NCBI GenBank assembly: GCA_015231825.1
Contig: JADGAV010000002.1
Coordinates: 9,914-73,913 of the forward strand
From: SAR324 cluster bacterium
Lineage (GTDB): Bacteria; SAR324; NAC60-12
Direction of reading: 5' to 3'
Length of the DNA stretch: 64,000 nucleotides
Shown: positions 1 through 64,000 of the stretch, piece after piece
Numbering within the stretch: the stretch's first letter is position 1
How the letters are laid out: every line of letters begins with the position of its first letter
Notes under the pieces: generated by a model
What the model saw: only the letters and a program-made list of their open reading frames with translations
Told to the model about the DNA's origin: nothing
Database searches by the model: none
Program-made: the position numbers and the translations under genes

Positions 1-43
1 TTTCCGTGTAAGGATCTGTTGAAGAGATTGGACTGAATCGCTC

Positions 44-586
44 ATGAAAACACTTTATGTTTTACGACATGCCAAATCTTCTTGGGAAGATCCGTACCGC
101 GAGGATCATGATCGCCCACTCGCTTCAAGGGGCTTGAATGATGCCCCGATGATGGGAAAAGTGCTTGATTCCTTTGAAATTCCCCCCACTTTGGCCATTA
201 CTTCTACTGCCAAAAGAGCTCGCCAAACTGTTGAAATGCTTGCCAAAACATTCAATGAGCGTTCCCTCAACCCACTGGAAGTTAAAACAGATCGGAGAAT
301 TTATTCCGCCCCCGTCAAGATCCTGTTTAAAATTTTAAGCGAATTGCCAGAAAAAAACGATGCCGTCCTCCTCGCTGGGCATAACCCGCAGTTGGAAGAA
401 CTGATTTCCCTCCTCTGTTTCGATGCTCCCGATGGAGGTATTCGGATGCCCACCGCTGCTCTCGCTCAGATCACTTTTGAGATCAATCAATGGAAAAAGC
501 TGGAAACAGGAACAGGAATTTTGTCTGCATTGATTTTTCCAAGGCTGGTAAAACGTTTGATTCGCCAAAAAAAACAGAAAAATTAG
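44..586 (+). CDS. Histidine phosphatase family protein (SixA-like phosphohistidine phosphatase)
   Basis: N-terminal 'LRHAKS' (RHG-type catalytic motif), 'RPL', 'SxxKRARQT' and ~180 aa length match the SixA/phosphoglycerate-mutase-like branch. Confidence 0.65.
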   Translation: MKTLYVLRHAKSSWEDPYREDHDRPLASRGLNDAPMMGKVLDSFEIPPTLAITSTAKRARQTVEMLAKTFNERSLNPLEVKTDRRIYSAPVKILFKILSELPEKNDAVLLAGHNPQLEELISLLCFDAPDGGIRMPTAALAQITFEINQWKKLETGTGILSALIFPRLVKRLIRQKKQKN

Positions 587-668
587 AAATAGAGATAGGA
601 CCTCAGTAGCAGAATTTTTTTTAAAAAAAATTTCTCCGAAATCACACCTTCGCTATAAATGGAAAACT

Positions 669-2066
669 ATGATCAAAACCAAGATAGTATGTACGATCGG
701 ACCGGTCAGCGAATCTTATGAAATGTTGTACAACATGTACAAAGCCGGCATGAATATCGCGCGTTTTAATATGTCACATGGCGATCATGCGTCTCACAGC
801 ATAATTATGAACCGTGTTCATGAACTGAACCGAAATATTGAATTTCCTGTGGGTTTACTTCTGGATACCAAAGGCCCGGAAATCAGAACTGGAAACTCGG
901 ATTTTGACTTGAAGGAGGGAGATGTCGTCGAGGTTTCTGTAGAGGGCGAAGAAGATCCGACCCGAACCTCTCTTTATGTTGGTTATCCTGATCTGATCAA
1001 ATCTGTTGAGGTCGGAGGACGACTGACAATTGATAATGGACTGATCAATTTGGAGATCCTGGACAAACAAAAAACGTCGATGAACTGTAAAGTTCTGGAT
1101 GGCGGCTACATCAAAGGCCGACGCCATGTCAATTTACCGGGTGCGGATGTCAATCTTCCTTCAATTACGGAAAAAGATCGGGAAGACATTTTGTTTGGAT
1201 TGGAACATGATGTCGATTTTATCGCGCTCTCTTTTGTCAGAACCGGTGAAAATATCCTGGAGTTAAAAGAATTGCTGGGGGATAGAGGAAAACAAGTAAA
1301 AATCATTGCAAAAATTGAGAATCAGCAAGGAGTGGATAACCTGGAAGACATTGTTCAAGAATCCGATGGAATCATGGTCGCAAGAGGAGATTTGGGCGTG
1401 GAGGTGAATATTGAAGATTTACCCCATATTCAGCGAAGAATTGCTTATTTGTGCGGTCGCAATGGAAAAAGAGTAATTGTTGCAACTCATTTACTGGAAT
1501 CGATGATTGACAACCCGATTCCAACTCGAGCGGAAGTGACTGATGTGGCCAATGCAGTGCACGAAGATGCGGATGCAGTGATGCTTTCCGGTGAAACAAC
1601 GGTAGGAAAGTACCCTCTCAAATGCATTGAGCATCTGGCAAAAATGGCGATTAAAACAGAGTCATACCCCAGTGTGCAGTTCGCGGCACGAGAACTCGTT
1701 TCGGAAAACAAAAAACAGCATATCGCCAATTCCGCGGTTCGTTTGGCAAGGCAGTTAAAATGCAAAGGACTCGTTGTGATTACCCGCTCCGGCCGCTCTG
1801 CAGAATGTGTTTCAAATTGCAGGACATTTGGTTTCGATACCTTTGCTTTCACCAATAACCAGAAATCCTATCGTATGATGACTCTTATGCGGAGTATCAA
1901 TCCTTTTCAGATCGAATTTGAAGATCCGGAAGAAACCATTGCAACCGCCTTTTCCGTTCTCAAAGAACGTCAAATCGCTCACAAAGGAGACCAAATGGTA
2001 ATTATTTCTGATGTCCGGGTTGAAAATGGGACGATCGACTCTATTCAGGTCCGTCCTGTTTATTGA
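669..2066 (+). CDS. pyk: Pyruvate kinase
   Basis: 465 aa; 'KIVCTIGP', 'NIARFNMSHG', 'LLDTKGPEIRTG' and 'MVARGDLGVE' are the canonical pyruvate kinase barrel and active-site signatures; a C-terminal regulatory domain is present. Confidence 0.92.
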   Translation: MIKTKIVCTIGPVSESYEMLYNMYKAGMNIARFNMSHGDHASHSIIMNRVHELNRNIEFPVGLLLDTKGPEIRTGNSDFDLKEGDVVEVSVEGEEDPTRTSLYVGYPDLIKSVEVGGRLTIDNGLINLEILDKQKTSMNCKVLDGGYIKGRRHVNLPGADVNLPSITEKDREDILFGLEHDVDFIALSFVRTGENILELKELLGDRGKQVKIIAKIENQQGVDNLEDIVQESDGIMVARGDLGVEVNIEDLPHIQRRIAYLCGRNGKRVIVATHLLESMIDNPIPTRAEVTDVANAVHEDADAVMLSGETTVGKYPLKCIEHLAKMAIKTESYPSVQFAARELVSENKKQHIANSAVRLARQLKCKGLVVITRSGRSAECVSNCRTFGFDTFAFTNNQKSYRMMTLMRSINPFQIEFEDPEETIATAFSVLKERQIAHKGDQMVIISDVRVENGTIDSIQVRPVY

Positions 2067-2091
2067 TCTGAAATGCAATTTTTGAGGATTC

Positions 2092-2946
2092 ATGCTGTAT
2101 AAAAATTTTGCCAAACAGGAAGAAATTGATCTGGAATACAACCCCAGGTTGACAGTCAACGAAATTGACCCCTTACTCAATGCCTATCTTGAAAACAGCA
2201 GGCGTGTTCTTCGCGATCACGAAAATCAGCTGAATATTTCCTATGGTCCGACCTTGGCCGAGCATTTTGATTTTTTTCCAGCAAAAAAGGAAGGGGCCCC
2301 CCTCCACGTGTTCATTCATGGAGGATACTGGCATTCCTTCAGCAGTAAAGATTTTGCTCAAGTTGCAGAAGCATTTATTTTGCAGGGGATTAATGTTGCC
2401 TTGATCAATTATGCACTTTGCCCGCTCGTCACCATTGATGAGATTGTCAGGCAATGCCGGGCGGCTCTTGCCTTTCTTTACAAAAACAGTTTGGAACTGG
2501 CCTACAACCCCGAGCAAATCAGCATTTCCGGACATTCTGCCGGTGCTCATTTAGTCGGGATGATGTTATCTACTGACTGGAAAGGACAGTATGCTTTACC
2601 AGCTGATCTGATCAAATCAGGATGTGCCATCAGCGGTTTATTTGACTTGTCTCCTTTTCCTTATTCCTGGCTTCAACCCAAATTACAATTTTCCTGGGAT
2701 CAAGTAGCTCGAAACAGTCCGATCCTTCATCTTCCCAAAGACTGCGGTCCAGTGATCGTCAGTGTCGGCGGAGACGAATCGCAGGAATTTCACCAGCAAT
2801 CAGAGAAGTACGCCGATTTACTGAAAAATCAAGGACATGAAGTAACTCACCTAATTATGCCGGGATTGAATCATTTTACAATTATCAATGATTTTCTCGG
2901 TGAGGGAGGAAAATTGTTCGAGCAAGTTTTGGAAACTATTGGATGA
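2092..2946 (+). CDS. Alpha/beta hydrolase, arylformamidase (kynurenine formamidase)-like esterase
   Basis: 'HVFIHGGYWH' oxyanion-hole motif and 'GHSAGAHL' nucleophile elbow (GxSxG) at the spacing typical of esterase/lipase fold-3; 284 aa. Confidence 0.6.
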   Translation: MLYKNFAKQEEIDLEYNPRLTVNEIDPLLNAYLENSRRVLRDHENQLNISYGPTLAEHFDFFPAKKEGAPLHVFIHGGYWHSFSSKDFAQVAEAFILQGINVALINYALCPLVTIDEIVRQCRAALAFLYKNSLELAYNPEQISISGHSAGAHLVGMMLSTDWKGQYALPADLIKSGCAISGLFDLSPFPYSWLQPKLQFSWDQVARNSPILHLPKDCGPVIVSVGGDESQEFHQQSEKYADLLKNQGHEVTHLIMPGLNHFTIINDFLGEGGKLFEQVLETIG

Positions 2947-3110
2947 CTAAAAAATAAAACCTAGAGTTTTGAACTTGATTCCTCAAAATGAAGATGAGAC
3001 CTTACCTTTTTTTATTGTCAGCGTTAAAAGCGAATTGTTATTCACAGCAAATCGTGAGCTGTGAGAATTCATGATTTGTTTCTCCAAAACCCCTCTATTG
3101 AGATAAAACT

Positions 3111-3404
3111 ATGAGCGTGACTGTTGTTTTAGAATTGCAGGCAAAACCTGAATCCTCGGATGAATTAAGAGCCACCCTCAAAGCCATCCTACCTGATACA
3201 CGAGCTTTTGAAGGATGCGAGAGCATTGAAGTTGTTGGAAATCAAGAAGATGCCTGTAATTTGATCATCTATGAAAAATGGACAAGCCGAGCACAAAATG
3301 AAAAATATATGCAGTGGCGAACCGAAACAGGTGCTTTAGAAAAATTAGGGGCGATGCTTGCTCAAGCTCCCAGTTTTCGATTTTATGATCTGGTGGATGC
3401 TTGA
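3111..3404 (+). CDS. ABM (antibiotic biosynthesis monooxygenase / Dabb)-like small protein
   Basis: 97 aa with a ferredoxin-like alpha+beta pattern ('VTVVLELQAKPE...IIYEKWTSRAQNEKYMQ') typical of ABM-domain proteins. Confidence 0.45.
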   Translation: MSVTVVLELQAKPESSDELRATLKAILPDTRAFEGCESIEVVGNQEDACNLIIYEKWTSRAQNEKYMQWRTETGALEKLGAMLAQAPSFRFYDLVDA

Positions 3405-3417
3405 AATACTATAGAAG

Positions 3418-3455
3418 AAACCTAATTGGAACAAAGGCAGTTCCCAGTTAGGTTT
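3418..3455. terminator. Stem-loop (12-bp stem with one G·U wobble, 14-nt loop) after the ABM gene; possible intrinsic terminator
   Basis: AAACCTAATTGG (3418-3429) pairs with CCAGTTAGGTTT (3444-3455); the stem ends in TTTT, but there is no separate U-tract. Confidence 0.3.
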
Positions 3456-3543
3456 TGAAAAATGCAATTCTTCCCGAACCCCGCCAGTTTCCCTTCCCTA
3501 CCAACCAATTTTCCACTCATCTTTCAATTGAGGAGATTTTCAC

Positions 3544-4212
3544 ATGGAACTTTACGATGTGATGCGTACCACTTTCGCCGCGCGAGAATTCACAGGAGCG
3601 GCTCTTTCAGATACGACTCTTTACAAAATCCTGGAAAACGCCCGTTTTGCCCCAAGCGGCGGAAATCGTCAGGGTGGACATGTGATCATTGTTCGTGATC
3701 AAAAGATTCGACAGTCAATTTCAGATTTGGCTGTTCCAGCTGCCAAACGCTATGCTGCACAAAAAGATGCCGGTGAAAGCCCCTGGAATGCAGTGACGCC
3801 CACTTCAGTTGATCAAGACACGATTGAAAAGACTCCAGCTCCAAAAACGCTGACCAGCTCGTATTTGAATGCTGCCGTTGTACTCGTCGTCTGCGTGGAT
3901 CTGAGGGTTGTTGCCTCGATGGATCAGTATTTGGATCGTGTTGGTGTTATTAGTGGGGCATCGATCTATCCTCTCGTCTGGAATATTTTAATGGCGGCGC
4001 GTCATGAAGGGTATGGGGGGACCATCACCACTTTACCTGTCGCGAGGGAACCTGAGTTGAAGGATCTTTTAGGAATACCAGAATATGTTGCTGTGTCTGC
4101 CATTCTCCCGATTGGACAGCCAAAAAAACAACTCACCAAACTGAAACGCATGCCTGTCTCTTCTTTTGCAACATTGGAACATTGGGATGGCACTCCTTTT
4201 TCAGAAATATGA
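3544..4212 (+). CDS. Nitroreductase family protein
   Basis: 'RFAPSGGNRQ' FMN-binding signature close to the N-terminus and ~220 aa length typical of NfsB/NfnB-like nitroreductases. Confidence 0.7.
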   Translation: MELYDVMRTTFAAREFTGAALSDTTLYKILENARFAPSGGNRQGGHVIIVRDQKIRQSISDLAVPAAKRYAAQKDAGESPWNAVTPTSVDQDTIEKTPAPKTLTSSYLNAAVVLVVCVDLRVVASMDQYLDRVGVISGASIYPLVWNILMAARHEGYGGTITTLPVAREPELKDLLGIPEYVAVSAILPIGQPKKQLTKLKRMPVSSFATLEHWDGTPFSEI

Positions 4213-5066
4213 GCCCTGGTGCTTTCCTACTGGTTCTTTCCGCTGCGTTTACTCACGCCGGTTGGAATTTTGCTGCGCGAAAAGTTTCCGGAAATATGGT
4301 CATCATGTGGCTGTCTGTCTGGTGCGCAGGTCTGTTCCTCTCTCCTCCTGCAATCTATGTGGTGCTCTCTTCAGGATTGGAGGAATCAATGTCTTCAACA
4401 GGATGGCAAAATTCTATTGCGAGTGGAGTCATCCATGCCCTCTATTCAATCTTGCTGGCGCTTGCCTATCAGCACGGTGAGATTTCGGTCGTCTATCCCA
4501 TCGCCCGCGGTTCAGGGATCGGGTTGACGGCTCTGCTGGGATGGAGCCTTTTGGAAGAAACATTGTCTATCTTTGGAAGCATTGGAATTGTTTTGGTCTT
4601 TGCAGGAATTCTTTTTCTGGGAATCCCCGCATACAAACAAAGTAAAGCGTTTCAAAAAATCAGCCTTTCCTTGTCGGTCGGCTGCACCATCGTTGCCTAT
4701 TCCCTGGTGGACAAAGTCGGAGTCAACCATGCCGATCCAATTCCGTATCTCTGCATTGCATTTTTAATCAGTGCTTCCTGTATGGGCCCCTATGTCTGGA
4801 AAAATCATCATGGCAGCATTCTTCGAACAGCAAAGCTCTACTATCCATACATTCTTGTGATAGGTATCGGAGCAGGAGGGACTTACCTGATCATCCTGTA
4901 TGCATTCACCATGGGCCAGGTTGCTTACGTTGTAGCCGTGCGTGAATTTGCCGTAGTGATCGGAGCGCTCCTTGGTATCATCTTCCTGAAAGAACAATTG
5001 ACCGTTGCAAAATCGCTCGCCATTATTGCTATTACTTTGGGATTGATCTGCATTAAATCAGGTTGA
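4209..5066 (+). CDS. EamA/DMT-superfamily transporter (10-TM)
   Basis: Hydrophobic throughout with two EamA-like halves ('HAGWNFAARK', 'GVIHALYSILLALAYQHGEISVVYP'). The likely start is ATG 4209 (ATGA overlap with the nitroreductase stop), not the track's 4182. Confidence 0.6.
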   Translation: MSPGAFLLVLSAAFTHAGWNFAARKVSGNMVIMWLSVWCAGLFLSPPAIYVVLSSGLEESMSSTGWQNSIASGVIHALYSILLALAYQHGEISVVYPIARGSGIGLTALLGWSLLEETLSIFGSIGIVLVFAGILFLGIPAYKQSKAFQKISLSLSVGCTIVAYSLVDKVGVNHADPIPYLCIAFLISASCMGPYVWKNHHGSILRTAKLYYPYILVIGIGAGGTYLIILYAFTMGQVAYVVAVREFAVVIGALLGIIFLKEQLTVAKSLAIIAITLGLICIKSG

Positions 5067-5099
5067 GTATATAGTATTTATTGAGAGCTTTACTGGTGA

Positions 5100-6272
5100 T
5101 CAGTCCTGCCAGCCGATGGCTTTTTTCTCGCTCAATTCCTTTACCTCCTGTGTAGAGAATCCCCATGCTTTTAAACCGGTTTCAGTGTCATCTCCGAAGC
5201 CTGGTGGACCTGATGGAAAGGCGGGCGGTGTTCGGCTGAAGCGAGGAACAGGTCCGGGTTGGACGACCCCGTCGATCTCAATAAAGCTCCCTCTCGACTG
5301 ATTGTGCGGATGATGTTGAGCTTCTTCAAAAGTAAGAACCGGGGCAAAGCAGACATCAGTTCCCTCAAAAATCTCGCACCATTCTTTACGAGTTTTCGTT
5401 TTAAAAATCTCTGTAAATTTTTGCTTCATCATCGGCCATTTTGAACGATCCATTTGGTCAGGTAAATTTTCTGGATTCATACCCAGTTTTTCAATAAGCT
5501 GCAGGTAAAATTTTGCTTCTATCGAACCGAGAGCAATGAACAGGTCATCTTTGGTTTGATAGGTCCCGTAAAAGTGGGCTCCCCCATCAAGAATATTATC
5601 GCTCCGCTGATTTGTCCAAGTTCCCGCTGCGTTGAGTCCAAAATTCCCTGTGGCGAGATAAGCGGAACCTTCTGTCATACTGACATCCACTACCTGACCT
5701 TTTTGGGATTGCTGACATTCGTAAACCGCAGCCATGATTCCAAACGCCAAAAACATGGCTCCTCCTCCCATGTCAGCCACCAGGTTGAGGGGAGGAACAG
5801 GGCCTTCTTTGGGACCGATGGCGTTTAAAATGCCAGTCAGGGCAAGATAGTTGATGTCGTGTCCTGCAACTTGTGAGAGTGGCCCGTATTGCCCCCATCC
5901 AGTCATGCGGGCATAAACCAGTTTTTCGTTGCAGGAGAAACAGTCGTCGGGACCTAATCCCAGCTTTTCTGTGACCCCGGGACGAAAGGGATCGATCAAA
6001 ACTGCAGCATCCCTGGTGAGACGCAAAACAGTTTCAATTCCTTCTTTCTTTTTTAAATCAACAGAAACTGAAGGCCGGTTGCGTCGCAGCAAGTCAAACT
6101 TGGGATCCCGTGGGGTTCCTAGTTGAGATGGTTTATTGCGTTCGATTCGTAAAACATTGGCTCCCAAATCTGAAAGCAGCATAGCACAAAGGGGACCGGG
6201 GCCAATCCCGGCGAGTTCAAGCACCTTGAGTCCCTTCAAAGGTCCTTCTGGTTCAATAGCAGATTCCTTCAT
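5100..6272 (-). CDS. CoA-transferase family III (CaiB/BaiF; alpha-methylacyl-CoA racemase-like)
   Basis: 'PLKGLKVLELAGIGPGPLCAMLLSDLGANVLRIE' is the family III N-terminal Rossmann signature. The internal Met at 6272 fits family alignments better than the track's start at 6308. Confidence 0.75.
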   Translation of the reverse strand: MKESAIEPEGPLKGLKVLELAGIGPGPLCAMLLSDLGANVLRIERNKPSQLGTPRDPKFDLLRRNRPSVSVDLKKKEGIETVLRLTRDAAVLIDPFRPGVTEKLGLGPDDCFSCNEKLVYARMTGWGQYGPLSQVAGHDINYLALTGILNAIGPKEGPVPPLNLVADMGGGAMFLAFGIMAAVYECQQSQKGQVVDVSMTEGSAYLATGNFGLNAAGTWTNQRSDNILDGGAHFYGTYQTKDDLFIALGSIEAKFYLQLIEKLGMNPENLPDQMDRSKWPMMKQKFTEIFKTKTRKEWCEIFEGTDVCFAPVLTFEEAQHHPHNQSRGSFIEIDGVVQPGPVPRFSRTPPAFPSGPPGFGDDTETGLKAWGFSTQEVKELSEKKAIGWQD

Positions 6273-6451
6273 GTTCCCTTTTTTATAGTATTGAAAAACA
6301 ACAAACATTTTCGGGAAAGTTATTCTTTCCCATCTACACTTTCTTTTTTCCTATCAGCAATTCAAATATTGGCAAGATATCGATTTCGTCGAATTATTTT
6401 CAGCAGTTGGAAACCGAAGTAGAAAGGATGAAGAATAATACCGGCAAACGG

Positions 6452-6479
6452 GTGTTACAGCTTGTTACAATTTGTTACC
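6452..6479. promoter_or_regulatory. Three helically phased direct repeats GTTACA(N4) in the divergent CoA-transferase/tesA intergenic region
   Basis: GTGTTACAGCTTGTTACAATTTGTTACC: the GTTAC core recurs at a 10-bp period (6454, 6464, 6474). Confidence 0.35.
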
Positions 6480-6633
6480 TCCGCGAAATAATAGCTGCTG
6501 CGATTTATGTCATAATTGCAGGGATCAAGAATGGCTCGCCAAACAAAAATCTTTATTTCCTTTGGACGATGCTATAAAATAAGCAGTTACAAATTAATGA
6601 ATAATCAATGGTTAACCAGTCAATATTGGAAGC

Positions 6634-7281
6634 ATGAAAGCATTTTTTAGAAATTTTATTCCCTTGATATATTTGGGAATCTGCGGGTTGATATTCTTCG
6701 GGTCATTTGTCTCGTCTGCAGAGGCAACATCGACAATTGTTTTTTTGGGAGATTCTTTGACAGAAGGCTATGGATTGGATAAATCCGAAGCGTTTCCCGC
6801 TCTTTTTGAAAAGGAGTTGCAAGCAGAGGGATACAAAGACATCAAAGTAATCAATGCGGGCATCAGTGGGTCTACTTCTGCCAGTGCGATTTCTCGATTG
6901 AAATGGTATTTGCGAATCAAACCCTCCATTCTTGTAATCGCCCTGGGAGCCAATGACGGATTACGAGGATTGGATCCAGATGCTATGAAGAAGAATTTAG
7001 CGACAACCATTCAACTCGCCTTGGATCGCAAGATCACGGTTGTTCTGGCAGGGATGAAAATTCCACCGAATTATGGATTAAAGTACACTGAAGAGTTTGA
7101 AAATGTATATCCGGAACTCTCCGAAAAGTTCAATATTCCGCTCATTCCGTTTCTTTTGGATGGAGTTGCTGCAAACCCTGAATTGAATCTGCCGGATGGG
7201 ATCCATCCCAACCAAAAAGGTCACGAAATCATCGCCAGGCTTGTTTTAAAAGAGTTGCGCCCACTGCTGCCACAATCCTGA
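6634..7281 (+). CDS. tesA: SGNH/GDSL arylesterase (TesA-like acyl-CoA thioesterase I / lysophospholipase), secreted
   Basis: Signal peptide, then block I 'VFLGDSLTEGYG', block III 'GANDGLRG' and block V 'DGIHP' of SGNH hydrolases; 215 aa. Confidence 0.8.
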   Translation: MKAFFRNFIPLIYLGICGLIFFGSFVSSAEATSTIVFLGDSLTEGYGLDKSEAFPALFEKELQAEGYKDIKVINAGISGSTSASAISRLKWYLRIKPSILVIALGANDGLRGLDPDAMKKNLATTIQLALDRKITVVLAGMKIPPNYGLKYTEEFENVYPELSEKFNIPLIPFLLDGVAANPELNLPDGIHPNQKGHEIIARLVLKELRPLLPQS

Positions 7282-7321
7282 AGGATTCCCCATCAATTTT
7301 TCCCTATACTAAAAATATATT

Positions 7322-7987
7322 ATGATTTTACAGGTTCATGAGTTGGTTAAAACTTTTGCGACTTCAGGCATGCTGGATACCATCGAAGTCCTCAGCGGGC
7401 TCAATTTTGATATCGAACAAGGAGAAACGGTCTCCATTGTTGGTCAATCCGGAAGCGGAAAATCGACGCTGCTTTCTCTGATGGCGGGATTGGATCATCC
7501 GACATCCGGAACAATTAAAATAAAAGGTCAAAACTTGAGCGAGATGAGCGAGGAAGCGCTGTCAAAATTTCGCGCGCAGAATATCGGGATTGTTTTTCAA
7601 CAGTTCCACTTGATGTCGCATCTCACGGCCCTGGAAAATATTTCTCTTCCCCTTGAATTGAATCACGACTCTGGAGCCGTTCCCAAGGCGAAAGAAGCCT
7701 TGATTCAAGTCGGCTTGGAACATCGGCAAAACCACTTTCCCCATCAGCTGAGCGGAGGTGAGTGCCAGCGAGTTGCGATTGCCCGCGCCCTTGTGGTGCG
7801 ACCCGCATTGCTGCTGGCTGATGAACCTACTGGAAATTTGGACAATAAAACGGGTGAGCATATTGCCGATCTGTTTTTTGATTTGGTCAAATCGACAAAA
7901 ATGACCATGTTGTTTGTCACTCACAACGAGCACTTGGCAGATCGATGTTTGCGAAAGCATCTCATTAAAGAAGGGCGATTCGTATGA
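7322..7987 (+). CDS. ybbA: ABC transporter ATP-binding protein (YbbA/LolD-like)
   Basis: Walker A 'GQSGSGKST', signature 'LSGGECQRVAIARAL', Walker B 'LLLADEPTGNLD'. A tesA-like gene sits immediately upstream and a ybbP-like gene downstream. Confidence 0.85.
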   Translation: MILQVHELVKTFATSGMLDTIEVLSGLNFDIEQGETVSIVGQSGSGKSTLLSLMAGLDHPTSGTIKIKGQNLSEMSEEALSKFRAQNIGIVFQQFHLMSHLTALENISLPLELNHDSGAVPKAKEALIQVGLEHRQNHFPHQLSGGECQRVAIARALVVRPALLLADEPTGNLDNKTGEHIADLFFDLVKSTKMTMLFVTHNEHLADRCLRKHLIKEGRFV

Positions 7988-10560
7988 GATTGTGGATCAA
8001 GCTCGCCATCAAGGAAATTCGCAATAATTCGCGTTTCAGTTTATTTTTTATCGTCAATTTGACGTTGGGATTGATTGGGTTCATTGCATTGGATTCTTTC
8101 AAAACTTCAATACATCATCACTTGGAAAACAACTCAAAAGCAATCCTGACCGCCGATATCAGTGTGCGTTCCAATCAACCATTCACGTCTCAGGAAATAG
8201 AATTGTTCACCGAGATAATGGGGAAAGATAGCGAGAAGGCCGAACAAATTCATTTCATCTCCATGATTGCCGGAAAGAAGAATTCCAGGATGGTCCGCAT
8301 TATTGGTATTGATGGTCAATTTCCCCTTTACGGAAACATCGTACTAAAAAACGGAGGAGTCGTACAAAGCCAAGAAATACGTGAGCCCTTACTTACTCGC
8401 CACTCTGTCTGGGCTGCGAAGGATTTGATGCTCGCCTTTGAATTTGATGAAGGCGATTCGGTGAAAATAGGACAATCCTCATTTGAGATTGTAGACACCA
8501 TTCTGGAAGATCCGACCAGCACGGCTTCTTTTCTTGCCGGAATTCCCACTGTTTATATGGGGATTGAACAAATCCAAAGTACAGGTTTGGTTCAACTGGG
8601 AAGCCGGATTCGCTATGAACGTTTTTATAAGCTCCCCGTTGGAACCGATTTAGAACTGCTCGAGGAGAAACTCCGCCAAAAACTGGAAGATCTTTATCCC
8701 GGATCACCAAAAATTAGGGTGGAATCTCATAAAGATGCAAGTCAGCAGTTGGGAAGAACCTTGGGATACCTGAATGACTATTTGGGCTTGGTTGCCTTGA
8801 TTGCTCTATTTTTGGCGGGAGTTGGAGCAGCCTATTTATTCCGGAGTTTCCTCACGGATCGATTCAAAGAAATGGCTATTCTAATTAGCCTCGGGGCCAC
8901 TCGAAGAGATGCTTATCTGATGACTTTGGTGCAAATCACCATTCTCGGATTTGTCAGCGCCGTTTTGGCCAGTCTGCTGGCGTATTTGTTTCTTCCCCTT
9001 TTGCCGACCATGTTGGTAAATTTTCTTCCAAAAGGATTTGTCAGTTCGATGGGGTGGAGTAGTTTGGTCCTTGCTTTTTTTATGGGAACTCTGGGCAGCG
9101 TCATCTGCTGCTTACCGATCCTGGCGCGGATCTACAGCCTCAATCCAATTGCTTTATTCCATGAAAATGTGATCCCCACTCGGGTAGACCATCTTCCCTG
9201 GCTTAAAACTATTTTGAGTTATCTTCCCATTTTGGTGATTTATTGGATACTGGCTGTCTGGCAGGCTCATTCATGGATCATCGGCAGTCTGTTTGTCGGC
9301 TTGTTTTTAGGATCGCTTCTCATTTTGGGTTTGGTCGCCTGGGGGCTATTGTCTGCATGCGGCAAAGTGTCCAATCAAAGAGGGGTGACCTCCAAAATTG
9401 CATTAAGAAACCTCAATCGTAACAAAGTTGGTGCAATTTCCTGCTTTCTGGCAATTGGATTGGGATCGCTGCTGATCAACCTTATTCCCCAGATTCAGGG
9501 AGGCCTTCAGGAAGAGATCAGTCAACCGCTCAACGTCAAAGTCCCCAGTTTTTTTCTTTTTGATATCCAACCCGATCAAGTGGATTCGTTGAAAGCCTAT
9601 CTTCAGGAAGAAGAATATCAACTGTCTTATCTTTCTCCGATGATTCGTGCGCGTCTGGAGGAAGTCAACAACAAAACCTTTGACTCCAACCGGGAAGAAG
9701 CGGCTATGACCCGGGAACAGGAAAGGGAACGCCGTTTCAGAAACCGTGGATTCAATTTAACCTATCGAGGTGAATTGAAGGACTCCGAATCATATGTTGA
9801 AGGAAAACCACTTTCCCCCCTTTACAACGCAGACGCCGAAGGACTACCAGAAATTTCATTGGAAGAACGCTTTGCAAATCGCCTGGGACTTCAGATTGGT
9901 GATGAATTGACCTTTGATGTACAGAGCGTGCCGATCACTGGCAAAGTGGTTAATTTCAGGAAGGTCAAATGGAACAGTTTTCAACCGAATTTTTTCGTTC
10001 TTTTTCAACCGGGAGTTTTGGAAGAAGCCCCGAAAACCTTTCTTGCTGGAATTTCTAATGTGGAGGCCGAACGAAAACTTTTGCTGCAAAATGGAATTGT
10101 CCAGCGCTTTCCAAACATTTCGGTCATTGATGTTTCCCGGATTGTCTCACGCATACTGGACATCACGGACCAAATCAGTTGGGCCATTCGAGTGATGGCC
10201 TATCTCTCAATAGTAGCGGGATTGGTGGTATTGTTTTCTATTGCTCGGTACGAAGTTCAGCATCGATTTTGGGAAATCAATCTGCTGAAAGTTTTAGGGG
10301 CACGTTTCGAGGATGTACGCTCAATTGTTCAAATTGAATTTGGTATTCTTGGATTTTTTGCAGCTGTCTTTGGGGTGCTTTTGAGCAATCTGATGTCTTT
10401 TGCAATTGCCTATATCATCTTTGAAAGCATCTGGAGTTTTTCCTGGCTGATGACCTTTTTCAGCATAATCGGTATCAGCCTCCTCAGTGTCGCTACTGCT
10501 CTTTTGGCGACCCACCATCTACTTCGAAAAAAACCATTGGAATTACTGAAAGCCACTTGA
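7984..10560 (+). CDS. ybbP: FtsX-like ABC permease with duplicated MacB-PCD/FtsX modules (YbbP-like)
   Basis: 858 aa; two 4-TM FtsX blocks, each preceded by a large periplasmic domain; ATGA overlap with the upstream ATPase. Confidence 0.8.
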   Translation: MRLWIKLAIKEIRNNSRFSLFFIVNLTLGLIGFIALDSFKTSIHHHLENNSKAILTADISVRSNQPFTSQEIELFTEIMGKDSEKAEQIHFISMIAGKKNSRMVRIIGIDGQFPLYGNIVLKNGGVVQSQEIREPLLTRHSVWAAKDLMLAFEFDEGDSVKIGQSSFEIVDTILEDPTSTASFLAGIPTVYMGIEQIQSTGLVQLGSRIRYERFYKLPVGTDLELLEEKLRQKLEDLYPGSPKIRVESHKDASQQLGRTLGYLNDYLGLVALIALFLAGVGAAYLFRSFLTDRFKEMAILISLGATRRDAYLMTLVQITILGFVSAVLASLLAYLFLPLLPTMLVNFLPKGFVSSMGWSSLVLAFFMGTLGSVICCLPILARIYSLNPIALFHENVIPTRVDHLPWLKTILSYLPILVIYWILAVWQAHSWIIGSLFVGLFLGSLLILGLVAWGLLSACGKVSNQRGVTSKIALRNLNRNKVGAISCFLAIGLGSLLINLIPQIQGGLQEEISQPLNVKVPSFFLFDIQPDQVDSLKAYLQEEEYQLSYLSPMIRARLEEVNNKTFDSNREEAAMTREQERERRFRNRGFNLTYRGELKDSESYVEGKPLSPLYNADAEGLPEISLEERFANRLGLQIGDELTFDVQSVPITGKVVNFRKVKWNSFQPNFFVLFQPGVLEEAPKTFLAGISNVEAERKLLLQNGIVQRFPNISVIDVSRIVSRILDITDQISWAIRVMAYLSIVAGLVVLFSIARYEVQHRFWEINLLKVLGARFEDVRSIVQIEFGILGFFAAVFGVLLSNLMSFAIAYIIFESIWSFSWLMTFFSIIGISLLSVATALLATHHLLRKKPLELLKAT

Positions 10561-10563
10561 TTT

Positions 10564-10600
10564 GAGAGGAAGGAAAACCTTCCTCTCTAGATGTATTTTC
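10564..10600 (+). terminator. Rho-independent terminator candidate after ybbP
   Basis: Perfect 10-bp stem GAGAGGAAGG-aaaa-CCTTCCTCTC 4 nt after the stop, followed by a TATTTT-containing tail. Confidence 0.5.
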
Positions 10601-11071
10601 GTCAGAAATAAAAACCAGAGCCTGAACATTCAGCTCGCTTGACCGACGGTAAAAGTTTTATCCATTAGCTCCGGGAGCTGATGGTTCATTTTCGATTTCT
10701 GACATAATACATTCGCCATTAATCATGATCACCTCCTTTCTTTAAAGTTACAAAAGTACTCCGGAAAAATTAAAGAACGCATCTTCTAGCAAATGCTGAT
10801 TTGTTTTGCAACGGTTGTTTTGAAACGCTCAATAACAGCGGAGGAATAAGAGATTTGCCTGCAAAATGCTTCTGCAAACACATTGTAAATTCAGAAATAG
10901 CCATCTGATTGAATCCGAACTTTTTTTCATAAACCGCCTCGAACTGGACATGCCTCTCAATCAATTGTATATTTAGAGCAGCATTTCCTTGGTATCGTTT
11001 GAGAAAGACAGACGGCGGGAATCTGCTTTACGAAAAATCGAAATTACAGTGAAGCAAGAGATCAATTCGTA

Positions 11072-13270
11072 ATGAAAAAACAAATAAATATTCCAAAACG
11101 TAAAAAAATGCCTGATCCGATTCGTCGTCAACGTCCTGCTGTTTCGGAGGACGACGCGGTTCGGGAGGAAACGCCTTCTGCACTTGAAGAACCCGAAGAA
11201 AATCGAAGGATTGCAGAAGATGAAGCAGTGGATCTCGAAGAGTATTCTGAAAATCTGGACATGCATAGAAACGATGTTTTTTCTTCTCTGGTACCCACAC
11301 AGGAAGATGATGAATCGAGTTTGCGCTTCAACTTTGTGCGTCCCTTGGTGGACTATTTTAAACATTTGGAACAGACGCTTGTCGACGAATTAAGCGACCC
11401 GGATTCTTTTGACACGGAAGAGATAGAAGGTGAATTTCCTGATGTTGTTGCTCAAGATGAGCTTCAATTTGATGAGTTGAGTATCAACGCCGCGGTGACG
11501 CTTTGCAGGGAGCTTGAGACCTATCTTCGCAGCCGTCTTTCCGATGAGCAGTTCAACGACATTCAATCTGTCTACCTCTTTTATGAGAGCTCTGAACAAT
11601 TGCTGGATATGATCAAACTTCTTTTTATCGGAGATTTGGTTGCCAAGGAAAAAGTTGTCCGGATTTATGGTTCCAAAGTTTTTGGGACATTTAAAGTGGT
11701 TCAAATGATTTTGGATACAGCAGCAATATTTGAAGGAATGGATGAAACTGAAGAACGAAACTCCCGGAAAATGCTGCAAAAATATGCAGAAGATCCCTTG
11801 AGGCAGTTTAAGAAGTTCTTTTTTGCTTCTGAGCAAAAGCAGATTCCCAATACTGGAAGCGGATTGGCGGATGGAGTGCGAAACACCTTGGCCAGCAGAG
11901 AACCTCTGTTTGTAAAAAGTGATGACTATAACAAGATTTTGGTCAATTTCAGGAAATTCATTCTTTCTTTATATGCGGATCCCTTTGTGCTGGAGTATGT
12001 GAAATGGAAAGACAGATATATGCGGCACTGGTTGTTTCATGAACTGCATCAATTGGATATACAGAATATGAAATCCAGTGAAATAAAAATTCCGCAATAT
12101 AGTAACATCAAGTGTAAAATCTATCAGCAGTTGGATCAAAATTTTTCCAGTTTGGAGCGATCAAACCGGATTTTTGATAAATCGTTGGAACTCAGGAAAA
12201 CCCATTTTCTCGCATTTCGTAACGGAGAGTCCTTCATGCAGGGTGCTGAGGAGGCCAGTCGAATGGCCTTGGAGAAAGCAAGGGAACACGAGAAGGCGTT
12301 GCTGGATTCTTTGAATTCTGCACAAATCAATGCAATTGCGGAAAAAATTCACATAGAAATTGCTGAAATTCGACGTAACAAAAAGTTAGCAGGCAAAGCT
12401 CCTCGAAATGTAAATTTGCGTTCTGTGGATATGAGTTCAGAGAAGAAAGCAGAAAAAAAATACATGGCGGCCACTGCCAAAATCCAGATCACCCAATCCA
12501 AACAACGAAGTCTTCCTCCTCCACCTAAATTCCTGCAGGCTATGGGGAAAATCGCTAGAAATTTAGTCATGCGTGGGAAAAGCACAGCTTCCCCTGTTAC
12601 AGAACAAAAAACGCCGGAAACACATTCCCAACCCGACATTCTTCCTCGCGCGGAAGGGAATTTGGAAGGGCCCCTGGAAAAGGTGGAAGTCGATTGGACC
12701 GGATATGGGAAGGAATTCAAGACGACAGTTTACGAACGCACCTTTCCTAATTTACAGGAAAGATTTTTTGAACATGGCCAATTCCAATTGAGGTTAAATC
12801 AGCACTTTATTGAAGCCAGTGATGCAATTCTGGAATATTATAAAGACCTCGGCTATCTTCAATCCACTCGACATAAAATTGCGATTTCTTCCGAAAGCGG
12901 AGATGGCGTCAAAGCCTTTGTGGACGAAGCTATTTACCTCAGAATCAGTGCGGAGATGTTTCTGGCACTGGGGCGAGCTCCATTCAGTAAGAATGCGGAG
13001 CCTACGCACTATCTGCAAATCTATCAAAACAAACCCATAAGAGTGAAAAAAGGGGCGTTGAAAAACATTGATTTTTCAAGAATGGCTGAAGGTCTAAGAT
13101 ATGAATTGGAAGATACTGAAAATGCTGTGGTACTTCGCCCTTTATTGTTTAAAAGTCTAATAAAAATCATTGACAGCCTTCCTGATCAAATCCGTAACCA
13201 GCACCAAGCTTTTCTCAAAGGAATGGTTCGATTTTTAGAAAGCGATCATGCTGCTCAGTCAACCAGTTGA
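11072..13270 (+). CDS. Hypothetical 732-aa cytoplasmic protein, acidic N-terminus, no recognisable domain
   Basis: Long uninterrupted ORF with a plausible start; no TM segment and no Walker, HEXXH or other motif seen; first ~120 aa very D/E-rich; the C-terminal two thirds look alpha-helical. Confidence 0.5.
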   Translation: MKKQINIPKRKKMPDPIRRQRPAVSEDDAVREETPSALEEPEENRRIAEDEAVDLEEYSENLDMHRNDVFSSLVPTQEDDESSLRFNFVRPLVDYFKHLEQTLVDELSDPDSFDTEEIEGEFPDVVAQDELQFDELSINAAVTLCRELETYLRSRLSDEQFNDIQSVYLFYESSEQLLDMIKLLFIGDLVAKEKVVRIYGSKVFGTFKVVQMILDTAAIFEGMDETEERNSRKMLQKYAEDPLRQFKKFFFASEQKQIPNTGSGLADGVRNTLASREPLFVKSDDYNKILVNFRKFILSLYADPFVLEYVKWKDRYMRHWLFHELHQLDIQNMKSSEIKIPQYSNIKCKIYQQLDQNFSSLERSNRIFDKSLELRKTHFLAFRNGESFMQGAEEASRMALEKAREHEKALLDSLNSAQINAIAEKIHIEIAEIRRNKKLAGKAPRNVNLRSVDMSSEKKAEKKYMAATAKIQITQSKQRSLPPPPKFLQAMGKIARNLVMRGKSTASPVTEQKTPETHSQPDILPRAEGNLEGPLEKVEVDWTGYGKEFKTTVYERTFPNLQERFFEHGQFQLRLNQHFIEASDAILEYYKDLGYLQSTRHKIAISSESGDGVKAFVDEAIYLRISAEMFLALGRAPFSKNAEPTHYLQIYQNKPIRVKKGALKNIDFSRMAEGLRYELEDTENAVVLRPLLFKSLIKIIDSLPDQIRNQHQAFLKGMVRFLESDHAAQSTS

Positions 13271-13304
13271 CTCCCTTGTTAACTTTTAAAATCCCCTTTT
13301 TTGT

Positions 13305-14348
13305 ATGTTGAAACCACGCACCATCGTTATCTGTTTGACTGTCATAATTTTGACAGCCTGGAGTGCAGCGATTGTTGCTGTTGAAAACCTGGCAGTCAAA
13401 TCAGCAATTGATAAAACTGTCCTCACAACAGGAGATTTTTTAGTTTTTCAAGTTGAAGTCTCTCATCCAGGTCATATTCAATTGAAGCCTATTTCCTTGA
13501 ATCAGTATTTTGAAGAGGGAATGGATGTGGAGCCTATTGTACCCAGTGAGTCTCCAATGGACTCTTCTGAAGAAGGAAATTGGCTGTCCCGATGGTGGCC
13601 TTTTGAAAAGGAAGAAAAGGTCTCTCTCCAAAATACATTCTGGTCCTGGCGACTTTGGCCAACTCGGGAAGGTTCCTGGACCATCCCAGAAATCTCAATC
13701 CAGAGTGTCCAAACTGATAAAGAAGGAAACTCTGCTCTCTTTCACGGCAGTACTCAGACCTTGACTTTTACTGTGAACTCAATTTTCAAAGACCAGGAGA
13801 ATCCGGTCCTGAAAATAAATAAAAATATGCCTGAAGTTCCTCTGACTATCCCCTGGCTTTGGTTGACCACGGCAGGAATCATTGTGATTTTCCTCGGCCT
13901 TGCATGGGTGTTTTACAAACGCAGAAAACGTCCACTTGAAGTTGAAGCTGAAGAGCTGCCGCACGAGCGGGCACTCCGTCGATTGAAGGAGTTGGAACAG
14001 TTTTTGTTGACTAATCCTCAGGAGGTTCATCAATACTACTATTTGCTTTCAGAAATATTTCGCGAGTATTTGGAAAAGCGATTTGGATTCTCCGCAAGCA
14101 GCATGACTACACAAGAATTCTTGCCCATGCTGGAAGCAGAAACATCCTATACTGCTGAGGAGCGAAACCGGATTGTTTTACTGACCCAAAAGTCTGATTT
14201 GATAAAATATGCAGAGGTTTCGCCCATGCGCAAAGAAATGGATGACGCATATCGGGAGGTGATCGAACTGGTTGAAAGAACGGCTTATATTGGCGAATCT
14301 GATCCGGATGAAGAAACAAAACATCGAAAATTCCGGGAGGCCTCATGA
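13305..14348 (+). CDS. BatD-like periplasmic domain fused to a single TM and a DUF4381-like cytoplasmic tail
   Basis: Signal peptide 'IVICLTVIILTAWSAAIVAV', then a ~170-aa beta-rich periplasmic region, the TM 'WLWLTTAGIIVIFLGLAWVFY' followed by a KRRKRP stop-transfer, and a helical tail ('ALRRLKELEQFL') resembling DUF4381. ATGA coupling to the VWA gene. Confidence 0.45.
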   Translation: MLKPRTIVICLTVIILTAWSAAIVAVENLAVKSAIDKTVLTTGDFLVFQVEVSHPGHIQLKPISLNQYFEEGMDVEPIVPSESPMDSSEEGNWLSRWWPFEKEEKVSLQNTFWSWRLWPTREGSWTIPEISIQSVQTDKEGNSALFHGSTQTLTFTVNSIFKDQENPVLKINKNMPEVPLTIPWLWLTTAGIIVIFLGLAWVFYKRRKRPLEVEAEELPHERALRRLKELEQFLLTNPQEVHQYYYLLSEIFREYLEKRFGFSASSMTTQEFLPMLEAETSYTAEERNRIVLLTQKSDLIKYAEVSPMRKEMDDAYREVIELVERTAYIGESDPDEETKHRKFREAS

Positions 14349-15337
14349 GGTTCGAAAGTCCCTGGCTGCTATTACTTTTGCTGATGGTCCCTCTTTGGTG
14401 GTGGTTCCTGACTAAAAATCGTAAATCTCAGTTTGTCCATTTTTCAGGGGTGGGCACTCTGCAATCATTTGCACGTAATTCCTGGTGGAGTCATCCCCTT
14501 TTCCTACCGGCTATCCGATGCCTGGTTTTGATTCTGTTGATTCTCACTATCGCCCGCCCTCAGACTGGGCGATCTTTTTCAAAGATTTTAACAGAAGGTG
14601 TGGACATCGTCTTGGCGTTGGATGTGTCAGGAAGCATGCGTGCCCTTGATTTGAAGCTCAATAATGAAAGAGTGACACGCCTTGAAGTATTGAAAAAAGT
14701 GGTTGGAGAATTTATAGAAAATCGTCTCAATGATCGTGTTGGTATTGTTGTTTTTGGAGAAGAAGCATTCACTCAAGCGCCGTTGACGCATGATCACAAA
14801 TTACTGTTAGGATTTTTGGAGCAGATTTTTATTGGATGGGGAGGGGATGCAACGGCGATTGGAATGGGAATTGGCCACAGTGCCAAGCGTTTAAAAGATT
14901 TAAAGGCGCCCACAAAACTGATCATTTTAGCAACCGATGGCCAAAATAACGCGGGCCACATCACACCTGCCGAGGCAGCCAGGGCTGCCAAAGATCTTGG
15001 TATAAAAATATATACGATCGGGGTTGGATCCCGCGGAAATGCCCCCATCGAAGTCGACAGTGTTTTCGGGAAAAAAATTGTAAATGTCCCGGTTTCGATT
15101 GATGAGGAAACGCTGACCAAAATTGCGGAAACCACCGGAGGACGCTACTTTCGTGCAACGGATACCGAGTCTCTTCAGAAAATTTATCAAACCATTGACG
15201 AATTAGAAAAAACCGAAGTGGAAGTGAAGGAATATTATGAATATGAAGAGCAATATGCAGTTTTCCTGATCCCAGCCCTTCTGCTTTTTCTTTTGGAATT
15301 TATTTTGGCTCGTACTCGTCTGAGAAGATTACCCTAA
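14345..15337 (+). CDS. BatA-type von Willebrand factor A (VWA) domain membrane protein
   Basis: Two N-terminal TMs, MIDAS motif 'ALDVSGSM', 'LATDGQNN' and 'TIGVG', plus a C-terminal TM; topology identical to BatA of Bat aerotolerance operons. Confidence 0.8.
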   Translation: MRFESPWLLLLLLMVPLWWWFLTKNRKSQFVHFSGVGTLQSFARNSWWSHPLFLPAIRCLVLILLILTIARPQTGRSFSKILTEGVDIVLALDVSGSMRALDLKLNNERVTRLEVLKKVVGEFIENRLNDRVGIVVFGEEAFTQAPLTHDHKLLLGFLEQIFIGWGGDATAIGMGIGHSAKRLKDLKAPTKLIILATDGQNNAGHITPAEAARAAKDLGIKIYTIGVGSRGNAPIEVDSVFGKKIVNVPVSIDEETLTKIAETTGGRYFRATDTESLQKIYQTIDELEKTEVEVKEYYEYEEQYAVFLIPALLLFLLEFILARTRLRRLP

Positions 15338-15421
15338 AGGTGCGGAGTGGAAACGGCTTGCAAAATAAGAAATTGTTGACTTCATTGTACGGTCTGCAGC
15401 AATGCTTTAAAGGATTTTATT

Positions 15422-15910
15422 TTGAATAATTTTGAAAAAAGAATCATTACAGTATGTCTGGTGCTTACCTTTTCGTGGATTTACTTTTCGGGATCTTATC
15501 TGATGGCTGCGCCGCCGGGTTTGATCATATTGGAAAGAGCGGAGAGCGATTTAGACTTTTTTCAAGAAGAACTCACTCGTGTCACTCGATCGTTGGGACC
15601 TTCTCCAGAAAGTCAGGGGATTCAATCCATGATCGTGATGATTCATAATCTGAAACGTGAATTGTGGCTCGCGAAAAAACTGCTTCTGGTGAAAGATGCG
15701 GTGAAGTCGGAGCAAGACAAACAAGCGGTCAAGTTTATTGTCGGACAAGACTTTGATGAACTGATTGCTGAAGCACAAAAAATTGTCACACAGCTCAAAT
15801 CGAGTTTACGACGAACCCGCCATGGGAATTTGTTTCGATATAATGACGAATTGGCTCAATTTCTTGAAGTTTACATCGAAGGTCTGCGCTTTGTGCAATC
15901 CAATCTCTGA
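15422..15910 (+). CDS. Hypothetical small exported protein
   Basis: 162 aa; N-terminal hydrophobic signal or anchor, then a helical charged domain; no identifiable family. Confidence 0.4.
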   Translation: MNNFEKRIITVCLVLTFSWIYFSGSYLMAAPPGLIILERAESDLDFFQEELTRVTRSLGPSPESQGIQSMIVMIHNLKRELWLAKKLLLVKDAVKSEQDKQAVKFIVGQDFDELIAEAQKIVTQLKSSLRRTRHGNLFRYNDELAQFLEVYIEGLRFVQSNL

Positions 15911-15986
15911 ACATCAGGAAATTTCTCCACTTATTGTTCTCCATATTGATCGTTTACATTTCTAATGCTTTCGACTTCAAAGCTAC

Positions 15987-16024
15987 TGTTAAGAAATTGC
16001 ATGCATGTTAAGGAATTGCATGCA
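15987..16024. repeat. Tandem 19-bp direct repeat (TGTTAAGRAATTGCATGCA x2), each with a TGCATGCA palindrome; putative operator
   Basis: Copies at 15987-16005 and 16006-16024 differ at one position; they lie ~70 bp upstream of the vapB-like pseudogene. Confidence 0.5.
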
Positions 16025-16094
16025 ATATAATGAAAATTGCCTTATGCCTCGAGTTGCATAATTCATTTATTAAATTTTTATAGAAGTGGATGCA

Positions 16095-16286
16095 ATGAAA
16101 TCTTTACAAGTGAGAGAGGTCCCGGAACACATTTAAAAGAAATTGCTCGAAGAATCCAAAAATAATCACCGCAGCTTGTCACAGCAGGTTATAGCCGCGT
16201 TAGCCCGGGGGTTGGACACTCCGCTTTCCCCGAAAGCAAAAAGAAGAGAGCTTTTGGAAAAAATAGGAATGAGGGGATTCAATTAG
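16095..16286 (+). pseudogene. VapB/FitA-like antitoxin remnant with in-frame TAA at codon 14
   Basis: ATG at 16095 encodes 'MKSLQVREVPEHI*KKLLEESKNNHRSLSQQVIAALARGL...', which matches the FitA/VagC 'VRNLPDEVHRALRVRAAQHGRSMEAEVREIL' pattern. The stop codon at 16134-16136 is in frame. Confidence 0.5.
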
Positions 16287-16338
16287 AGATTAAGCCTGCA
16301 AGAAAGCCGGTCGAATTAATTCGAGGAGACAGGGATCG

Positions 16339-16722
16339 ATGATTTTAATGCTGGATACAAGCGTTGCTTTTGAACTTGTTCTCAATCGCGAAAATTCCAA
16401 TAAGTTCAGTTACTTTTTGTCAGAAGCAGATTGAGTTGTTGCTCCGGGTATCTTCATTTAGGAAGTCACCAATGTTTTCTGGAAATACTTCCGGTTTGGT
16501 GATATTCCATTGGAACAATACGAAGAACTTATCGATTCTTCAATCGGAATTGTTGATGAGTTCGTAAACAGCCAGGAACTCTGTCGGTAAACTTTTCCCA
16601 TGTCCTGCATGATGCAGTATCCGACTTGTGACATACTTTTCATTACACTCGCCAAAAGATATAGTGGAACGCTGTTAACTCACGATAAGAAATTGCTCAA
16701 GATTGAAAAAAACAATCAGTAA
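16339..16722 (+). pseudogene. VapC-like PIN-domain toxin remnant with three in-frame stops (TGA, TAG, TAA) and no frameshift
   Basis: One frame of 128 codons reads 'MILMLDTSV...SEAD*VVAPGIFI*EVTNVFWKY...ELCR*TFPMS...YPTCDILFITLAK...LLTHDKKL'. The PIN signatures (DTSV, xYEV, D..L..A, LLT.D) are kept, and the TAG sits at the conserved Tyr of 'YEV'. Confidence 0.55.
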
Positions 16723-17025
16723 AAACAGTCTAATATGGTAAGCCAGCTTGGTAATTGGAAACATCGCCAATTTTTCGAAAGCATTTCGTTTTTGCATCTT
16801 TAGTACGCGGCACAGAGCTGGGAAATATAGCAATCGCGTTACGATGGGTCTTGGTCCAAAAATCTTTCCGAACTCATTTAGTAAATGAAGCTCGTAGTCA
16901 AAAAAGAGATATGTTAGTTTAGTGAAAATGTTCTTCTTGATATCCTTATTTTTTGCGGTACGGCTTAATGGAGATTCAAGATTTGAACGAATGAGAAAAA
17001 AGAAATTGAAAAATCAAGGAGAAGC

Positions 17026-18429
17026 ATGAATCATTCTATCAGAGAACGACTACAGCAAACTTTGGCAAAAGGAGGACATTGGACAGAATTCCGTTATCAC
17101 AATCGGCGCAGCAGGATTTTTGGAGTACGCAAGGGAGAAGTCGATGAAATGAGTTCCAAACACTATGAAGGCGTCGGGATCCGAGTTTTGATGAATGGCT
17201 CATGGGGATTTGCCTCGACATCCGATTTATCCATCGAAGGTTTGGAAAAAGCCTTGGCGGATGCAGAAAATCTGGCTGAGGCACTCAGTTTCCGTAAACA
17301 GCATAAGTCTCAGATTGCAGAAAGTTCAAAGTTGGCACGAGGAGATTTTTTTATTGAAGGGTATGAAGAACTGTTTGCCATGCCTATTGAGGAAAAATTT
17401 GACTTTGTCAGAAAAGCGGAAGAGCAATTGAGCCAGGAAGCGGAGAAAATTGAGGCAGCTGCCTGCCGTTACACGGAAATGTTTGAGGACAAAATTATTT
17501 TAACCTCCGATGGTGCCGACTGCCACATCAAATTGGCTCGCCCAGAGCTTCGTTTGATTGCCTTTGGAGCCGACGGCAGTCTCCATTCCAAAGGGTTCGA
17601 GAGTGTCGGAGGTACGGGCAATTGGGACTGTATGTTTCGTAACAAACCTGTTGAAAAGATGATTGAAGGTGCTGCTTCCGAAGCAGTCGAAATGCTCAAT
17701 GCTCCCGAAGGTGATGGTGGAAAAAAGACAGTGATTCTTTCTCCTGCAATGGTTGGCTTGCTCAGCCACGAAGCCATCGGTCATACGGTGGAAGCCGATT
17801 TTGTTAAGTCCGGTTCTGTGGCGGGAGAAAAGATGGACCAGGAAGTTGCTTCCTCTCTTGTTACTCTCTGTGACAGTGGATATAGCGAATACACGGAAGG
17901 AGCGGGGGGAGAGCTTCCGGTAGATGATGAAGGGATTCTGTGCCAAAAAACCCCTATTATCAAAGATGGGAAACTGGTGAGTTTTCTTCACAATCGGGAA
18001 ACAGCTGCAGAGTTTGGAGTTGAACCGACGGGTAACGCCAGAGCATGGGTATTTAGTGATGAGCCATTGATCCGAATGCGCAACACCTATATTGAACCCG
18101 GTAATGATCAATTAAAAAATATGATATCCGAAATTGAAGATGGTTATTTTATTGACGGTCCTGGTGGCGGGCAAGCGGATGCCACCGGCGAATTCATGTT
18201 CGGCGCCAGCAAAGTCCGCCGCATACAAAATGGAAAATTGAGCGGGCATGTTAAGGAACTGACCGTTTCCGGAAAAGCTTTTGAAGTTTTACAATCAGTG
18301 GATGCGGTAAGCCAGGATTTTAGATGGGATCTTGGTGCTGGCTATTGCGGAAAGGGACAGCCAGCCAAAGTCGATGCGGGAGGACCTTATCTAAGATGCC
18401 AGGTTCTGGTGGGAGGTGCCCAAACATGA
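17026..18429 (+). CDS. tldD: TldD metalloprotease
   Basis: 467 aa; 'HEAIGHTVEADF' HExxxH zinc motif plus the Gly-rich C-terminus of the TldD/PmbA fold. Confidence 0.85.
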   Translation: MNHSIRERLQQTLAKGGHWTEFRYHNRRSRIFGVRKGEVDEMSSKHYEGVGIRVLMNGSWGFASTSDLSIEGLEKALADAENLAEALSFRKQHKSQIAESSKLARGDFFIEGYEELFAMPIEEKFDFVRKAEEQLSQEAEKIEAAACRYTEMFEDKIILTSDGADCHIKLARPELRLIAFGADGSLHSKGFESVGGTGNWDCMFRNKPVEKMIEGAASEAVEMLNAPEGDGGKKTVILSPAMVGLLSHEAIGHTVEADFVKSGSVAGEKMDQEVASSLVTLCDSGYSEYTEGAGGELPVDDEGILCQKTPIIKDGKLVSFLHNRETAAEFGVEPTGNARAWVFSDEPLIRMRNTYIEPGNDQLKNMISEIEDGYFIDGPGGGQADATGEFMFGASKVRRIQNGKLSGHVKELTVSGKAFEVLQSVDAVSQDFRWDLGAGYCGKGQPAKVDAGGPYLRCQVLVGGAQT

Positions 18430-19799
18430 TGACTCCAAAAGAACAAACGGCGATGTTGTTGAAAAACAGCGAAATTATGATCGACGAGATTAAGGGAGAA
18501 GGAACCCAAAGTGAGGTCTGTGCCCAGCACTCAGTAGATTTGAGTGTTGTTTACGAAGGAAACGATTTTTCGGTCAGCAAAAGCAACACCACGTCTTCCT
18601 ATGGAATTCGTGCGATTGTCGATGGAAAGCTAGGGTTTATGACCTCCAATTCAAGCAGTGATCAGATGCTGCGGGAAATTGCTTTAGAAACGAGGAAACT
18701 CGCGATGCTTTCTGTTTCGAGCGAACATCATCAGATTGCAACTGCTATGGAAAAGCACGGATATTCCGAGAATTATGACCCTTCAACAGAAATGCTGCTG
18801 CCTTCTGATTTATACAATATGCTGCAACTGATGGTTGATGAGGTTCACAAAGAGAAGAACATCTCTCTTGATCGTGCCGAAATTTCCTGCTCCCGGCAAT
18901 ATTTCACCCTGACGAATTCCAATGGATTTTCTCAGCAAGCGGCTGCTTCTGATTTTTCCTGGTTTGCCATGGGGATGGGAAAGACGAAAAACGAAGTGAC
19001 CAGCTTTGACTATGATGGAGGAACGGTCAGAGACCGTTCCGCTCTCGAGAACGAGATCATTCAGACTATGGAACGGTTTCGACAGTATGTAGGAAGCTCA
19101 TTGGGGCCTCGCCAGGCAAAGGATTATAAAGGTGCGATCCTTCTCCATCCAGCAGCAGTGATGAGTATTCTTGGGCAAACAATCAGTTTCAACGCAAACG
19201 GAAAAAATCATTTGGATGGCATTAGTGCCTGGAACGAGCAAATGGGTCAGCAAGTGGCTTCTGAGACACTGCTGGTTGCCGAAGATCCTTTGGATGAAAA
19301 TCGACCGGATGGCTGGAGTCCATTTGATCGGGAAGGAGTGACAACGTCTAGGCACCAAATTATCGATGCGGGACACTTGAATTTTGCGGCACATAATTGC
19401 TTCAGCGCGCATCAAGCCGGTATTCAGCCTACAGGAAATGCTGCAGGAGGAGCAACGGGATTACCGCAAATCGGATTTTCCAATTTGAAGATTTCCGGAG
19501 TCGAGGGAAAAGCGCTTTCTGAAGAGTTACTCTATCAGAAGTTGGGGACAGGTCTGGTGCTCAAACGTTTCAGTGGAAGTTGCGATCCGATTTCTGGACA
19601 ATTTTCAGGAGTGGCAAAAAATTCATGGTGGGTGGAAAATGGTAAACGAAGCCATGCGGTGCATGAAACTATGGTTTCTGGAAACGCATTTGATGTCCTG
19701 AAACAAATATTGGCAATTGGTTCTCAGCTTCATGTTAATCTGGGGGGCAGCCAGGCTCCCTACATACTGATTGATGGTGTCAGCGTGACCGCGGGATGA
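18426..19799 (+). CDS. pmbA: PmbA/TldE partner protein
   Basis: TldD/PmbA-family fold without HExxxH. The start is ATG 18426 (ATGA overlap with the tldD stop); the track's 18324 start is an out-of-frame extension. Confidence 0.8.
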   Translation: MMTPKEQTAMLLKNSEIMIDEIKGEGTQSEVCAQHSVDLSVVYEGNDFSVSKSNTTSSYGIRAIVDGKLGFMTSNSSSDQMLREIALETRKLAMLSVSSEHHQIATAMEKHGYSENYDPSTEMLLPSDLYNMLQLMVDEVHKEKNISLDRAEISCSRQYFTLTNSNGFSQQAAASDFSWFAMGMGKTKNEVTSFDYDGGTVRDRSALENEIIQTMERFRQYVGSSLGPRQAKDYKGAILLHPAAVMSILGQTISFNANGKNHLDGISAWNEQMGQQVASETLLVAEDPLDENRPDGWSPFDREGVTTSRHQIIDAGHLNFAAHNCFSAHQAGIQPTGNAAGGATGLPQIGFSNLKISGVEGKALSEELLYQKLGTGLVLKRFSGSCDPISGQFSGVAKNSWWVENGKRSHAVHETMVSGNAFDVLKQILAIGSQLHVNLGGSQAPYILIDGVSVTAG

Positions 19800-19972
19800 A
19801 TGATCCGGGTTGAACAATTCGGGGACAATATTTTTGCGGAATGAGTTTTTAAAATTCTTTTACAACTGAGATTAAAAAATCAATATTGGGAAGCGATTCA
19901 CACTTTTTACATTTCATTTCCGAGCCTTGAAAACACTGGTTTAATTGAATTCACTATAATTGAGGAGGTATT

Positions 19973-21205
19973 ATGGCACGTAAGGTTTATATTTTGGGCG
20001 GTTGCCAAACAGATTTTGCCAGAAACTGGAAGAAAGAAGACAAACACATGTCCGAAGTCTTTAAAGAAGTGATTAATGGAGTGATTCAAGAGACGCAGTT
20101 GGAACCCTCCGACATAGAGGTTGCTCATGTGGGAAATTTTGCAGCGGAACTTTATTGCATGCAAGGCCAGCTTGGAGCATTTTTTTTGGAAGCTGATCCC
20201 GCTTTTTATGGATTGCCGACTTCACGACATGAAGCAGCCTGTGCTTCCGGAAGCATTGCAGCTTTAGCTGCCACTGCAGAAATTGAAGCCGGACGATATC
20301 AAGTGGCGTGTGTAGTGGGAGTTGAACAGATGAAAACAGTTTCTCCTAAGGTTGGCGGAGATTATCTTGGAACCGCTGCCTGGTATGAGCAGGAAGCCAA
20401 GGATATCGAGCTTCCATTTCCCAAGTTGTTTGGCCGATTGGGTGATGTCTACGATGAGCGCTATGGTTTAAAATACGAACACCTTGCTGCGATTTCAAAG
20501 ATCAACTATGACAATGCGAAGAGGAATCCCCTGGCACAAACCCGTGCCTGGTACGCAGAAAAGGAGCTCAACGTCTTGGAAAACCCCGAAAACCCGACTA
20601 TCGGCGGAAAAATTCGTCTTTCTGATTGTTCCCAAATCACCGATGGTGCCGTTGCAGTGCTGCTCGCTTCTGAAGAGTTTGCAACGAACTATGCTAATCG
20701 GCGCAATTTGGCGCTAGCCGATATTCCCTATATCAAGGGTTGGGGTCATCATACCGCGCCGTTTAGATTTGATGACAAGTTGGAGGAAAGTAAAGGGCAA
20801 CGCTACGTTTTTCCCCATGTCCGTGCAACCATCACCGATGCTTTCAAGAGAGCTGGAATCGCTGATGTCAGTGAATTGGATGGAATAGAAACGCATGACT
20901 GTTTTACGACTTCTGAATATATGGCCATTGATCATTTTGGAATCACAGAACCCGGCGAAAGCTGGAAAGCCATTGAAGAGGGCGTCATTGAAATTGGAGG
21001 AAAAACTCCTATCAATCCCAGCGGGGGCCTGATCGGAGCCGGACATCCGGTCGGAGCCACAGGAGTTCGGCAGCTATTGGACGCTCAGCGGCAGGTTGCA
21101 CGGACAGCAGAGGGCTATCAAGTCGAAGGGGTAAACAATTTCGCAACATTAAACATTGGAGGAAGCGGAACCACCAGTGTTTCCTTTATTGTCAGTCGAG
21201 ACTGA
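19973..21205 (+). CDS. Thiolase-like protein (SCP-x/nsLTP-type 3-ketoacyl-CoA thiolase)
   Basis: 410 aa; active-site Cys context 'HEAACASGS', C-terminal 'NPSGGLIGAGHPVGATG' thiolase signature; good SD (GAGGAGG) before the ATG. Confidence 0.7.
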   Translation: MARKVYILGGCQTDFARNWKKEDKHMSEVFKEVINGVIQETQLEPSDIEVAHVGNFAAELYCMQGQLGAFFLEADPAFYGLPTSRHEAACASGSIAALAATAEIEAGRYQVACVVGVEQMKTVSPKVGGDYLGTAAWYEQEAKDIELPFPKLFGRLGDVYDERYGLKYEHLAAISKINYDNAKRNPLAQTRAWYAEKELNVLENPENPTIGGKIRLSDCSQITDGAVAVLLASEEFATNYANRRNLALADIPYIKGWGHHTAPFRFDDKLEESKGQRYVFPHVRATITDAFKRAGIADVSELDGIETHDCFTTSEYMAIDHFGITEPGESWKAIEEGVIEIGGKTPINPSGGLIGAGHPVGATGVRQLLDAQRQVARTAEGYQVEGVNNFATLNIGGSGTTSVSFIVSRD

Positions 21206-21325
21206 ATAGCAACGTATGGATTTCAATATTTTCCGGGCTGGTTTTGTTTTTTGATTTCAGGCCGCTGGTTTAAAATATTCAATCGCCTTGGCCCTTCTTC
21301 TGCTAGAAGAAAGTTAGCACGTGTA

Positions 21326-22729
21326 TCATGACATGCGGTTCATTCCATCGAATGCAGCAATTTTATATGCTTCAGCAAGGGTAGGGTAGTTGAACACGGT
21401 GTCGATAAAATAATCGATTTTTCCATGAGCGGCGAGCACAGCCTGGCCAATGTGCACGAGCTCCGTCGCGCCGTCTCCAATGATGTGGACGCCGAGCAGT
21501 TCAAGTGTATCAATGTGAAAGATCAGCTTCAGCAGTCCGGTGTTGTCCCCAATGATCTGGCCACGGGCGATTTCACGGTAATCTGCTTTACCGATTTCAT
21601 AAGGAATCCCTTCATCCGTCAGTTCCTCTTCAGTGCGCCCGCAGGTGGAGATTTCCGGGATAGTATAAATTCCATAGGGGACCAGTTCGGGTGTTCTTTT
21701 GCTTGCTAAACCAAAAGCGTGTGCGGCCGCCAGGCGTCCTTGTTCCATAGAAGTGGAAGCAAGACTGGGAAAACCAATCACATCTCCTGCAGCATAGATA
21801 TGCGGGACGTTGGTCTGAAAATTTTCATTGACATCGAAGCGTCCCCGACTGTTCAATTCAAGGCCTGCGGCCTCAACTTTGAGTTTCTTGGTAGCGCCTG
21901 TGCGGCCGATGCTGTACAAAACTTTTTCAGTCAAAATCTTTTTGCCGCTGTCCAGGTGAATGCGGACATGCTTACCCCGGTCATCTTCATATTTTTCAAT
22001 CTGACGGACTTCCTCTCCCAAACGTAAAGTCGCTCGATTTTGGCGAAGATTGTGAATCAGGGCATCTGTGATTTCCGCATCGACGAACTCAAGCAAACGG
22101 TGATGTTTGTTCACCAGGGTTACCCGCACTCCGAGAGCTGCGAACATCCCCGCATATTCACATCCAATCACACCTGCTCCAATAATTGTCAACCTTCGAG
22201 GCAGTTCGTCGAGTTGAAGAATGTCGTCACTGGTAAAGATTCGCTCTCCATCGAATGGGATGTCATCGCTGCGTGTTGCCAGTGAACCGGTAGCGATAAC
22301 AATGAACTCTGCAGTCACTTCCCTTTGACCGCTTTCATCAGCATAGGCTAAACAGAGGGTATGAGGATCAACAAAGGTGGCATGGGCTAAAAAACGTTCA
22401 ATTCGGTTGCGCATAATCTGATGATTGGCCACATCCACCTCATGCCGGATCACATGTTGAGTCCGGTAGAGCAAATCTTCGATGGTAATATCCTGTTTAA
22501 CCGAATAGGCAGATCCATAAATTTCTCTTTGACGATAGCCGGAAAGAAACATCACTGCCTCCCGCAAAGTCTTGCTGGGAATAGTTCCCGTATTGATTGC
22601 AGCCCCGCCTAAAACGCTGTTTCGCTCGCAAATCGCAACTTTCTTACCAAGTTTGGCAGCCTGAATTGCAGCCCGCTGTCCTGCAGGTCCAGAACCGATA
22701 ATAAACATGTCATAATCGTAAGTCGCCAT
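21326..22729 (-). CDS. sthA: Soluble pyridine nucleotide transhydrogenase
   Basis: N-terminus 'YDYDMFIIGSGPAGQRAAIQAAKLGKKVAICER...GGAAINTGTIPSK' closely parallels E. coli SthA; 467 aa flavoprotein disulfide-reductase fold lacking the redox-active CxxxxC. Confidence 0.85.
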   Translation of the reverse strand: MATYDYDMFIIGSGPAGQRAAIQAAKLGKKVAICERNSVLGGAAINTGTIPSKTLREAVMFLSGYRQREIYGSAYSVKQDITIEDLLYRTQHVIRHEVDVANHQIMRNRIERFLAHATFVDPHTLCLAYADESGQREVTAEFIVIATGSLATRSDDIPFDGERIFTSDDILQLDELPRRLTIIGAGVIGCEYAGMFAALGVRVTLVNKHHRLLEFVDAEITDALIHNLRQNRATLRLGEEVRQIEKYEDDRGKHVRIHLDSGKKILTEKVLYSIGRTGATKKLKVEAAGLELNSRGRFDVNENFQTNVPHIYAAGDVIGFPSLASTSMEQGRLAAAHAFGLASKRTPELVPYGIYTIPEISTCGRTEEELTDEGIPYEIGKADYREIARGQIIGDNTGLLKLIFHIDTLELLGVHIIGDGATELVHIGQAVLAAHGKIDYFIDTVFNYPTLAEAYKIAAFDGMNRMS

Positions 22730-22837
22730 GGATTTTCCTTCCAGTCATTTTGTAGATTCGAGAAAAACGTGCGCGTGAAAAGCAAACTCAGTGTCGTATA
22801 TCATCTGAGAGTGTCCGGGGTCAAGGAGGCACTTTGC

Positions 22838-23497
22838 TCAGTCGCCTACCTCCTCACACGGAATAACGGCTGTTTCTAATTTGCTGGCCTCAACCCAGGC
22901 AATGGTGTCAGGGTGGGAAAGAACAGTCTTTACATATCCATTTCCCACCTTGTCCAGTTCGATTCCATAACTTGAAAAACGAAGGGCTACGGGACCGAAC
23001 ATAGCATCAGCAATCGAGAACTTGCCGAAAAGCCAGGGACCTGAAGCGGCATATCGGTTGCGGCATTGGTTCCAGATTTTCGCGACTCGGGTGATTTCAA
23101 TGTCAGCTTCTGAAGAAGGTTTAAAGTTTTTGATTTGTCTTCTGCAGTTCATCGGCATTTCGCTTCGAATGCTGAAAAAACCGGAATGCATTTCAGCACT
23201 GACTGACCGCGCAAACGCTCGGTCATCACTTGCTGAAGGCCAGGCTTTTCCAGCGAGGAAGACTTCAGAGGCGTATTCGCAAATGGCGAGGGAATCCCAG
23301 ATGGTCAAGTCTTGATGGATGAGCACGGGTACTTTTAGAGAAGGAGAATAGGGAGCAAGAATGTCTTTGGTGTTCTCCTGCGAAAGCAGGATTGGAATTT
23401 CCTCAAAATCAATTTTGAAGTGTTTTAAAAGGAACCACGGTCTGAAGGACCATGAAGAGTAGTTCTTGTTTCCAATGACAAGTGATAAATCGGTCAA
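22838..23497 (-). CDS. Glutathione S-transferase family protein
   Basis: 219 aa; N-terminal thioredoxin-like 'SSWSFRPW' and a C-terminal helical GST domain. Confidence 0.7.
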   Translation of the reverse strand: MTDLSLVIGNKNYSSWSFRPWFLLKHFKIDFEEIPILLSQENTKDILAPYSPSLKVPVLIHQDLTIWDSLAICEYASEVFLAGKAWPSASDDRAFARSVSAEMHSGFFSIRSEMPMNCRRQIKNFKPSSEADIEITRVAKIWNQCRNRYAASGPWLFGKFSIADAMFGPVALRFSSYGIELDKVGNGYVKTVLSHPDTIAWVEASKLETAVIPCEEVGD

Positions 23498-23534
23498 GCA
23501 AAGCTCCTTTTTAAAGGTCAGTTTAAAATTACGG

Positions 23535-24605
23535 CTAGTAAATTGGCTCTAGCCATTGGAAAGGGTCATTTGTTTTTCCATATTGAATCCCGGTGACCTC
23601 ATCATAAAATCGTTCTGCCATCGGCCCAATATCGTCCTGGATTACATATTCTTTACCTTTGTATTGGAGGACTCCAACCGGGGAAATGACGGCTGCTGTT
23701 CCGGCTCCAAAAATTTCGGTGAGTCTGCCATTTTCAATTCCTTCAATCACCTCTTCAATGGTGATACGACGTTCGGTTGTTTTCAGCCCCCAATTTCGGC
23801 TCAGCTGGAGAACGGAGTCTCTGGTAATTCCTGGTAGAATGCTTCCGGTCAATTGAGGAGTGACGATTTCATCATCAATCACGAAAAAGATATTCATGGA
23901 ACCGACCTCTTCTACATATCGCTGTTCTTTTCCATCCAACCAAAGGACTTGTGAAAAACCCTCCTTTTTTGCTTCAATCTGTGCCAGATTACTGGCAGCG
24001 TAGTTTCCGGCTGTTTTGACACCTCCGATACCACCTGCTGCTGCGCGTGTATAATCTTCTGACACTTTGATTCTGACCGGCGCAAATCCTTTCGCATAAA
24101 AAGATCCCACTGGCGAAAGAATAATATAAAAAAGGAAGTATTCTGATTTTTTTAAACTGAGTGCGGGCTCTGTTGCAATCAAATTCGGTCGAACATACAA
24201 AGAACATCCGGGTTCGTTGGGAATCCAATCTTTGTCCTGCTGTAATAAAAGTTTTAAGGCCTCCAGACCGAAATCAGCATCAATTTCTGGTAACCCGATT
24301 CTGCGTGAAGTTTGTTGGAGCCGTTCAAAATTTTTTCGTGGACGAAAAAGTACATGATTTCCACTGACGGTGAGGTACGCTTTTAATCCTTCAAATGCTT
24401 CGTGACCATAATGCAGAACAATGGCTGCCGGGTCCAATGACAGGGCCTGGTACTGTTCTATTCGTGCGTTTTGCCAGCCTCCATCAGGCTCCCAATTCAT
24501 TAAAAACATATGATTTGTAAAATGAGAACCGAATTCGATTCCTTCCAAACTTTCTGGAGGATTTTTGCGTGATTCAGGTGAAACCGGATTGATTTGAATG
24601 TTCAT
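23535..24605 (-). CDS. ilvE: Branched-chain amino acid aminotransferase (class IV, long form)
   Basis: 356 aa; 'FTNHMF...GHEAFEGLKAY' (catalytic Lys), 'GGIGGVKTAGNYAAS' and 'EVGSMNIFFV' as in BCAT/IlvE. Confidence 0.8.
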   Translation of the reverse strand: MNIQINPVSPESRKNPPESLEGIEFGSHFTNHMFLMNWEPDGGWQNARIEQYQALSLDPAAIVLHYGHEAFEGLKAYLTVSGNHVLFRPRKNFERLQQTSRRIGLPEIDADFGLEALKLLLQQDKDWIPNEPGCSLYVRPNLIATEPALSLKKSEYFLFYIILSPVGSFYAKGFAPVRIKVSEDYTRAAAGGIGGVKTAGNYAASNLAQIEAKKEGFSQVLWLDGKEQRYVEEVGSMNIFFVIDDEIVTPQLTGSILPGITRDSVLQLSRNWGLKTTERRITIEEVIEGIENGRLTEIFGAGTAAVISPVGVLQYKGKEYVIQDDIGPMAERFYDEVTGIQYGKTNDPFQWLEPIY

Positions 24606-24769
24606 GGTATGCCCTGTCCGAATATTAAAATTTCGACTGAAAAGGTGGAAAAAGCTTTATTGAATTCATTGATAAATCGACCATCGTTTTTAATAGGAAA
24701 GCTTAATATAGATTTTAATCCTTAATCAAGCTCAATTGAAAGAAGATCGTCAACGGTTATATTTCGAAT

Positions 24770-25597
24770 TCATTGACTTTCAATCGGCTTCAGTTTGCGA
24801 AGTGCATCAAGTATGGCATCGTCGAAAAGAAGAGAATCAATTTCGGGAAGCTCATCCACTGTTTCTAACGCTGCGCGAACATCTTTTTCGACAATGCCGA
24901 TAGTATTGGTTTTTTCAAATCCTTCACTGGCCCAGGAGATCCGTTCAAAATTGCTTCCAAACCAAGTACCGCCCGAGCTCGTTGACAGAACTTCTCTCAA
25001 AATAGACTCATTCGTTCCCAATGCTTTTGATATTTCAATCACACGACGTACAGCCACCACCGAAGAGGCTGCTACATAATTGTTGAGTACTTTGACCGTC
25101 ATGCCGGAGCCCAAGGGGCCCAGGTTGTATATTTTTTCCCCCATAGATTGAAACAATGGCATCCAGCGGGCAATATCTTCATTTTCGCCGCCTAACATGA
25201 AGGTCAGCGTCCCCTGTTCCGCGGAAAACGGAGCCCCGCTCATGGGTGCGTCCATCAATGCAATCCCTGCGGGTAATCGGTGAGTCAATACTTTTAAAAA
25301 TGAAGGAGGGAGTGTGGAAGAGATAATGAGTCCCTTTGGATGGGAACCGTCACTAAAAATTGCTTGCTCGTTGAAGAGCAGATCCAGAGTTTGCTTTTGA
25401 TCACGAACTACAGAAATAACGACATCTGTCGAAGCAGCGAACTGTTGGGGATTCTCAATCATGTGGGGTGAAAAATCTCCGAATTCATCTATGGGCCTTA
25501 TGTCAAATCCGTGAACATTGTATCCTCCTGCGAGAAGACATTTTGCCATTGGCAAACCCATACTGCCGCATCCAGCAATTCCTATCCGTTCTTTCAT
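24770..25597 (-). CDS. NAD(P)-binding 3-hydroxyisobutyrate/6-phosphogluconate dehydrogenase-family oxidoreductase
   Basis: N-terminal 'IGIAGCGSMGLPMAKCLLAGGYNVHGFD' Rossmann motif and HIBADH-like C-terminal helical domain; 275 aa. Confidence 0.7.
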   Translation of the reverse strand: MKERIGIAGCGSMGLPMAKCLLAGGYNVHGFDIRPIDEFGDFSPHMIENPQQFAASTDVVISVVRDQKQTLDLLFNEQAIFSDGSHPKGLIISSTLPPSFLKVLTHRLPAGIALMDAPMSGAPFSAEQGTLTFMLGGENEDIARWMPLFQSMGEKIYNLGPLGSGMTVKVLNNYVAASSVVAVRRVIEISKALGTNESILREVLSTSSGGTWFGSNFERISWASEGFEKTNTIGIVEKDVRAALETVDELPEIDSLLFDDAILDALRKLKPIESQ

Positions 25598-25616
25598 TTT
25601 TTCATCCCTGTCACAG

Positions 25617-28600
25617 TCAAATTGGAATTTTTATGATGAATTTTGACCCCAGCCCGGACTGAGATTCGACAGACATCGATCCCTTGTGATTTTCAGTGAT
25701 GATGAAATATGATACAGAAAGCCCTAATCCAGTGCCTACACCCACGTCTTTGGTAGTGAAGAAAGGTTCGAAAATACGTTTTCGATTTGCTTCTTTCATG
25801 CCGGAGCCATTGTCTTCCACTTCTATCTGCACATGTTGTTCTTCCTTAAAAAAACGAAGAACAATTCGAGGGCTGTTCCATGCCGGGTCGGTCTCTTTTC
25901 GATCTTTTATGGCTTGCCCTGCATTTTTTATCAAATTCAATAAGACTTGTTCGATTTCAATTAAAATACAAAATACCTTCGGACAGCTGCTATCGAATTC
26001 TCTGATGATTTCGATTTGACGAAAATCATAGTGTTTTTTTAAATCATAATCATTGGATGCAAGTTCTACAACACGATTGATCAATTCAGAAAGGTCTGCT
26101 TCTTCCTTGGATGACGTGCTGCCGCGGCTAAATTGCAGCATGTTGCTCACGATGTTTGCTGCACGGTTCCCGGATTCCCGAATGTCGTGTAAAAATTCCA
26201 GTATTTGCCGTTTTTCCATGTATGACAGCATTTTTGACAGTTCAATTCCGCACTCCTGGGCAGCTTGATGATTTTTTTCGAATTCTAAAGAAAGTCGATT
26301 TTGAATCACCTGAATCCCCTGGATTATGCCGGCAAGCGGATTGTTGATTTCATGGGCCATCCCCGCTGCCAATCCTCCTACTGACATCATTTTTTCAGAT
26401 TGGACAATGACTTCTTCAAGACGGGTCTGTTCTGTGACATCATCGATCCGTATCACGGCTCCTTCCACATTTTCTGCAATCAGAGGATAAACAGTGATAT
26501 TTGAAATTTGATTTTCTTCATGATCTTGATAAACGATTTTTTCTTCATGAAGAGTTTGACGATTTTTAATTGCCTCCTGGATTTGATCGAGGTGACTAAC
26601 TAATTTTGGAAAAACGTCGGTCAGAGATTTCCCTTGCGCCTGTTCTGCCTGAATTCCTGTTCTCTTTTCTGCTTCCTTATTCCATTGCGTGACTAGACCC
26701 TGCAGATTAACTCCTACCAGAATCGATGGCATGGAATCAATAATGCTATTGAGAAAATTTTGCACCTGCAGTAATTCATTTTGCACTTTTTTCAGCTCGG
26801 TAATATCGACACTGACTCCCAGCGCGGTTTCGATATTTCCGATTTTGAATGGTCTTTTCTGGACTTGGTAGACATGATCGTGTCCTCTGTTATCCAAAAA
26901 ACTTGTTTCGGGAATGAAAACATCAATACCGTTTTCAATGACCTCCTTGTCTTCCTGTTGAATGGATTTTAATTTGTCCTTATGCTTGAGCGTGTCCCTT
27001 TGTTTAAAATTGACAAGTTTTTTGACGCTAGTGTCGTACAACTCTGCCTGTGCACGATTGACGAGATGGAATGTTCCTTCTCGATCTTTTGCATAAATTG
27101 GGTGGGGAATCAGATCAATCACCTGCCTTAACCGGGATTCGCTTTCCTGAAGTTTTTGATGCTGTCCTTCCAATTGAAGAATTGTCCTTCGCAGTTCTGT
27201 AGTTTGGTCTGTGACTCGCTTCTCCAGATTTTTGTTTAATTCCTGGATTTCTCTCTGTACTTTTTTTAGCTCTGTTATATCGACAGAAACACTCAAAACC
27301 GATTTGATTCCAGATATTGTGAAAGGCATTTTGTGAACTTGGAACAACCAAGATTTTCCTTGATATTCATAGGTAACTTCGGGAATCATCTTGACTTGAC
27401 CGCTTTCAATGACTTCTCTATCGTCATTTGCAATTTGTTCCAGAACATTTTCTTGAGTATCGAGGTAAGATTGGAATTTTTGTCCCACAAGGGTCTTTGA
27501 TGGCACACCAAATAACTCACCTTGAGCCCGATTGGCCAAAAGTATTTTCCCCGTCACATCTTTGGCATTGATGGGATGAGGAATCAGATCAATCACCTGT
27601 TTCAAATGCAATTCAGATTCTTTCAATTCGGCTTCACTTTGAGCCATCGCACCGCCTCGTTCTTGGATTTTCATCAACATGCTGTTGAAACCGTCAATAA
27701 GGTCACTGATTTCGTCATTGGATGCTTTTTGGGCGCGAAGCGAATAGTCATTGTTTTTTGAGATTTCCTTTGTGATTTTGACGAGATTGAGAATCGGCCT
27801 GAGGGTGGAAATGGAAATGAACAATCCGATTGCAATTGAAAGGAGTGTGATTATTAAAGCCAGGATTGTTATTTTTGTTTTCAATTCGTCAACTGGTTTA
27901 AATATTTCAGAAGTGTTCATACTCAAGACAATGATCCATTCCAAACCTTTGAAACTTCTGTATCCTTTTGAGCGTGCGAAGGCATTCAGGGTTTCTGTTC
28001 CATTTTCTGAATTTTCAATGAGAAATTGAATCTCCATGGGGAGCGTGTTTGCATGACTGGACTTTTTAAGCGCATAATCACTGGATTCGCTCAAATTTTC
28101 GTGCGGATATATCACTTCCCCTGATTTACTAATAAGTTCGACCTGATAGCTTTGATATTTTGATTCATTTTTAAGATCATTGAGAATCTGGTAAATTTCC
28201 TGGATGTTTAAAACGGCTTTGAGCATACCAATAAATTGGCCTTCTTGATCTTTCAGTTCTAGAATAATGTCTAAGGAGTAGACTTCCGCACTTTGATCGT
28301 AGGCGACATCACCAACCCAGATTCCATTAGCTTTTCCTTCCTGCCACCAGTGCTCATCGTCCTGTCGGTAATCTGAAGTCTTCCCGGTTTGTGCCACATT
28401 GGCTCCGTACTGATTCGTGATAAAAATTTCAGCAAAAACATCGTAACCGTACTCCTTTTGGTAAAAACTCTTGATCTCCTGTAAATGCAGTGAAACCGGT
28501 CTCTTCATCAAAGTATCCATGAGCGGGATTTGCTGGAATTCGTCGGCCTCCATCCATTCTTTGTCTCTTGAATTAATAAGAGCTTGAACGGCTTCCTCTG

Positions 28601-28865
28601 AACCCAAACCTGCAAAGAATTGATTGGACTCTTGAACCAGTGTTTTTAGATCTTCTTCGGTTTCAACAAATTCTTTGATGACCTCGATTTTACGAAAAAG
28701 ATCCCGGTCAATTTTGTCCATGATTTCGGTTGCCAGAGTTGCCGAATTGAGTCCGATTTCTTTTTGAAAAGTCTTTTTCACCTCCACCAGATTCCAGAAT
28801 TCAATTCCTAAATGGAGCGCGACGATCACTAGAAATCCAATTACAAGTTTCAGCTTTATGCTCAT
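25617..28865 (-). CDS. Sensor histidine kinase: periplasmic Cache-like domain, HAMP, 3 PAS, HisKA, HATPase_c (no receiver)
   Basis: N-terminal TM, ~300-aa periplasmic domain, second TM with HAMP, repeated PAS blocks ('DLIPHPI..AKD..G', 'SVDITELKK' twice), H-box 'MAHEINNPLAGI', N/G boxes 'EVEDNGSGM' and 'GTGLGLS'; the protein ends in the ATPase domain. Confidence 0.8.
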   Translation of the reverse strand: MSIKLKLVIGFLVIVALHLGIEFWNLVEVKKTFQKEIGLNSATLATEIMDKIDRDLFRKIEVIKEFVETEEDLKTLVQESNQFFAGLGSEEAVQALINSRDKEWMEADEFQQIPLMDTLMKRPVSLHLQEIKSFYQKEYGYDVFAEIFITNQYGANVAQTGKTSDYRQDDEHWWQEGKANGIWVGDVAYDQSAEVYSLDIILELKDQEGQFIGMLKAVLNIQEIYQILNDLKNESKYQSYQVELISKSGEVIYPHENLSESSDYALKKSSHANTLPMEIQFLIENSENGTETLNAFARSKGYRSFKGLEWIIVLSMNTSEIFKPVDELKTKITILALIITLLSIAIGLFISISTLRPILNLVKITKEISKNNDYSLRAQKASNDEISDLIDGFNSMLMKIQERGGAMAQSEAELKESELHLKQVIDLIPHPINAKDVTGKILLANRAQGELFGVPSKTLVGQKFQSYLDTQENVLEQIANDDREVIESGQVKMIPEVTYEYQGKSWLFQVHKMPFTISGIKSVLSVSVDITELKKVQREIQELNKNLEKRVTDQTTELRRTILQLEGQHQKLQESESRLRQVIDLIPHPIYAKDREGTFHLVNRAQAELYDTSVKKLVNFKQRDTLKHKDKLKSIQQEDKEVIENGIDVFIPETSFLDNRGHDHVYQVQKRPFKIGNIETALGVSVDITELKKVQNELLQVQNFLNSIIDSMPSILVGVNLQGLVTQWNKEAEKRTGIQAEQAQGKSLTDVFPKLVSHLDQIQEAIKNRQTLHEEKIVYQDHEENQISNITVYPLIAENVEGAVIRIDDVTEQTRLEEVIVQSEKMMSVGGLAAGMAHEINNPLAGIIQGIQVIQNRLSLEFEKNHQAAQECGIELSKMLSYMEKRQILEFLHDIRESGNRAANIVSNMLQFSRGSTSSKEEADLSELINRVVELASNDYDLKKHYDFRQIEIIREFDSSCPKVFCILIEIEQVLLNLIKNAGQAIKDRKETDPAWNSPRIVLRFFKEEQHVQIEVEDNGSGMKEANRKRIFEPFFTTKDVGVGTGLGLSVSYFIITENHKGSMSVESQSGLGSKFIIKIPI

Positions 28866-29042
28866 TTGACCTCTTGCAGGAAGGTGTCGTTCTATAGATA
28901 TTCTGGCTGATTGTCAGGTATTGAAGAATTTTCCCCAGTCAGAATGCAGACCTTTTCACCGATTTCATAGAGTAGGCCGGAAAGAAGGAGGTGTCAAGCA
29001 GGATGCAGGATTGAGCGGGTTGAGTAAGCTGCCTAAATGTCC

Positions 29043-29978
29043 TTATTTTGCGGCCAGACAGTATAGAAATTCAAGGGCAAGCGTTGCTCCGGCGAGGGAG
29101 GTGATGTCAGAGTGATCATAGGGAGGAGCGACTTCTACTAGATCCATACCGACCAGATTCAAATCCTGCAAGCCGCGAATCAATTTGAGAGCACGGTCCG
29201 TCGTGATACCCCCAGCAACCGGTGTCCCGGTTCCCGGGGCGTATGCTGGATCAAGGCAGTCAATATCAAAGCTGATATACGCGGGTGAGTCTCCCACACA
29301 TTGATAGACTAGTGCAATGATTTCTTCGACAGCAAGATCATTGGCTGCGGCCCCGTCTATCACCTTGAAAGGGTGCATTTCATAATTGTATTGAGTACGG
29401 ATCCCGATTTGAATTGATTTGAAAGGATCGATTAATCTTTCTTCAATTGCGGGAAAAAACATGGTGCCGTGATCAAAAGGTCCACCCTTGCTGTCCGTAT
29501 CCGTGTGAGCGTCAAAATGGATCAATGCCAGGGGACCGTGATGAATGTTAAATCCCCGAAGCAAAGGTAAAGTCACGAAATGATCACCACCGAAAGAAAG
29601 GAGAGCTTTTCCTGCAGAAAGAATCTTTGTGCATTCTGCTGCAACAATTTTCATCATGTCATGACTGTCCCCCGGTCGAAATTCAAGATCCCCATAGTCG
29701 TTAACTGAAAGGCGGTCGAATAACGAAAAAGTCCAGGGCCAACGTGTTGTCTCCCACCGCAGATTGGTGCTGGCCTGCCGAATTCCGTTCGGTCCCATCC
29801 GGGCACCGGAGCGCCCGGTAGTGGCTAAATCGTAGGGAATTCCCATCACCACCACATCAACCGCATCACCGAGCTCCCGGCTCAAGGGACGCCCCAAAAA
29901 TGAATAATTATTCGCGTACATCGAAAGGTCTGCAATGAAGTGCTCATTCCCTGTCATTGAAACGCTCCTTTCGCTCAT
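29043..29978 (-). CDS. speB: Agmatinase (arginase/ureohydrolase family)
   Basis: 311 aa; Mn-binding motifs 'HFDAHTDT', 'SFGGDH' and 'SFDIDCLDP' typical of SpeB. Confidence 0.75.
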   Translation of the reverse strand: MSERSVSMTGNEHFIADLSMYANNYSFLGRPLSRELGDAVDVVVMGIPYDLATTGRSGARMGPNGIRQASTNLRWETTRWPWTFSLFDRLSVNDYGDLEFRPGDSHDMMKIVAAECTKILSAGKALLSFGGDHFVTLPLLRGFNIHHGPLALIHFDAHTDTDSKGGPFDHGTMFFPAIEERLIDPFKSIQIGIRTQYNYEMHPFKVIDGAAANDLAVEEIIALVYQCVGDSPAYISFDIDCLDPAYAPGTGTPVAGGITTDRALKLIRGLQDLNLVGMDLVEVAPPYDHSDITSLAGATLALEFLYCLAAK

Positions 29979-29990
29979 TTCCGGAAATTT

Positions 29991-30464
29991 TTAAGATAAG
30001 ATACCATGGATGATAATGGCTGCAGAAATATAAAATGCAGCTTCTAAAACACCGACTCCCACATTTCGGTCTACCAAAATTTCTTTGTCCATATCGTAAG
30101 GAATGATTTTATAAAGTCCTTTTCGACCAAATCCAAGACAGAGCAAACCGATGATAAAATAGAAAAGGGTCGTGATCAATTCGGCACCGATTATTGACCA
30201 GATGGAGGGCGTCTCTATGTCAACAAAGGGAAACATTTCATAGTTGACTTCTCCAGCGACTGACGCGTGAATTATGATGGCAAGACCAACAAAAAAACCT
30301 GATTCTGCGCAGGAAACCGCAGGATTGTCATTTTCTGAAGTCTCGTGGGTCAAATCATAAGCGGTTATTCCATCGAAAAATTTCCTGCCGAGCATCAAGG
30401 CGAGCAATCCGATCACAAAATAGATAATCACTTCGGTCAATTTCAACATAATCATATCAATCAT
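29991..30464 (-). CDS. DUF350 (YjfL-like) inner-membrane protein
   Basis: 157 aa, 4 TMs forming two DUF350 repeats with a 'DNPAV' motif. Confidence 0.6.
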   Translation of the reverse strand: MIDMIMLKLTEVIIYFVIGLLALMLGRKFFDGITAYDLTHETSENDNPAVSCAESGFFVGLAIIIHASVAGEVNYEMFPFVDIETPSIWSIIGAELITTLFYFIIGLLCLGFGRKGLYKIIPYDMDKEILVDRNVGVGVLEAAFYISAAIIIHGILS

Positions 30465-30734
30465 TGTGCACTCCTTTTTGAAATTTTGTTTTTATTCTTC
30501 AAGATTTTTTGTGAGCCCGTCAATTCAAGGATTCTGATTGCTCTGAACAAATAGAAAAGATTTTGGAAAGCATCTACTGGAAAAAAAGGTTTACTTCGTC
30601 TTTTGATTTTCACATTGTTTGTCACAAACAGATCAACAGGATAAAAAAACAGTGGCAATTACTCTGTTACCTCTGCTAATACTCCAACGTTATGACAGTT
30701 ACAAGATGGAAGAGAATGCTGCGAGATGCAAGAA

Positions 30735-33266
30735 CTAGTTATTTGCAGGGAACTGAGAATGCTTTAAACGCAGGGCATTCAGTGTGACAAAAATAGAACT
30801 GAAAGCCATTGCAGAGGCTGCAAAAAGAGGATTGACCCATCCCATCATGGCCAGAGGAATTGTCAAAGCATTATATGCGAGTGAAATTCCAAGGTTTTGC
30901 CGAATCACCTGAGTCGTTTTTTGGGATATTTGAAGCAGTTCGACCGCACCGTTTAATTGTGATTGCAATAAAACGACATCCGCGGCTTCCAAAGAGATAT
31001 CTGCGGCATTTCCGAGAGCCACACCGAGATCTGCCTGCTGAAGAGATGGAGCATCGTTGATTCCATCTCCAAGCATCATCACCTTTTTTCCTGACAGCTG
31101 CAGTTTTTGAAGATATTCCAGCTTCTGATCCGGCATCAAATTTCCATGTGCCTGGTCAATTCCAAGCTGTTTTGCAATAAAGTCTACAATTTCTTGCCGG
31201 TCTCCGGATAAAATATGAATATGTTTCCCTGCTTTTTTTAAGGATTGGATACTTTGTTCTGCTCCATTGCGAAGCTGATCTTTTAGAATCAGTTGACCGC
31301 AAAGAATTCTGTCGATGGCAACAAATACTTCAACGTTCGGAAGTGTTTTGGAAACCCGAACTGAATTTTCTGTTTTTTCGGGGACGAAGACTTGATTGGT
31401 GTTTAGAAATTCACGATTGCCAACTAATATTAAACGATTGTCGACTTGCCCGGAAATGCCCTTTCCAGGGTGCTGTTCAACCGAGCCGACTTTGAAAGCG
31501 GATGCCGTCAGAGATTTTTTTTCTCCAAAAAGCCTGAGTGCTTTAGCAATCGGGTGATTGACTTCGGCCTCCAATGAAAGAGCTAGTCTGAACCAGTCTT
31601 CAAACCGTGAAATTGATAGATCTTGAACAGAAATCACCTCCATTTCCCCGGAGGTGAGTGTCCCGGTCTTGTCAAAAACTATCTCACTCATTTCGGATGC
31701 CTGTTCCAGGATATCTCCACCTTTGATCAGGATTCCTCTTTTTGAAGCAATTCCGGTGCCTGCCAGGATTGCGGTGGGAGTGGCAAGACTCAACGCACAG
31801 GGACATGCAATGATGATGACCGAAACGGCAATGTACCAGGCCGGTTGCGAATGTGGTGTGCCTAAAAATGTCCAGTAGGCCCAGGTGCCGAAGGTGAGCA
31901 GCAAAACAACCCAGACAAACCATGAGGCAACACGGTCGGCGATTCGCTGGATGCGCGTTTTTTTCTGAGTCGCCTGTTCGATCATTTGAACCACCCGGTT
32001 CAGCATGGTTTCCCGACCGACTGCAGTTGCTTTCATCACAAAGCTTCCGTTTTGACTGATACTTCCTCCAATGACAGAGGATTTTTCATTGACAAAACGC
32101 CACATGGATTCTCCAGTCAAAGCAGATTCATCGATCTCAGCCTTGCCGGTCATGACAATGCCATCCACTGGTATGGTATCTCCCTGACGCACCAGCAGCA
32201 GATCATTGGTTTGAATGTTTTCATGTGGAATCAGCGTTTCCTTGTTGTTGGCAGAAATCAGGGTAGCAAATTGGGGAGAAAGCTGAGTCAAACGCTCTGT
32301 AATGGAGGAAACCTGATTTTTGGTCAAATGCTCCAATGTTCGGCTGATCAGAAGAAAAAAGGTGATCATCGTGCAGGAGTCAAAGTAGGTACTTTTTGCA
32401 TTGCTCATCAGTGCGACTACGGATGCTGAAAAAGTGACTCCGATTCCGAGGGAAATCAAAAAATCCATATTCGGTTGGCGAATCTTCAAAGCACGCCAGG
32501 CCCCTTGCCAGAAAGGAACGGCAGAGTAAAAAATAACTGGCAGCGTCAGCACCCCGGAAATAAATTCAAACAAAAACTTGTACTCGTCTTCAATGCCGCT
32601 GAAGTATCCTGCATAGAGGGAAACACTGAGCATCATCACGTTCCCCGCACAAAATGCTGCAACTGCCAATCTTATGACCATCTGGCGGAAAGCATCCCGA
32701 CTTTTTTGCTCTTGAATTGAGGCATCATAAGGCAATGCGGAATAACCAATCTGTTGAAATCTCTGCAGTATCTCTGAAAAATGAGCTTCATCCGGATTCC
32801 AGACGACATGGGCCCGGTGATTTCCAAAATTGAGAGAGGCCTCGACGACTCCTTTTTGTTTAAGAAGAAATTGCTCTATCAGCCAAATACAGGCGGCACA
32901 ATGAATTCCATCCACCATTAAATCTGCTGAATTCAAACCATCTTTATTTTTTTGAATATACAGCTGAGCCACGTTGTCTTGATCATATCGACTGAAATCG
33001 TCATTGGTTTTAGCAGATAACAATTGAGAGATAGTTTCTGAAGGAGTCTTTTCGCGTTTCTGGTAATAGGCGTCCAACCCGCTTCCATTGATGAATTGCC
33101 AAACAGAGGCACATCCGTAACAGCAGAACAGTTGTTCAGGTGCGGAATCTATCGCAATTCTTTCTTTAGCCAAAGGGAGCAGGCAATGGCCACAAGCCAT
33201 TGATTCTGAAGTTGAAGCTGCCTTTTTTAAAGAGCTCATCAAAAGGGAGGAAGGCAAAGTCGCCAT
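30735..33266 (-). CDS. ccoI: Copper-translocating P1B-type ATPase, cbb3-oxidase-associated
   Basis: N-terminal CxxC region, HMA-like 'DGIHCAACIW', 'CPC' in TM6, 'DKTGTLT' phosphorylation site, 'GDGINDAP'; terminal gene of the cco operon. Confidence 0.85.
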   Translation of the reverse strand: MATLPSSLLMSSLKKAASTSESMACGHCLLPLAKERIAIDSAPEQLFCCYGCASVWQFINGSGLDAYYQKREKTPSETISQLLSAKTNDDFSRYDQDNVAQLYIQKNKDGLNSADLMVDGIHCAACIWLIEQFLLKQKGVVEASLNFGNHRAHVVWNPDEAHFSEILQRFQQIGYSALPYDASIQEQKSRDAFRQMVIRLAVAAFCAGNVMMLSVSLYAGYFSGIEDEYKFLFEFISGVLTLPVIFYSAVPFWQGAWRALKIRQPNMDFLISLGIGVTFSASVVALMSNAKSTYFDSCTMITFFLLISRTLEHLTKNQVSSITERLTQLSPQFATLISANNKETLIPHENIQTNDLLLVRQGDTIPVDGIVMTGKAEIDESALTGESMWRFVNEKSSVIGGSISQNGSFVMKATAVGRETMLNRVVQMIEQATQKKTRIQRIADRVASWFVWVVLLLTFGTWAYWTFLGTPHSQPAWYIAVSVIIIACPCALSLATPTAILAGTGIASKRGILIKGGDILEQASEMSEIVFDKTGTLTSGEMEVISVQDLSISRFEDWFRLALSLEAEVNHPIAKALRLFGEKKSLTASAFKVGSVEQHPGKGISGQVDNRLILVGNREFLNTNQVFVPEKTENSVRVSKTLPNVEVFVAIDRILCGQLILKDQLRNGAEQSIQSLKKAGKHIHILSGDRQEIVDFIAKQLGIDQAHGNLMPDQKLEYLQKLQLSGKKVMMLGDGINDAPSLQQADLGVALGNAADISLEAADVVLLQSQLNGAVELLQISQKTTQVIRQNLGISLAYNALTIPLAMMGWVNPLFAASAMAFSSIFVTLNALRLKHSQFPANN

Positions 33267-33955
33267 AAATCATTTGCAATGAAGTGATTCCAAAACAGTC
33301 TGATTCCCATCAAGATTACAATGATCCCGGCGAATTGAACTGATCGAAAGCGAAAATGAGGAGAAATCTTGGAAATGATGGTTCCTGTAAGAAGAATTGC
33401 AGGAGAAGTAATTAGACAAAAAGTGAGCATGATCAGCATGCCCCTGACGAGCGAATTGGATGCAAATGCCTGCATTTCTGCAGCCCACATCAGTCCGCAG
33501 GGGAGAATTCCGGAAATCATTCCCAGCGGCATAACACGCCAGGGAGAATTACTCAACTGCCAGCGTTGAAGGGATGGGATCAGCCAGCTCATACTTTTTG
33601 ATATCCATAAAGCAATATTTTCAGGCCATTTTTGTTGAAACAAAGAGGAAAGCCCGCCTGCAATTAAAATTACGCCTGCCAGCAAACCACCTAAATCACG
33701 CCAGTTCGAATCAGGAGTCATCGCAGTATAAAAAGCCATTCCCAAAGTCCCCAGCAGGGCGCCTATCCATCCGTAAGCCAGTAATCGTCCTGCCATGTAA
33801 GCACTGTGAAATTTCCACAGTGAACGAGTATTCGATTGTTCGATAGAAAGTGAGTAGGTCGAGCAAATCGCGCCGCACATTCCAGCACAATGCAGACTTC
33901 CGGTTAGACCAAGCAAAACTAAGAATGTCAAATCAATGGCAAAAATACTTTCCAT
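33239..33955 (-). CDS. DsbD_2/UreH-like transmembrane protein (TauE-like fold) with HCxxMCG motif
   Basis: 238 aa, ~6 TMs; 'GSLHCAGMCGAI' in TM1 and a second Cys pair 'ILPCGLMW'. Overlaps the ccoI start by 28 nt, which suggests translational coupling. Confidence 0.5.
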   Translation of the reverse strand: MESIFAIDLTFLVLLGLTGSLHCAGMCGAICSTYSLSIEQSNTRSLWKFHSAYMAGRLLAYGWIGALLGTLGMAFYTAMTPDSNWRDLGGLLAGVILIAGGLSSLFQQKWPENIALWISKSMSWLIPSLQRWQLSNSPWRVMPLGMISGILPCGLMWAAEMQAFASNSLVRGMLIMLTFCLITSPAILLTGTIISKISPHFRFRSVQFAGIIVILMGIRLFWNHFIANDLWRLCLPPF

Positions 33956-34089
33956 GGTTTTGGAAACGGGGGAATCCCCTTAGAAATCCAAGGCCCCGGG
34001 AGTATAGGGAAAGAGATGAATTTTGGCGGAAATTCACCTCTTTCCTTTCCGGGCGGCACGCCTTTCGGAATTTCTAAGGGGAGGGGGTT

Positions 34090-34581
34090 CTAAATATGAA
34101 GTCGAATTTTCTGGTAGAAAAGGGGGTTTTGATTGTCTCCTTTAAACAAGACCCTTACTTCCCACAGTCCAGATGCAAGGGCAGACAATTCTGTTTGATA
34201 GACCCCGGGGGCAACTTCGCTCAGTTTTGTTTGGACGTCTTTGCTTAAGTCAGAAGGACGGTAGAGATTGATCGTGCCTGTTTGTTTTGGAATGAGGTTT
34301 TTTGCCGAATCTTTTAACGTAATTTGAAGCAGGGAATGATGTTCTCTTTGCTCATGGACCAATGCTACCTGCCAGCCTCGTTTTTCGGTCTCTGTTTGTG
34401 CTTCAATCATTTTGTCATATTTGATCGCATTGTCATAATAGTCCTCGACTACCAATTGATGCGGTGATTGATTGGCGATCCAAAAGAGGTAAAAATTCAC
34501 AGCAGCCAGGATCACGAAAAAAAGAAAGATTCCGAGCGGCCAGGGAGAAAAGGAAGAAGGGACTTTAGGCGTTGGCCTCAT
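34090..34581 (-). CDS. ccoH: FixH/CcoH-like cbb3 assembly protein
   Basis: 163 aa; single N-terminal TM then a periplasmic domain ('EDYYDNAIKYDKMIE...GWQVAL'); ATGA overlap with ccoG. Confidence 0.6.
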   Translation of the reverse strand: MRPTPKVPSSFSPWPLGIFLFFVILAAVNFYLFWIANQSPHQLVVEDYYDNAIKYDKMIEAQTETEKRGWQVALVHEQREHHSLLQITLKDSAKNLIPKQTGTINLYRPSDLSKDVQTKLSEVAPGVYQTELSALASGLWEVRVLFKGDNQNPLFYQKIRLHI

Positions 34582-35951
34582 AATATGGGTCCTAGAATAA
34601 AGGTGGAAGATTCCGCAATCTCGCGGTCATCTGAAAACAATAACAGGGTGATCGCTTGCTTGCCGGAAGGCATGTTGGCTTGTGGGATATTGACAAACAA
34701 TTCCATCCGCTTCAATGAATTGGCAGGCAAAGGAAAAGGTTGGACCGGAACAATCAGCCTGGCATCCTCGGCTCCTGAAACCTTCACCGTAATATTGTGG
34801 TCAACTTGATCCTTATTGAGCAGGCGCAGTGAGAGATGATTGCTGACTGTTTTCCCTTCCAAAAGTGTGTATGGTTCTCCTGGGGCACGGATAATTGTGA
34901 ACTCCACGAGGGGACGTACTGCCAGGGACCAGAAAAACCCGATGCTCAATATAACCAAAAAACTTGCATAAATAACAACTCTCGGACGAATTAGACGTTG
35001 CTGTTGATCCTCCATCTGGGCTTCCGAACTGTATCTGATCAAGCCTTTCGGTTTATTGATCCGCTCCATGATATTGTCACAGGCATCAATGCAGTTGGTG
35101 CAGCCGATACATTCTAACTGAACTCCATTTCGAATATCAATTCCTGTTGGACATACCCGGATACAGGCCTTGCAGTCAATACAGTCACCTTCGGCCTTTT
35201 TGACTTTGCCGCGAGGTTCCCCGCGGTTGTAATCGTAGGTCACCTGCAATGTGTGCTTGTCAACCAATGCAGACTGAAAACGAGCGTAAGGACAAAGTAT
35301 CGTGCAGAACTGCTCGCGGAACCAGGCAAAATTTAGGTAAAACACCACAAAGTTCGCGAGCATGAACAAAAATGCCCCCCAATTTTCATAGGGAGGCCGG
35401 CCGATCCATTCCAAAACTTCTTCGGTGCTTTTAAAATAGGCGAGAAAAGTGTTGGCAATCACAAATCCGACGGCGAGAAAAATGGCATGTTTGAGCAGCT
35501 TTTTCCCGATTTTAACTGCATTCCAGGGCCCTTTGTCCAAAGCGATGCGTTTATTCCGATCTCCTTCAATCAGATTTTCGATCCGGTGAAAGACGAATTC
35601 AAGAAAAACGGTTTGTGGACAGGCCCAGCCGCACCAAAGGCGACCCGCCAGGGAAGTGACAAAAAAAAGTAAGATTGCAGCCCCGATTAATACAAAAACC
35701 AGGTACTTGACGTCTTGAGGCCAATAGGTTGTTCCCCATATTATAAAATGCTGTTCGACAATATCCAGCTTGAGGGCGGGCAAACCGTCAATTCGAACCC
35801 AGGGGACTGCGAGGTAAAACAATAGAAGCGCCCAACTGACCCATTCTCTCCGCTTTGAGAAATATCCTGTAACTTTTTGTGGATAGAGCCAGTTTCGTTG
35901 TCCGGAGGCATCCATTGTCACCGGACGGGAAAGCGCCCTGGGAAGTTTCAT
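34578..35951 (-). CDS. ccoG: CcoG/FixG polyferredoxin
   Basis: N-terminal TMs with 'CGWACPQ', then 'CIDCKACIRVCP' and 'CIGCTNCIDACD' 4Fe-4S motifs and a C-terminal Ig-like domain. Confidence 0.8.
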   Translation of the reverse strand: MKLPRALSRPVTMDASGQRNWLYPQKVTGYFSKRREWVSWALLLFYLAVPWVRIDGLPALKLDIVEQHFIIWGTTYWPQDVKYLVFVLIGAAILLFFVTSLAGRLWCGWACPQTVFLEFVFHRIENLIEGDRNKRIALDKGPWNAVKIGKKLLKHAIFLAVGFVIANTFLAYFKSTEEVLEWIGRPPYENWGAFLFMLANFVVFYLNFAWFREQFCTILCPYARFQSALVDKHTLQVTYDYNRGEPRGKVKKAEGDCIDCKACIRVCPTGIDIRNGVQLECIGCTNCIDACDNIMERINKPKGLIRYSSEAQMEDQQQRLIRPRVVIYASFLVILSIGFFWSLAVRPLVEFTIIRAPGEPYTLLEGKTVSNHLSLRLLNKDQVDHNITVKVSGAEDARLIVPVQPFPLPANSLKRMELFVNIPQANMPSGKQAITLLLFSDDREIAESSTFILGPIL

Positions 35952-35960
35952 TTTCAGTTC

Positions 35961-36536
35961 CTAATACTTTTCCCCCTGTGGGGCCTTTGGATTGGGGGGA
36001 TTTGTGCCTTTGAGTGTTTGAACATAGGCAACAACATCTCGAATTTTACTGGGACTCAAAACTGTTTTCCAGGCGATCATTCCTTTCTCAAGTACCCCAT
36101 TTGTGACGATTTTTGTCAAATCTGCCTCCGTGTTTCCATGAAGCCAGTAGTCGTCGGTTAAATTCGGGCCAATCCCTCCCTCTCCCAATTGGCCGTGACA
36201 GGCGACGCAGTTGGTGAGATAGATCGATTTCCCGGAATCAGTATTGGAGCTCTGTGCAGCAGGAGCTGCACTTGCTGTCGTTGAAGCGGCACTCGATTGG
36301 AGAGCCGCGGCCTCAGCCGCTTTTTGCTTTTCTGCTCTCATTTTTGCAACGATTGCCACTTCTTTGTTGTGTTCTTCAACCGGCAGCACCCCTCCAAAAA
36401 AATGATAATAAGGGAAATAAACTACGCCGAAGATGATCGTCAGATAAAAAAGCCAAACCCACCATCGCGGAAGAGGATTGTCATACTCTTGAATGCCGTC
36501 AAAACTGTGATCAAGTACTTTTTCTTCTTGTGCCAT
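35961..36536 (-). CDS. ccoP: cbb3 oxidase subunit CcoP, monoheme form
   Basis: N-terminal 'DGIQEYDNPLPRWWVWLFY' CcoP signature; only one CxxCH ('CVACHG') within the 191 aa. Confidence 0.7.
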   Translation of the reverse strand: MAQEEKVLDHSFDGIQEYDNPLPRWWVWLFYLTIIFGVVYFPYYHFFGGVLPVEEHNKEVAIVAKMRAEKQKAAEAAALQSSAASTTASAAPAAQSSNTDSGKSIYLTNCVACHGQLGEGGIGPNLTDDYWLHGNTEADLTKIVTNGVLEKGMIAWKTVLSPSKIRDVVAYVQTLKGTNPPNPKAPQGEKY

Positions 36537-36545
36537 TGCTCCTCC

Positions 36546-36737
36546 TTAAGAGCGGTTTCGGAAATTTGGAGATTGAGGTTCTGCTTCCAAAGGCATTTTT
36601 GCAATTGCATCATATTTTTCCTTGGATCCTTTCCGGAAAATCCAGAAAAGCATGAACACAAATAAGGCGAAAAAAATGAGCAATGAAATCACTCCTCCTT
36701 GGGAAGCTCCTGTTTCTGCAAGTATATATTTAAACAT
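36546..36737 (-). CDS. ccoQ: CcoQ/FixQ-like small membrane subunit
   Basis: 63 aa with a single TM 'ISLLIFFALFVFMLFWIF', positioned between ccoNO and ccoP. Confidence 0.5.
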   Translation of the reverse strand: MFKYILAETGASQGGVISLLIFFALFVFMLFWIFRKGSKEKYDAIAKMPLEAEPQSPNFRNRS

Positions 36738-36756
36738 CTTTCCCTTTATTTTGAAA

Positions 36757-38889
36757 TTATTGGGATTGAGATTTCGTGCCTTTTTTAATATCCGTTCCCA
36801 ATCTTTGCAAATAGGCGATTACGGCGACGATTTCCTTATCAGCAATGTTTTTGACTCCTTGCGCCTCCAAACCTTTACCGATTTCGTCAGCCTGTTTCTT
36901 CAGATTAGCGGCCGCGTTGTCGATGTCTGCCTGAGTGTAGGGAACTCCAAGGCTCTGCATGGCGTCCAATTTTGCCGCGGTGCTGGAAATATCCAGAGTA
37001 TCCCGCAACAACCAGTCATATTTGGGCATCAATGAACCTGCTGAAGTCGATCGCGGGTCTTCCATGTGACGGTAGTGCCACATATCAGGATATTTGCCTC
37101 CAATCCTGTGCAGATCGGGGCCGATTCTTCGAGATCCCCATAAAAATGGATGATCATATACAAATTCTCCAGCTTTGGAATATTCTCCATACCGCTCTGT
37201 TTCGGCCCGGAAAGGGCGAATCATCTGGGAGTGGCACGTTGAGCAGCCTTCGCGAATATAAATGTCTCTTCCTTCCAATTCCAGGGCAGTATAAGGTTTT
37301 ACTGCCGCAATGGTCGGAATGTTGCTTTTAATGACAAAGGTCGGCACCAATTCCACGATACCTCCGATAAGGACCGCAAGCAGTGTAAAGACGGCAAACT
37401 GAATCGGACGATGTTCGAGCAGCAGTTGGAAACTCGCATGCTGTTTGCTTTCCCGAACCAGGGCCGGAGCTTGTGCTTTTTCATCGCTGGGAACTTCCGC
37501 GCCGGCAATGGTTTTCCAGATGTTGTAGACCAGAAGAAAAATTCCTCCAAAGTACATCAATCCCCCAATCAGGCGCACATAGTACATTGGTATGATTCGC
37601 ACAACGGTTTCAACAAAATTTCCGTAGGCCAGATATCCTTCGGAGTCAAAATCACGCCACATCAATCCCTGGGTGATTCCTGCAATCCACATGGCCACCA
37701 CATAAAAGATGATTCCCAAAGTGGCGACCCAGAAATGAGCTGTTGCCAGTCCGACACTATACAAAGGGCGTTTCCAAAGTCTTGGCACCAAATAGTAGAT
37801 AAGGGCGAAATTCATGAATCCATTCCATCCCAGGGCTCCGGAGTGAACATGCCCGATGGTCCAGTCGGTGTAATGAGAAAGGGCGTTGACCGATTTGATC
37901 GACATCATCGGTCCTTCGAATGTGGCCATTCCGTAAAAGGTGATGGCAACGACAAGAAATTTAAGAATAGGGTCAGTGCGCAGTTTGTCCCAGGCTCCCC
38001 GCAAGGTGAGCAAACCGTTGATCATTCCTCCCCAGGAAGGAGCAATCAGCATCAGACTGAACACCATCCCCAAACTTTGAGCCCAATCCGGAAGGGCGGT
38101 AAAAAGAAGATGATGCGGTCCGGCCCAGATATAGAGAAAGACCAGAGCCCAGAAATGCACAATGGAAAGACGATAGGAGTACACCGGTCGATTCGCTGTC
38201 TTCGGCATGTAGTAATACATCAATCCAAGTATTGGAGTGGTCAGAAAGAAGGCAACAGCATTGTGCCCGTACCACCACTGCACCAGGGCATCCTGGACAC
38301 CGGCATAAATAGAGTAACTCTTGAGAAAGGAAACGGGGAGTTCCAGGGAATTGACGATGTGGAGCATGGCAACAGTCACGATAGTCGCAATGTAAAACCA
38401 GAGTGCCACATACATTTGCCGTTCCCGGCGTTTGATCAGGGTGCCGAAAAAATTGATGGCAAATACGACCCAAATTAACGTAATGGCGATATCGATTGGC
38501 CACTCCAGCTCTGCATATTCCTTGGCGGTTGTGATGCCGAAAGGGAGGGTCAGTGCTGCTGCAACGATGATCAGCTGCCACCCCCAAAAATGAATTGTAC
38601 TCAGCGCATCACTGAACATGCGCGCCTTACAGAGACGTTGTGTGGAATGATAAACTCCCATGAACAGTCCATTGCCGACAAATGCAAAAATGACGGCGTT
38701 GGTATGAAGGGGACGCAGACGACCAAAAGAAAACCATGGTCCTATATTCATTTCCCTAAATGCCAATTGTGCAGCGATTAAAACACCAACCAGCAGTCCC
38801 ACCACTCCCCAGAGGATGGTAGCAATTAAAAATTTTCGTACAATACTATCATTGTAATAATAGGTTTCCAGTGTTGCCATATCCTTCAA
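36757..38889 (-). CDS. ccoNO: Fused cbb3-type cytochrome c oxidase subunits I+II (CcoN-CcoO)
   Basis: 710 aa; 12-TM haem-copper oxidase core with His ligands ('[13 protein letters not shown]') continuing into a monoheme cytochrome c domain ('[15 protein letters not shown]...GPDL'). Confidence 0.85.
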
Positions 38890-38894
38890 TGTTG

Positions 38895-39086
38895 TTAAGA
38901 TTTTTTGTCAACAGGCACTTCGTCTTCTTCAAAGAGAATCCGGTAGGCCGGAGTTTGCAAATCGTCAAACTGCCCTGTTTTCAGTGCCCAAATGAAAAGC
39001 CCCAATGCACCGCCTCCCAGTAAAAGAGAAGCCGGTAACAACACGTATACAATACTCATCTCACTCCTGAAATTTTTTAAACTCAA
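38895..39086 (-). CDS. ccoS: CcoS/FixS cbb3 maturation peptide
   Basis: Single TM followed by '[20 protein letters not shown]', matching the CcoS 'GQFDD...P..RIL' signature; first gene of the operon. Confidence 0.65.
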
Positions 39087-39533
39087 ACAAAGTACCGGAT
39101 TTCGATATTCGAGTCTATCCGTAATTCTACTTAGTGGGCATGATTAGTTCCCAACTTATAAAGTCAATTAACGAACTGTCTGAGCTTCCTTATGAAGAAA
39201 AATTCTGATCACACCATGGTGGCTGACAGGCTCTGTCGAGAATATTGCTTGCCTCCTCTGTATCAATGGCAATTCGATTTGCAATTGGAAAAAACTGCCT
39301 GAACAATCAATTCGCGAAAAAATCTCCTCATAAATTTCAAATTACTTCATACAGATTTCCAGAAAATATTTGCTGCCTATATGGATTCTTTTTAAGAAAA
39401 CTTGGTACAGCAATTGTTTAACCTTTGAAAAACGGGGCAGGTGTGTTCGGACTACAATTTCTTTGACATTTAAGAATTGCTGTAATAAAAGGGGCGCTCG
39501 GGTTGCTGGTCGAAATATTGAGCAAGAAAAAAA

Positions 39534-39552
39534 GAATTTCCCCGGGAAATTT
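39534..39552. promoter_or_regulatory. Near-perfect palindrome GAATTTCCCCGGGAAATTT in the cco/dctP divergent intergenic region
   Basis: 19-bp inverted repeat ~230 bp upstream of dctP and ~450 bp upstream of ccoS. Confidence 0.3.
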
Positions 39553-39779
39553 AAAGGGTATTTCGGAAAAAGGACCCTCATCGAAGTGTGTGACAATTTC
39601 GTCACTTTGCGTGGAAAATAACCTAAATGGTTCATTCGCAAATTCGTTTGCAAAAAAACCGGGGTGTCTTCCTTTTTGTTCCCCGGATTTGAGCGTATGA
39701 TGTATTTGTCTGAATTCGGAAAATTTGATCTTTTCCTACAAATGAGCGGATAAATCATTCATTTCTAAAAAGAGGTACG

Positions 39780-40835
39780 ATGAAAAGACGCGAATTTATT
39801 AAAAAGGCAGGTGCAGGAGGTGCCGCTGTTGCAGCCGCCAGTGCCATATCAGCTCCCAATGTGATAGCGCAGTCAAAATCACCAATCAAATGGAGACTTC
39901 AGACCTATGCGGGGCCGGCATTGGCTGAACATGTCATTAAACCCTCCATTGATTCTTTCAACAAAGTGGCCAATGGCGAGATGGAAATTGAATTGTATAC
40001 TGCCGATCAGCTGGTACCGACTGGAGAGCTTTTTCGTGCCATGCAGAAAGGAACCATTGATGCTGTTCAAAGTGATGATGATTCCATTGCTGCACCTGTT
40101 GATGTCTCTGTCTTTGGTGGATATTTTCCTTTTGCTACCCGATACAGCCTTGATGTCCCTGTACTCTTCAATCAGTATGGATTGAAGGAAATTTGGGAAG
40201 AGGCCTATGGTGAAGTTGAAGGAGTCACCTGGCTCAGTGCCGGGGCTTGGGATCCCTGTCACTTCAATACGGTTGATCCGATTCATAGCCTTGCTGATTT
40301 GAAAGGAAAGCGCGTTTTTACATTCCCGACCGCAGGGAAATTTCTTTCACGTTTTGGTGTGGTCCCGGTGACGCTCCCGTGGGAAGACATTGAAGTCGCA
40401 GTTCAAACAAAAGAACTGGATGGTATCGCATGGTCAGGAATAACGGAAGATTACACGGTTGGCTGGGCCGATGTGACCAATTATTTTCTCACCAATAATA
40501 TTTCCGGAGCATGGTGCGGATCTTATTTTGCCAATACAGGATCATGGGAAAAAATTCCGGATCACCTAAAAGAACTGTTCCGCCTGTGTATGGACAGTTC
40601 TCATTATTACCGGCAGCATTGGTACTGGGGAGGAGAGGCAAAACTCCGCACAGAAGGGACTAAACTGAAACTGACCAGTATTCCCGACAATGAGTGGAAA
40701 ACCGTTGAAGACGAGGCTCTCAAATTTTGGGATGAAATTGCCAAAACCAGTGAACGGTCGGCCAAGGTGATTAGCATCTTCAAAAAATATGCGGCAACCA
40801 TGTCTAAAGCTGGACGTCCTTACCGATACGAGTAA
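39780..40835 (+). CDS. dctP: TRAP transporter substrate-binding protein (DctP family) with Tat-type signal
   Basis: 'MKRREFIKKAGAGGAAVAAASAISAPNV' twin-arginine leader; DctP-fold body; 351 aa. Confidence 0.8.
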   Translation: MKRREFIKKAGAGGAAVAAASAISAPNVIAQSKSPIKWRLQTYAGPALAEHVIKPSIDSFNKVANGEMEIELYTADQLVPTGELFRAMQKGTIDAVQSDDDSIAAPVDVSVFGGYFPFATRYSLDVPVLFNQYGLKEIWEEAYGEVEGVTWLSAGAWDPCHFNTVDPIHSLADLKGKRVFTFPTAGKFLSRFGVVPVTLPWEDIEVAVQTKELDGIAWSGITEDYTVGWADVTNYFLTNNISGAWCGSYFANTGSWEKIPDHLKELFRLCMDSSHYYRQHWYWGGEAKLRTEGTKLKLTSIPDNEWKTVEDEALKFWDEIAKTSERSAKVISIFKKYAATMSKAGRPYRYE

Positions 40836-40943
40836 TTCGGACTGCAGGATTGTTCTTTTGAGCATTCTCAACTTCCCTGCCTCATAAACCAGGGAAGTTC
40901 CCCTTCTCAAAACTCCTCCGAACCATTCAAAAAAGAGGCTCTT

Positions 40944-41456
40944 TTGCCGAAAGCAATAAAAATTTATGTGCGTTATGTTGAAGCGGTCAATCGGAAAATT
41001 GGCAAAGCAACGATGTATCTGATCTTTGTTATGATGGGCATATTGCTGCTGTCATCATTTTCCAGAATTGCTTTCAATGTCCCCTTCAATTGGACTCTCG
41101 AGATGTCTCAATTTACGATGGCAGCTTATTATTTGTTGGGAGGAGGATATTCCATGATGCTCAAAGGTCATGTCAGAATGGACCTTCTTTATGAACGCTG
41201 GTCCCCTAAAAGAAGGGCAGTCACGGATTTGTTGACATCTTTTTGCCTGATCTTTTATTTGCTGATTCTGCTCTACGGTGCTTATTCGAGTACCGAGTAT
41301 GCGATCAAATACGGGGAAACAAAGCATTCTGCCTGGGCACCCTACATGTGGCCGATCAAATTAATCATGTCGTTCGGAATCGTATTGATGCTTTTGCAGG
41401 CAATTGCTGAATTTTTTAGAGATCTTGCCGCTGCGAGAGGGGAGTCGATCACATGA
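40944..41456 (+). CDS. dctQ: TRAP transporter small permease (DctQ family)
   Basis: 170 aa, 4 TMs; ATGA overlap with dctM. Confidence 0.7.
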   Translation: MPKAIKIYVRYVEAVNRKIGKATMYLIFVMMGILLLSSFSRIAFNVPFNWTLEMSQFTMAAYYLLGGGYSMMLKGHVRMDLLYERWSPKRRAVTDLLTSFCLIFYLLILLYGAYSSTEYAIKYGETKHSAWAPYMWPIKLIMSFGIVLMLLQAIAEFFRDLAAARGESIT

Positions 41457-42775
41457 GTTATGAACTAATTGCTCTGCTGATGTTCTCTTCAATGATGCTC
41501 ATGCTGCTCACCGGGCAGAGAGTATTCGGGGCCATTGGATTTGTTGCCGCAGCCAGTGCTCTCCTCCTCTGGGGAGACGGCGGGTCCGAGATTGCTTTCA
41601 GCGCCAGTGTCAAACTTTTGAATTGGTATCCCTTATTGACCTTACCCCTTTTCATTTACATGGGATACATGCTCTCCGAATCCGGGATAGCAAATGATCT
41701 TTATCGAATGTTTCATGTCTGGATGGGTCCCCTGCATGGAGGCTTGGCAATCGGTACCATTGTCTTAATGGTGGCGATCTCCGCGATGAACGGATTGAGT
41801 GTTGCCGGTATGGCCATAGGGGCGAGTATCGCCATGCCGGAGATGCTCAAAAGGGGGTATGACAAGGTGATGGTCACAGGAGTCATCCAGGCAGGAAGCT
41901 CGCTGGGAATAATGGTCCCTCCCAGTGTCGTTTTAGTCCTTTACGGAATGATTGCCAGACAGCCCGTGGGACGCCTTTGGTTGGCAGGCGTCTTCCCCGG
42001 CTTGCTGTTGGCCTCGCTATTTATTATTTACATTGTTGTTCGCTGCAACATTCAACCCGAACTGGGACCTCCCCTCGCTTTTGAAGAAAGGCAAATGAGT
42101 TGGGGAGAAAAATTCAAATTGCTGAGGGCCGGGATCCTCCCTCTTCTCATTATTTTTTCGATGACCGGCTTGTTTGTTATGGGGATTACCAGTCTCGTTG
42201 AAAGTTCTGCTGTTGGAGCAATTGCAGCGACCCTCTCCGCATTTTTTAAAGGGCGTTTGAACCGGAAAGTGATGGACGATACCCTGCACAAATCTCTCAA
42301 TGTCAGCTGTATGTTCATGTGGGTCATTTTAGCCGCGCTTGCTTTTGCTGCTGTCTTTGATGGACTGGGTGCAGTGAAAGCAATCAAAGCGCTATTTCTG
42401 GATCAATGGGGACTGACCCCCTGGGGAGTGCTGATCATGATGCAGATTTCCTATATCGTTATGGGCATGTTTCTGGATGATACTGCCATGCTGGTCATTG
42501 TCGCGCCGCTCTATGTTCCTCTAGTCATCAGTCTTGGTTTCAATCCAATTTGGTATGGGGTGCTGTACACCGTAACCTGCCAGATTGCTTATATGACTCC
42601 ACCATTTGGTTATAACCTTTTTTTGATGAAAGCAATGGCCCCAAAAGGAGTGAGCCTCGTCGATATTTACAAGTCCATTATTCCTTTTGTGCTGGTGATG
42701 GGTCTTGGATTGATCATCATTATGATGTTTCCACAGATCGCGCTATGGTTGCCCGAATATGTTTACAGGAAATAG
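41453..42775 (+). CDS. dctM: TRAP transporter large permease (DctM family)
   Basis: 440 aa, ~12 TMs, DctM-family conserved Gly/Pro-rich segments. Confidence 0.85.
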   Translation: MSYELIALLMFSSMMLMLLTGQRVFGAIGFVAAASALLLWGDGGSEIAFSASVKLLNWYPLLTLPLFIYMGYMLSESGIANDLYRMFHVWMGPLHGGLAIGTIVLMVAISAMNGLSVAGMAIGASIAMPEMLKRGYDKVMVTGVIQAGSSLGIMVPPSVVLVLYGMIARQPVGRLWLAGVFPGLLLASLFIIYIVVRCNIQPELGPPLAFEERQMSWGEKFKLLRAGILPLLIIFSMTGLFVMGITSLVESSAVGAIAATLSAFFKGRLNRKVMDDTLHKSLNVSCMFMWVILAALAFAAVFDGLGAVKAIKALFLDQWGLTPWGVLIMMQISYIVMGMFLDDTAMLVIVAPLYVPLVISLGFNPIWYGVLYTVTCQIAYMTPPFGYNLFLMKAMAPKGVSLVDIYKSIIPFVLVMGLGLIIIMMFPQIALWLPEYVYRK

Positions 42776-43201
42776 CGGAATTCCGATCGCCCGGATTCAT
42801 GATCAGATAACAAGATTCCTGGATCAACTGATGGCAGATTTGTAGAAGGAATCAAGAAAGTCGGAACTGCCGAATTTATTATAATTAAGTCCAATACTAC
42901 ACATTCTCCATTATATAAAATTTCATGAACGCGGAAATACTCGGCAAGAGTCGGTAGAGAAAAACAGCGTGATTTTAATATTTGCGTTGTGTGATTAAAA
43001 TTTGGAAATTGCCCTAAACCATTAAAATATTGAGTTCGCTGAAAAGATATTGACATGCAGCAAGGAGTGCTGCTCCTGACTTGCAATGGACGAAAAGTTT
43101 CCTGTGTTCAGGTATGCAGACTGTGGAAGTGAATGTGGATTCTTATTGATTTGTCAGATTCAGCGAAAACCTATTCCTTAATCTTCTAGAGGGTCGAAGA
43201 T

Positions 43202-43663
43202 ATGCTAAAAAATCTCAATCCCATGCTCACTCCTGAACTCTTGTATGTGCTCCGTGCTATGGGACATGGAGATGAGCTGGTTTTGGTTGATAGTAATTTC
43301 CCTGCAGAATCGAGTGCGGTTCAAACGGTACATGGAAATTTGATCCGCTTGGATGGGAACACGATTGCTGAAGTCGCTGAAGCAGTTTTGTCAGTCTTTC
43401 CATTGGATAGTTTTGTTGAACATCCGTTGCTTTATATGGAAGTTGTCGGAAAACCCAATGAGATGCTGGAAGTGCACCGAGATTTTAAAACAATTGTCGA
43501 CAATCATTCTGATAGAAATTGGAAGATGGCTTCGATTGAACGCTTTGCCTTCTATGAACGTGCCAAACAAGCGTATGCAATTGTTGCAACGACTGAAAGA
43601 AAACCTTATGGAAATTTTGTCTTGGTCAAAGGTGTGATCAACCCTGAAGGCCATGTTGTTTAA
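43202..43663 (+). CDS. fucU: L-fucose mutarotase / RbsD-FucU family pyranase
   Basis: Near-colinear match to E. coli FucU: 'MLK...PELL.VL..MGHGDE', 'RFAFYERAKQA.AIV.T.ER..YGN..L.KGV'. Confidence 0.8.
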   Translation: MLKNLNPMLTPELLYVLRAMGHGDELVLVDSNFPAESSAVQTVHGNLIRLDGNTIAEVAEAVLSVFPLDSFVEHPLLYMEVVGKPNEMLEVHRDFKTIVDNHSDRNWKMASIERFAFYERAKQAYAIVATTERKPYGNFVLVKGVINPEGHVV

Positions 43664-43720
43664 ATCAGGAGACTGTGGCTCAATTTGCGACTACCACAAA
43701 CGTTTTCCGAATGGGATGAA

Positions 43721-44653
43721 ATGGACAAGTTAATCACAATCTTTGGGATATTTGCAGTGGATTTTAATTTTCGCTCAGAGAAGATTCCAATCACGGGCGA
43801 AACTCTGTTGGGTAAATTCAGCACAGGACCGGGAGGAAAAGGTTCAAATCAGGCAATTGCTGCTCGGCGGGCAGGAGGAAACGTTAATTTCATTACTAAA
43901 ATTGGTGTGGATCTTTTCGGTGAAATTGCTCTGGAACGATATAAACAGGAGGGTATCAGGACGGATTTGATCATCCAGGATAAAAATTATCCGACGGGTG
44001 CTGCTGCAATTTTGCTGGAGAATGAAACCGGGAAAAATGCCATTGTCGTCTGTCCGGGAGCTGCATCTGAGTTTACAATCGATGAAATCATGCATAAAGA
44101 ATCCCGGATTCAAACAGCATCCTTTTTTATGACTCAATTGGAAACGCCTTTGACGGTAACATTCCGGGCAATGGAAATTGCAGCAAAACACAAGATTCCG
44201 GTTATTTTGAATCCTGCTCCTGCCAATGAAATACCTTCTTCTGTTTATCCTCTTTGCGATTATTTCATCCCCAATGAAGTGGAAGCATCCAGTCTGGCGG
44301 GAATCCCTGTGAAAGATATCAATGACGCTGAAAAGGCGGCGGACATATTTTTAGAACGAGGTGTTAAAAATGTTATCATTACATTTGGCGAAAAAGGAGT
44401 CCTCGTCAAAAACAAGGACTTACTCGAACATGTCCCTGCCACTCAATTGAGGGATCCTGTTGTGGACACTACCGGGGCAGGAGATGCCTTTAGCGGAAGT
44501 TTTGTTGCTGCCTTGTCACAGGGAAAAGAACTGCCGGATGCCATTCGTTATGCCAACACGGCCGCCGGTATTTCCGTGACCAGGCTGGGAACGGCACTGT
44601 CCGCACCTTATCAGCATGAAATTGAAAAATTATTGCTTCAGGCAATCAATTGA
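43721..44653 (+). CDS. pfkB-family carbohydrate kinase (ribokinase-like)
   Basis: 'GGKGSNQAIAARRAG' and C-terminal 'DTTGAGDAFSGSFVAAL' (anion hole/catalytic Asp) of ribokinase. ATG 43721 aligns with ribokinase N-termini; the track's 43685 start is a TTG extension. Confidence 0.75.
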   Translation: MDKLITIFGIFAVDFNFRSEKIPITGETLLGKFSTGPGGKGSNQAIAARRAGGNVNFITKIGVDLFGEIALERYKQEGIRTDLIIQDKNYPTGAAAILLENETGKNAIVVCPGAASEFTIDEIMHKESRIQTASFFMTQLETPLTVTFRAMEIAAKHKIPVILNPAPANEIPSSVYPLCDYFIPNEVEASSLAGIPVKDINDAEKAADIFLERGVKNVIITFGEKGVLVKNKDLLEHVPATQLRDPVVDTTGAGDAFSGSFVAALSQGKELPDAIRYANTAAGISVTRLGTALSAPYQHEIEKLLLQAIN

Positions 44654-44693
44654 ATCCAATCAGTTCATTGAAAATTAAACAAGGATCGACTAT

Positions 44694-45818
44694 ATGGACC
44701 AGGCCTCCCTACAAAACGAAAATCTCAAAATAACAGATATTAAAGTCTACAAGTTTGATATTCCGCTGAAGGAAATATTTCAAATTGCGACCATGAGTCT
44801 CAGCAATGCCAACAATGTATTGATTAAAATTGAAACCAGCAAAGGCATTGATGGTTGGGGTGAGGCCGCTTCCTTTCATGCACTGGTGGGAGAGACCCAA
44901 TTGATAAATTTTGCGGCTGCCAAAGAAATCAGAGAAATTCTTGTCGGCAGAAATCCATTGGAAATTGAGTCAAATGTTCAGCTAATGGATTCTTACCTCC
45001 CTCACAACACAACGATTAAAAGTGCAATTGATATGGCTCTATATGATATTGCTGCAAAGTGTGCAGGAATGCCGCTATATGCTTTCTTGGGGGGTAAAAA
45101 GCGTGAAATCGAAACAGACATGACCATTGGGATTTGTGATCCAGGGGAAGCTGGAGAAAAGGCATTAGCAATTCTGTCAATGGGATTTAGGATGATCAAA
45201 ATTAAATTGGGTTTAAACTATAATGATGATTTTTTGAGGTTGAAGAACATCCGAGATGCCGTAGGAGAGGAGATCATCCTGAGGGTTGATGCAAATCAGG
45301 GATGGGACCGCATGACGGCAAAAAAAAGCCTCGATGCTTTCAGTCAATTTGATATTGAATTCTGTGAGCAGCCCTGCCGTGCCAGTGACAACAACGGAAT
45401 GAAGTATGTCAGTGAAAATACAAATATTCCGATCATGGCGGACGAATCTTTATTTTCACCGTTTAACGCCCTTCATCTAATTAAGGAAGACGTGGCCCCT
45501 TATTTCAATATCAAATTGTCCAAATCCGGCGGCATTCATAATGCAATAAAAATCAGTCATTTGGCTGAAGCCGGGGGCATTCTTTCCATGGTCGGATGCA
45601 TGTCGGAATCCAGGCTTGGTTTGACAGCGGCAGCGCATTTTAGCTTAAGCAACGAATCGATCAAATTTTTTGATCTGGATTCCTACCTGGAACACTCTGA
45701 AAATCCCGTTGTCGGTGGCATGGAAATAAAAAATGGATTTGTTCAAATGCCGGATGAACCGGGGATTGGGGCTTATCCAGATCCCCACTATATCAAAACC
45801 CTTGAGGAGCATAGATAA
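44694..45818 (+). CDS. Enolase-superfamily (MLE subgroup) enzyme, dipeptide (L-Ala-D/L-Glu) epimerase-like
   Basis: KxK base 'IKIKLG', metal ligands in 'RVDANQGWD' and 'MADESL', second base 'NIKLSKSGG'; capping domain present; 374 aa. Confidence 0.6.
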   Translation: MDQASLQNENLKITDIKVYKFDIPLKEIFQIATMSLSNANNVLIKIETSKGIDGWGEAASFHALVGETQLINFAAAKEIREILVGRNPLEIESNVQLMDSYLPHNTTIKSAIDMALYDIAAKCAGMPLYAFLGGKKREIETDMTIGICDPGEAGEKALAILSMGFRMIKIKLGLNYNDDFLRLKNIRDAVGEEIILRVDANQGWDRMTAKKSLDAFSQFDIEFCEQPCRASDNNGMKYVSENTNIPIMADESLFSPFNALHLIKEDVAPYFNIKLSKSGGIHNAIKISHLAEAGGILSMVGCMSESRLGLTAAAHFSLSNESIKFFDLDSYLEHSENPVVGGMEIKNGFVQMPDEPGIGAYPDPHYIKTLEEHR

Positions 45819-46915
45819 TGCTGGGCCCGGAGATAAAATTTGTAGATCGAGACTACATCTTGTTTGAGAATAAAAAGCTTCTTTACCTTGCCGGGATTGA
45901 TTATCACAGAATGTCCAACAATCCGATCATCATTCAGGCAATGTCAGATGCGGCTCATGAATTCGGATTGAATCCGACAGGTTCTCGAACCACAACGGGA
46001 AATCATTCGCTCTATATTCAGTTGGAAAAAACGGTATCGAATTTTTTTAATTCAGAAGCGGCGGCGGTCTTTGCCAGTGGTTATATTTCCAATATGGTAC
46101 TGCTTCAAACTATCAAAGACGATTTTGACATTTTTTTCATAGATGAGGTCACGCATTCAAGCATGATGGATGCGACGAAACTTTGCGACAAGAAGGTCAT
46201 ATCGTTTAAATATTTGAATCCCCAGCATTTAAAGGAGCAAATTGATAAAAATGTTTCAGCAAACAGCCGGCTTTTGGTAATGACGGATGGTGTTTTTCCG
46301 TCAACAGGTGAAATTCCTCCTTTGAAAGATTACGCCGATGTTGTCAAAAAGTATGACGGAAAAATACTAACCGATGATGCTCATGCAATGGCTGTCATTG
46401 GCAAAACAGGGAAGGGAACTTGGGAGGAAAAAGAATTAAGTAGGGACTTATTTTTTCAAACAGGAACTCTCAGTAAAGGTTTTGGAATTCATGGTGGCGT
46501 CATTCAGGGAGATTCTGATTTAATAAATAACATTCAGGAAAGAAGTGCTGCATTTGCCGGAAGTACAGGCATATCACTGCCGCTTGCTGCCGCGGCAGCA
46601 AAGTCAATTTCATATTTGAAATCCAATCCTCAAATCATTACTGAACTACAGAAAAGTGCACTTGCTCTCAAAGAAAAGTTCAGAGGGATCGGGTTCAAGA
46701 TGCCCAGTAGTCCAGTGCCGATTTTTTCAATCACTTTGGAAGATAGACAAAAAAACCAACGGTTGAAACAGCTTTTGTTGAACAACGGCATCTACCCGCC
46801 ATTCATCAATTATCCCGGTTCTCCTCCAGGAGGTCATTTCAGATTTATCATCACCAGCATCACAACACGCGAACAGATCCAGTTGTTATTTGAAACCATA
46901 AAATCAGCACTCTAA
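45818..46915 (+). CDS. Alpha-oxoamine synthase family PLP enzyme (BioF/Kbl/SPT-like)
   Basis: Aligns with E. coli BioF across 'YL.F.SNDY', 'V.TEGVFSMDGD.APL', 'DDAH..GV.G..G.G' and the Lys block 'TLSKGFGIHGGVI' (BioF 'TFGKGFGVSGAAV'). ATAATG overlap with the upstream epimerase. Confidence 0.65.
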   Translation: MLGPEIKFVDRDYILFENKKLLYLAGIDYHRMSNNPIIIQAMSDAAHEFGLNPTGSRTTTGNHSLYIQLEKTVSNFFNSEAAAVFASGYISNMVLLQTIKDDFDIFFIDEVTHSSMMDATKLCDKKVISFKYLNPQHLKEQIDKNVSANSRLLVMTDGVFPSTGEIPPLKDYADVVKKYDGKILTDDAHAMAVIGKTGKGTWEEKELSRDLFFQTGTLSKGFGIHGGVIQGDSDLINNIQERSAAFAGSTGISLPLAAAAAKSISYLKSNPQIITELQKSALALKEKFRGIGFKMPSSPVPIFSITLEDRQKNQRLKQLLLNNGIYPPFINYPGSPPGGHFRFIITSITTREQIQLLFETIKSAL

Positions 46916-46935
46916 TACAGCATCAGTGTACTTTG

Positions 46936-47733
46936 TTAAATTATAAACATGATCATCCTCATCACTTCAAAGTAATCTGCAGTTTCAAATACGACAGATT
47001 TTGGCCCGCCTTTTTTCATTCCTGGATAAAATGATGCCTTATACGCGCTAACAGGGTCTCTAAATTTTATTTCAACTTCAAAAAACTCCGGCAACTCGAT
47101 TCGACACATGGAAACGTCTTTTTTAAGTGCTTCCTCAACCCCTGATCTAATTCGTTTGCAAGCTAACTCTGGAGAGATACTCAGGGTAGAGGCACCAATT
47201 CCTTCACTGACAGGGACTGTGTTGATGTGTTCATTGATTGCTTTGACATCTTGACAAATTCCCTTATCACCCGAAACCAAGACAACGGGGACGTTAACAA
47301 AAGCAGACACGTAGGTATGAAGTAGAAATTCGGAAGCGAGTTCTCCATTGATCTTTAAAGAGTCGATTCCCAATACCAGAGTATGAGCCAGTGGATTATT
47401 TTCGGTTCCTGCTTTTGAATGGTAGCCAATCAGAATGCATGCATTAAAGGATTGATCCAACTCCTGAACCATACAAAAAGGATGTCCGCTCCATCCCCTT
47501 ATTAGTCGCGCACAATCAGGAAGACGGGAGGCAATAATGTTCCTTCCTGTATGATGAGCATCCTTGATAAGAATTTCTGAGACTCCAGCATTGATGGCGC
47601 CTTCACAAGCCGATACCACCTCTTCGGTCATCTGTTTTCTGAATTCCTGATACTCAGCGTTTTTGTTCATGGCTTCGTCCCAGTGGGTGATTCCTGTAGT
47701 TCCTTCGATATCGGCACTGATAAATAATTTCAT
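46936..47733 (-). CDS. dppA: M55-family D-aminopeptidase (DppA-like)
   Basis: 'MKLFISADIEGTTGI' N-terminus and overall 265-aa pattern of Bacillus DppA D-aminopeptidase (peptidase M55). Confidence 0.65.
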   Translation of the reverse strand: MKLFISADIEGTTGITHWDEAMNKNAEYQEFRKQMTEEVVSACEGAINAGVSEILIKDAHHTGRNIIASRLPDCARLIRGWSGHPFCMVQELDQSFNACILIGYHSKAGTENNPLAHTLVLGIDSLKINGELASEFLLHTYVSAFVNVPVVLVSGDKGICQDVKAINEHINTVPVSEGIGASTLSISPELACKRIRSGVEEALKKDVSMCRIELPEFFEVEIKFRDPVSAYKASFYPGMKKGGPKSVVFETADYFEVMRMIMFII

Positions 47734-47822
47734 GGTTCTTGATCAAAATTTAGGTTAGCTGATAAGGGACTTTGACAATCACTGTCAATCAATTCGATCG
47801 TAAAAGGCCGATGAAAGAAATT

Positions 47823-48749
47823 CTAAACAGGTGTTTCCTCACGCACAAAATGGGTATCAGAAACCTGTTGCATCGGTAGTTGAATCGGAATGAAATTAGG
47901 AGCCCGCATAGCACTGGGGATTTCGTCAGCGATTAGCATGGAGTCCTTTTTTCGGAGTCGAGGGTCAGGTACTGGTACTGAACCAAACAGTTTTTTGGTG
48001 TAGCTATGCCGTGGGTTCCGAAAAATTGATTGGCGGTCGCCTATTTCTACAATTTCTCCAAGATACATGACTGCAACCCGGTGGGCGATGCGTTCGACAA
48101 CAGCAACATCATGAGAAATAAACAGGAGAGAAATGCCCAATTCGGCTTGCAAATCCATCAGTAGATTGATGACCTTCGCTTGAATTGTAACGTCCAGTGA
48201 GGCCACTGCTTCATCGGCGATTATGAGCTTGGGATCCAATCCCAGGACTCTGGCTATACAAATACGTTGCCTCTGCCCTCCCGAAAAGGCATGAGGATAG
48301 CGATTCATGTGGTCTTTTTCCATATCAACACGCTCCAACAGCTCCTGGACCCGCTGGGGAATCGCATCTTTGGGGATTATTTTATTGACAATCATTGGAT
48401 CCGCGATCGCTTTGCCGACGGTCATGCGTGGATTTAATGAGCTGAAAGGATCTTGAAACACCATTTGAACATTGCGTTGGAAGGTCCTTAAGTTTCGTGA
48501 CGAAACCCCAAGAGTCTCTTTTCCATTGAATTTTATTGAACCGGAACTTGTTTTGTCCAAATGCATAATGCTTCGGGCAATGGTCGATTTTCCGCATCCG
48601 GATTCTCCAACAAGAGCCAGTGTCTCCCCCGGGTAAATATCGAATGAAACATTTTCGACTGCATGGACTCGTCCATATACTCTGCCAAACAGACCTGCTT
48701 TGAGATCGAATCGAGTCACTAAATTTTTAACCTCTATCAATGGTTTCAC
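47823..48749 (-). CDS. dppF: Oligo/dipeptide ABC transporter ATP-binding protein (DppF/OppF-like)
   Basis: Walker A 'GESGCGKST', signature 'FSGGQRQRICIARVL', Walker B 'IIADEAVASLD', C-terminal Opp extension. Confidence 0.85.
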   Translation of the reverse strand: MKPLIEVKNLVTRFDLKAGLFGRVYGRVHAVENVSFDIYPGETLALVGESGCGKSTIARSIMHLDKTSSGSIKFNGKETLGVSSRNLRTFQRNVQMVFQDPFSSLNPRMTVGKAIADPMIVNKIIPKDAIPQRVQELLERVDMEKDHMNRYPHAFSGGQRQRICIARVLGLDPKLIIADEAVASLDVTIQAKVINLLMDLQAELGISLLFISHDVAVVERIAHRVAVMYLGEIVEIGDRQSIFRNPRHSYTKKLFGSVPVPDPRLRKKDSMLIADEIPSAMRAPNFIPIQLPMQQVSDTHFVREETPV

Positions 48750-48810
48750 GATTTGTTCTCCTGAAATTTTTTCACATCAGCCGCAGTCTTTCGTCGGGAT
48801 GTTTTTTTGC

Positions 48811-49683
48811 TCAGTCTTCTTCAAACTCAAGAATTGGAAATTTTTCAGGTTTGTCTTTGTCCGTCATGCTTCCCAATTTTGGAACCGCAGAAATTAAGGC
48901 TCTGGTATAAGGATGTTGGGGATTCTCAAAAATATCATAAACAGATCCCGTTTCAACAAATCTCCCTTTTTGCATCACACAAACACGATCTGCAATTTCG
49001 GCAACCACTCCCATATCGTGGGTGATAAATAAAACGGACATGACAATTTCTTTTTGCAAGGCTCGAATCAGATTGAGAATTTGCGCTTGTATGGTCACAT
49101 CCAGTGCGGTTGATGGTTCGTCTGCAATCAAAAGTACAGGTCGGCAGCTCAATGCCATGGCAATCACGACCCGCTGCCGCATTCCTCCAGACAATTGATG
49201 CGGGTATTGTTTCATCCGTCTTTCCGCGTCAGGAACCCGTACAAGTTGTAAAGTGTTGAATGCAATTTCTTCGGCTTGTTTCGGACTCTTGCCTTGATGG
49301 ATAATAATGGCTTCGGCAATTTGATGCCCCACTGTAAACACTGGATTGAGGCTTGCCATTGGATCTTGAAAAACAATGGAAACATCAGCGCCTCGAATAT
49401 CGTTCATCCTGGAAATTGGCAATTTTACAATGTCGACAATTTCACCTGAGCGCAGGCGCAAATGGATGGCCCCCTCATTGATGCGGGCCCCATCGTGCTC
49501 GGGGAGTCGCATGATTGTCATTGCAGTCACCGATTTTCCGCTTCCTGATTCACCAACAAGCGCCAGAGTTTCCCCTTGGTCAATATGAAATGAAACCCCT
49601 TTTACTGCATCAACTGTCACATTGTCACTGAGGGAAAATGAGACATGAAGGTTTTCGACTTCAACGATCTTGTTTTTATCCAT
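48811..49683 (-). CDS. dppD: Oligo/dipeptide ABC transporter ATP-binding protein (DppD/OppD-like)
   Basis: Walker A 'GESGSGKSV', signature '[15 protein letters not shown]', Walker B '[11 protein letters not shown]'. Confidence 0.85.
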
Positions 49684-49797
49684 CTGGTTTAATTGACTCT
49701 TTGATTAAAATTAAAAAGGATTCAATAATGATTATAGGAACTGGAAAAACTGGAGTACAAAACAGATCAAAATCCCGTTCTTTCCCGTTCTCAGGGT

Positions 49798-51450
49798 TCA
49801 GGAACGGCGTGCGAGAAACATTGGGCCGACCCGAATGCCGGGCTGTCCATTTTCGTCGTTAGCACCGAGTTCCAAAATTTCGTCAGGATAGAGAGAACCG
49901 TTCATTTTAAAGCGGTTATTTCCCAAAGGAGTGCAGATATGGCTGTAAAAGTATTCTATCAAACACGTCAAGTTGCCATTTTGAAAAGATAGGGTGGTTA
50001 TATTGATATCCGGTCCGTAGGTTCCGAGGTGAGGCTCCAGCTCCGGATCGACCGGAGTTTCGTCAATCACTTGGGTTTTATCCCAACTTTGATTTTTCCA
50101 TATCATTTTTCCGGACAGGGAGAAATCAAGATCAAGGAATTCATAGTCGGAGCCTTCACCATAGAGGCGACCATCAACACCGAACTGATTCCCAGTCTTT
50201 GGTTTAATCTGCAGGGGCATTCCGTCGCCGAGAAGAAAGAGCTTTCCATTGCGTTCAATAATTTCCACAATTTCATTGTTTTCCTGATTTTTGTAGTGAC
50301 CCGGCAAAGTTTGAAAATGCTCTGTTGAAACTTTTTGATAGGTTCTTCGTGGCATCGGCGGTGACCCCATATTCATGGCTGCAAGCGCCATTCGGAGTCC
50401 GCTATCCGCCAAATGATTGACGATATTGTTGGTCATATCCATTGTTGAAATAATTTCAATGGCCAAACCAGCCAGAGGCAGCAAGGATATTTGGGAGGCA
50501 AATCCGTAAACAGCACCCCCATGTCCGACGGAACGCCAAGCATCCAATTGACTGACACCAAACCCCAATCCGTAGTCACTGAGCCCTGGATACCCTTGAG
50601 GACGATGACCCACAACCGTCCACATTTGCTCCAATGATGAAGGAGACACGATGCGGTGACCCTCCGGGGTGAAGCCTCCACGCAGCAAACAGATCATATA
50701 GCGTGACATATCAGATAAAGTGGAATAAATGTTTCCTGCCGGAAAACCTCCGAGATCAAAAACGGGTGCTGGCACATCACTATCGACCGTCCACATATAA
50801 GCAGGGGCCAAATTTGCGAGAATTGTGGGATTTGAAGAGATTGAACTGTCAGACATACCAAGAGGTTTCAGTATATTTTCGCTTAGGTAGTCCGCATAGG
50901 TCTGCCCGGAAACACGCTCAACTACGGAACCAACGACCGCCATACCCGCGTTGGAATAGCTGAATATACCGGCGCTGGGATCATTTTTAAGAACGGAGCT
51001 GGCCAATTCATTGACGGTTTTTTCAAGCGGTGGATTGCTGTCATCGAGATAGTGTCCGCTCTTCGGTTCGCGGACCATGCCTGCGGTATGGCTCATCAGT
51101 TTTCGCAACGTGACCTCGTCTCCCAGTGGTCCGGCATTTTCCCCGGAAAATGGATTTTTTGGCCGGAAATCCGGAAGGTAGTTTGAGACGTCGACATCAA
51201 GATCGATTAATCCTTGTTCCACCAACTGCATCAGGCAGATACTGGTAAACATTTTTGTTTGAGAAGCAATTCGAAACCGGGTTTTATCAGTAAATTGATG
51301 GTTGAGACCTTTGCGCTGCATCGTCCCTGTCGCAAGCATTCCATCTCTGCTGACAAGGGAATAAGAGATTGAAGGCAGATTCTTGTCTTCTACTTCAAAT
51401 GCGATTTTGTCTTCAAATTGTTGCTGATTAAAATTGTCGATTTTGGTCAT
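49798..51450 (-). CDS. Beta-lactamase-fold serine hydrolase with C-terminal beta-barrel domains (DAP-type D-aminopeptidase-like)
   Basis: Ser-x-x-Lys 'ASQTKMFTS' ~70 aa from the start, 'YSN' and 'HGG' motifs, ~200-aa C-terminal extension as in Ochrobactrum D-aminopeptidase. The start is ATG 51450 (MTKIDNF); the track's longer ORF overlaps dppC out of frame. Confidence 0.6.
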   Translation of the reverse strand: MTKIDNFNQQQFEDKIAFEVEDKNLPSISYSLVSRDGMLATGTMQRKGLNHQFTDKTRFRIASQTKMFTSICLMQLVEQGLIDLDVDVSNYLPDFRPKNPFSGENAGPLGDEVTLRKLMSHTAGMVREPKSGHYLDDSNPPLEKTVNELASSVLKNDPSAGIFSYSNAGMAVVGSVVERVSGQTYADYLSENILKPLGMSDSSISSNPTILANLAPAYMWTVDSDVPAPVFDLGGFPAGNIYSTLSDMSRYMICLLRGGFTPEGHRIVSPSSLEQMWTVVGHRPQGYPGLSDYGLGFGVSQLDAWRSVGHGGAVYGFASQISLLPLAGLAIEIISTMDMTNNIVNHLADSGLRMALAAMNMGSPPMPRRTYQKVSTEHFQTLPGHYKNQENNEIVEIIERNGKLFLLGDGMPLQIKPKTGNQFGVDGRLYGEGSDYEFLDLDFSLSGKMIWKNQSWDKTQVIDETPVDPELEPHLGTYGPDINITTLSFQNGNLTCLIEYFYSHICTPLGNNRFKMNGSLYPDEILELGANDENGQPGIRVGPMFLARRS

Positions 51451-51460
51451 AACTGATTTC

Positions 51461-52336
51461 CTATTTGTGTATGGTATGAGGGTCCAGCACATCCCGCAGC
51501 GCGTCTCCAACGAGATTCCATGAAAAAACGAACAGGAATATCGCCATTCCCGGGAAAAACAAAGTGTACCAATATTTAAATGGATCGTCGCCTTGACCGA
51601 CGATCCAATTTCGGGAATAACTGATAAACTGGCCCCAGTCAGCATATCCTTCTTCAGTTCCCACACCTAAAAAACTCAATGCCGACGCGGCGAGTACCAT
51701 GGATCCTGTTGCCATGGTCGCCAATACCAAAACTGGAAAAAATGCGTTGGGAAGAATAAAGCGAAAAATCAACGAGAAGTCATTGACACCATAAGTTCGC
51801 GCTGCCTGAATGAATTCCATCTCTTTGATGCGCAGAATTTCACTGCGGATAACCCGGGCATAACTCATCCAGCCGAAGGCGGATAGAGCGATTATCATCG
51901 GCCCCAGTCCTTTGCCCAACAGGGTTGTTAAAACCATTGCCGCGATTAAAAATGGCACTGCCATAAAAACATCGACGACTCGCATTAGAACTTCATCGAT
52001 GATACCACCATAGAAGGCAGCAATTGAACCGACAATGATGCCAATTATGGATGAGACAAGAACAACGCCGAGCCCCACCTTAAATGCAGTCCGGGTTCCC
52101 CAAACCAATCCGTAATAGATGTCATACTGTCCTTGTGTTGTGCCTAAAAAATGATCTTTGGACATAGCTTGCGGTGTCGCCCAAAATGATGAGCGCGGGG
52201 TCTCATATGGGCTCAGTTGGAAGGATTGGGGGGGAGCAATGATTGGAGCCAACGCGGCAACCATCACGAATAACAGTAGTGATACAATCCCAAAACTCGA
52301 GAGTGGATTTTTGAGCAGATATTTAAAAACTTTCAT
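51461..52336 (-). CDS. dppC: Oligo/dipeptide ABC permease (DppC/OppC-like)
   Basis: 291 aa, 6 TMs, EAA-like loop 'IQAARTYGVNDFSLIFRFILPN'. Confidence 0.85.
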   Translation of the reverse strand: MKVFKYLLKNPLSSFGIVSLLLFVMVAALAPIIAPPQSFQLSPYETPRSSFWATPQAMSKDHFLGTTQGQYDIYYGLVWGTRTAFKVGLGVVLVSSIIGIIVGSIAAFYGGIIDEVLMRVVDVFMAVPFLIAAMVLTTLLGKGLGPMIIALSAFGWMSYARVIRSEILRIKEMEFIQAARTYGVNDFSLIFRFILPNAFFPVLVLATMATGSMVLAASALSFLGVGTEEGYADWGQFISYSRNWIVGQGDDPFKYWYTLFFPGMAIFLFVFSWNLVGDALRDVLDPHTIHK

Positions 52337-53370
52337 TTGAGCACCACCCTTGGATCAATGAGGGGATACAAAAGATCAACCACTAAATTCAATAAAACGA
52401 GCACCAATGCAAAATAGAGGGCAAAGCCTAAAACTGCAGGAAAATCGAGATTGGCTGCCGCGTGAGCAGCGAATTGACCCAAACCATGGTAGTCAAAAAT
52501 CGTTTCAGTAATAACAACGCCTCCCATCATATAAGCTAATTCCATTCCCGCCATGGTGGTGACAGGCAACAACGCATTTCGACGAGCATGTTTGTTTTGC
52601 ACAATTTTTTCAGACAAACCTTTGGCGCGGGCGGTACGAATATAATCTTGACGCAAGGTTTCCAGCATACTGGTGCGCATCACTCGCGTCATGTTTGCCA
52701 AATTGACGTAGGTTAGCGTGATTATTGGGGCAATCAAATGGCGAAGCGAATCCAGGAAAATCTGCCATCGTCCATTGAGCAGCGAGTCAATCAAATTAGC
52801 ACCTGTATAACGAATAAAATTACCGCTTTCGACTTCTGTAACTGCCCATTGAGAAAGGCGTCCTGGAGGGAACCAGTTAAGGTAGCCGTAAAATATGAGG
52901 AGCATGATCAAGCCAAAAACAAAGGTAGGGAAAGACCAGCCGAGGATTGTAAATATTCGAATTGCATGATCTTTTGGCCTGTTTAAATTGGCACCAGCCT
53001 TGGTACCCAGCCAGACCGCACCCAGAAAACTGGGAATAAAGGCCAGAATTACCAGTTCAACCGTGGCTGGGAATAATGAAATAAGGACTTCGGAAACCGG
53101 TGATCGTGCTGTTTCGGACCAGCCTAAATTTCCGCTCAAAATGTTTTGGATCCATTCCCAATATTGGGTAAGAAAAGGTTCGTCCAATCCATATTTTTTG
53201 ATTAGCGCCTCTATTTGCTCGCGACCTCCTTTCAATTCGGAGTTACTGGTAATGTAGGCGGATATTCGCTGGACGGGTGACAAAAGCATTTGTAGACTGA
53301 AAATCATCAACGATAATGCAATGAACACCACAGGGAAAAACAGCAATCTCCGAAAAACGTAATTTACCAT
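52333..53370 (-). CDS. dppB: Oligo/dipeptide ABC permease (DppB/OppB-like)
   Basis: 345 aa, 6 TMs, 'DYIRTARAKGLSEKIVQNKHARRNALLP' EAA motif; ATGA overlap with dppC. Confidence 0.85.
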   Translation of the reverse strand: MVNYVFRRLLFFPVVFIALSLMIFSLQMLLSPVQRISAYITSNSELKGGREQIEALIKKYGLDEPFLTQYWEWIQNILSGNLGWSETARSPVSEVLISLFPATVELVILAFIPSFLGAVWLGTKAGANLNRPKDHAIRIFTILGWSFPTFVFGLIMLLIFYGYLNWFPPGRLSQWAVTEVESGNFIRYTGANLIDSLLNGRWQIFLDSLRHLIAPIITLTYVNLANMTRVMRTSMLETLRQDYIRTARAKGLSEKIVQNKHARRNALLPVTTMAGMELAYMMGGVVITETIFDYHGLGQFAAHAAANLDFPAVLGFALYFALVLVLLNLVVDLLYPLIDPRVVLK

Positions 53371-53462
53371 AGCTCTTTAACAGAATACCCTACATACTGA
53401 AAATCTGCATGCAGGGTATTTATTAGTTAGTTGCAATGATGCAAAATCAAAGCACCTTTTCT

Positions 53463-55406
53463 TTATAGCTCTTTAGAGATATTGTAAAAATTCCAGGCGC
53501 CGTACAGAATCTTGTTGTGGACATAGCCTTTGACCCAATCTCTCGTAACATTGGCAGTCACCTCTTCCCACAAAAATTGAGTCGTCGCATATTCGTGACT
53601 CATCTCTTGTAGTCGGGCATAGATCGGTTCTCGCTGAGCCGGGTCATTGAGTTTCCAGGCTTTTTCTAAAAGAGGATCAAATTTCTCTTTCATTAAAGCT
53701 CGGTAACCATCGCCACTAAAACCCGCTACCAAACCTGAACTCGACAAATAGTAGGATGCGGCTCCCAGCGGACCACCCGGATCGGAATAATCAGGTCCCC
53801 AGCCCATATAGGCCAAAGGAGATTCTGGGTTGGAAGATCCGTAGGATTTTTCCCTCATAGAAGCCGAAGTCAATGCTTGAACTTTCAGACGAAATTTTGG
53901 ATTAATCCGCGCCAGGTTTTGTTGCAGAACTCCAAATGCCGCAATTGCCTGGCTTCTTCCCTCTGCTGTGTAGCCTGTAACTTCAAAACCAACTTCCCAA
54001 AGTTTACCACCGAAAGCCTTTTTAAAGTGCTCGGCTGCTTTTTCAAGATCGTTTGTATAAATAGGGCTGTCCGGACGATAACCCATCAAACCTCGCACGG
54101 TAGGTCCACGGGACTGAACAGTTCGGCCTAAGTATACTTGCTCAAGCAAGACCTGATAGTCCTGCGCATAGTTGAATCCCTTGCGAACATCAAGGTCAGC
54201 AAGAAAATCGGGAGGGACACCCTTGCCATCAAGTTTTCCGCTGCCAATGGCGGGATTATCATCAGCTTTTACGGGCCATCCAAAAAACAGACCCCGACCA
54301 TAGACTTGTTCTAAATCAGTTACGGTAATGCCCTTGGTTTTGCGCATTTCTTCAATAAACTCAGGTGGTGTCACTGCAACATCCGCATCGCCAGCTAATA
54401 ATTGAAGACGACGGTTCGTCCATTCGGGGACAAGTCTTAAAACAACCCGCTCCAACGGGGCAGGCTTGCGAAAAAATCCATCAAATCTTTTAAAGGTGAT
54501 TTTCTTCTCGGTACGGTTCCAGTCTTCTACGATAAAGGGTCCGCTGCCATTTTCCTGTTTGAAAAGCGGCGATTGATCCAGTTTCGGTTTGTGATGCTTT
54601 ATCCATGAAGCGGCTGTATCCGGCCATGCACCCATGTCAATGGCCCATTCCCGATCAACGATTGATGTCGCAAATGGCAGGGCCATAATTCCGAGCGTTG
54701 CGGGGAATGATGATTCCAGGGTCAGGATCAGTTTGCCATCGACCACTTTGATTTTTTTTGCCAAATCATCGTGTACTGCAATTAAACCGGCTTCGTTGAC
54801 GTCATCGAATTTCTCAACGCCTGCCAAGCCAATCGCCCATTTCTCAATATTGCTGTATTTACCTGCAGTGATCATTTCTGTGACCGCATTTGCCATCCAC
54901 GATTCGCCTTGCAAAATTGCACGCATCAGACTGTATCTTGCATCATCTGCGGTAATTTCACCGTATCCAGGCTCAATTTTCGCTTTGTCCGCAGCGCTTA
55001 AATCATCAAAGTACTGCCACTTGATTTTGCCATCCGACCCTTTAATACCAACTTTATGGGCTTTGACTCCAGGTCGCATCGGAAAGGTATATCTGACGGC
55101 ACCACCGGGTAACTCTTCAATCAAGCCGTTAGCCACTGAGGGCACTTGGCTGGCCAGAGCTGGCACGAATTCGGAAATGTTGGAACCGTTGTAATCCAGC
55201 AATCGGCTATAAACGTTATAGGAAGAATAAGTACTTGGAGTATCACCGATATAGGCAGGATCAAGGGAGGAAATATCATCGGTCGTGAGGTATATCAACG
55301 TATTGGGGTTTTTTATCTGCCCATACGCAGTCCCGCCTAATGCCAAAACAGCAATTCCTGCCAAGACGATTAGAAGATTTTTCATGTAATTTAGATTTAT
55401 TTTCAT
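53463..55406 (-). CDS. Family-5 solute-binding protein (peptide/nickel type), large variant
   Basis: Signal peptide, SBP_bac_5 fold; 647 aa, larger than E. coli DppA; heads the peptide ABC operon. Confidence 0.8.
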   Translation of the reverse strand: MKINLNYMKNLLIVLAGIAVLALGGTAYGQIKNPNTLIYLTTDDISSLDPAYIGDTPSTYSSYNVYSRLLDYNGSNISEFVPALASQVPSVANGLIEELPGGAVRYTFPMRPGVKAHKVGIKGSDGKIKWQYFDDLSAADKAKIEPGYGEITADDARYSLMRAILQGESWMANAVTEMITAGKYSNIEKWAIGLAGVEKFDDVNEAGLIAVHDDLAKKIKVVDGKLILTLESSFPATLGIMALPFATSIVDREWAIDMGAWPDTAASWIKHHKPKLDQSPLFKQENGSGPFIVEDWNRTEKKITFKRFDGFFRKPAPLERVVLRLVPEWTNRRLQLLAGDADVAVTPPEFIEEMRKTKGITVTDLEQVYGRGLFFGWPVKADDNPAIGSGKLDGKGVPPDFLADLDVRKGFNYAQDYQVLLEQVYLGRTVQSRGPTVRGLMGYRPDSPIYTNDLEKAAEHFKKAFGGKLWEVGFEVTGYTAEGRSQAIAAFGVLQQNLARINPKFRLKVQALTSASMREKSYGSSNPESPLAYMGWGPDYSDPGGPLGAASYYLSSSGLVAGFSGDGYRALMKEKFDPLLEKAWKLNDPAQREPIYARLQEMSHEYATTQFLWEEVTANVTRDWVKGYVHNKILYGAWNFYNISKEL

Positions 55407-55929
55407 AACAAGCCTCCTGAAATTATTTCAAGCAAAATAATCCAAAACAAGATACTTAGTCTTGCAAAGCATTGGTTTTTTGACAAATGCCCAACTAGCT
55501 TTTCGTCTTTACCTAATCCTAATTGGAACGTGAATAAAATCGAAATAGATTTTTTCGATGGCGGGATCAATGGCCTTGAGTTTTACCCAAGACCATAGGA
55601 TTCATCCTTTAACATTCGCTATAGAATCAATCAAGGGAAAAGGATTGTTGAAATGGAAAAACTTGTTGATGTCACGCTACGCGGTCCGCATGATTATCCT
55701 GACGTAACGCAACCTGTTGAAAAGATTCGGGAATAGATTAAATTAAGCGGTAAATTTAATTTGCCGGTATGCGCGGGGAACTGGTTTTATACAACACATC
55801 GGGACGAAATTGTTCTGGAAGAAAACCTGAAGAAAGGAGTGACTCTTGGATGCCGGGTGCGTATTACGCGAATTGAGAAGCATCATGTGGATGGGCCCGA
55901 TCTCATAGATGGAAGAAGAAAAATGGGTG

Positions 55930-56889
55930 CTATTTGACAATCGTAATCCTCGAGCGGTCAATGGTGATTGCGACCGCAACCACGAGGACCATCCCAAAAA
56001 CAATCTGCTGGGCATAAACACTGATTCCGACAAAAGTCATCCCGACACGTACGACAGAGATGATCAAGGCTCCTAAAAATGTGCGCCAGATACTTCCATA
56101 ACCGCCGGTTAGTGCAGTTCCGCCGACAATAATTGCGGCAATAGAAGGCAATAAAAATTCATTGGCCAGGGTGGGAGAGCCCGATGACATCCGGGCGGCA
56201 AAGACGACACCCGACAGGCCCGCCATAGCCCCGGAAAGGGTGAAAGCCAGCATTTTGATGCGGGGAACATGAATTCCCGAAGCGATCACTGCTTGTTCTC
56301 CAAAACCAATTGCTTTGACAAAACGGCCGAAAGTGGTGCGTAATTGAATCAGGAGGAGGGCGGCAAGAATAACGACGGAGACGACAATCTCGCTTTGAAT
56401 TCCGAAAGTCTCTCCAGTCGCCCAGGACAGATACTTGTCACGGAGCTCCGGCGCAATATAAATCTGTCTCTCATCTGACAACCAAAATGCTGCAGAGGCC
56501 ACCACGCCGCTGATTGCCAATGTCGCAATAAATGACGGGATTTTCAGAATATGATGAGCAATCCCGCCAGAAAATCCGGAAAGCGCTGCCGCCAAAATTG
56601 CTATTAAAATCGCGAAGAAACCGTATTCTGGAAGAAGAGCGGCGACGATGACGCTGATCAAGGAGGCGACCGCTTGAACAGAAAGGTCAATCCCTCCCAT
56701 CAGGATGACAAAAGTGGCTCCGGCCGACATCAGGAACAAGGTGGTTGTATCTGCAATCACAACAAGCAAGGTGCTGCGTGTGAAGAATGCCGGTTCGGAG
56801 ATACCGACGATCACAACAAGGCTCAAGAGTGTAATCAAAGGAATTTGAGCCTTGAGGAATTCCAGGTTTTTATTTGAGAGATTGAGCAT
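55930..56889 (-). CDS. CUT2-family sugar ABC permease (RbsC/YjfF-like)
   Basis: 319 aa, ~9 TMs, 'LSGGYGSIWRTFLGALII' RbsC-type conserved segment. Confidence 0.8.
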   Translation of the reverse strand: MLNLSNKNLEFLKAQIPLITLLSLVVIVGISEPAFFTRSTLLVVIADTTTLFLMSAGATFVILMGGIDLSVQAVASLISVIVAALLPEYGFFAILIAILAAALSGFSGGIAHHILKIPSFIATLAISGVVASAAFWLSDERQIYIAPELRDKYLSWATGETFGIQSEIVVSVVILAALLLIQLRTTFGRFVKAIGFGEQAVIASGIHVPRIKMLAFTLSGAMAGLSGVVFAARMSSGSPTLANEFLLPSIAAIIVGGTALTGGYGSIWRTFLGALIISVVRVGMTFVGISVYAQQIVFGMVLVVAVAITIDRSRITIVK

Positions 56890-56907
56890 TGGGTCTAGTG
56901 GAAAAGG

Positions 56908-58422
56908 TTAAACCATGTAAGGGATGAGATCCACCTGCTCCGGTTTAGATCCCGTCGAGGCATCAAATTCCTTGGTGGTATTGCCATCTTTCATCACAAG
57001 TATCCGATTGCTGAGTCCGATCAGTTCTTCAAGAGTATCTGCTAGTAATATAATAGAAAGACCTTCCTCTGCCATGTCACGAACCAATTCATAGACATCT
57101 TCTTTGGCCCCGACATCAATTCCTCGTGTCGGGTGATCTAAAATCATTATCCGCGCTCCGGCATAACGCCATTTGGCCAGGACGACTTTTTGCTGGTTCC
57201 CTCCGCTGAGACTCCCCACTCTGGTATGAACTCCAGGAGTTTTAATCCCCAGTTGTTTGATCGAACTTTCTGCAATTCCTTCTTCAAATGCCTTTTTAAT
57301 AAATCCCCAGGAACAAATTTTTTGAATTGAAGCCATGGTGATGTTTTCTGCTACTGAGAATGAATTGACAACTCCCTCCACCTTCCGATCACGGGGAATG
57401 TATCCGATGCCCTTTTTCACTGCATTTCGCGGTTCGCTCAGTGCCAATGCCTGGTTTTCCACAAGGATCTCACCGTCATCCAAAATTTCCAGGCCTGCAA
57501 GACAGCGGGCGAGTTCTTCTCTTCCAGAACCTATGACGCCGGCGATCCCTAATATTTCTCCTTCATGGAGTGAAAACGACACATTGCGGAACATACCGTT
57601 TTTTCCGATTTTATTTGCTTCAAAAATTACCTGTTTACCAGGCTCTCTCTGTCTGGCTTCTCGGTAATATTCATGATGCAGTTCCCGTCCGACCATGAGT
57701 TTGTGAAGACTACTCAATGTCGCGTCTGCCGCCTTCATTTCACCCACGACTTCCCCGTTCCGCATGATGTATATCCGGTCCGATACTTCGAGCACTTCAT
57801 CCAGTCGATGAGAGACAAAAATAAATGAAACCCTTTCACGCAACTTCCTGATTTCACGAAAAAGCAGATCGATTTCAGACTTTTCCAGGACAGAAGTGGG
57901 TTCGTCAAGCAGCACCACCACCGAACCTCCATGAGATTTTTCCAGTGAAAGCGCTTTGGCAATCTCAACAAGCTGGCGCTGGGCAAAAGTGAGCTCGCTG
58001 CACAGTAACTTTGGTGAAAGATTCAACTCTACTTTTTCGAGTTCTGCTTCAGTTGCCTGAAACATCGCCTTCTTGTTGAGGATCCCTCCGTGGACGAACA
58101 TATCTTCCCGACCGAGAAACATGTTTTCTGAAATATTCATGTTGAGCAAGAGCGATTGCTCTTGAAAGACCATTCCTATTCCATGATCAAAGGCATCTCG
58201 TGTCGATTTAAGATTGATGACGTCGCCACTCAAAAGAAACTCACCTTTATCCAGTTGATAAACTCCGGAAAGAATTTTTAACAGGGTTGATTTTCCTGCT
58301 CCGTTTTCTCCAACAAGACCGACGATTTCATTGTGGCGGACTTCAAAGTTGACGTCATTCAATGCCACAACACCCGGGAATTCCTTTCTTGCATCGCGCA
58401 GTTTCAGATGGCTGCTCATCAA
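56908..58422 (-). CDS. CUT2-family sugar ABC ATP-binding protein with duplicated NBDs (RbsA/YtfR-like)
   Basis: 504 aa; two Walker A sites ('GENGAGKST', 'GVIGSGREEL'-type degenerate second), two signatures ('LSGGNQQKVVLAK'). Confidence 0.85.
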   Translation of the reverse strand: MMSSHLKLRDARKEFPGVVALNDVNFEVRHNEIVGLVGENGAGKSTLLKILSGVYQLDKGEFLLSGDVINLKSTRDAFDHGIGMVFQEQSLLLNMNISENMFLGREDMFVHGGILNKKAMFQATEAELEKVELNLSPKLLCSELTFAQRQLVEIAKALSLEKSHGGSVVVLLDEPTSVLEKSEIDLLFREIRKLRERVSFIFVSHRLDEVLEVSDRIYIMRNGEVVGEMKAADATLSSLHKLMVGRELHHEYYREARQREPGKQVIFEANKIGKNGMFRNVSFSLHEGEILGIAGVIGSGREELARCLAGLEILDDGEILVENQALALSEPRNAVKKGIGYIPRDRKVEGVVNSFSVAENITMASIQKICSWGFIKKAFEEGIAESSIKQLGIKTPGVHTRVGSLSGGNQQKVVLAKWRYAGARIMILDHPTRGIDVGAKEDVYELVRDMAEEGLSIILLADTLEELIGLSNRILVMKDGNTTKEFDASTGSKPEQVDLIPYMV

Positions 58423-58432
58423 TTGTTTCCTC

Positions 58433-59431
58433 CTATTTCATAATAGCCACTCGGGACCGGTCAAGTGCCAGTGCCACGGCGATAATTATCAGCAGACCCT
58501 GGACACCCTGCTGCACAAATGAAGGCATTCCGAGCAAGATCATTCCGTTGTTGACAACGACAACAATCAGTACCCCAACCACCGTGTTGAGGACAGAACC
58601 CGTTCCTCCTGAAAGTGCGGTTCCTCCCAAAACGACAGCAGTGATTGTGAGGAAAAGTCGGCCGCTTCCCATCAGAGCATGTCCCTGACCCAACTGTGCT
58701 GCTGCCAGCACACCTCCCAATCCGCAAAAAAATCCCGCCATGGTGAATGCGAAAATTCGCGTGCGGCCAATAGGAATCCCTGCATGCTCAGCTGTTTCTT
58801 CATCTCCGCCGATGGCATAAATCCATCGGCCGATGCGGGTTCGCTGCTGGAAGAAGTAGGCAAACGCCACGGCAGCGAATGCGATCCAGACGGCAACAGG
58901 CAATCCGAGCAGCCGCTTCAGATAGATGGCTCGAAAACCTGAATCAGAAATCCTCACTGTCACACCGCTGAGAAACAGTGTCGCAATCCCGATACAAGCA
59001 AATCCGATCCCTAACGTTGTCATGAAGGAAGGGGTTTTAAGTTTTACATGGAGGTAGCCATTGCAAAAACCAAGCAAGCCTCCTATGGCAATCGCAACTG
59101 GAATTGCCCAATATCCCCATTGGTTGTCTGTGAAATCATTTGCCACCAAAAGACTGGCGGTGACACCGGTAAGCGCCAAAATTCCTTCCACGGAAAGGTC
59201 AATACTTCCCATTAAAATAATATAGGTCGCGCCCATCGTCAAAACGAGAGGAATCGCGGCAGAGCTCAGTAAGCGGGCCATATTCCAGGGGTCGATAAAT
59301 CGTTTGTTGACCATCGCAAAGATAGTACACAAACCGATCAATACGATCACTGGAGCCCATTTACGTAAATGTTCCTTGAATTTATTCGGTTTAATTCCCT
59401 GAGACTTTTTTGCTGATTCCGAACTTTCCAT
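58433..59431 (-). CDS. CUT2-family sugar ABC permease (RbsC/YtfT-like)
   Basis: 332 aa, RbsC-like TM pattern; immediately downstream of the SDR gene on the same strand. Confidence 0.8.
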   Translation of the reverse strand: MESSESAKKSQGIKPNKFKEHLRKWAPVIVLIGLCTIFAMVNKRFIDPWNMARLLSSAAIPLVLTMGATYIILMGSIDLSVEGILALTGVTASLLVANDFTDNQWGYWAIPVAIAIGGLLGFCNGYLHVKLKTPSFMTTLGIGFACIGIATLFLSGVTVRISDSGFRAIYLKRLLGLPVAVWIAFAAVAFAYFFQQRTRIGRWIYAIGGDEETAEHAGIPIGRTRIFAFTMAGFFCGLGGVLAAAQLGQGHALMGSGRLFLTITAVVLGGTALSGGTGSVLNTVVGVLIVVVVNNGMILLGMPSFVQQGVQGLLIIIAVALALDRSRVAIMK

Positions 59432-59467
59432 GGCTGAATTTTCGCTAAATCTTTGTTTATCGAATTG

Positions 59468-60235
59468 TCAAAATCGTAAAATATTGAGTCCACCGTCGAT
59501 TCGGATTTCCTGACCGACAGTGTAGGGGAGCCTTCCCTCAGCGATTGAACGGATCACTTCCGCAATATCCTCTGGCGTTCCCCACCTCTGAATGGCTGTC
59601 ATTCCCTGAGCAATAAGTTCATCATATTTCTTTTTGGAAGGAGCTGTCATATCGGTCAGGATCAAGCCCGGCTGAATTTCGTAGACGCCGATTCCTTCAC
59701 CGGCCAGACGCAGGGCAAAGAGTTTTGATGCCATCGACAAAGCAGCTTTTGAAATGCAGTATTCCCCACGCTCAATAGAGGCTGCCACTGCATTGGATGA
59801 AGTAATGAAGACAATACAGCGATGCAGGTCCTCTGCAGGTGAAAAAGATACCATGCGACGGGCTGCTTTCTGCGTGAGAAAAAAAGTGCCGCGTGTGTTG
59901 ATCTCGAGACAATGATTGAAACTTTCGGGAGAAACTTCGAGAAGATCTCCTCTAGAAAATACGGAAACTCCAGCATTATTGACGAGACAGTCAATGCTTC
60001 CAAATTCCTCAATGATCGTATCGAGCATTGCATCGTGGGCGTCCAATTCAGAAATATCACATGGAACCTTAATCACTCTCCGGTTTAAAAGGCGAATTTC
60101 ATTGGCCAGTGAAATTAATTTTTCATTTTCCTTAAGATCATTGATTGCCATATCGTAGCCAAGCCCGGCCAGGGCAAGGGCCGTTGCTCTGCCAATTCCT
60201 TGAGATGCTCCTGTTACCAAAGCCGCTTTGGTCAT
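59468..60235 (-). CDS. Short-chain dehydrogenase/reductase (FabG-like)
   Basis: 'ALVTGASQGIGRATA' TGxxxGxG, 'NNAG', catalytic 'YCISKAAL'; 255 aa. Confidence 0.8.
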   Translation of the reverse strand: MTKAALVTGASQGIGRATALALAGLGYDMAINDLKENEKLISLANEIRLLNRRVIKVPCDISELDAHDAMLDTIIEEFGSIDCLVNNAGVSVFSRGDLLEVSPESFNHCLEINTRGTFFLTQKAARRMVSFSPAEDLHRCIVFITSSNAVAASIERGEYCISKAALSMASKLFALRLAGEGIGVYEIQPGLILTDMTAPSKKKYDELIAQGMTAIQRWGTPEDIAEVIRSIAEGRLPYTVGQEIRIDGGLNILRF

Positions 60236-60248
60236 TTTTAATCCTCAA

Positions 60249-61382
60249 CTACACTTCCAAAAGTTTGCGGGCAATGATCATTCGCTGGATCTGGTTGGTG
60301 CCTTCATAAATCTGAGTAATTTTTGCATCGCGATATAAACGCTCCACCTCAAACCCCCTGATGTAACCGCTGCCTCCGAAAATTTGAATGGCATTGGCCG
60401 TTTGAGCCACTGCCATATCACTGGCAAAACACTTTGCCATCGAGCATGCTGCCGTTGCGTCCATTCCGGCATCCAGCTTTTCGGCAGCTGAAAGTACGAG
60501 AAGACGGGCTGCTTCAATTTCTTTGGCCATATCAGCGAGAAGAAATTGAATTCCCTGAAATTCTGCGATTGCCTGACCAAATTGCTGCCTCATTTTTGCC
60601 TGCCCGATTGCGGCCTCCAGGCCAGCCTGGGCGATGCCCACTGCCAAAGCAGCAATCCCGACGCGGCCTTTGTCCAAAACACTCATCATCATGTGGAATC
60701 CTCTTCCTTCGACCCCCAGCAAGGCTCCCTCATCGATTTGAACTTGGTCGAAACTGAGCTCACCCACCAATGAAGCGCGTTGCCCCATTTTGTGTTCCCT
60801 GGGCCCTTTTTCAACTCCTGGCAAATGACAGTCCACCACAAATATGCTCATTCCCCGTTTTCCTGCTGAGGGATCCGTTCGCGCTAAAACAAAGGCGACA
60901 TCAGCAATCGGAGCATTGTGAATCCACAATTTGTTTCCTGTTAATGTCCATCCCTTTCCGTTCCTTTTTGCAGTCGTTGTAATTCCGGAAACATCGGATC
61001 CCGCGCCGGCTTCAGTGATGCAGTAAGCTCCTCTTTTGCTGGCATTCATCAAAGAGCCCAACCATTGTTTCCGCTGCTCTTCTGTACCGTGTTTAACCAG
61101 CAGGGTCGATAGCAGCTCCACCAGTCCGCACTGATCGGCCACTGAAGCGTAGCCGCGCGCCAGTTCTTCCATTACCAATGCGTATGCTAGGCAGTCAAAT
61201 CCCGCCCCTTCTGCTTCCGCTGGGACCGTAATACCAAAAAGACCCAATTCAGCCATTACGTCATAGATATCCGTCGGAAAAATTTCCTCGCGATCAAGCC
61301 TTTCAGCCTGGGGACGAATCGTCTCGTTGCTGAATTGCTTGGCCATCGAATGGATCTGTTCGTGCTCGGAAGAAAGGATCAT
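60249..61382 (-). CDS. Acyl-CoA dehydrogenase
   Basis: 377 aa; ACAD N-terminal helical, middle beta ('AYCITEAGAGSD') and C-terminal ('QIFGGSGY', 'IYEGTNQIQR') domains. Confidence 0.85.
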   Translation of the reverse strand: MILSSEHEQIHSMAKQFSNETIRPQAERLDREEIFPTDIYDVMAELGLFGITVPAEAEGAGFDCLAYALVMEELARGYASVADQCGLVELLSTLLVKHGTEEQRKQWLGSLMNASKRGAYCITEAGAGSDVSGITTTAKRNGKGWTLTGNKLWIHNAPIADVAFVLARTDPSAGKRGMSIFVVDCHLPGVEKGPREHKMGQRASLVGELSFDQVQIDEGALLGVEGRGFHMMMSVLDKGRVGIAALAVGIAQAGLEAAIGQAKMRQQFGQAIAEFQGIQFLLADMAKEIEAARLLVLSAAEKLDAGMDATAACSMAKCFASDMAVAQTANAIQIFGGSGYIRGFEVERLYRDAKITQIYEGTNQIQRMIIARKLLEV

Positions 61383-61497
61383 AACTTCACTCTCGGGAAA
61401 AATTAAAGTTTGACCGAAATTTTATAAATATCTGCTTCGTCTTGACTTGCAAGAATTATTTTTTTATTGACTTCAAAAGATATATTTGAAATCTTAG

Positions 61498-61511
61498 TAA
61501 CTAACCAGTTA
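61498..61511. promoter_or_regulatory. TAAC-N6-GTTA palindrome (TAACTAACCAGTTA) in the ACAD/CoA-transferase divergent promoter region; putative TetR operator
   Basis: Same outer half-sites as the two sites next to the TetR gene at 63846-63874. Confidence 0.4.
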
Positions 61512-61573
61512 GAAACTTAATAGAAATTGTTTCTTAACATAGGCGATTCTTTCAAGTCAATAAAAAAATCAAA

Positions 61574-63070
61574 ATGGTGAAACTTAGCAAAGCACGAGAG
61601 ATTGCAGAGAAGATTCCGGATGAAGCGACGCTTGCCCTTTCAGGTTCCGGAGGGGGCTTGCTCGAAGCAGACTATATCCTTCAGGCGATTGAAAATTGTT
61701 TTTTGGAAACGGGTCACCCTAAAAATATCACTCTGGTCCATGCTCTCGGCATCGGAGATGGGAAGGGCAGCGGTGTCGGTCGATTTGCTCACAAAGGTAT
61801 GGTCCGCCGGGTAGTGGGCGGTCATTGGTCCTGGGCTCCAGAAATGCAGAAATTGGCTCGCAACAATGAAATTGAAGCATACTCCTTACCTGCCGGCATG
61901 ATTCAGACTCTTTTTCGGGAAATTGGGGCGGGCCGCCCGGGGGTGATTTCATCAACAGGTCTGGGGACTTTTGCCGACCCGATCCATGGAGGCGGGAAAT
62001 GTAATTCGAGAGCTAAGGAAGAAATTGTCGAGAGAGTCCATTTTGCAGGAGAGGAACTGCTCTGGTATAAACCTTTTGAAGTGGATGTCGCTATTGTTTG
62101 CGGCTCTGCGCTTGATGTGAACGGCAATATAAGTACTTCCAGGGAAGCCGCAGATATCGATGTGTTTTCAGTAGCTTTGGCAGGGCATAACAGCGGCGGA
62201 CAAGTTTTTGCTCAAGTGGGCCGGGTTCTTGAAACTGGCATTTGTCCGGCCCGCCTGGTTTGCATCCCGGGGGTTCTGATTGATGAGGTCGTCGTCTATA
62301 AAGAACAGCAGCAAACCTCTGCAGGAGTTTATGATCCAATAATCAGCGGGGAAAGAGAACCGCCTCCGGAAATCGGTGTGGGAGCGCCTCCCGAGGGAGT
62401 TAGACGGATTGTTTGTGCCCGTGCGGCTGAAGAGCTGCAGGCAGGAAAATCGGTCAATTTTGGATTCGGCATCCCGGATGGCATTCCTGCTCTGGCCAGG
62501 GAATTGGGTAAAAATATAGATTGGATGTCAGTTGAGCAGGGGCTTCACAATGCCGAGTTGTTGGGAGGTGCTTTATTTGGGGCAGGACGTTATCCCCAGG
62601 CTATTCTTTCATCGAATGATCAATTTGATTTCTATAACGGAGGAGGTGTTGATCTTGCCTTTCTCGGGATGGGGCAGATTGACCGTCATGGCAATGTCAA
62701 TGTTTCCTGGATAGGTGAGGATATTGTCGGCCCTGGTGGATTTATTGACATTACGCAGTCTGCAAAAAAGGTTGTTTTTTGTGGCACGTTTGAGGCGAAA
62801 GGATTGAAAGTCACACAAAATGACGATGGCCGCATTTCAATTCAGCAATATGGTGAAATTGGAAAAATTGTAGAAGAGGTTCGGCATATCACATTTAGCG
62901 GTAACAGGGCACTGGAGACGGGTCAGCAGGTTTTATATATCACGGAAAGGGCCGTTTTTGATCTGACATCTGATGGGATTCGGTTGATTGAAATCTCACC
63001 CGGAGTTGATTTGCAGCGCGATGTTCTGGAGAGAATACCATTTGAACCGCTCATTGCTTTTCAGGCATAG
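61574..63070 (+). CDS. Family I CoA-transferase, fused alpha/beta (YdiF/acetate-CoA-transferase-like)
   Basis: 498 aa; N-terminal 'ALSGSGGGLLEAD', central 'ELLWYKPFEVDVA' and C-terminal 'GVDLAFLGMGQIDRHGNVN' resemble 3-oxoacid/acetate CoA-transferases in single-chain form. Confidence 0.7.
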   Translation: MVKLSKAREIAEKIPDEATLALSGSGGGLLEADYILQAIENCFLETGHPKNITLVHALGIGDGKGSGVGRFAHKGMVRRVVGGHWSWAPEMQKLARNNEIEAYSLPAGMIQTLFREIGAGRPGVISSTGLGTFADPIHGGGKCNSRAKEEIVERVHFAGEELLWYKPFEVDVAIVCGSALDVNGNISTSREAADIDVFSVALAGHNSGGQVFAQVGRVLETGICPARLVCIPGVLIDEVVVYKEQQQTSAGVYDPIISGEREPPPEIGVGAPPEGVRRIVCARAAEELQAGKSVNFGFGIPDGIPALARELGKNIDWMSVEQGLHNAELLGGALFGAGRYPQAILSSNDQFDFYNGGGVDLAFLGMGQIDRHGNVNVSWIGEDIVGPGGFIDITQSAKKVVFCGTFEAKGLKVTQNDDGRISIQQYGEIGKIVEEVRHITFSGNRALETGQQVLYITERAVFDLTSDGIRLIEISPGVDLQRDVLERIPFEPLIAFQA

Positions 63071-63092
63071 TTCCCCTCGTCCGCCACCGGGA

Positions 63093-63737
63093 TTAATTTT
63101 TTTCTGTCTTGACCAGTCTGAGAATAACTTCTTTGTTGAATTTTCCTCGTGTTTTGAGGGCCTTTTCTTCCATGAAATCCATGCCGAATAAAATGGAACC
63201 GCTGTAGCGATTGGTCAGGTAATAATAACCCACGGCCGCGATGGTGATACACAGTTGAACGGCATCGACACCTTTACGAAAAACACCGCTCGCTACTCCG
63301 CGGTCCAGGATGTTTTTAACGAGGGTGACGTGGCCGGAATGAAGTTGAGTCATATCAATGGAAAAGTCACTCAAATGTCTCGCCTTGTGCAGATTGGCGC
63401 TGTTGACCAGTGCCATGAATTCGGGGTGAGACAGATAATAGTCCCAGGTGAATTCTACCAGCTTGGAAAGTGCTTTTTCCGGTTTGAGATGGTCCAGCTC
63501 GAGCTTTTTCTCTTCCTCGCGGATGTCGTTGTAAGCAACCATCAAAACCCTGGAAAACAACGCTTCCTTGTTTCCAAAATATTGATATATCATACGTTTG
63601 TTAGCTTTGGCTTTTTTTGCTATCTGGTCCACACGGGCACCGGCAAAACCATTTTGTGCAAATTCCTTGTACGCGGCATTAAAAATTCTTCTTTTGGTCG
63701 CGTCAGCGTTTCTTGTTTGAATTTTAGCCTTTGTCAT
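63093..63737 (-). CDS. TetR/AcrR-family transcriptional regulator
   Basis: N-terminal HTH 'TKRRIFNAAYKEFAQNGFAGARVDQIAKKAKANKRMIYQYFGNKEALF'; 214 aa. Confidence 0.8.
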   Translation of the reverse strand: MTKAKIQTRNADATKRRIFNAAYKEFAQNGFAGARVDQIAKKAKANKRMIYQYFGNKEALFSRVLMVAYNDIREEEKKLELDHLKPEKALSKLVEFTWDYYLSHPEFMALVNSANLHKARHLSDFSIDMTQLHSGHVTLVKNILDRGVASGVFRKGVDAVQLCITIAAVGYYYLTNRYSGSILFGMDFMEEKALKTRGKFNKEVILRLVKTEKN

Positions 63738-63845
63738 CTCTGTGCAATGCTGGATAGATTATTAATAGTTTTCTTTAATATCACGGCTTCTCGCTGCCGG
63801 CCAATATTTTTATAAAAAAAGATTGACAGCGCAATTTATATATTG

Positions 63846-63874
63846 TAACCAATTGGTTAGTAACGAACTAGTTA
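63846..63874. promoter_or_regulatory. Two adjacent 14-bp TAAC-N6-GTTA palindromes (TAACCAATTGGTTA; TAACGAACTAGTTA) upstream of the TetR gene; putative operators
   Basis: The first is a perfect 14-bp palindrome; the second begins 1 bp later with the same outer TAAC/GTTA; a -35-like TTGACA lies ~20 bp upstream. Confidence 0.45.
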
Positions 63875-63934
63875 TATACATAATTTGTTCGGTCAAGTGA
63901 AATCAAAATAATATTAGGAGGTCACATGAAATAT

Positions 63935-64000
63935 TCAAGACGTAAATTTATTAAAACCGGGACAATGCTGGCCGGATCTGCGGCGCTGTCTTCTTCACTG
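63935..64000 (+). CDS. 5' end of a gene encoding a Tat-signal protein (partial)
   Basis: 'MKYSRRKFIKTGTMLAGSAALSSS' twin-arginine leader after a good SD (AGGAGG); truncated by the window edge. Confidence 0.35.

What the first reader, a model, noticed from the sequence alone, without database searches (positions are those of the whole stretch)
11072..15910. Stand-alone Bat-like VWA membrane module with an unknown 732-aa partner and no MoxR/DUF58
BatA-type VWA proteins and DUF4381/BatD proteins normally sit in operons led by a MoxR AAA+ ATPase and a DUF58 protein (Bat aerotolerance, MoxR-VWA systems). Here a BatD/DUF4381 chimera and a BatA-type VWA protein are translationally coupled (ATGA overlap), but nothing upstream carries a Walker A or AAA+ signature. 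The upstream gene is instead a 732-aa acidic cytoplasmic ORFan, and a 162-aa exported ORFan follows downstream. The four genes are co-directional, tightly spaced, and bracketed by a terminator (10564-10600) and a decayed TA locus. This could be a Bat-type envelope system driven by a different, uncharacterised cytoplasmic component, which would be an undescribed variant.
Basis: partly seen in the sequence, partly recalled or inferred. Interest (0 to 1): 0.62.

Follow-up and report, generated by a model that had tools for sequence, protein, structure and literature searches.

The report
Orphan Bat VWA pair plus signalling-type partner
A SAR324 bacterium carries only two membrane genes of the widespread but still unexplained "Bat" envelope system, without the usual MoxR ATPase, and next to them sits a lineage-specific cytoplasmic protein from a small family that looks like a signalling module rather than a replacement motor.

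Summary
The four ORFs, the ATGA overlap and the absence of MoxR/DUF58 are real. No AAA_3, DUF58, second VWA or STAS gene lies anywhere in the 64-kb window.

The "BatD/DUF4381 chimera" (347 aa) is not unusual. It is the homologue of the 366-aa protein that overlaps BatA by 4 nt in canonical MoxR-DUF58-Bat operons. The locus is therefore a detached two-gene sub-module of a Bat operon. It is conserved in 10 SAR324 loci, none with MoxR/DUF58 within about 10 kb.

The 732-aa protein is not an ORFan. It belongs to a small, apparently SAR324-only family (30 cluster representatives, several paralogues per genome). A confident model (pLDDT 81.8) matches no solved fold, and the protein has no P-loop. Other family members carry N-terminal STAS or REC domains or follow a STAS gene, which points to a signalling output or scaffold.

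The BatA-linked subfamily is monophyletic and keeps its position in 5 loci despite changed flanks. It is absent from 5 sister loci and frameshifted in the closest relative. It is therefore an accessory, probably regulatory, partner and not a MoxR substitute. This is a new variant of a known kind, of moderate interest.

The parts
10564..10587 (+). Perfect 10-bp GC-rich hairpin directly after the stop of the ybbP-like permease gene. It is a likely terminator that isolates the module from the upstream ABC transporter genes.
   Evidence: -20.6 kcal/mol, z -4.44; sequence. The consensus terminator scan did not call it because the T run is interrupted.
11072..13270 (+). 732-aa cytoplasmic protein of an undescribed family found so far only in SAR324. 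Residues 1-80 are acidic and disordered, 81-497 form a large helical domain, 498-535 a low-confidence linker, and 536-731 an alpha/beta domain. It has no TM segment and no P-loop.
13305..14348 (+). 347-aa bitopic membrane protein. It has an N-terminal signal or anchor segment, a BatD-like periplasmic domain (about residues 35-134), a TM segment (about 183-205), and a cytoplasmic DUF4381-type helical tail after a KRRKR stretch. It is the homologue of the protein that overlaps BatA in canonical Bat operons.
14345..15337 (+). 330-aa BatA-type protein with two N-terminal TM helices, a VWA domain and a C-terminal TM helix. Its ATG overlaps the stop of the upstream gene (ATGA), which suggests translational coupling.
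   Evidence: The periplasmic location of the VWA domain is inferred from the positive-inside rule and from the BB0173 topology in PMC5700661.
14621..14635 (+). MIDAS motif D93-V-S-G-S97 of the BatA VWA domain, intact.
15422..15910 (+). 162-aa small helical protein with a hydrophobic N-terminus (probably exported or anchored). It starts at TTG, with AAAGGA 7 nt upstream. It is a facultative companion of the pair, present in the window, L006/L024, L020 and L026.
17026..19799 (+). TldD/PmbA metalloprotease gene pair. It recurs downstream of the pair (window, L006/L024, L018, L019, L026). It is probably conserved synteny and not shown to be part of the system. The true pmbA start is probably near 18426, not 18324.

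Best explanation
**The core.** The locus is a detached, minimal piece of a Bat (Bacteroides aerotolerance-type, MoxR-associated VWA) envelope system. The core is two translationally coupled inner-membrane proteins.
- The 347-aa protein has a periplasmic BatD-like domain, one TM segment and a cytoplasmic DUF4381 helical tail.
- BatA has three TM segments and a periplasmic VWA domain with an intact MIDAS motif.

In a SAR324 lineage this pair has been separated from MoxR, DUF58 and BatB-E and persists on its own. It is often followed by a small exported helical protein (162 aa) and by tldD/pmbA.

**The 732-aa protein.** It is a lineage-specific accessory. It belongs to a small paralogous family, found so far only in SAR324, of cytoplasmic proteins with a conserved helical core and a C-terminal alpha/beta domain. 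In other members this core sits behind an N-terminal STAS or REC domain or is translationally coupled to a STAS gene. That architecture is typical of a signal-transduction output or scaffold module.

**Inferred history.** One subfamily lost the input domain, gained an acidic disordered N-terminus and was recruited once upstream of the pair.

**Inferred mechanism.** The 732-aa protein most likely docks on the cytoplasmic DUF4381 tail of the 347-aa protein, or on BatA's short cytoplasmic loop. This would couple the periplasmic VWA complex to cytoplasmic regulation, in either direction. It is not an energy source and not a MoxR/DUF58 replacement. The pair works either without a chaperone or with a MoxR/DUF58 encoded elsewhere.

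**Shown versus inferred.**
- Shown: gene content, homologies, synteny, presence/absence pattern, domain fusions, and lack of NTPase features.
- Inferred: membrane topology, physical contact, and direction of signalling.
For: **The pair is a sub-module of canonical operons**
- In canonical operons L021 and L022 the order is MoxR(AAA_3)-DUF58-X-366aa-BatA-BatB-(BatC)-BatD(-BatE). The BatC and BatE positions are separate ORFs only in L021; in L022 the TPR region is fused to BatB and to BatD. The 366-aa gene overlaps BatA by 4 nt.
- The 347-aa protein aligns to those 366-aa proteins at E 4e-15 to 4e-16, full length against L021.

**The orphan pair is conserved**
- BatA orthologues of 61% identity or more form a distinct group above the roughly 55% identical Nitrospinota-type BatA proteins.
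- Ten loci carry the pair and none has MoxR/DUF58 nearby.

**The 732-aa family**
- The word-indexed search of 5.8 billion clustered sequences found only 5 hits. The profile search found 30 hits among 1.84 billion representatives.
- All 8 loci in GTDB species genomes are SAR324, with 3-4 copies per genome.
- Four members are STAS-fused and P0021 is REC-fused (E 3.5e-19).
- A STAS gene lies immediately upstream of L002 and L014 and overlaps the L002 gene. In L004/L016 a divergent cytosolic VWA_2 gene and a STAS gene sit next to RR-SpoIIE.
- The STAS-fused copy P0008 lies near a REC-HATPase_c_2 kinase gene.

**Linkage to the pair**
- The 732-aa orthologues of 48-64% identity are always followed by the 347-aa gene and BatA, after 34-49 nt, while the flanks differ.
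- This subfamily is monophyletic in a neighbour-joining tree.

**No ATPase or known fold**

**Topology**
- TM segments were predicted. The BatA-type protein BB0173 has a periplasmic VWA domain (PMC5700661).
Against: - No direct evidence of interaction or co-transcription exists.
- The 732-aa gene is missing from 5 of 10 loci and frameshifted in a sixth. The pair therefore functions without it, and the association could be historical.
- All 732-positive loci are from one uncultured phylum and mostly from MAGs.
- The neighbour-joining trees have no support values.
- The "signalling" reading rests on domain fusions in paralogues that are 20-43% identical to the window protein, which itself has no input domain.
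- Whether this MAG has a MoxR/DUF58 elsewhere could not be checked. Only 64 kb of a 381-kb contig was visible.
Confidence: 0.5

Rival explanations
1. One reading: the 732-aa protein functionally replaces MoxR/DUF58 as the cytoplasmic component that drives or matures the Bat-type VWA complex.
For: - It occupies the operon-leading position that MoxR/DUF58 hold in canonical operons.
- It is conserved upstream of the pair in 5 loci.
- No MoxR/DUF58 lies in the window.
Against: - It has no Walker A or B motif and no AAA+ or DUF58 profile hit.
- hhalign against the unknown gene of a canonical operon is null.
- The pair persists without it in 5 loci, and it is a pseudogene in the nearest relative.
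Confidence: 0.08
2. The 732-aa gene is only a neighbour. The adjacency reflects shared ancestry within one SAR324 clade, and the protein works in an unrelated STAS-type signalling pathway.
For: - It is lost or absent in half of the loci and frameshifted in one.
- Paralogues sit in quite different contexts without BatA.
- No promoter or terminator evidence ties the genes together. The consensus scans give no more hits than shuffled sequence.
Against: - The adjacency and the short spacer (34-49 nt) are retained across orthologues that have diverged to 48-55% identity, while both flanks were replaced.
- A different paralogue pair sits beside another VWA protein, so the VWA association recurs.
- No hairpin or terminator lies between the 732-aa and 347-aa genes.
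Confidence: 0.27
3. The orphan pair is serviced in trans by a MoxR/DUF58 pair (a canonical Bat operon) encoded elsewhere in the genome. The system would then not really be MoxR-less. This can be true together with the best explanation.
For: - A study of marine SAR324 bins reports a conserved aerotolerance cluster with BatA, TPR and a MoxR-like ATPase (PMC4782131).
- The window shows only 64 kb of a 381-kb contig.
Against: - The top 120 BatA homologues include no second BatA carrying a SAR324 name. They reach down to about 50% identity, so a more divergent paralogue would not be listed.
- The claim could not be tested on this MAG.
Confidence: 0.4

Closest known systems
Bat (Bacteroides aerotolerance) / MoxR-DUF58-VWA operons, as in B. 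fragilis, Leptospira, Borrelia bb0170-0176 and the Nitrospinales locus L021
   Same: - BatA has the same architecture as BB0173: a BatA N-terminal double-TM region, a VWA domain with MIDAS, and a C-terminal TM helix.
- The gene immediately upstream encodes the same BatD-like plus DUF4381-like bitopic protein and overlaps BatA by 4 nt.
   Different: - MoxR, DUF58, BatB, BatC (TPR), the large BatD and BatE are all absent from the locus and from the 64-kb window.
- A 732-aa protein of an unrelated, undescribed family leads the cluster instead. A 162-aa exported protein follows it.
STAS/REC-controlled partner-switching and response-regulator output modules (RsbV/RsbW/RsbU-type systems)
   Same: Paralogues of the 732-aa protein carry N-terminal STAS or REC domains, follow a STAS gene directly, and sit near RR-SpoIIE (PP2C) and REC-HATPase_c_2 genes.
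   Different: - The window copy has no STAS or REC domain, and no STAS gene lies in the window.
- The conserved core matches no known output domain.
- No sigma factor or anti-sigma factor is involved at this locus.
DUF4381 (PF14316) / Leptospira LB_053 family
   Same: The TM segment plus cytoplasmic helical region of the 347-aa protein matches DUF4381 (E 5.9e-6) and LB_053_fam (E 4.1e-7).
   Different: - The scores are below the curated cut-offs: 27.1 against 27.2 bits for DUF4381, and 29.5 against 200 for LB_053_fam.
- The protein has an extra N-terminal BatD-like periplasmic domain. This domain is also present in the canonical-operon homologues.

Membership tests
Bat / MoxR-associated VWA system | BatA-type protein: BatA N-terminal double-TM domain plus a VWA domain with a MIDAS motif | tested here: met
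   PF07584 at 36.1 bits, PF00092 at 83.5 bits, TIGR02226 at 33.2 bits. DVSGS motif and three TM segments.
Bat / MoxR-associated VWA system | Adjacent MoxR-type AAA+ ATPase (AAA_3, PF07726) | tested here: not met
   None in the 64-kb window (Pfam on all sizeable ORFs; motif scans). None within about 10 kb in 9 related loci. Present in the canonical controls L021 and L022.
Bat / MoxR-associated VWA system | Adjacent DUF58 (PF01882) protein | tested here: not met
   Same scans as for MoxR. DUF58 is found only in L021 and L022.
Bat / MoxR-associated VWA system | Further Bat genes: BatB (second VWA), BatC (TPR), large BatD, BatE (SH3/TPR) | tested here: not met
   The window holds no second VWA, TPR or multi-domain BatD protein.
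Bat / MoxR-associated VWA system | BatD-like/DUF4381-like bitopic protein encoded immediately upstream of BatA and overlapping it | tested here: met
   BLASTP E 4e-16 and 4e-15 to the 366-aa proteins of L022 and L021. The same 4-nt overlap is present.
DUF4381 (PF14316) | Score at or above the Pfam gathering threshold | tested here: inconclusive
   27.1 bits against a cut-off of 27.2. The precomputed annotation lists PF14316 for this protein and several orthologues.
AAA+ / MoxR, considered for the 732-aa protein | Walker A and B motifs and an AAA+ alpha/beta core | tested here: not met
DUF58, considered for the 732-aa protein | Match to PF01882 or a VWA-like fold | tested here: not met
   No hit among the 22 family members, even at E up to 0.1. 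No structural match.
STAS partner-switching module, considered for the 732-aa protein | STAS domain fused to the protein or encoded alongside it | tested here: not met
   The window copy has no STAS domain and the window has no STAS ORF. The feature is met only by paralogues elsewhere.
Known anti-phage defence systems (PADLOC) | Match to any PADLOC model | tested here: not met
   No hits for the four proteins or for three proteins from the paralogue loci (two 732-family paralogues and the L016 VWA_2 protein).

The most novel reading that the evidence does not exclude
The 732-aa family is a new class of STAS/REC-regulated cytoplasmic effector or scaffold that physically couples to VWA-containing complexes. 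It would couple to the membrane BatA/DUF4381 pair here and to a cytosolic 651-aa VWA_2 protein in the paralogous Che-linked cluster. The orphan Bat pair would then be a transmembrane signalling device, with periplasmic MIDAS ligand binding relayed through the DUF4381 tail to the 732-aa protein. That would give the first mechanistic handle on what Bat proteins do.
Probability: 0.15. Interest if true: 0.65.

Novelty: new variant of a known kind. Interest (0 to 1): 0.4.

Why it matters
Bat/MoxR-VWA clusters are widespread, and after 25 years their function is still described as elusive (PMC3557215).

A naturally minimised version would define the smallest unit that selection keeps. Here that unit is BatA plus its DUF4381-type partner, kept without MoxR, DUF58 or BatB-E across a whole lineage. 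It suggests that the BatA/DUF4381 pair can work independently of the AAA+ chaperone.

The recurrent link between an undescribed STAS/REC-associated family and VWA proteins gives a testable hint that Bat-type complexes take part in transmembrane signalling.

Two things limit the value. The organisms are uncultured SAR324 MAGs, and the partner gene is dispensable in half of the lineages.

Tried and rejected
2. **First structure model: too poor to use.** Built from 5 sequences, it reached only pLDDT 51.6. Rebuilt from 22 sequences, it reached 81.8.
3. **afdb50 fold library: unavailable**.
4. **Genome-contig scan with the 22-sequence alignment: failed** because no stretch was conserved enough. It was repeated with 16 sequences.
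5. **Metagenome-contig scan: no new information.** It returned only the already known frameshifted relative.
6. **Search for a second (canonical) BatA of the same MAG: inconclusive.** It was attempted through names and accessions. No accessions were returned and only the top 120 hits are listed.
7. **The 162-aa protein against the small gene between DUF58 and the 366-aa gene in L021: no similarity**.
8. **Riboswitch or sRNA in the 510-bp leader or elsewhere: none.** Rfam gave no hit in the window.
9. **Promoter and terminator consensus scans: no evidence.** They found no more sites than in shuffled sequence.
10. **A START/helix-grip reading of the C-terminal domain: not adopted.** It was suggested only by very weak Foldseek hits to the Lam4 StARkin domain (probability 0.25-0.28).


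Full report
**Source and observation.**
- The window comes from a SAR324 cluster bacterium MAG. The 732-aa protein is identical to HQM13_02160, on a 381-kb contig.
- The stop codon of the 347-aa gene overlaps the BatA start as ATGA at 14345-14348, behind a GGGAGG.
- A perfect 10-bp hairpin follows the upstream ybbP-like gene.
- A 1.1-kb non-coding stretch with a faint PIN remnant follows the 162-aa gene.

**Domain content of the module.**
- BatA (330 aa) is unambiguous. It matches the BatA N-terminal domain, VWA, and NCBIfam VWA_BatA_Lepto at E 2.7e-56.
- It has three TM-like segments and a DVSGS MIDAS motif.
- This is the architecture of Borrelia BB0173, whose VWA domain was mapped to the periplasm (PMC5700661). 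The periplasmic location here is therefore an inference.
- The 347-aa protein has an N-terminal hydrophobic segment and a weak BatD-like domain. A TM segment at about residues 183-205 is followed by KRRKR and a DUF4381-type helical region.
- Both Pfam scores for the 347-aa protein are marginally sub-threshold.
- The 732-aa and 162-aa proteins hit nothing in Pfam, NCBIfam or PADLOC.

**No MoxR or DUF58 nearby.**
- Every ORF of 90 aa or more in the 64-kb window was either Pfam-scanned or motif-checked.
- All Walker-A ORFs are ABC transporter ATPases.
- The rest of the window is metabolism, transport, a cbb3 oxidase cluster, a PAS histidine kinase and a TetR regulator.
- No AAA_3, DUF58, second VWA, TPR-Bat or STAS gene is present. 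This covers 11 kb upstream and 48 kb downstream of the module.

**The 347-aa/BatA pair is a piece of a canonical operon.**
- BatA homologues of about 52-55% identity in Nitrospinales (L021) and in GCA_014584465 (L022) sit in textbook operons.
- The order there is MoxR(AAA_3)-DUF58-small TPR-like protein-366-aa protein-BatA-BatB-(BatC)-BatD(-BatE). The BatC and BatE positions are separate ORFs only in L021; in L022 the TPR region is fused to BatB and to BatD.
- That 366-aa protein carries the same weak BatD plus faint DUF4381 signature (on record for L022) and overlaps BatA by 4 nt.
- It aligns with the window's 347-aa protein at E 4e-15 to 4e-16, over the full length for L021.
- The "chimera" is therefore the ordinary BatA-upstream partner. 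What is unusual is that only this pair is kept.

**The orphan pair is a SAR324-lineage feature.**
- BatA orthologues of 61-88% identity form a group distinct from the roughly 55% Nitrospinota-type proteins.
- Ten loci carry the pair: the window, L001/L009, L006/L024, L010, L015, L017, L018, L019, L020 and L026.
- None shows MoxR/DUF58 in the available flanks.
- tldD/pmbA follow the pair in the window, L006/L024, L018, L019 and L026.
- The 162-aa gene follows BatA in the window, L006/L024 (67% identity), L020 (52%) and L026.

**What the 732-aa protein is.**
- It is not an ORFan, but its family is very small. The word-indexed search found 5 hits. A profile search of 1.84 billion representatives found 30, of which 19 were below 1e-30.
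- All eight loci in GTDB species genomes are SAR324, with three to four paralogues per genome.
- A 22-sequence alignment gave a confident model: pLDDT 81.8, with 435 residues at 90 or above.
- The model shows a disordered acidic N-terminus (1-80), a large helical domain (81-497), a low-confidence linker, and an alpha/beta domain with an antiparallel sheet (536-731).
- The protein has no P-loop.

**Context of the family.**
- Four members have an N-terminal STAS domain.
- One member has a REC domain (E 3.5e-19).
- Others have a roughly 130-residue helical N-terminal extension or an acidic disordered one.
- A STAS gene lies immediately upstream in L002/L003 (where it overlaps the family gene) and in L014.
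- In L004/L005/L016 two tandem paralogues face a divergent cytosolic VWA_2 protein (636 aa in L004/L005, 651 aa in L016) plus a STAS gene. These sit beside a Che-like cluster with RR-SpoIIE and RR-GGDEF genes and are followed by a metallophosphatase gene (shown in L004/L005).
- The STAS-fused copy P0008 lies 3 kb from a REC-HATPase_c_2 (RsbW-type) kinase gene.
- This is the signature of a signal-transduction output or scaffold module.

**Is the 732-aa gene linked to the pair?**
- For linkage:
  - The closest orthologues (48-64% identity) are always followed by the 347-aa gene and BatA, after 34-49 nt, in five loci.
  - The outer flanks differ. Upstream is YbbAP here, an aminotransferase in L001 and a coproporphyrinogen oxidase in L010. 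Downstream is LytTR in L010 and AzlC in L015.
  - This subfamily is monophyletic and nested among STAS-associated clades in a neighbour-joining tree.
  - A second, unrelated VWA association occurs in paralogues.
- Against an essential role:
  - Five loci have the pair without the 732-aa gene (L017-L019, L020, L026), and tblastn finds no remnant in L017-L019.
  - In neighbour-joining trees of BatA and the 347-aa protein, the 732-positive loci are paraphyletic. This suggests ancestral presence followed by losses.
  - In the nearest relative the 732-aa orthologue has two frameshifts in three assemblies, while all neighbouring genes are intact.

**Interpretation.**
- The best-supported reading is a minimal, MoxR-detached Bat pair with a facultative cytoplasmic partner of signalling type.
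- Contact through the cytoplasmic DUF4381 tail is inferred, not shown.
- A MoxR/DUF58 acting in trans remains possible. Marine SAR324 bins are reported to carry a canonical Bat cluster with MoxR (PMC4782131). This could not be tested for this MAG.
- Bat function itself is unresolved. Leptospira bat deletions have no oxidative-stress phenotype, and the authors raised a periplasmic signalling complex as a possibility (PMC3557215).

**Verdict.**
- This is a new variant of a known kind: an orphan BatA/DUF4381 pair plus an undescribed STAS/REC-associated family.
- Interest is about 0.4.

Noticed in passing
window 30735-38889 (- strand): A cbb3-type cytochrome oxidase cluster. One 710-aa ORF combines COX1 (CcoN) and FixO (CcoO) as a fused subunit. 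It is followed by CcoP, CcoG (Fer4_18 plus FixG_C), FixH, a CcoI-type P-type ATPase and a DsbD_2 protein.
   Followed up: no
window 16143-16722 (+ strand): Short broken ORFs that resemble a VapB-like antitoxin and PIN-domain fragments. Only the last fragment gives a faint PIN hit (E 0.031), so the "decayed TA locus" is plausible but weakly supported.
   Followed up: partly
L004/L005 7559-15181 and L016 6866-12583: Two tandem paralogues of the 732-aa family face a divergent cytosolic VWA_2 protein (636 aa in L004/L005, 651 aa in L016) and a STAS gene. They lie directly after a Che-like cluster (CheA, MCP, CheB, RR-HK, RR-GGDEF, RR-SpoIIE) and, in L004/L005, before a metallophosphatase gene. This looks like an undescribed partner-switching output module.
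   Followed up: partly
L006 108-2232 (also L007, L008, L023, L024): The closest orthologue of the 732-aa gene is split by two frameshifts (reading frames 3, then 2, then 1). The split is identical in three separate assemblies that are 99.93% identical to each other, while the five downstream genes are intact. The gene is probably a pseudogene there.
   Followed up: yes
L017 12376-13722: An IS element (DDE_Tnp_1_4) sits directly after BatA, where L018 and L019 have tldD/pmbA. More transposase genes lie nearby.
   Followed up: no
window 6634-10560 (+ strand): A TesA-like GDSL lipase is followed by a YbbA-like ABC ATPase and a YbbP-like 858-aa duplicated FtsX permease. This is a tesA/ybbA/ybbP-type neighbourhood. 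It ends in the hairpin that precedes the Bat module.
   Followed up: no
window 18324-18429: The mechanical ORF for the PmbA-like gene starts at 18324 and overlaps tldD by about 100 nt. Orthologues in L006, L018 and L019 start with a 4-nt overlap at the tldD stop. The true start is therefore probably near 18426.
   Followed up: partly
L025 3695-4642: A REC plus HATPase_c_2 (RsbW/SpoIIAB-type serine kinase) gene lies 3 kb from the stand-alone STAS-fused family member P0008. This is the same MAG that also carries a BatA-linked copy (L010).
   Followed up: no

What the first reader, a model, noticed from the sequence alone, without database searches (positions are those of the whole stretch)
11072..13270. 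Large acidic ORFan (732 aa) with no detectable domain
There is no TM segment and no nucleotide-binding or catalytic motif that I can recognise. The first ~120 residues are extremely D/E-rich (for example 'EDDAVREETPSALEEPEENRRIAEDEAVDLEEYSE'), and a long helical body follows. Proteins of this size with no family signature are rare in a region that is otherwise well annotated.
Basis: seen in the sequence. Interest (0 to 1): 0.5.

Follow-up and report, generated by a model that had tools for sequence, protein, structure and literature searches.

The report
New STAS-linked protein family member
The 732-residue ORF is a real, conserved cytoplasmic protein from a small, undescribed family found only in SAR324-type bacteria; its relatives are fused to or sit beside STAS signalling domains, this copy is linked to two Bat-type membrane proteins, and its function is still unproven.

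Summary
The ORF (11072-13270, +, 732 aa) is real and under purifying selection. It has no Pfam, NCBIfam, PADLOC or PDB-sequence match. A confident AlphaFold model (pLDDT 83) has no significant structural neighbour in the PDB or BFVD.

It is not a singleton. An exhaustive HMMER search of 1.84 billion representatives found 30 clusters. All named ones come from SAR324-type genomes, which carry roughly 4-7 paralogs each.

Only the N-terminal tail is acidic and disordered (model residues 1-79; residues 1-130 have pI 4.3). The whole protein has pI 5.85. It consists of a helical domain (80-500), a basic linker and an alpha+beta domain (521-731).

There are two context signals:
- Four family clusters carry an N-terminal STAS domain with the phospho-serine position conserved. 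Other clades have a STAS gene overlapping or abutting the start codon.
- The window's own clade has no STAS. In three genomes with unrelated flanks it keeps the triad: this gene, a BatD/DUF4381 membrane protein, and BatA (VWA).

My best reading (confidence about 0.4) is a non-enzymatic cytoplasmic adaptor or target of STAS-type partner switching, here attached to a Bat-like envelope module, probably through the well-conserved cytoplasmic DUF4381 domain. This is inferred, not shown. Interest is moderate.

The parts
11072..13270 (+). Gene for the 732-aa cytoplasmic protein (HQM13_02160, 'hypothetical protein', SAR324 cluster bacterium MAG)
   Evidence: ORF. 100% match to an NCBI protein. Homologs in frame in other genomes. 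pN 0.28-0.33 against pS 0.82-0.86. AF2 mean pLDDT 83.
11072..11308 (+). Residues 1-79: short basic N-terminus (1-22) followed by an acidic, disordered, poorly conserved tail
   Evidence: pLDDT 31-38. Column conservation 0.17-0.22. D/E 28.5% and pI 4.3 over residues 1-130. Acidic tails recur in the family members that lack STAS.
11309..12571 (+). Residues 80-500: helical core domain (two short strands at 124-134, otherwise helices) with the family's most conserved motifs (G187, K192-E193, R197, K202, Y309, W312, W320, D329, P341, K347, Y351, E407). Its last part (430-500) is basic.
12572..12631 (+). Residues 501-520: disordered, poorly conserved linker
   Evidence: pLDDT 34-36. Conservation 0.25.
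12632..13267 (+). Residues 521-732: C-terminal alpha+beta domain (about six strands plus helices) ending in the conserved DSLPD motif (701-705; S702, P704 and D705 are at least 85% conserved)
   Evidence: DSSP and pLDDT, mostly 85-97. Conservation. The motif is kept even in the most distant ~570-aa subfamily.
13305..14348 (+). Downstream gene 1: signal/anchor, periplasmic BatD-like domain, one TM (185-203), and a cytoplasmic DUF4381 domain. It starts 34 bp after the 732-aa gene.
   Evidence: Pfam DUF4381 E 5.9e-6 and BatD E 0.0023. LB_053 family E 4e-7, sub-threshold. Hydropathy. The cytoplasmic part is 48% invariant against 23% for the periplasmic part across 3 genomes. Same gene order in L001 and L020.
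14345..15337 (+). Downstream gene 2: BatA-type VWA protein (2 N-terminal TMs, VWA with intact DxSxS MIDAS, C-terminal TM). It overlaps gene 1 by 4 bp.
   Evidence: Pfam VWA 2.8e-23 and BatA 9e-9. NCBIfam VWA_BatA_Lepto 2.7e-56, below its cut-off. TMs and K/R distribution. MIDAS conserved, and 64% identity to the L020 ortholog.

Best explanation
The gene encodes a soluble cytoplasmic, probably non-enzymatic adaptor or target protein of a previously undescribed, SAR324-restricted family whose ancestral partner is a STAS (SpoIIAA-like) domain.

Shown:
- It is a real, selected, folded protein made of a disordered acidic tail, a helical domain, a basic linker and an alpha+beta domain.
- It has no known domain or fold.
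- The family has several paralogs per genome.
- In several clades the core is fused to, or translationally coupled with, a STAS domain that keeps the phospho-serine position.
- The window's clade has lost STAS and is kept in a three-gene cluster with a BatD/DUF4381 membrane protein and a BatA VWA membrane protein.

Inferred:
- In relatives, the ~650-aa core is the protein that the STAS domain binds and releases. It sits where RsbW/SpoIIAB sits in classical partner-switching operons, but it is not a GHKL kinase.
- In this copy the core serves as the cytoplasmic subunit of a Bat-like envelope complex. It probably docks on the strongly conserved cytoplasmic DUF4381 domain of the middle gene.
- The acidic tail replaces the STAS input module. 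It could act as a flexible regulatory or autoinhibitory arm against the conserved basic K192-K202 helix, but this last point is pure speculation.
For: Real gene.

Fold: model at pLDDT 83.

Small, lineage-restricted family: 30 clusters among 1.84e9 representatives. All named members are SAR324 or 'Deltaproteobacteria bacterium TL4'. Only one further metagenome locus was found.

STAS fusions: L011/P0008, P0014, P0016 and P0020.

STAS gene next to the family gene: overlapping by 4 bp in L002/L007, separated by 1 bp in L013, upstream in L008, and divergent (co-operonic with a cytoplasmic VWA_2 protein) in L004 and L016.

Phospho-serine: the column equivalent to SpoIIAA Ser58 is invariant in all nine aligned STAS sequences.

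Phosphatases: SpoIIE/PP2C genes lie nearby in L002, L004 and L025.

Phylogeny: in the NJ tree the window clade is sister to the STAS-adjacent clade and close to the STAS-fused clade, with STAS-fused P0020 branching deep. This fits an ancestral STAS link.

Triad: conserved in three genomes with unrelated flanks, with gaps of 34/38/109 bp and a 4-bp overlap.

DUF4381: the cytoplasmic domain is twice as conserved as the periplasmic part.

No catalytic or nucleotide motif was found.
Against: - No experiment or co-folding supports any physical interaction.
- The window protein has no STAS domain, and no STAS gene lies anywhere in the 64-kb window.
- SAR324 genomes are rich in signalling genes, so some of the adjacency could be background.
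- Two subfamilies (downstream of proS; stand-alone ~570-aa proteins) show no STAS or VWA neighbour.
- Conserved charged residues (K192, E193, R197, K202, D329, E407, D705) could equally form an active site.
- AFDB fold libraries were unavailable, so a known fold among predicted structures is not excluded.
- Co-transcription of the triad is inferred from spacing only.
Confidence: 0.4

Rival explanations
1. It is an enzyme of a new fold, for example one acting on a STAS-bound or envelope-related substrate. The conserved K192/E193/R197/K202/D329/E407/D705 residues would form an active site rather than a binding surface.
For: Several invariant or near-invariant charged residues sit in well-folded regions. 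The size (~650-aa core) is large for a mere adaptor. The paralog expansion could reflect substrate diversification.
Confidence: 0.15
2. It is a structural or scaffolding (cytoskeleton-like) protein built from helical bundles. It would organise membrane or polar complexes independently of STAS signalling, and the acidic tail and basic linker would mediate electrostatic assembly.
Against: The matches are at noise level for helical proteins. The repeated STAS fusions and translational coupling argue for a signalling link. No repeats or long coiled coils are evident in the model.
Confidence: 0.2
3. The acidic N-terminal tail is a ligand for the MIDAS site of the adjacent BatA VWA domain, with a carboxylate completing the metal coordination, so the protein would be a VWA client.
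For: The BatA MIDAS (DxSxS) is intact. MIDAS sites bind acidic side chains (established knowledge of VWA/integrin I domains). A second clade of the family lies next to a cytoplasmic VWA_2 protein and also carries acidic linkers.
Against: BatA here has the same 3-TM architecture as Borrelia BB0173, whose VWA domain was mapped to the periplasm (PMC5700661). The positive-inside count agrees with this: 4 K/R in the TM1-TM2 loop and 4 in the C-tail. The 732-aa protein has no signal peptide or TM, so the two should lie on opposite sides of the membrane.
Confidence: 0.07
4. It is not a functional gene, but a chance ORF or pseudogene.
For: None beyond the lack of annotation and a weak Shine-Dalgarno-like sequence upstream.
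Against: The full-length ORF is conserved in frame in several genomes. pN is much lower than pS. The co-evolution-driven AF2 model is confident.
Confidence: 0.01

Closest known systems
Partner-switching modules built on STAS proteins (SpoIIAA/SpoIIAB/SpoIIE, RsbV/RsbW/RsbU, HsbR/HsbA)
   Same: Relatives of the window protein are fused to, or lie immediately downstream of and overlapping, a STAS gene whose phospho-serine position is conserved. PP2C (SpoIIE) phosphatase genes are nearby. The family gene occupies the operon position that the STAS-binding switch protein normally holds.
   Different: The core has no GHKL/HATPase fold or motifs, so it cannot be an RsbW/SpoIIAB-type kinase. It is about five times larger. 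No sigma factor is associated with it. The window copy has no STAS at all.
Bat (Bacteroides aerotolerance) / MoxR-VWA gene clusters (MoxR, DUF58, BatA, BatB, BatD)
   Same: The two genes directly downstream are a BatD/DUF4381 protein and a BatA VWA protein with the canonical 3-TM architecture and MIDAS. The cluster is conserved across genomes. The function of Bat clusters is still elusive, and a periplasmic signalling complex has been proposed (PMC3557215).
   Different: No MoxR AAA+ ATPase or DUF58 was seen in the annotated flanks of the three triad loci or among the window ORFs scanned. About 15 window ORFs of 150 aa or more were not scanned. The 732-aa protein sits where those cytoplasmic components usually are, but it is mostly helical in its first domain and lacks Walker motifs, so it is not a divergent MoxR. 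BatB and BatC are also absent.
vWA-MoxR associated proteins (VMAPs) and other large uncharacterised partners of VWA proteins
   Same: Large, multi-domain, poorly characterised proteins genomically tied to VWA proteins. Two clades of this family neighbour two different VWA proteins.
   Different: No Pfam model, VMAP models included, matches at E <= 1. There is no MoxR partner and no effector or conflict-system context, and PADLOC is negative.

Membership tests
Any described protein family (Pfam-A, NCBIfam, PADLOC) | Score above the curated threshold for a family model | tested here: not met
   The only Pfam match is DUF4048, E 0.019, 15.3 bits against a cut-off of 25. NCBIfam gave 0 families. 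PADLOC gave 0.
Any solved structure family (PDB) | Significant sequence-profile or fold match | tested here: not met
STAS-domain proteins (SpoIIAA/RsbV-like) | STAS domain with a phosphorylatable Ser in the DS(x)G loop | tested here: not met
   The window protein has no STAS hit, and no STAS is encoded in the window. The feature is met only in paralogs or adjacent genes elsewhere.
RsbW/SpoIIAB-type switch kinases (GHKL) | HATPase_c fold with N-box and G1/G2 boxes | tested here: not met
   No HATPase_c hit. No N-box or DxGxG motif. No fold match to the many GHKL structures in the PDB.
RsbW/SpoIIAB-type switch kinases (GHKL) | Gene immediately downstream of, and often overlapping, the STAS gene | tested here: inconclusive
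   Met for paralogs (L002 4-bp overlap, L013 1-bp gap) but not for the window copy.
MoxR AAA+ ATPase (usual cytoplasmic component of Bat clusters) | Walker A/B motifs and an alpha-beta-alpha P-loop core | tested here: not met
   No Walker A/B. No AAA Pfam hit. Residues 135-500 of the model contain no beta-strand.
DUF58/VWA proteins | VWA fold with a MIDAS DxSxS motif | tested here: not met
   No DxSxS. No VWA or DUF58 hit.
The new family itself (SAR324 STAS-linked ~650-aa core) | Full-length alignment of the core with the conserved motifs G187, K192-E193, R197, K202, Y309, W312, W320, P341, K347, Y351 and DSLPD | tested here: met
   Profile hits from E 1e-265 down to 1e-17 over profile positions ~20-713. 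Conserved columns.
MamJ-like acidic magnetosome proteins (considered because the source MAGs come from a study of magnetotactic bacteria) | Location in a magnetosome gene cluster, and acidic repeats forming the bulk of the protein | tested here: not met
   No mam-type neighbours in any of the loci examined. Acidity is limited to a non-repetitive tail. Sequence homology to MamJ was not tested directly.

The most novel reading that the evidence does not exclude
The ~650-aa core is a new protein fold that acts as a previously unknown output or receiver module of STAS partner switching. It has expanded to several paralogs per genome in one SAR324 lineage, with interchangeable N-terminal input modules: a STAS domain, an Hpt-like helical bundle, or an acidic disordered tail. 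In the window's clade it gives a Bat-type periplasmic VWA complex its missing cytoplasmic signalling arm in place of MoxR/DUF58. That would be a first mechanistic handle on the long-unexplained Bat clusters.
Probability: 0.25. Interest if true: 0.6.

Novelty: new variant of a known kind. Interest (0 to 1): 0.4.

Why it matters
If the inference holds, this would be an undescribed family, with a fold unmatched in the PDB, that plugs into two widespread but incompletely understood bacterial systems.

The first is STAS/PP2C partner switching. Its known outputs are mostly anti-sigma kinases and a few enzymes, so a new class of STAS target would broaden the known outputs of partner switching.

The second is the Bat-type VWA envelope cluster, whose function remains elusive more than 20 years after its discovery. 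A cytoplasmic partner replacing MoxR/DUF58 would give a testable link between cytoplasmic signalling and the periplasmic Bat complex.

The practical reach is limited. The family is confined to a rare, uncultivated lineage (SAR324-type MAGs, including genomes from a magnetotactic-bacteria survey), and nothing about its function is yet shown experimentally.

Tried and rejected
1. Sequence searches for a known family (Pfam, NCBIfam, PADLOC, PDB profiles with 5 and 27 sequences) gave nothing.
2. A second word-indexed homolog search with the 27-sequence profile returned only the same five proteins.
3. The first AF2 run with 5 sequences was too poor to use (pLDDT 53). The 27-sequence run was good.
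5. Divergent MoxR+DUF58 fusion: rejected. There are no Walker motifs, no MIDAS, and no beta-strands in residues 135-500.
6. Acidic tail as ligand of the BatA MIDAS: disfavoured, because BatA-type VWA domains face the periplasm and the K/R distribution here agrees.
7. Defence-system or phage origin: rejected (PADLOC none, BFVD none).
8. Magnetosome (MamJ-like) protein: no mam neighbours in any locus.
9. A hidden STAS gene or a second paralog in the window: tblastn negative.
10. An Hpt identity for the N-terminal domain of the long paralogs: only sub-threshold (E 0.06 in 2 of 6), and the PDB profile hits were designed or talin helix bundles. Left as inconclusive.
11. The promoter and terminator scans gave fewer sites than shuffled controls and are not used as evidence.
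12. The metagenome scan with the broad alignment failed for lack of a conserved stretch. With the 5-sequence alignment it found one extra, truncated locus.

Full report
**Observation.**
- The protein is 84.8 kDa. No segment reaches transmembrane hydrophobicity: the maximum Kyte-Doolittle 19-mer score is 1.39.
- Regex scans find none of the standard nucleotide-binding, metal-binding or catalytic motifs.
- Acidity is local. Residues 1-130 have 28.5% D/E and pI 4.3, although the first 22 residues are K/R-rich. Residues 430-540 are basic (pI 10.3). The whole protein has pI 5.85.
- GC content matches the surroundings.

**Is it a gene?** Yes.
- The product is identical to NCBI 'hypothetical protein HQM13_02160' of a SAR324 cluster bacterium MAG.
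- Full-length in-frame homologs exist in other genomes at 33-54% identity.
- Between the three orthologs the proportion of nonsynonymous differences is 0.28-0.33, while synonymous sites are saturated at 0.82-0.86.
- With a 27-sequence alignment, AlphaFold2 gives a confident model: mean pLDDT 83.2, with 480 residues at 90 or above.

**Anatomy (with conservation).**
- Residues 1-79 are disordered and poorly conserved. This is the acidic tail.
- Residues 80-500 form a helical domain, with two short strands at 124-134. It holds the best-conserved motifs: G187, K192-E193, R197, K202, Y309, W312, W320, D329, P341, K347, Y351 and E407. It ends in basic helices.
- Residues 501-520 are a disordered linker.
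- Residues 521-731 form an alpha+beta domain with about six strands, ending in a conserved DSLPD motif.

**Known families.**
- Pfam gives only a sub-threshold DUF4048 match. NCBIfam and PADLOC give nothing. Profile searches of PDB sequences give nothing.
- For the confident model, Foldseek against the PDB has a best E of 0.034 with TM <= 0.21.
- BFVD gives nothing.
- AFDB libraries were not available, so 'new fold' holds only relative to solved and viral structures.

**Family size and spread.**
- An exhaustive HMMER search of 1.84 billion representatives (15 billion proteins) found only 30 clusters.
- A scan of one genome per GTDB species found 11 loci in four genomes, all SAR324-type.
- All named cluster members are SAR324 MAGs (HQM11-14) or 'Deltaproteobacteria bacterium TL4'.
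- JGI metagenomes added a single truncated locus.
- nPCR_bin10-type names tie at least the HQM14 genome to the survey of magnetotactic bacteria by Lin et al. 2020 (PMC7602337).
- Genomes carry several paralogs. Up to about seven were counted for nPCRbin10. So this is a taxonomically restricted, expanded family rather than an ORFan.

**Context of the window copy.**
- 34 bp downstream lies a 347-aa protein with a signal/anchor, a BatD-like periplasmic domain, one TM and a cytoplasmic DUF4381 domain.
- Overlapping that gene by 4 bp is a BatA-type VWA protein with two N-terminal TMs, an intact DxSxS MIDAS and a C-terminal TM.
- The same three-gene order occurs in nPCRbin10 (L001) and PL25a_bin.125 (L020).
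- The outer flanks differ in each genome: an FtsX permease, an aminotransferase, or a coproporphyrinogen oxidase upstream. This argues for a selected unit.
- The cytoplasmic DUF4381 part of the middle protein is 48% invariant across the three genomes. Its periplasmic part is 23% invariant.
- A BatA homolog with the same architecture, Borrelia BB0173, was shown to expose its VWA domain to the periplasm (PMC5700661). The K/R distribution here agrees.
- Bat clusters normally include a MoxR ATPase (PMC5700661; PMC3557215). None was seen in the annotated flanks of the triad loci or among the window ORFs I scanned. About 15 window ORFs of 150 aa or more were not scanned.

**Context of relatives.**
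- Four clusters (L011/P0008, P0014, P0016, P0020) carry an N-terminal STAS domain fused to the core.
- In other clades a STAS gene overlaps the family gene's start by 4 bp (L002/L007), abuts it by 1 bp (L013) or lies just upstream (L008).
- In L004 and L016, two species, a STAS gene that is co-operonic with a TM-less VWA_2 protein is transcribed divergently from the family gene. L004 holds two tandem family paralogs; L016 shows one before its contig ends.
- All nine aligned STAS sequences keep the serine that aligns with the SpoIIAA phospho-site Ser58.
- PP2C/SpoIIE phosphatase genes lie nearby in several loci.
- A neighbour-joining tree of the core places the window clade as sister to the STAS-adjacent clade and next to the STAS-fused clade. 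STAS-fused P0020 branches deep.
- Members without STAS usually carry an acidic N-terminal tail or linker instead.
- Two subfamilies show neither STAS nor VWA neighbours. One lies downstream of proS and one is a stand-alone ~570-aa form.

**Interpretation.**
- The fusions and the translational coupling are the strongest functional clue. The core is most simply a protein that a STAS domain binds. It occupies the operon slot of RsbW/SpoIIAB, but it lacks any GHKL feature.
- For the window copy, which has lost STAS and has no STAS gene within 64 kb, the conserved triad suggests it is the cytoplasmic subunit of a Bat-like envelope module.
- The conserved cytoplasmic DUF4381 domain is the most plausible docking site.
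- The attractive idea that the acidic tail feeds the BatA MIDAS is disfavoured by topology.
- All interaction claims are inference. I put the adaptor/target model at about 0.4, a scaffold role unrelated to STAS at about 0.2, a new-fold enzyme at about 0.15, and a non-gene at about 0.01.

**Novelty and verdict.** The protein belongs to an undescribed, rare family whose fold is unmatched in the PDB. That family appears to plug into known kinds of system (partner switching, Bat clusters) in a new way. The finding is moderately interesting (0.4): it gives concrete, testable interaction hypotheses, but there is no demonstrated function and the phylogenetic reach is narrow.

Noticed in passing
window 30735-38889 (-): A cbb3-type oxidase cluster in which CcoN and CcoO are fused in one 710-aa ORF (COX1 + FixO, 36757-38889). 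It is followed by FixP, FixG, FixH, a DsbD_2 protein and a FixI-like P-type ATPase.
   Followed up: no
window 15910-17026, especially 16143-16722 (+): A 1.1-kb stretch without a long ORF. Its small ORFs read like a decayed vapB/vapC pair: a 47-aa RHH-like peptide, and a 40-aa peptide 'DILFITLAKRYSGTLLTHDKKL' resembling a PIN-domain C-terminus. This is judged by eye only.
   Followed up: no
window 15422-15910 (+): A 162-aa ORF (TTG start) with a moderately hydrophobic N-terminal segment and no family hit, just after BatA. It is not present after the triad in L020, so it is probably not part of the conserved unit.
   Followed up: partly
window 6634-10560 (+): A TesA-like SGNH esterase, a LolD/YbbA-like ABC ATPase and an 858-aa FtsX-type permease in a row, resembling the E. 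coli tesA/ybbA/ybbP gene set.
   Followed up: no
window 17026-19799 (+): A TldD/PmbA metalloprotease pair. The listed ORFs overlap by 106 bp, so the second gene probably starts at a later codon.
   Followed up: no
L004 9968-15181; L013 606-3095; L015 7167-9992; L016 7356-9851: Long paralogs of the family carry an extra ~135-aa N-terminal helical domain with only sub-threshold Hpt similarity (E 0.06, 2 of 6). It is followed by an acidic F/D-rich linker. P0009 has three tandem 'GGSFDSF(T/A)DDDGENDDVFGGFGADDTEDD' repeats. L004 also holds two family paralogs in tandem next to a Che-like cluster and an RR-PP2C gene.
   Followed up: partly
L002 9651-14002: A stand-alone FliG gene (12430-13443) sits between the family paralog P0003 and a second STAS gene. 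This hints at a STAS-regulated motility link.
   Followed up: no
window 13305-14348 and orthologs in L001, L020: In the BatD/DUF4381 protein the cytoplasmic DUF4381 domain is much better conserved (48% invariant) than the periplasmic BatD-like domain (23%). This suggests that the constrained interaction is on the cytoplasmic side.
   Followed up: yes

What the first reader, a model, noticed from the sequence alone, without database searches (positions are those of the whole stretch)
43202..46915. Unusual operon: FucU mutarotase, pfkB kinase, MLE-type enolase-superfamily enzyme, and a translationally coupled alpha-oxoamine synthase
Alpha-oxoamine synthases (BioF, Kbl, SPT, ALAS) condense an amino acid with an acyl-CoA. 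Here one overlaps (ATAATG) a dipeptide-epimerase-like gene, right after a sugar mutarotase and a ribokinase-like kinase. I know of no described pathway that combines these four activities. The options are a novel amino-sugar or aminoketone route, or an AONS-family enzyme working on a peptide-derived amino acid. There is no biotin context (bioA/D/B) nearby.
Basis: partly seen in the sequence, partly recalled or inferred. Interest (0 to 1): 0.55.

Follow-up and report, generated by a model that had tools for sequence, protein, structure and literature searches.

The report
Dipeptide epimerase coupled to orphan PLP enzyme
The four genes are real, but only the last two (a dipeptide-epimerase-type enzyme and a divergent BioF/Kbl-like PLP enzyme) form a conserved, uncharacterised pair, found in at least ten bacterial phyla beside genes for importing and cutting D-amino-acid or cell-wall peptides; the sugar mutarotase and ribokinase are ordinary local neighbours.

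Summary
All four ORFs, the ATAATG stop/start overlap and the absence of biotin genes are confirmed. The window comes from a SAR324 MAG.

The four-gene block is not a conserved unit. In 48 loci from other genomes and metagenomes that carry the last two genes side by side, FucU, the ribokinase and the upstream TRAP system occur 0 times. Close FucU homologues sit in unrelated sugar contexts.

The core is a two-gene cassette:
- An enolase-superfamily enzyme with every dipeptide-epimerase hallmark (KxK, D/E/D, K, DxD). Its closest solved relative is the Cytophaga hutchinsonii D-Ala-D/L-Ala epimerase.
- A 365-aa alpha-oxoamine-synthase (AOS)-fold PLP enzyme. It is 22-26% identical to BioF, Kbl and SPT, scores below every curated cutoff, and lacks several canonical substrate motifs.

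The pair is adjacent in about 60 loci from at least 10 phyla, often with the same 1-nt overlap. It recurs with Opp/Dpp importers, S12 D-peptidase-like proteins, DUF819 transporters and NamZ.

Best reading: a salvage cassette for D-amino-acid (cell-wall-derived) dipeptides. The PLP step is unknown. My leading guess (about 0.25) is epimerisation of the N-terminal residue. I found no paper describing the pairing. Interest is moderate to high.

The parts
44694..45818 (+). Dipeptide-epimerase-type enolase-superfamily (MLE subgroup) enzyme, 374 aa. First gene of the conserved cassette.
   Evidence: Pfam MR_MLE_N and MR_MLE_C. Best PDB matches are 3q45/3q4d (C. hutchinsonii, E 4.5e-80), 3jva and 1jpm/1tkk (YkfB). 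UniRef names the 3q45 protein D-Ala-D/L-Ala epimerase. K169xK171, D199, E225, D250, K274 and D327xD329 are invariant in 33 orthologues, and Met34 replaces YkfB Arg24.
45818..46915 (+). Divergent alpha-oxoamine-synthase-fold PLP enzyme, 365 aa. Second gene of the cassette. Its reaction is unknown.
   Evidence: Pfam Aminotran_1_2. It scores below the bioF, Kbl, SPT, ALAS and CqsA cutoffs. The AF2 model has pLDDT 90 and TM 0.86-0.90 to SPT, ALAS, Kbl and BioF. H113, D186, H189, K220 and R342 are invariant in 53 partners (D187 in 52), while the canonical NDYLGL and FSMDG motifs are altered.
45816..45820 (+). TAATG stop/start overlap (translational coupling).
   Evidence: Sequence read. The computed gap is -1 (the same 1-nt overlap) in 11 other loci with the MLE>AOS order.
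43202..43663 (+). RbsD/FucU-family sugar mutarotase/pyranase. A lineage-specific neighbour, not part of the conserved cassette.
   Evidence: PF05025. PDB matches 2ob5 and FucU 3mvk. Found in 0 of 48 cassette loci. Homologues lie in other contexts.
43685..44653 (+). Ribokinase. A lineage-specific neighbour. The true start may be the ATG at about 43721.
   Evidence: TIGR02152 at 317 bits, above the 299.65 cutoff. PDB ribokinases at E 3e-55. Found in 0 of 48 cassette loci.
46936..47733 (-). M55 D-aminopeptidase (DppA type). Last gene of the convergent peptide-uptake operon.
   Evidence: PF04951, E 1.9e-88.
47823..49683 (-). Two Opp/Dpp-type ABC ATPases.
   Evidence: ABC_tran plus oligo_HPY.
49798..51666 (-). 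S12 (beta-lactamase-fold) D-peptidase-like protein. The ORF start is probably over-extended.
   Evidence: PF00144. Best PDB matches are alkaline D-peptidase 4y7p, S12 peptidase 3wwx and R61 DD-carboxypeptidase. The ORF overlaps the permease ORF by 206 nt.
51461..53370 (-). Two Opp/Dpp-type permeases.
   Evidence: BPD_transp_1.
53463..55406 (-). Family-5 (peptide-type) solute-binding protein.
   Evidence: PF00496.
39780..42775 (+). TRAP transporter DctPQM upstream on the same strand. Not part of the conserved cassette.
   Evidence: Pfam DctP, DctQ and DctM. The SBP matches PDB 4uab/4xf5 at E 8e-167, roughly three quarters identical by eye from the printed alignment. Found in 0 of 48 cassette loci.

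Best explanation
The locus is a juxtaposition of two units.

(1) FucU/RbsD-family mutarotase plus ribokinase is an ordinary pentose (ribose) salvage pair native to this SAR324 lineage.

(2) The MLE gene and the PLP gene form a conserved, translationally coupled two-gene cassette that serves the uptake and use of D-amino-acid-containing dipeptides, most plausibly cell-wall-derived ones such as D-Ala-D-Ala and relatives.

Proposed flow:
- S12 and M55 D-stereospecific peptidases trim the peptides.
- An importer brings them in. Here this is the convergent Dpp-type ABC system. Elsewhere it is Opp/Dpp, DUF819, branched-chain-type ABC, SSF or TRAP.
- The enolase-type enzyme uses Mg2+ and two lysines to epimerise the C-terminal residue of the dipeptide.
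- The AOS-fold PLP enzyme acts on the same dipeptide-like skeleton.

My committed guess for the PLP step: it forms an aldimine with the free N-terminal amine (an alpha-amino amide resembles the alpha-amino ketone products of this family) and epimerises the N-terminal residue. The two enzymes together would convert D,D or D,L dipeptides into L,L dipeptides that ordinary dipeptidases can cleave.

Shown:
- gene identities
- conservation and coupling of the pair
- non-conservation of FucU and ribokinase next to it
- dipeptide-epimerase active-site hallmarks
- AOS fold with an intact PLP site but altered substrate motifs
- peptide/D-peptidase neighbourhood

Inferred:
- the identity of the substrate
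- the direction of flux
- the whole PLP step

Probabilities: cassette belongs to dipeptide/D-peptide salvage, about 0.6. PLP enzyme is an N-terminal epimerase, about 0.25.
For: Pair conservation:
- The genes are adjacent on the same strand in 31 of about 37 evaluable genome loci from Bacteroidota, Ignavibacteriota, Planctomycetota, Calditrichota, Spirochaetota, Acidobacteriota, Methylomirabilota, Armatimonadota and others. Both gene orders occur.
- In the reverse survey starting from the MLE gene, 8 of 9 evaluable loci with MLE at 52% identity or more have the PLP gene adjacent. So do 19 of 43 with MLE at 42-51% identity, paired with correspondingly divergent AOS-like genes.
- The 1-nt overlap recurs.

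MLE enzyme: all YkfB catalytic, metal and ammonium-binding residues are invariant (residue roles from 10.1101/2022.05.01.490185, and PMC5808125). The closest solved homologue is annotated as D-Ala-D/L-Ala epimerase.

Neighbours in the 48 pair loci:
- S12 beta-lactamase-fold proteins: 12
- DUF819: 10
- Opp/Dpp permeases: 6
- Opp-type ATPases: 10
- NamZ exo-muramidase: 5
- FucU, RbsK and TRAP: 0

In Holophagaceae and Methylomirabilis the order SBP5-permease-permease-ATPase-ATPase-AOS-MLE lies on one strand. In L015 an M20 peptidase takes the place of the MLE gene next to a TRAP system and the AOS-like gene.

In the window, a Dpp-type ABC operon with an S12 D-peptidase-like protein and an M55 D-aminopeptidase ends 20 nt from the PLP gene.

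PLP enzyme: it has the AOS fold. The PLP ligands and Arg342 are invariant, but the Asn of NDYLGL, the Ser of FSMDG and the N-terminal helix are lost. No acyl-CoA-related gene recurs next to the pair.
Against: - No biochemical data exist for any member.
- No PLP-dependent peptide epimerase is known. None appears in the 2018 review read.
- Retention of the Arg that binds the amino-acid carboxylate in canonical AOS enzymes fits a free amino-acid substrate equally well.
- About a third of the pair loci show no recognisable peptide gene within the DNA held, and many of those contigs are short.
- Transporter types vary (DUF819, SSF, branched-chain-type ABC), so the substrate could be a small amino-acid derivative rather than a dipeptide.
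- The C. hutchinsonii D-Ala-D/L-Ala epimerase gene has no AOS-like neighbour.
- L051 has Pta, a 3-hydroxyacyl-CoA dehydrogenase and Ack immediately upstream, which hints at acyl-CoA chemistry.
- L-Ser dehydratase and a D-Cys-desulfhydrase-like enzyme in some clusters are unexplained.
Confidence: 0.5

Rival explanations
1. Canonical alpha-oxoamine synthase chemistry on a peptide-derived amino acid. After epimerisation and hydrolysis of the dipeptide, the PLP enzyme condenses the released amino acid (Ala, Gly or Ser) with an acyl-CoA to give an alpha-amino ketone, either as a metabolite or a signal.
For: AOS fold, and all PLP residues plus the carboxylate-binding Arg342 are invariant. Enzyme families usually keep their chemistry. 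L051 has Pta, 3HCDH and Ack upstream.
Against: - The canonical Asn that binds the substrate carboxylate, the FSMDG Ser and the N-terminal helix are lost.
- No acyl-CoA-supplying gene and no aminoketone-consuming gene recurs near the pair.
- Decarboxylative condensation has no obvious use in a catabolic or import context.
- It would not explain strict coupling to an epimerase.
Confidence: 0.2
2. Kbl-like reverse reaction. The PLP enzyme cleaves a 2-amino-3-oxo acid with CoA into glycine plus an acyl-CoA, as the last step of a catabolic route.
For: The Kbl reaction is reversible and catabolic (established knowledge). Pta and Ack lie next to the pair in L051. The Kbl model scores about as well as the others.
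Against: There is no dehydrogenase (Tdh-like) in the window, and none recurs near the pair. The score is far below the Kbl cutoff (209 against 460). A dipeptide epimerase has no role in such a route.
Confidence: 0.08
3. Pseudodipeptide route. The AOS-like enzyme condenses an amino acid with a carboxy-acyl-CoA to make a ketomethylene dipeptide mimic (as KtmB does in ketomemicin biosynthesis, or ALAS making the Gly-Gly mimic 5-aminolevulinate). The dipeptide-epimerase-like enzyme then epimerises that mimic.
For: AOS products carrying a distal carboxylate are isosteres of dipeptides (established chemistry; the ketomemicin and ALA/Dpp examples are from memory). This would explain why the two families act together.
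Against: The neighbours are SBP-dependent importers and peptidases, not biosynthetic genes. No CoA ligase or carboxylase recurs. The distribution among necromass-degrading heterotrophs fits catabolism better.
Confidence: 0.07
4. One novel four-enzyme amino-sugar or aminoketone pathway that uses FucU, kinase, MLE and AONS together.
For: The four genes are tightly spaced on one strand, with no predicted terminator between them.
Against: FucU and ribokinase are absent from all 48 other pair loci. FucU homologues at 69-75% identity lie in other contexts, one of them with a PfkB kinase in a sugar cluster. The kinase passes the ribokinase equivalog cutoff. The MLE gene is 81% identical to a Bacteroidota copy, which suggests the cassette arrived by transfer.
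Confidence: 0.03
5. The PLP gene is simply this organism's BioF (biotin synthesis), placed next to the epimerase by chance.
For: bioF is the top NCBIfam model.
Against: - It scores 244.7 bits against a cutoff of 426.45.
- It is 22.5% identical to E. coli BioF.
- No bioA or bioB is present in the window.
- Adjacency to the MLE gene is conserved across at least 10 phyla.
Confidence: 0.02

Closest known systems
Dipeptide epimerases of the enolase superfamily (B. subtilis YkfB and E. coli YcjG L-Ala-D/L-Glu epimerases; C. hutchinsonii D-Ala-D/L-Ala epimerase, PDB 3q45)
   Same: The fold is the same, and so are all catalytic lysines, metal ligands and the DxD ammonium-binding motif. The genomic setting is similar: B. 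subtilis dppA(M55)-dppBCDE-ykfABCD (from memory), and here M55 DppA plus a Dpp ABC system next to the epimerase.
   Different: The window enzyme is only about 40% identical to 3q45. Met34 replaces the Glu-binding Arg24 of YkfB. It scores below both L-Ala-D/L-Glu epimerase equivalog cutoffs. It is obligatorily paired with an AOS-like gene, which none of the characterised members is (for C. hutchinsonii).
Alpha-oxoamine synthases (BioF, Kbl, SPT, ALAS, CqsA)
   Same: Fold-type I PLP fold with TM 0.86-0.90. The Schiff-base Lys, the stacking His, the Asp-x-His pair and the C-terminal Arg are all present.
   Different: - It is 22-26% identical to the references, less than they are to one another.
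- It scores below all curated cutoffs.
- NDYLGL is replaced by (I/T)DYHR(M/L), and FSMDG by FP(A/S)xG.
- The N-terminal helix is absent, giving 365 aa against 384-400.
- The context is peptide import, not biotin, threonine, sphingolipid, haem or quorum sensing.
D-to-L amino-acid conversion modules that pair an acyl-CoA-dependent enzyme with an MLE-type racemase (Geobacillus N-succinyltransferase/NSAR/hydrolase; DgcN-DgcA for D-Glu). Recalled from memory; DgcA is in NCBIfam.
   Same: An enolase-superfamily racemase or epimerase teams up with a second enzyme to make D-amino acids usable.
   Different: Those partners are GNAT-type N-acyltransferases and the racemase acts on N-acyl amino acids. 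Here the MLE enzyme keeps the DxD motif for a free ammonium group, and the partner is a PLP enzyme.
E. coli rbsD-rbsK (ribose pyranase plus ribokinase)
   Same: An RbsD/FucU-family protein lies next to a bona fide ribokinase.
   Different: The mutarotase is closer to FucU than to RbsD and is below both equivalog cutoffs. No rbsACB genes are adjacent.

Membership tests
Alpha-oxoamine synthase (AOS) superfamily | Fold-type I PLP fold of BioF, Kbl, SPT and ALAS | tested here: met
   AF2 model with pLDDT 90.2. Foldseek TM 0.86-0.90 to SPT, ALAS, Kbl, ThAOS and BioF.
Alpha-oxoamine synthase (AOS) superfamily | PLP ligands: Schiff-base Lys, stacking His, Asp to the pyridine N, His to O3' | tested here: met
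   K220, H113 and H189 are invariant in all 53 cassette partners; D187 is conserved in 52 of 53 (one Glu). They align with BioF K236, H133, D204 and H207.
Alpha-oxoamine synthase (AOS) superfamily | Canonical substrate motifs N-D-Y-L-G-L (Asn binds the amino-acid carboxylate) and F-S-M-(D/E)-G | tested here: not met
   Position 27 is I/T (N in 7 of 53). The core family has DYHR(M/L). Position 161 is Pro in 36 of 53. The residue roles are from memory of the AONS and ALAS structures.
Alpha-oxoamine synthase (AOS) superfamily | Acyl-CoA-dependent Claisen condensation activity | not testable with these tools
   Needs an enzyme assay.
BioF (8-amino-7-oxononanoate synthase) | Passes the curated equivalog model, with a biotin gene context | tested here: not met
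   TIGR00858 scores 244.7 against a cutoff of 426.45. Identity to E. coli BioF is 22.5%. No bioA or bioB in the window.
Kbl (glycine C-acetyltransferase) | Passes the curated equivalog model, with tdh as partner | tested here: not met
   NF005394 scores 209.5 against a cutoff of 460. No Tdh homologue in the window.
Serine palmitoyltransferase / ALAS / CqsA | Passes the curated equivalog models | tested here: not met
   SPT 204 against 500, ALAS 185 against 338.55, CqsA 135.6 against 428.
Dipeptide epimerase family (enolase superfamily, MLE subgroup) | KxK on strand 2, Lys on strand 6, D/E/D metal ligands, and DxD motif for the dipeptide ammonium group | tested here: met
   K169xK171, K274, D199/E225/D250 and D327xD329 are invariant in 33 orthologues.
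Dipeptide epimerase family (enolase superfamily, MLE subgroup) | Epimerisation of a dipeptide in vitro | not testable with these tools
   Needs an assay. The closest characterised homologue is about 40% identical.
L-Ala-D/L-Glu epimerase (YkfB/YcjG type) | Passes the equivalog model, with an Arg in the capping loop binding the Glu side chain | tested here: not met
   NF041118 scores 234.8 against 500, and NF011708 scores 102.5 against 343. Met34 sits in place of Arg24 and is invariant.
Ribokinase | Passes the curated equivalog model | tested here: met
   TIGR02152 scores 317.2 against a cutoff of 299.65. PDB ribokinases match at E 3e-55. The GGKGxNQA and DTTGAGD motifs are visible in the translation.
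L-fucose mutarotase FucU / ribose pyranase RbsD | Passes an equivalog model | tested here: not met
   FucU scores 109.4 against 141, and RbsD scores 39.3 against 93. Only the Pfam family PF05025 is met.

The most novel reading that the evidence does not exclude
The AOS-fold protein is a new kind of PLP enzyme that works on intact dipeptides. It would bind the N-terminal amine as an aldimine and invert the N-terminal residue. Together with the Mg-dependent enolase-type epimerase, which inverts the C-terminal residue, it would form a widespread two-enzyme cassette that turns D,D dipeptides such as D-Ala-D-Ala into L,L dipeptides. That would be a previously unrecognised route by which heterotrophs, including deep-ocean SAR324, use D-amino-acid peptides from bacterial necromass.
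Probability: 0.22. Interest if true: 0.8.

Novelty: new variant of a known kind. Interest (0 to 1): 0.6.

Why it matters
D-amino-acid peptides from peptidoglycan are a large pool of organic nitrogen and carbon in soils and oceans, and that pool is hard to degrade. How most bacteria use it is poorly known.

Here a dipeptide epimerase is strictly coupled to an orphan AOS-family PLP enzyme across at least 10 phyla. That marks a missing enzymatic step that can now be tested directly, because two cultured carriers exist: Portibacter lacus and Novipirellula herctigrandis.

For enzymology, this is a well-populated AOS subfamily with an intact cofactor site but altered substrate motifs. It is a candidate for chemistry outside the BioF/Kbl/SPT/ALAS repertoire.

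For annotation, these proteins are currently labelled '8-amino-7-oxononanoate synthase' or 'glycine C-acetyltransferase' in public records. That label is almost certainly wrong.

Tried and rejected
- **Single-protein genome scan.** It found nothing. The scan with an alignment worked.
- **Papers not held.** Lukk 2012, Vetting 2015, Kalyanaraman 2008 and Gerlt 2012 could not be read. Statements about D-Ala-D-Ala epimerase kinetics, the 4uab ligand and the B. subtilis dpp-ykf operon therefore rest on memory, apart from the UniRef name seen.
- **Literature searches.** Searches pairing 'dipeptide epimerase' with 'oxoamine synthase' or '8-amino-7-oxononanoate synthase' returned no papers.
- **Characterised epimerase context.** I tested whether the C. 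hutchinsonii epimerase has an AOS-like neighbour. It does not.
- **Thioesterase lead.** A 4HBT thioesterase plus acyltransferase next to MLE relatives looked like an acyl-CoA clue. Those loci carry no AOS-like gene and look like a single syntenic lineage (my reading of their shared gene order), so I dropped it.
- **RNA elements.** The Rfam scan of the whole window, including the 426-nt leader upstream of FucU, gave no hit.
- **Promoter and terminator scan.** It gave fewer sites than shuffled sequence and was uninformative.
- **Base composition.** There is no anomaly around the cassette, so horizontal transfer is inferred only from the 81% identity of the MLE gene and 68% of the PLP gene to Bacteroidota copies.
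- **Naive ORF calling.** It failed in high-GC loci, so adjacency counts rely on tblastn.

Full report
**Observation**

The window belongs to a SAR324 cluster MAG: the PLP protein is 100% identical to an NCBI SAR324 entry on a 381-kb contig.
- 43202-43663 is an RbsD/FucU-family protein (PF05025, E 2e-39).
- 43685-44653 is a pfkB kinase that passes NCBI's ribokinase equivalog (TIGR02152, 317.2 bits against a cutoff of 299.65). Solved ribokinases match it at E 3e-55.
- 44694-45818 carries both MR/MLE domains.
- 45818-46915 is an Aminotran_1_2 protein whose best NCBIfam models are bioF, Kbl and SPT.

The MLE stop codon and the PLP start codon share one base (GATAATGCTG). No BioA, BioB or Tdh homologue exists in the 64 kb. 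No Rfam family matches anywhere, including the 426-nt gap upstream of FucU.

**Surroundings**

Upstream on the same strand is a TRAP transporter, DctPQM, at 39780-42775.

Downstream, 20 nt after the PLP gene and convergent to it, a seven-gene operon ends. It encodes:
- a family-5 solute-binding protein;
- two BPD_transp_1 permeases;
- a 622-aa S12 beta-lactamase-fold protein, whose best solved relatives are alkaline D-peptidase 4y7p, other S12 D-stereospecific peptidases and the R61 DD-carboxypeptidase;
- two ABC ATPases with the oligo_HPY domain;
- an M55 D-aminopeptidase (DppA type, E 1.9e-88).

The nearest functional context of the MLE and PLP genes is therefore uptake and cleavage of D-amino-acid peptides.

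**Is the four-gene block conserved? No.**

A scan of 185,579 species genomes with an alignment of the PLP family returned 48 loci. Look-ups of three homologues added three more. A metagenome scan seeded with the MLE family returned 80 loci.

Forty-eight loci carry an MLE gene and an AOS-like gene (at least 33% identical to the window's) side by side. None of the 48 has a FucU, ribokinase or TRAP homologue within the DNA held, which averages 12.9 kb per locus.

From the other direction, FucU homologues of 69-75% identity, from marine deltaproteobacterial or SAR324-like contigs, lie in unrelated neighbourhoods. One sits next to a PfkB kinase inside a LacI/SIS/xylose-isomerase-like sugar cluster. 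None is near an MLE or AOS gene.

An RbsD/FucU protein beside a ribokinase is the classical ribose-salvage arrangement (E. coli rbsD...rbsK, established knowledge). The window's MLE protein is 81% identical to a Bacteroidota MAG copy and the PLP protein 68%, while the next-best PLP homologue in 5.8 billion proteins is that same Bacteroidota sequence. I infer that the cassette reached this SAR324 lineage by transfer and landed next to a native sugar pair.

**What is conserved: the MLE/PLP pair**

- Among genome loci with enough flanking DNA, 31 of about 37 have the two genes adjacent on one strand.
- The carriers span Bacteroidota (including the isolate Portibacter lacus), Ignavibacteriota, Planctomycetota (including the isolate Novipirellula herctigrandis), Calditrichota, Spirochaetota, Acidobacteriota, Methylomirabilota, Armatimonadota and MAGs labelled Eubacteriales, plus SAR324 here.
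- Both gene orders occur. In the MLE>PLP order the computed gap is -1 (the same 1-nt overlap) in 11 other loci and -4 to -31 in seven more.
- The MLE partner is more conserved (52-81% identity) than the PLP partner (36-68%).
- The reverse survey gives the same answer. Of the metagenome loci whose MLE is at least 52% identical to the window's and that have usable flanks, 8 of 9 carry the PLP gene next door. Of those at 42-51%, 19 of 43 carry a correspondingly more divergent AOS-like gene.

The two families have been linked for a long evolutionary time.

**The MLE enzyme**

Its best solved relatives are all dipeptide epimerases:
- 3q45/3q4d from C. hutchinsonii (E 4.5e-80), which UniRef names D-Ala-D/L-Ala epimerase;
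- 3jva from E. faecalis;
- YkfB, 1jpm/1tkk.

Every functional residue of YkfB aligns and is invariant in 33 cassette orthologues:
- the KxK motif (K169, K171);
- the metal ligands (D199, E225, D250);
- the second catalytic lysine (K274);
- the DxD pair that holds the dipeptide's alpha-ammonium group (D327, D329).

The residue roles come and from PMC5808125.

YkfB's Arg24 binds the Glu side chain. It is replaced by an invariant Met34, and both L-Ala-D/L-Glu epimerase equivalog cutoffs are missed. This is a dipeptide epimerase by all sequence criteria, but not an Ala-Glu one. A small or hydrophobic C-terminal residue is more likely (inference).

**The PLP enzyme**

An AlphaFold model (pLDDT 90.2) superposes on SPT, ALAS, Kbl, ThAOS and BioF at TM 0.86-0.90 and 18-27% identity, with no preference among them.
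- Sequence identity to E. coli BioF, E. coli Kbl and S. multivorum SPT is 22.5, 25.4 and 26.2%. Those three are 32-39% identical to one another.
- An HMM built from half of the family scores held-out members at 432-587 bits, the divergent MLE-paired relatives at 292-350, and SPT, Kbl and BioF at 226-242.
- All NCBIfam equivalog cutoffs are missed by a wide margin.

The protein is therefore a separate clade, and does not fall 'squarely inside BioF or Kbl'.

The cofactor site is intact. H113, H189, K220 and the C-terminal Arg342 are invariant in all 53 cassette partners; D187 is conserved in 52 of 53. The substrate-facing motifs are changed:
- NDYLGL becomes (I/T)DYHR(M/L), losing the Asn and gaining a His-Arg pair in the core family.
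- FSMDG becomes FP(A/S)xG.
- The N-terminal helix present in BioF, Kbl and ALAS is missing, giving 365 aa.

The roles of those canonical residues are recalled from the AONS, ALAS and SPT structural literature, not tested here.

**Neighbours of the pair**

Among the 48 pair loci:

| Neighbour | Loci |
|---|---|
| S12 beta-lactamase-fold proteins (often with DUF3471 or a type-IX secretion tail) | 12 |
| DUF819 membrane transporters (CPA/AT superfamily) | 10 |
| Opp/Dpp permeases | 6 |
| Opp-type ATPases | 10 |
| NamZ exo-beta-N-acetylmuramidase, a peptidoglycan-recycling enzyme | 5 |
| L-serine dehydratase | 3 |
| D-Cys-desulfhydrase-like PALP enzyme | 2 |

SusC/SusD with an anti-sigma factor appears in two loci (inferred from the sequences; only SusD is confirmed by Pfam).

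Further points on the neighbourhood:
- In Holophagaceae and Methylomirabilis the order SBP5-permease-permease-ATPase-ATPase-AOS-MLE lies on one strand.
- Spirochaetia use a branched-chain-type ABC system. L050 uses an SSF symporter.
- L015 has TRAP-AOS-M20 peptidase with no MLE gene.
- No dehydrogenase, CoA ligase, thiolase or other acyl-CoA enzyme recurs. L051, with Pta/3HCDH/Ack upstream, is a single case.
- Relatives of the MLE gene that lack an AOS-like neighbour sit beside Opp permeases, S12 proteins and, twice each, D-Ala-D-Ala ligase and alanine racemase.

**Interpretation**

The consistent picture is an importer, plus two cytoplasmic enzymes, plus or minus D-stereospecific peptidases and muramidase. 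That is salvage of D-amino-acid-containing, probably wall-derived, small peptides.

The epimerase step is well grounded: Mg2+-stabilised enolate, two-lysine 1,1-proton transfer at the C-terminal residue.

The PLP step is not. I considered five options.
- (a) Epimerisation of the N-terminal residue of the same dipeptide.
- (b) Canonical Claisen condensation of a released amino acid with an acyl-CoA.
- (c) Kbl-like thiolysis.
- (d) Synthesis of a ketomethylene dipeptide mimic.
- (e) Beta-elimination on an N-terminal Ser or Cys.

I favour (a), at about 0.25, for these reasons:
- Both families bind the skeleton H3N+-CHR-CO-X-...-COO-. AOS products are alpha-amino ketones, and a dipeptide is the aza analogue.
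- AOS enzymes already make and reprotonate a C-alpha carbanion.
- The lost Asn and the gained His-Arg fit a substrate whose carboxylate is farther away.
- No acyl-CoA partner recurs.
- Two enzymes would then suffice to hand an L,L dipeptide to housekeeping dipeptidases. In L015 a dipeptidase-family gene takes the epimerase's place.

Against it:
- No PLP-dependent peptide epimerase is known. None is listed in the 2018 review.
- Arg342 is retained.
- The characterised C. hutchinsonii epimerase works without such a partner.

**Novelty and verdict**

Full-text searches found no paper that links a dipeptide epimerase with an alpha-oxoamine synthase. Public annotations call these proteins 8-amino-7-oxononanoate synthase, glycine C-acetyltransferase or a generic aminotransferase.

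What survives is a widespread, tightly coupled gene pair of unknown joint function, built from two well-known superfamilies. I class this as a new variant of a known kind. It has moderate-to-high interest and a clear experimental path, because two cultured organisms carry it.

Noticed in passing
window 39780-40835 (+), with DctQ 40944-41456 and DctM 41453-42775: The TRAP solute-binding protein matches PDB 4uab/4xf5 at E 8e-167, roughly three quarters identical by eye from the printed alignment. From memory, that is the Chromohalobacter salexigens Csal_0678 SBP solved with ethanolamine and with (S)-2-aminopropanol. This level of identity is unusually high for SAR324 against a gammaproteobacterium. 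The system may import a small amino alcohol rather than a carboxylate. It is absent from all other cassette loci.
   Followed up: partly
window 49798-51666 (-): The 622-aa S12 ORF overlaps the upstream permease ORF (51461-52336) by 206 nt. Its Pfam domain starts only at residue 115, and PDB alignments start at residue 73 or later. The real start is probably the Met at about residue 73 (MTKIDNF...), which gives a protein of about 550 aa.
   Followed up: partly
window 43685-43721: The ribokinase ORF as listed begins with TTG. An in-frame ATG 12 codons downstream (MDKLITIFG...) lies just before the Pfam match and is a more likely start.
   Followed up: no
window 30735-38889 (-): A cbb3-type cytochrome oxidase region. 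It holds a 710-aa ORF that looks like a fused CcoN-CcoO and a 191-aa dihaem CcoP-like ORF (both read from the translations only). By Pfam it also holds a FixG-like 4Fe-4S protein, a DsbD_2-family protein and a FixI-type P-type ATPase.
   Followed up: partly
window 55930-63737: A CUT2/BMP-type ABC transporter: two BPD_transp_2 permeases and a 504-aa double ATPase, with no binding protein seen. It could import ribose or nucleosides for the FucU and ribokinase pair. It is followed by an SDR, an acyl-CoA dehydrogenase, a CoA-transferase and a TetR regulator.
   Followed up: partly
L074:4526-8004: One metagenome locus has two different AOS-like genes flanking a single MLE gene, next to Opp-type SBP and permease genes. 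The upstream copy is closer to canonical Kbl and SPT (32-34% identity).
   Followed up: partly
L001, L003, L009 (Bacteroidota/Ignavibacteriota): In these clusters the pair is followed by DUF819, an S12 protein and an L-serine dehydratase. In L003 and L009 a D-Cys-desulfhydrase/ACC-deaminase-family PLP enzyme also lies between the pair and DUF819. This hints that Ser or Cys, or their D-forms, may be products of the pathway. It remains unexplained.
   Followed up: no
L100, L101, L110, L116, L119, L123, L126, L128, L130: A sister group of MLE genes (44-47% identical to the window's) is followed by a 170-aa 4HBT thioesterase and a PF01553 acyltransferase. It has no AOS-like neighbour. It looks like one syntenic lineage with a different, unknown role.
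   Followed up: partly
L041-L046 (Flavobacterium spp.): A different AOS-family clade (26% identical to the window's) shares only the GSRxTTGNH motif with the cassette family. It sits in a conserved, unrelated neighbourhood that includes a protein of about 1,420 aa.
   Followed up: no

Follow-up and report, generated by a model that had tools for sequence, protein, structure and literature searches.

Among the closest described systems, the dpp (dciA) operon of Bacillus subtilis combines a Dpp-type ABC importer with the co-transcribed M55 peptidase DppA, and ddpXABCDF of E. coli is a dedicated D,D-dipeptide system with the Dpp-like importer Ddp. The DgcN/DgcA pathway, in which D-glutamate undergoes an "irreversible racemisation", is also a dedicated D-amino acid route and includes an enolase-superfamily racemase, DgcA (PMC12363236). 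In the archaeon Pyrococcus abyssi the S12 peptidase Pab87 degrades only peptides containing D-amino acids and its gene adjoins a Dpp transporter (PMC2651629), and D-L bonds in lipopeptides are the target of S12 enzymes like Lip3 (PMC12903863).

The locus described here lies at positions 44694-55406 of a 64,000-nt stretch of DNA from a SAR324 cluster bacterium (GCA_015231825.1 JADGAV010000002.1:9914-73913), referred to here as the window. SAR324 is a ubiquitous deep-ocean lineage, and D-amino acids in peptidoglycan remnants account for a considerable part of the deep ocean's refractory dissolved organic nitrogen. The order of the minus-strand genes and the converging enolase-superfamily gene on the plus strand, both proposed in a sequence-only reading, were confirmed (Table 1). 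All genes named in that reading were present, but the list was incomplete, since the PLP enzyme had been overlooked, and the hydrolase given as 551 aa is one residue shorter. We consider the locus to be probably a copy of a conserved multi-phylum cassette that imports and catabolises short D-amino acid peptides, the likely substrates being stem-peptide fragments derived from peptidoglycan and di- or oligopeptides rich in D-Ala.

Table 1. Genes of the SAR324 locus, with positions counted from the first nucleotide of the window.
Feature	Position	Strand	Domains and remarks
SBP5 periplasmic substrate-binding protein, 647 aa	53463-55406	-	PF00496, signal peptide
DppB-type permease	52333-53370	-	PF00528 + PF19300
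DppC-type permease	51461-52336	-	PF00528 + OppC_N
S12 (beta-lactamase-fold) serine hydrolase, 550 aa, cytoplasmic	49798-51450	-	predicted D-stereospecific peptidase
DppD-type ATPase	48811-49683	-	ABC_tran + oligo_HPY
DppF-type ATPase	47823-48749	-	ABC_tran + oligo_HPY
M55-family peptidase (DppA-like D-aminopeptidase), 265 aa	46936-47733	-	PF04951
Enolase-superfamily (MLE subgroup) dipeptide epimerase, 374 aa	44694-45818	+	MR_MLE_N + MR_MLE_C
Divergent alpha-oxoamine-synthase (AOS) family PLP enzyme, 365 aa	45818-46915	+	PF00155

The stop codon of the epimerase gene and the ATG of the PLP-enzyme gene overlap as TAATG, making these a translationally coupled pair, and 20 nt separate the end of the PLP-enzyme gene from the M55 stop codon. 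Located 41 nt upstream of the pair is a ribokinase gene with the same orientation; the dpp genes are on the opposite strand. The hydrolase ATG lies 10 nt past the dppC stop and is preceded by an AGGA motif; a 622-aa ORF starting with GTG and extending to 51666 was rejected as the true hydrolase given that it overlaps dppC and that the NCBI protein (P0001, 100% identity) has 550 aa. No riboswitch or leader was found when 39-57 kb of the window was searched with Rfam, and promoter and terminator scans gave counts at or below shuffle expectation. A class IV aminotransferase at 23.5 kb, considered as a candidate D-amino acid transaminase, is a branched-chain aminotransferase. None of the cassette proteins reached an NCBIfam equivalog cutoff.

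The position of a hydrolase gene between the permease and ATPase genes had been regarded as unusual, but it is no local oddity. Seven neighbourhoods of hydrolase homologues from Alphaproteobacteria, Bipolaricaulota and metagenomes were read, and SBP5-DppBC-S12 together with M55 was found in 7/7, which places the arrangement far beyond chance. The epimerase and PLP-enzyme pair was present in five of the seven, and a D-Ser-dehydratase-like or DAO-family enzyme occurred exactly in the two where the pair was absent. Genes for the D-amino acid or murein enzymes LdcA (S66), YkuD and Ddl were additional neighbours in the related cassettes, and DgcN-like genes were located inside two of them (452 and 421 bits). 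Cultured carriers include Wenxinia marina, Mesorhizobium loti, Inquilinus limosus and Portibacter lacus. Scanning contigs with the hydrolase sequence alone brought up eight distant loci (31-41% identity) in Acidobacteriota and Planctomycetota, where the cassette was found in 0/8 and an MR_MLE gene was nearby in 3/8, and an exact-match search with the window epimerase and hydrolase sequences returned no contig record.

The transporter has the composition of a Dpp/Opp-type importer, with an SBP5 protein, two BPD_transp_1 permeases and two ATPases carrying the oligo_HPY C-terminal region. The SBP5 protein (123 bits against PF00496) is unusually long, and the alignment to its best solved relatives, HbpA and E. 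coli DppA, is restricted to residues ~275-645; orthologues of 639-645 aa with 55-78% identity are found at the head of every related cassette, in which the identity of DppB is 65-82%. For DppC, the NCBIfam matches to Opp4C, NikC and DdpC were all under cutoff (178.6 vs 434 bits for DdpC).

The hydrolase is a member of the S12 family (PF00144), with the SxxK, YxN and (K/H)xG catalytic motifs on a beta-lactamase fold, and its predicted model consists of an S12 domain followed by two C-terminal lipocalin-like beta-barrels. Its earlier description as DAP-like was not upheld at the sequence level: the PRK13128 cutoff of 443 bits was not reached and the DAP C-terminal domains were not recognisable, the Pfam search of the C-terminal 200 residues for DAP domain B/C or DUF3471 giving nothing above chance. 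The structure nearest to the model was Pab87, further high-ranking relatives were the R61 DD-peptidase, alkaline D-peptidase, D-amino acid amidase and dHy1, and Lip3 (9sn1) gave the longest alignment among all matches (437 residues). The S12 esterases EH7, EstB and IS11 (7pp3, 4ivi, 1ci8 and 7spn among the esterase structures) scored almost equal to the D-peptidases, so that stereospecificity is not readable from fold or sequence; the 550-aa hydrolase is a predicted D-stereospecific peptidase. The M55 assignment was clear (296.8 bits against PF04951, cutoff 25), and its alignment with B. subtilis DppA (1hi9, 105 bits) covered the full length, with D8, E10, H60, H104 and E133 identical. We take these five residues to be the binuclear-zinc ligands of DppA, reportedly identified by Remaut and co-workers in 2001. 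Against the DppA equivalog model NF058634 the score was 154.5 bits, below the cutoff of 430.

The enolase-superfamily protein had been compared with YcjG/YkfB on the basis of dipeptide-epimerase motifs. It groups with dipeptide epimerases and not with sugar-acid dehydratases, and it contains the KxK motif (K169/K171), the Asp/Glu/Asp magnesium ligands (D199, E225, D250), the second catalytic Lys (K274) and the ammonium-binding DxD motif (D327/D329), all of which are invariant in the AOS-linked homologues and in 3q45. An Ala-Glu specificity like that of YkfB was not upheld: Met34 occupies the position of Arg24 in YkfB, which binds the Glu gamma-carboxylate, and in the absence of this Arg the window protein is not an Ala-Glu epimerase. 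Scores against the L-Ala-D/L-Glu epimerase equivalogs (234.8 vs 500 and 102.5 vs 343) and the DgcA model NF042940 (143.2 bits, cutoff 400) were below cutoff. The best solved relatives were 3q45 (272.6 bits, 40% identity), followed by 3jva and 1jpm. We take 3q45 to be the D-Ala-D/L-Ala epimerase of C. hutchinsonii, presumably active on D-Ala-D-Ala, and the UniRef name of the protein agrees. The C. hutchinsonii gene is not part of such a cassette but stands alone, without an AOS-like or S12 neighbour, and its activity is therefore not transferable by context. Judged by its sequence, the window epimerase is of the hydrophobic or small-residue dipeptide type.

In the PLP enzyme and its homologues, K220, H113, D186/H189 and R342 do not vary, and they correspond in alignment to catalytic residues of SPT and KBL. 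The canonical (S/A)NNYLGL motif with its substrate-binding Asn is lost and reads GIDYHRM, and the enzyme falls in a clade separate from the canonical AOS enzymes. In metagenome loci, an MR_MLE gene was found within 3 kb at 14/38 loci of the divergent clade and 1/42 canonical loci (p = 8×10−5). The window pair is 67% (epimerase) and 60% (PLP enzyme) identical to a Bacteroidota-type lineage, whereas identity to the pairs of the nearest Dpp cassettes is only 46% and 29-35%. In Bacteroidota the pair occurs with S12 hydrolases behind SusC/SusD and not Dpp, and the identities thus indicate that pairs of two different lineages accompany one and the same type of hydrolase system. No paper describing the pairing or the cassette was found in a literature search, and to our knowledge no AOS-type enzyme has a role in peptide catabolism.

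Given that the esterase structures differ from the D-peptidases by no more than a few Z or bit-score units, the locus could serve general uptake of L-peptides, amides or esters, with the S12 protein acting as a family VIII-like esterase/amidase, the M55 protein as a generic aminopeptidase and neither having a dedicated D-amino acid role. The weak similarity of the SBP5 to binding proteins with known ligand would be compatible with this, but this hydrolase family is accompanied by M55, a dipeptide-type epimerase, DgcN-like proteins, Ddl, LdcA and D-Ser-dehydratase-like or DAO-family enzymes, and the nearest structure, Pab87, is D-specific, and we regard general uptake as unlikely. It seems decidedly unlikely that the cassette acts on D-amino acid-containing non-ribosomal (lipo)peptides rather than on cell-wall peptides, degrading or detoxifying them in the manner of Lip3/Lip7 or the D-stereospecific resistance peptidases; the length of the Lip3 alignment, the cleavage of lipopeptide D-L bonds by enzymes of that kind and the MlrC-like peptidases adjoining the cassette in Mesorhizobium and Inquilinus are the observations in its favour.

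Two further alternatives concern the epimerase and PLP-enzyme pair. For the PLP enzyme, an identity as a conventional glycine C-acetyltransferase or 8-amino-7-oxononanoate synthase of Gly/Thr or biotin metabolism is improbable, since every model was far under its cutoff (bioF, 244.7 vs 426 bits, and KBL, 209.5 vs 460, being the best, with SPT also below). All PLP-binding residues are kept, but the substrate-carboxylate Asn is lost and the link to MR_MLE genes is a property of the separate clade and not of the canonical enzymes. The pair could also be part of the FucU-ribokinase/TRAP sugar operon that precedes it and adjoin the dpp genes only by chance, given its proximity to the ribokinase gene on the same strand and the PfkB kinase gene near the cassette in two other loci (L012 and L013). 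In eight or more independent loci of different phyla, however, the pair has the same S12 or Dpp genes as neighbours and no ribokinase, and the enolase-superfamily protein carries the dipeptide-specific DxD motif, which makes this explanation highly improbable.

We thus return to the import and catabolism of short D-amino acid peptides. The original proposal of a dedicated system for D-Ala/D-Glu-containing peptides is supported in part: the enolase-superfamily protein groups with dipeptide epimerases but is not of the Ala-Glu type, and the hydrolase is not DAP-like in sequence. Peptides in the periplasm would be captured by the long SBP5 and imported by DppBCDF. In the cytoplasm the two-barrel S12 hydrolase may cleave the amide bonds that adjoin D-residues, and N-terminal D-residues may be taken off by the M55 peptidase. 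In the small or hydrophobic dipeptides that are left, the epimerase would invert the C-terminal residue, turning D-Ala-D-Ala into D-Ala-L-Ala, for instance, and hydrolysis of the epimerised dipeptides would deliver carbon and nitrogen to L-amino acid metabolism. The PLP enzyme might act directly after or alongside the epimerase on an amine-bearing partner, be it the dipeptide's N-terminal residue or a released D-amino acid.

A more tentative suggestion, which we hold to be possible though doubtful, is that the epimerase and the PLP enzyme work together as a module of two enzymes whose chemistry would be new to the AOS family. In the form H2N-CHR-CO-NH-R', a dipeptide mimics the alpha-aminoketone product of AOS enzymes, and by this mimicry the PLP enzyme could bind it at the N-terminal amine and convert that residue, by inversion or in some other way. 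With the epimerase inverting the C-terminal residue and the PLP enzyme the N-terminal one, D,D-dipeptides would become usable by L-specific metabolism. If this is true, the pair stands in functionally for the DAO-family or D-Ser-dehydratase-like enzymes of the cassettes without it, and deep-ocean SAR324 and many other bacteria would gain a cofactor-cheap route into the carbon of D-peptides in refractory dissolved organic matter. A dedicated, transferable cassette would also serve as a concrete genetic marker for use of the D-amino acid pool; such a marker was absent from the D-amino acid gene catalogue examined, which contained no dipeptide or D-aminopeptidase terms. The cassette holds two uncharacterised families, the two-barrel S12 hydrolase and the AOS-clade PLP enzyme tied genomically to a dipeptide epimerase, and the cultured carriers make the D-peptide question directly testable.

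Unlike the Dgc and Ddp systems, the window showed no DgcN or DdpX; the window ORFs scanned, all but roughly a dozen, gave no match to DUF1611, the domain sought for a DgcN partner of the epimerase. The epimerase belongs to a sub-lineage always located beside an AOS-like gene, unlike 3q45 of C. hutchinsonii. The PLP enzyme resembles BioF, KBL, SPT and ALAS in its type I fold, Schiff-base Lys, stacking His, Asp-x-x-His and C-terminal carboxylate-binding Arg, and differs from them in the clade motif G(I/T/N)(D/G/S)Y(H/F/Y)x(L/M) in place of NNYLGL, an N-terminus ~25 residues shorter and a pathway in which a CoA-dependent step is not evident. The hydrolase has 21% sequence identity to Pab87, a CubicO S12 peptidase with a lipocalin domain. 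CubicO peptidases are marked by an octameric cage and three CubicO-specific motifs; Pab87 is an octamer with a single barrel, and the window model has two. The DAP of Ochrobactrum anthropi (1ei5) has three domains, an S12 domain and two beta-barrels, an architecture to which that of the window model may correspond. The locus shares with the dpp operon of B. subtilis the Dpp-type importer and the M55 peptidase, and goes beyond it in having the S12 hydrolase between dppC and dppD, the long SBP5, the dipeptide epimerase and the AOS-like PLP enzyme.

The minus-strand gene order of the sequence-only reading (substrate-binding protein SBP5, DppB, DppC, hydrolase, DppD, DppF, M55 peptidase) was borne out by ORF listing and HMM scans, and on the plus strand a BioF/KBL-like PLP enzyme, absent from that reading, was found directly behind the enolase-superfamily gene (see table). 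The stop codon of the latter and the PLP-enzyme start overlap as TAATG, and 20 nt separate the end of the PLP-enzyme gene from the M55 stop. The hydrolase ATG lies 10 nt past the dppC stop and is preceded by an AGGA motif; a longer GTG ORF was ruled out as its start given that a 550-aa NCBI protein matches at 100%. The window stems from the MAG of a SAR324 cluster bacterium, and NCBI proteins of a 381-kb contig match its hydrolase and its PLP enzyme at 100% identity.

Features of the window, with the basis of the gene calls where given
Feature	Position	Strand	Remarks
SBP5	53463-55406	-	647 aa, signal peptide present; ORF listing, HMM scans
DppB	52333-53370	-	ORF listing, HMM scans
DppC	51461-52336	-	ORF listing, HMM scans
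Beta-lactamase-fold (S12) hydrolase	start 51450, between dppC and dppD	-	550 aa
DppD	48811-49683	-	ORF listing, HMM scans
DppF	47823-48749	-	ORF listing, HMM scans
M55 peptidase	46936-47733	-	ORF listing, HMM scans
BioF/KBL-like PLP enzyme	45818-46915	+	365 aa
Enolase-superfamily gene	44694-45818	+	converging on dpp genes
FucU/RbsD and ribokinase	43202-44653	+	directly before epimerase
COX1-FixO ORF	36757-38889	-	710 aa
Class IV aminotransferase	23535-24605	-	
TldD/PmbA metallopeptidases	17026-19799	+	tandem, 467 and 491 aa
ORF	13305-14348	+	347 aa
ORF	11072-13270	+	732 aa

The cassette is flanked by FucU/RbsD, ribokinase and TRAP transporter genes on the plus strand upstream of the epimerase gene, and by a sugar-type ABC transporter beyond the SBP5 gene. 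The ribokinase matched TIGR02152 above cutoff (317 bits), and a PfkB kinase (43-45% identity) is encoded some 1 kb away from M55 in two related cassettes, L012/L013 (1346-2299, minus strand); a kinase near the cassette in both places may reflect shared neighbourhood ancestry or a functional link, e.g. to glycosylated peptides. Elsewhere in the window, the 710-aa ORF combines COX1 (CcoN-like, residues 16-445) and FixO (CcoO, residues 490-701) domains, is apparently a fused cbb3-oxidase N-O subunit and has a FixG-like ferredoxin, a P-type ATPase and a DsbD_2 protein nearby. The adjacent 732- and 347-aa ORFs, downstream of an 858-aa FtsX-type permease, had no Pfam match at E <= 1e-6. A role as D-amino-acid transaminase was rejected for the class IV aminotransferase, which scored 440 bits (cutoff 307) as a branched-chain aminotransferase of type II.

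The hydrolase has homologues over its full length, at 44-73% identity, in Rhodobacteraceae, Mesorhizobium, Ensifer, Inquilinus, Devosia and Bipolaricaulota. All seven neighbourhoods read contained a long SBP5 (639-645 aa), DppB, DppC, the S12 hydrolase and M55; a hydrolase inside the dpp operon, initially regarded as unusual, is therefore a conserved design and no peculiarity of the window's genome. An MR_MLE (enolase-superfamily) gene with an alpha-oxoamine-synthase (AOS)-like gene directly after it was present in five of the seven (Bipolaricaulota L003, ENA L012/L013 and L014/L015, Wenxinia marina L016 and JGI L101). The cassettes without the pair carry MlrC together with a D-Ser-dehydratase-like protein (Mesorhizobium loti L001) or a DAO-family oxidoreductase (Inquilinus L100), and such enzymes in place of the pair suggest that the pair disposes of D-stereocentres. 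In L101 a D-Ala-D-Ala ligase gene (12923-13930, plus strand), called as two fragments probably due to an assembly frameshift, lies directly 3' of the AOS-like gene, and this gene set suggests a possible ATP-driven D-Ala to L-Ala cycle by way of Ddl, D-Ala-D/L-Ala epimerase and D-aminopeptidase.

The enolase-superfamily protein grouped with dipeptide epimerases, its best solved relatives being 3q45 from Cytophaga hutchinsonii (272.6 bits; UniRef name D-Ala-D/L-Ala epimerase), 3jva (252.6 bits) and YkfB (1jpm, 223.5 bits), with sugar-acid dehydratases scoring far lower; no NCBIfam equivalog cutoff was reached. Every catalytic residue is in place, among them the KxK motif, the three ligands of the metal, the second Lys and the DxD motif, which binds the dipeptide ammonium group. 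The position of YkfB Arg24, through which that enzyme recognises Glu side chains, is occupied by Met in the window's protein and by Gly in 3q45. The protein is therefore predicted to be a dipeptide epimerase for small or hydrophobic residues, and no Ala-Glu epimerase like YkfB and YcjG, with which it had been compared.

The S12 motifs SxxK, YSN and HGG are present in the hydrolase and invariant in 30 homologues. Its nearest solved sequence is the alkaline D-peptidase 4y7p (86.7 bits), and other close relatives are Lip3 DL-peptidase, Flp, a D-stereospecific S12 amidohydrolase, Pab87 from Pyrococcus abyssi, ClbP and R61 DD-peptidase. Given only 23 bits against DAP (1ei5) and 47.7 bits against the NCBIfam D-aminopeptidase model (cutoff 443), the label "DAP-type" is unsupported. 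No signal peptide was found, and the enzyme should therefore act in the cytoplasm on imported material. It belongs to S12 and is probably a peptidase with D-stereospecificity, a reasonable but unproven assignment. Family VIII esterases scored just slightly below the D-peptidase relatives, as a generic peptide or ester system might show; given that M55 and a dipeptide epimerase co-occur with this hydrolase family, such a system appears unlikely. The same genes could serve the catabolism of non-ribosomal D-peptides, which we consider quite unlikely.

In the PLP enzyme, Lys220, His113, Asp186/His189 and Arg342 are the catalytic residues expected of an AOS, and an enzyme in an ordinary KBL or BioF role would have them too. 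That role is nevertheless very doubtful: the canonical (S/A)NNYLGL, whose Asn binds the substrate carboxylate in AONS, KBL and SPT structures, is replaced by GIDYHRM or GT(G/S)Y(F/Y)xL in the enzyme and its relatives, and the N-terminus is about 25 residues shorter. Among 80 metagenome loci retrieved via generic AOS motifs, the divergent sequences formed one clade in a neighbour-joining tree, and an MR_MLE gene lay within 3 kb in 14/38 divergent loci compared with 1/42 canonical loci (Fisher p = 8e-5), or 6/12 and 0/25 when only loci with both flanks long enough were counted. One locus (L031) has the pair with neither S12 nor Dpp neighbours, and in another (L020) a close homologue stands alone. 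That the window's pair adjoins the dpp genes by mere chance is considered highly improbable. With 67% and 58-60% identity for its two proteins, the window's pair is most similar to those of Portibacter lacus (Bacteroidota, L017) and ENA/NCBI contig L018, whereas identity to the pairs of the closest Dpp cassettes is only 46% and 29-35%. In L018 another S12 hydrolase precedes the pair. In Portibacter the pair follows FecR-SusC-SusD, and its further neighbours are a DUF819 membrane protein, an S12+DUF3471 hydrolase and S12 proteins secreted by the T9SS. These identities and contexts therefore indicated two pair lineages associated with S12 or peptide-uptake genes. In L017 (12357-16370, plus strand) the epimerase/AOS-like/S12 cluster, behind an ECF-sigma/FecR/SusC/SusD set, adjoins two T9SS-secreted proteins (Por_Secre_tail), one with a beta-lactamase domain, and by analogy with polysaccharide utilisation loci looks like a "peptide utilisation locus".

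The salvage interpretation of the sequence-only reading is supported in part. In the proposed D-peptide salvage, taken as the most likely working of the cassette, short peptides containing D-amino acids would be captured in the periplasm, imported by the ABC transporter and, judging from family, fold and context, cleaved in the cytoplasm by the S12 hydrolase and M55. The enolase enzyme would epimerise the C-terminal residue of the remaining dipeptides, a chemistry expected from its conserved catalytic residues and with a presumed substrate, and the PLP enzyme would work together with it. The likeliest guess, still speculative, is that the latter performs a PLP-dependent change of the amine-bearing residue (the dipeptide N-terminus or a freed D-amino acid) and does not carry out a condensation that depends on CoA. 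Literature searches found no paper on the epimerase and AOS-like pairing or on the cassette. The locus is a putative variant of known systems for D-peptide uptake and degradation, i.e. B. subtilis dpp/DppA, the Pab87 locus and E. coli ddp, and differs from these in that the genes for a dipeptide epimerase and for a divergent enzyme of the AOS family are linked in a conserved manner.
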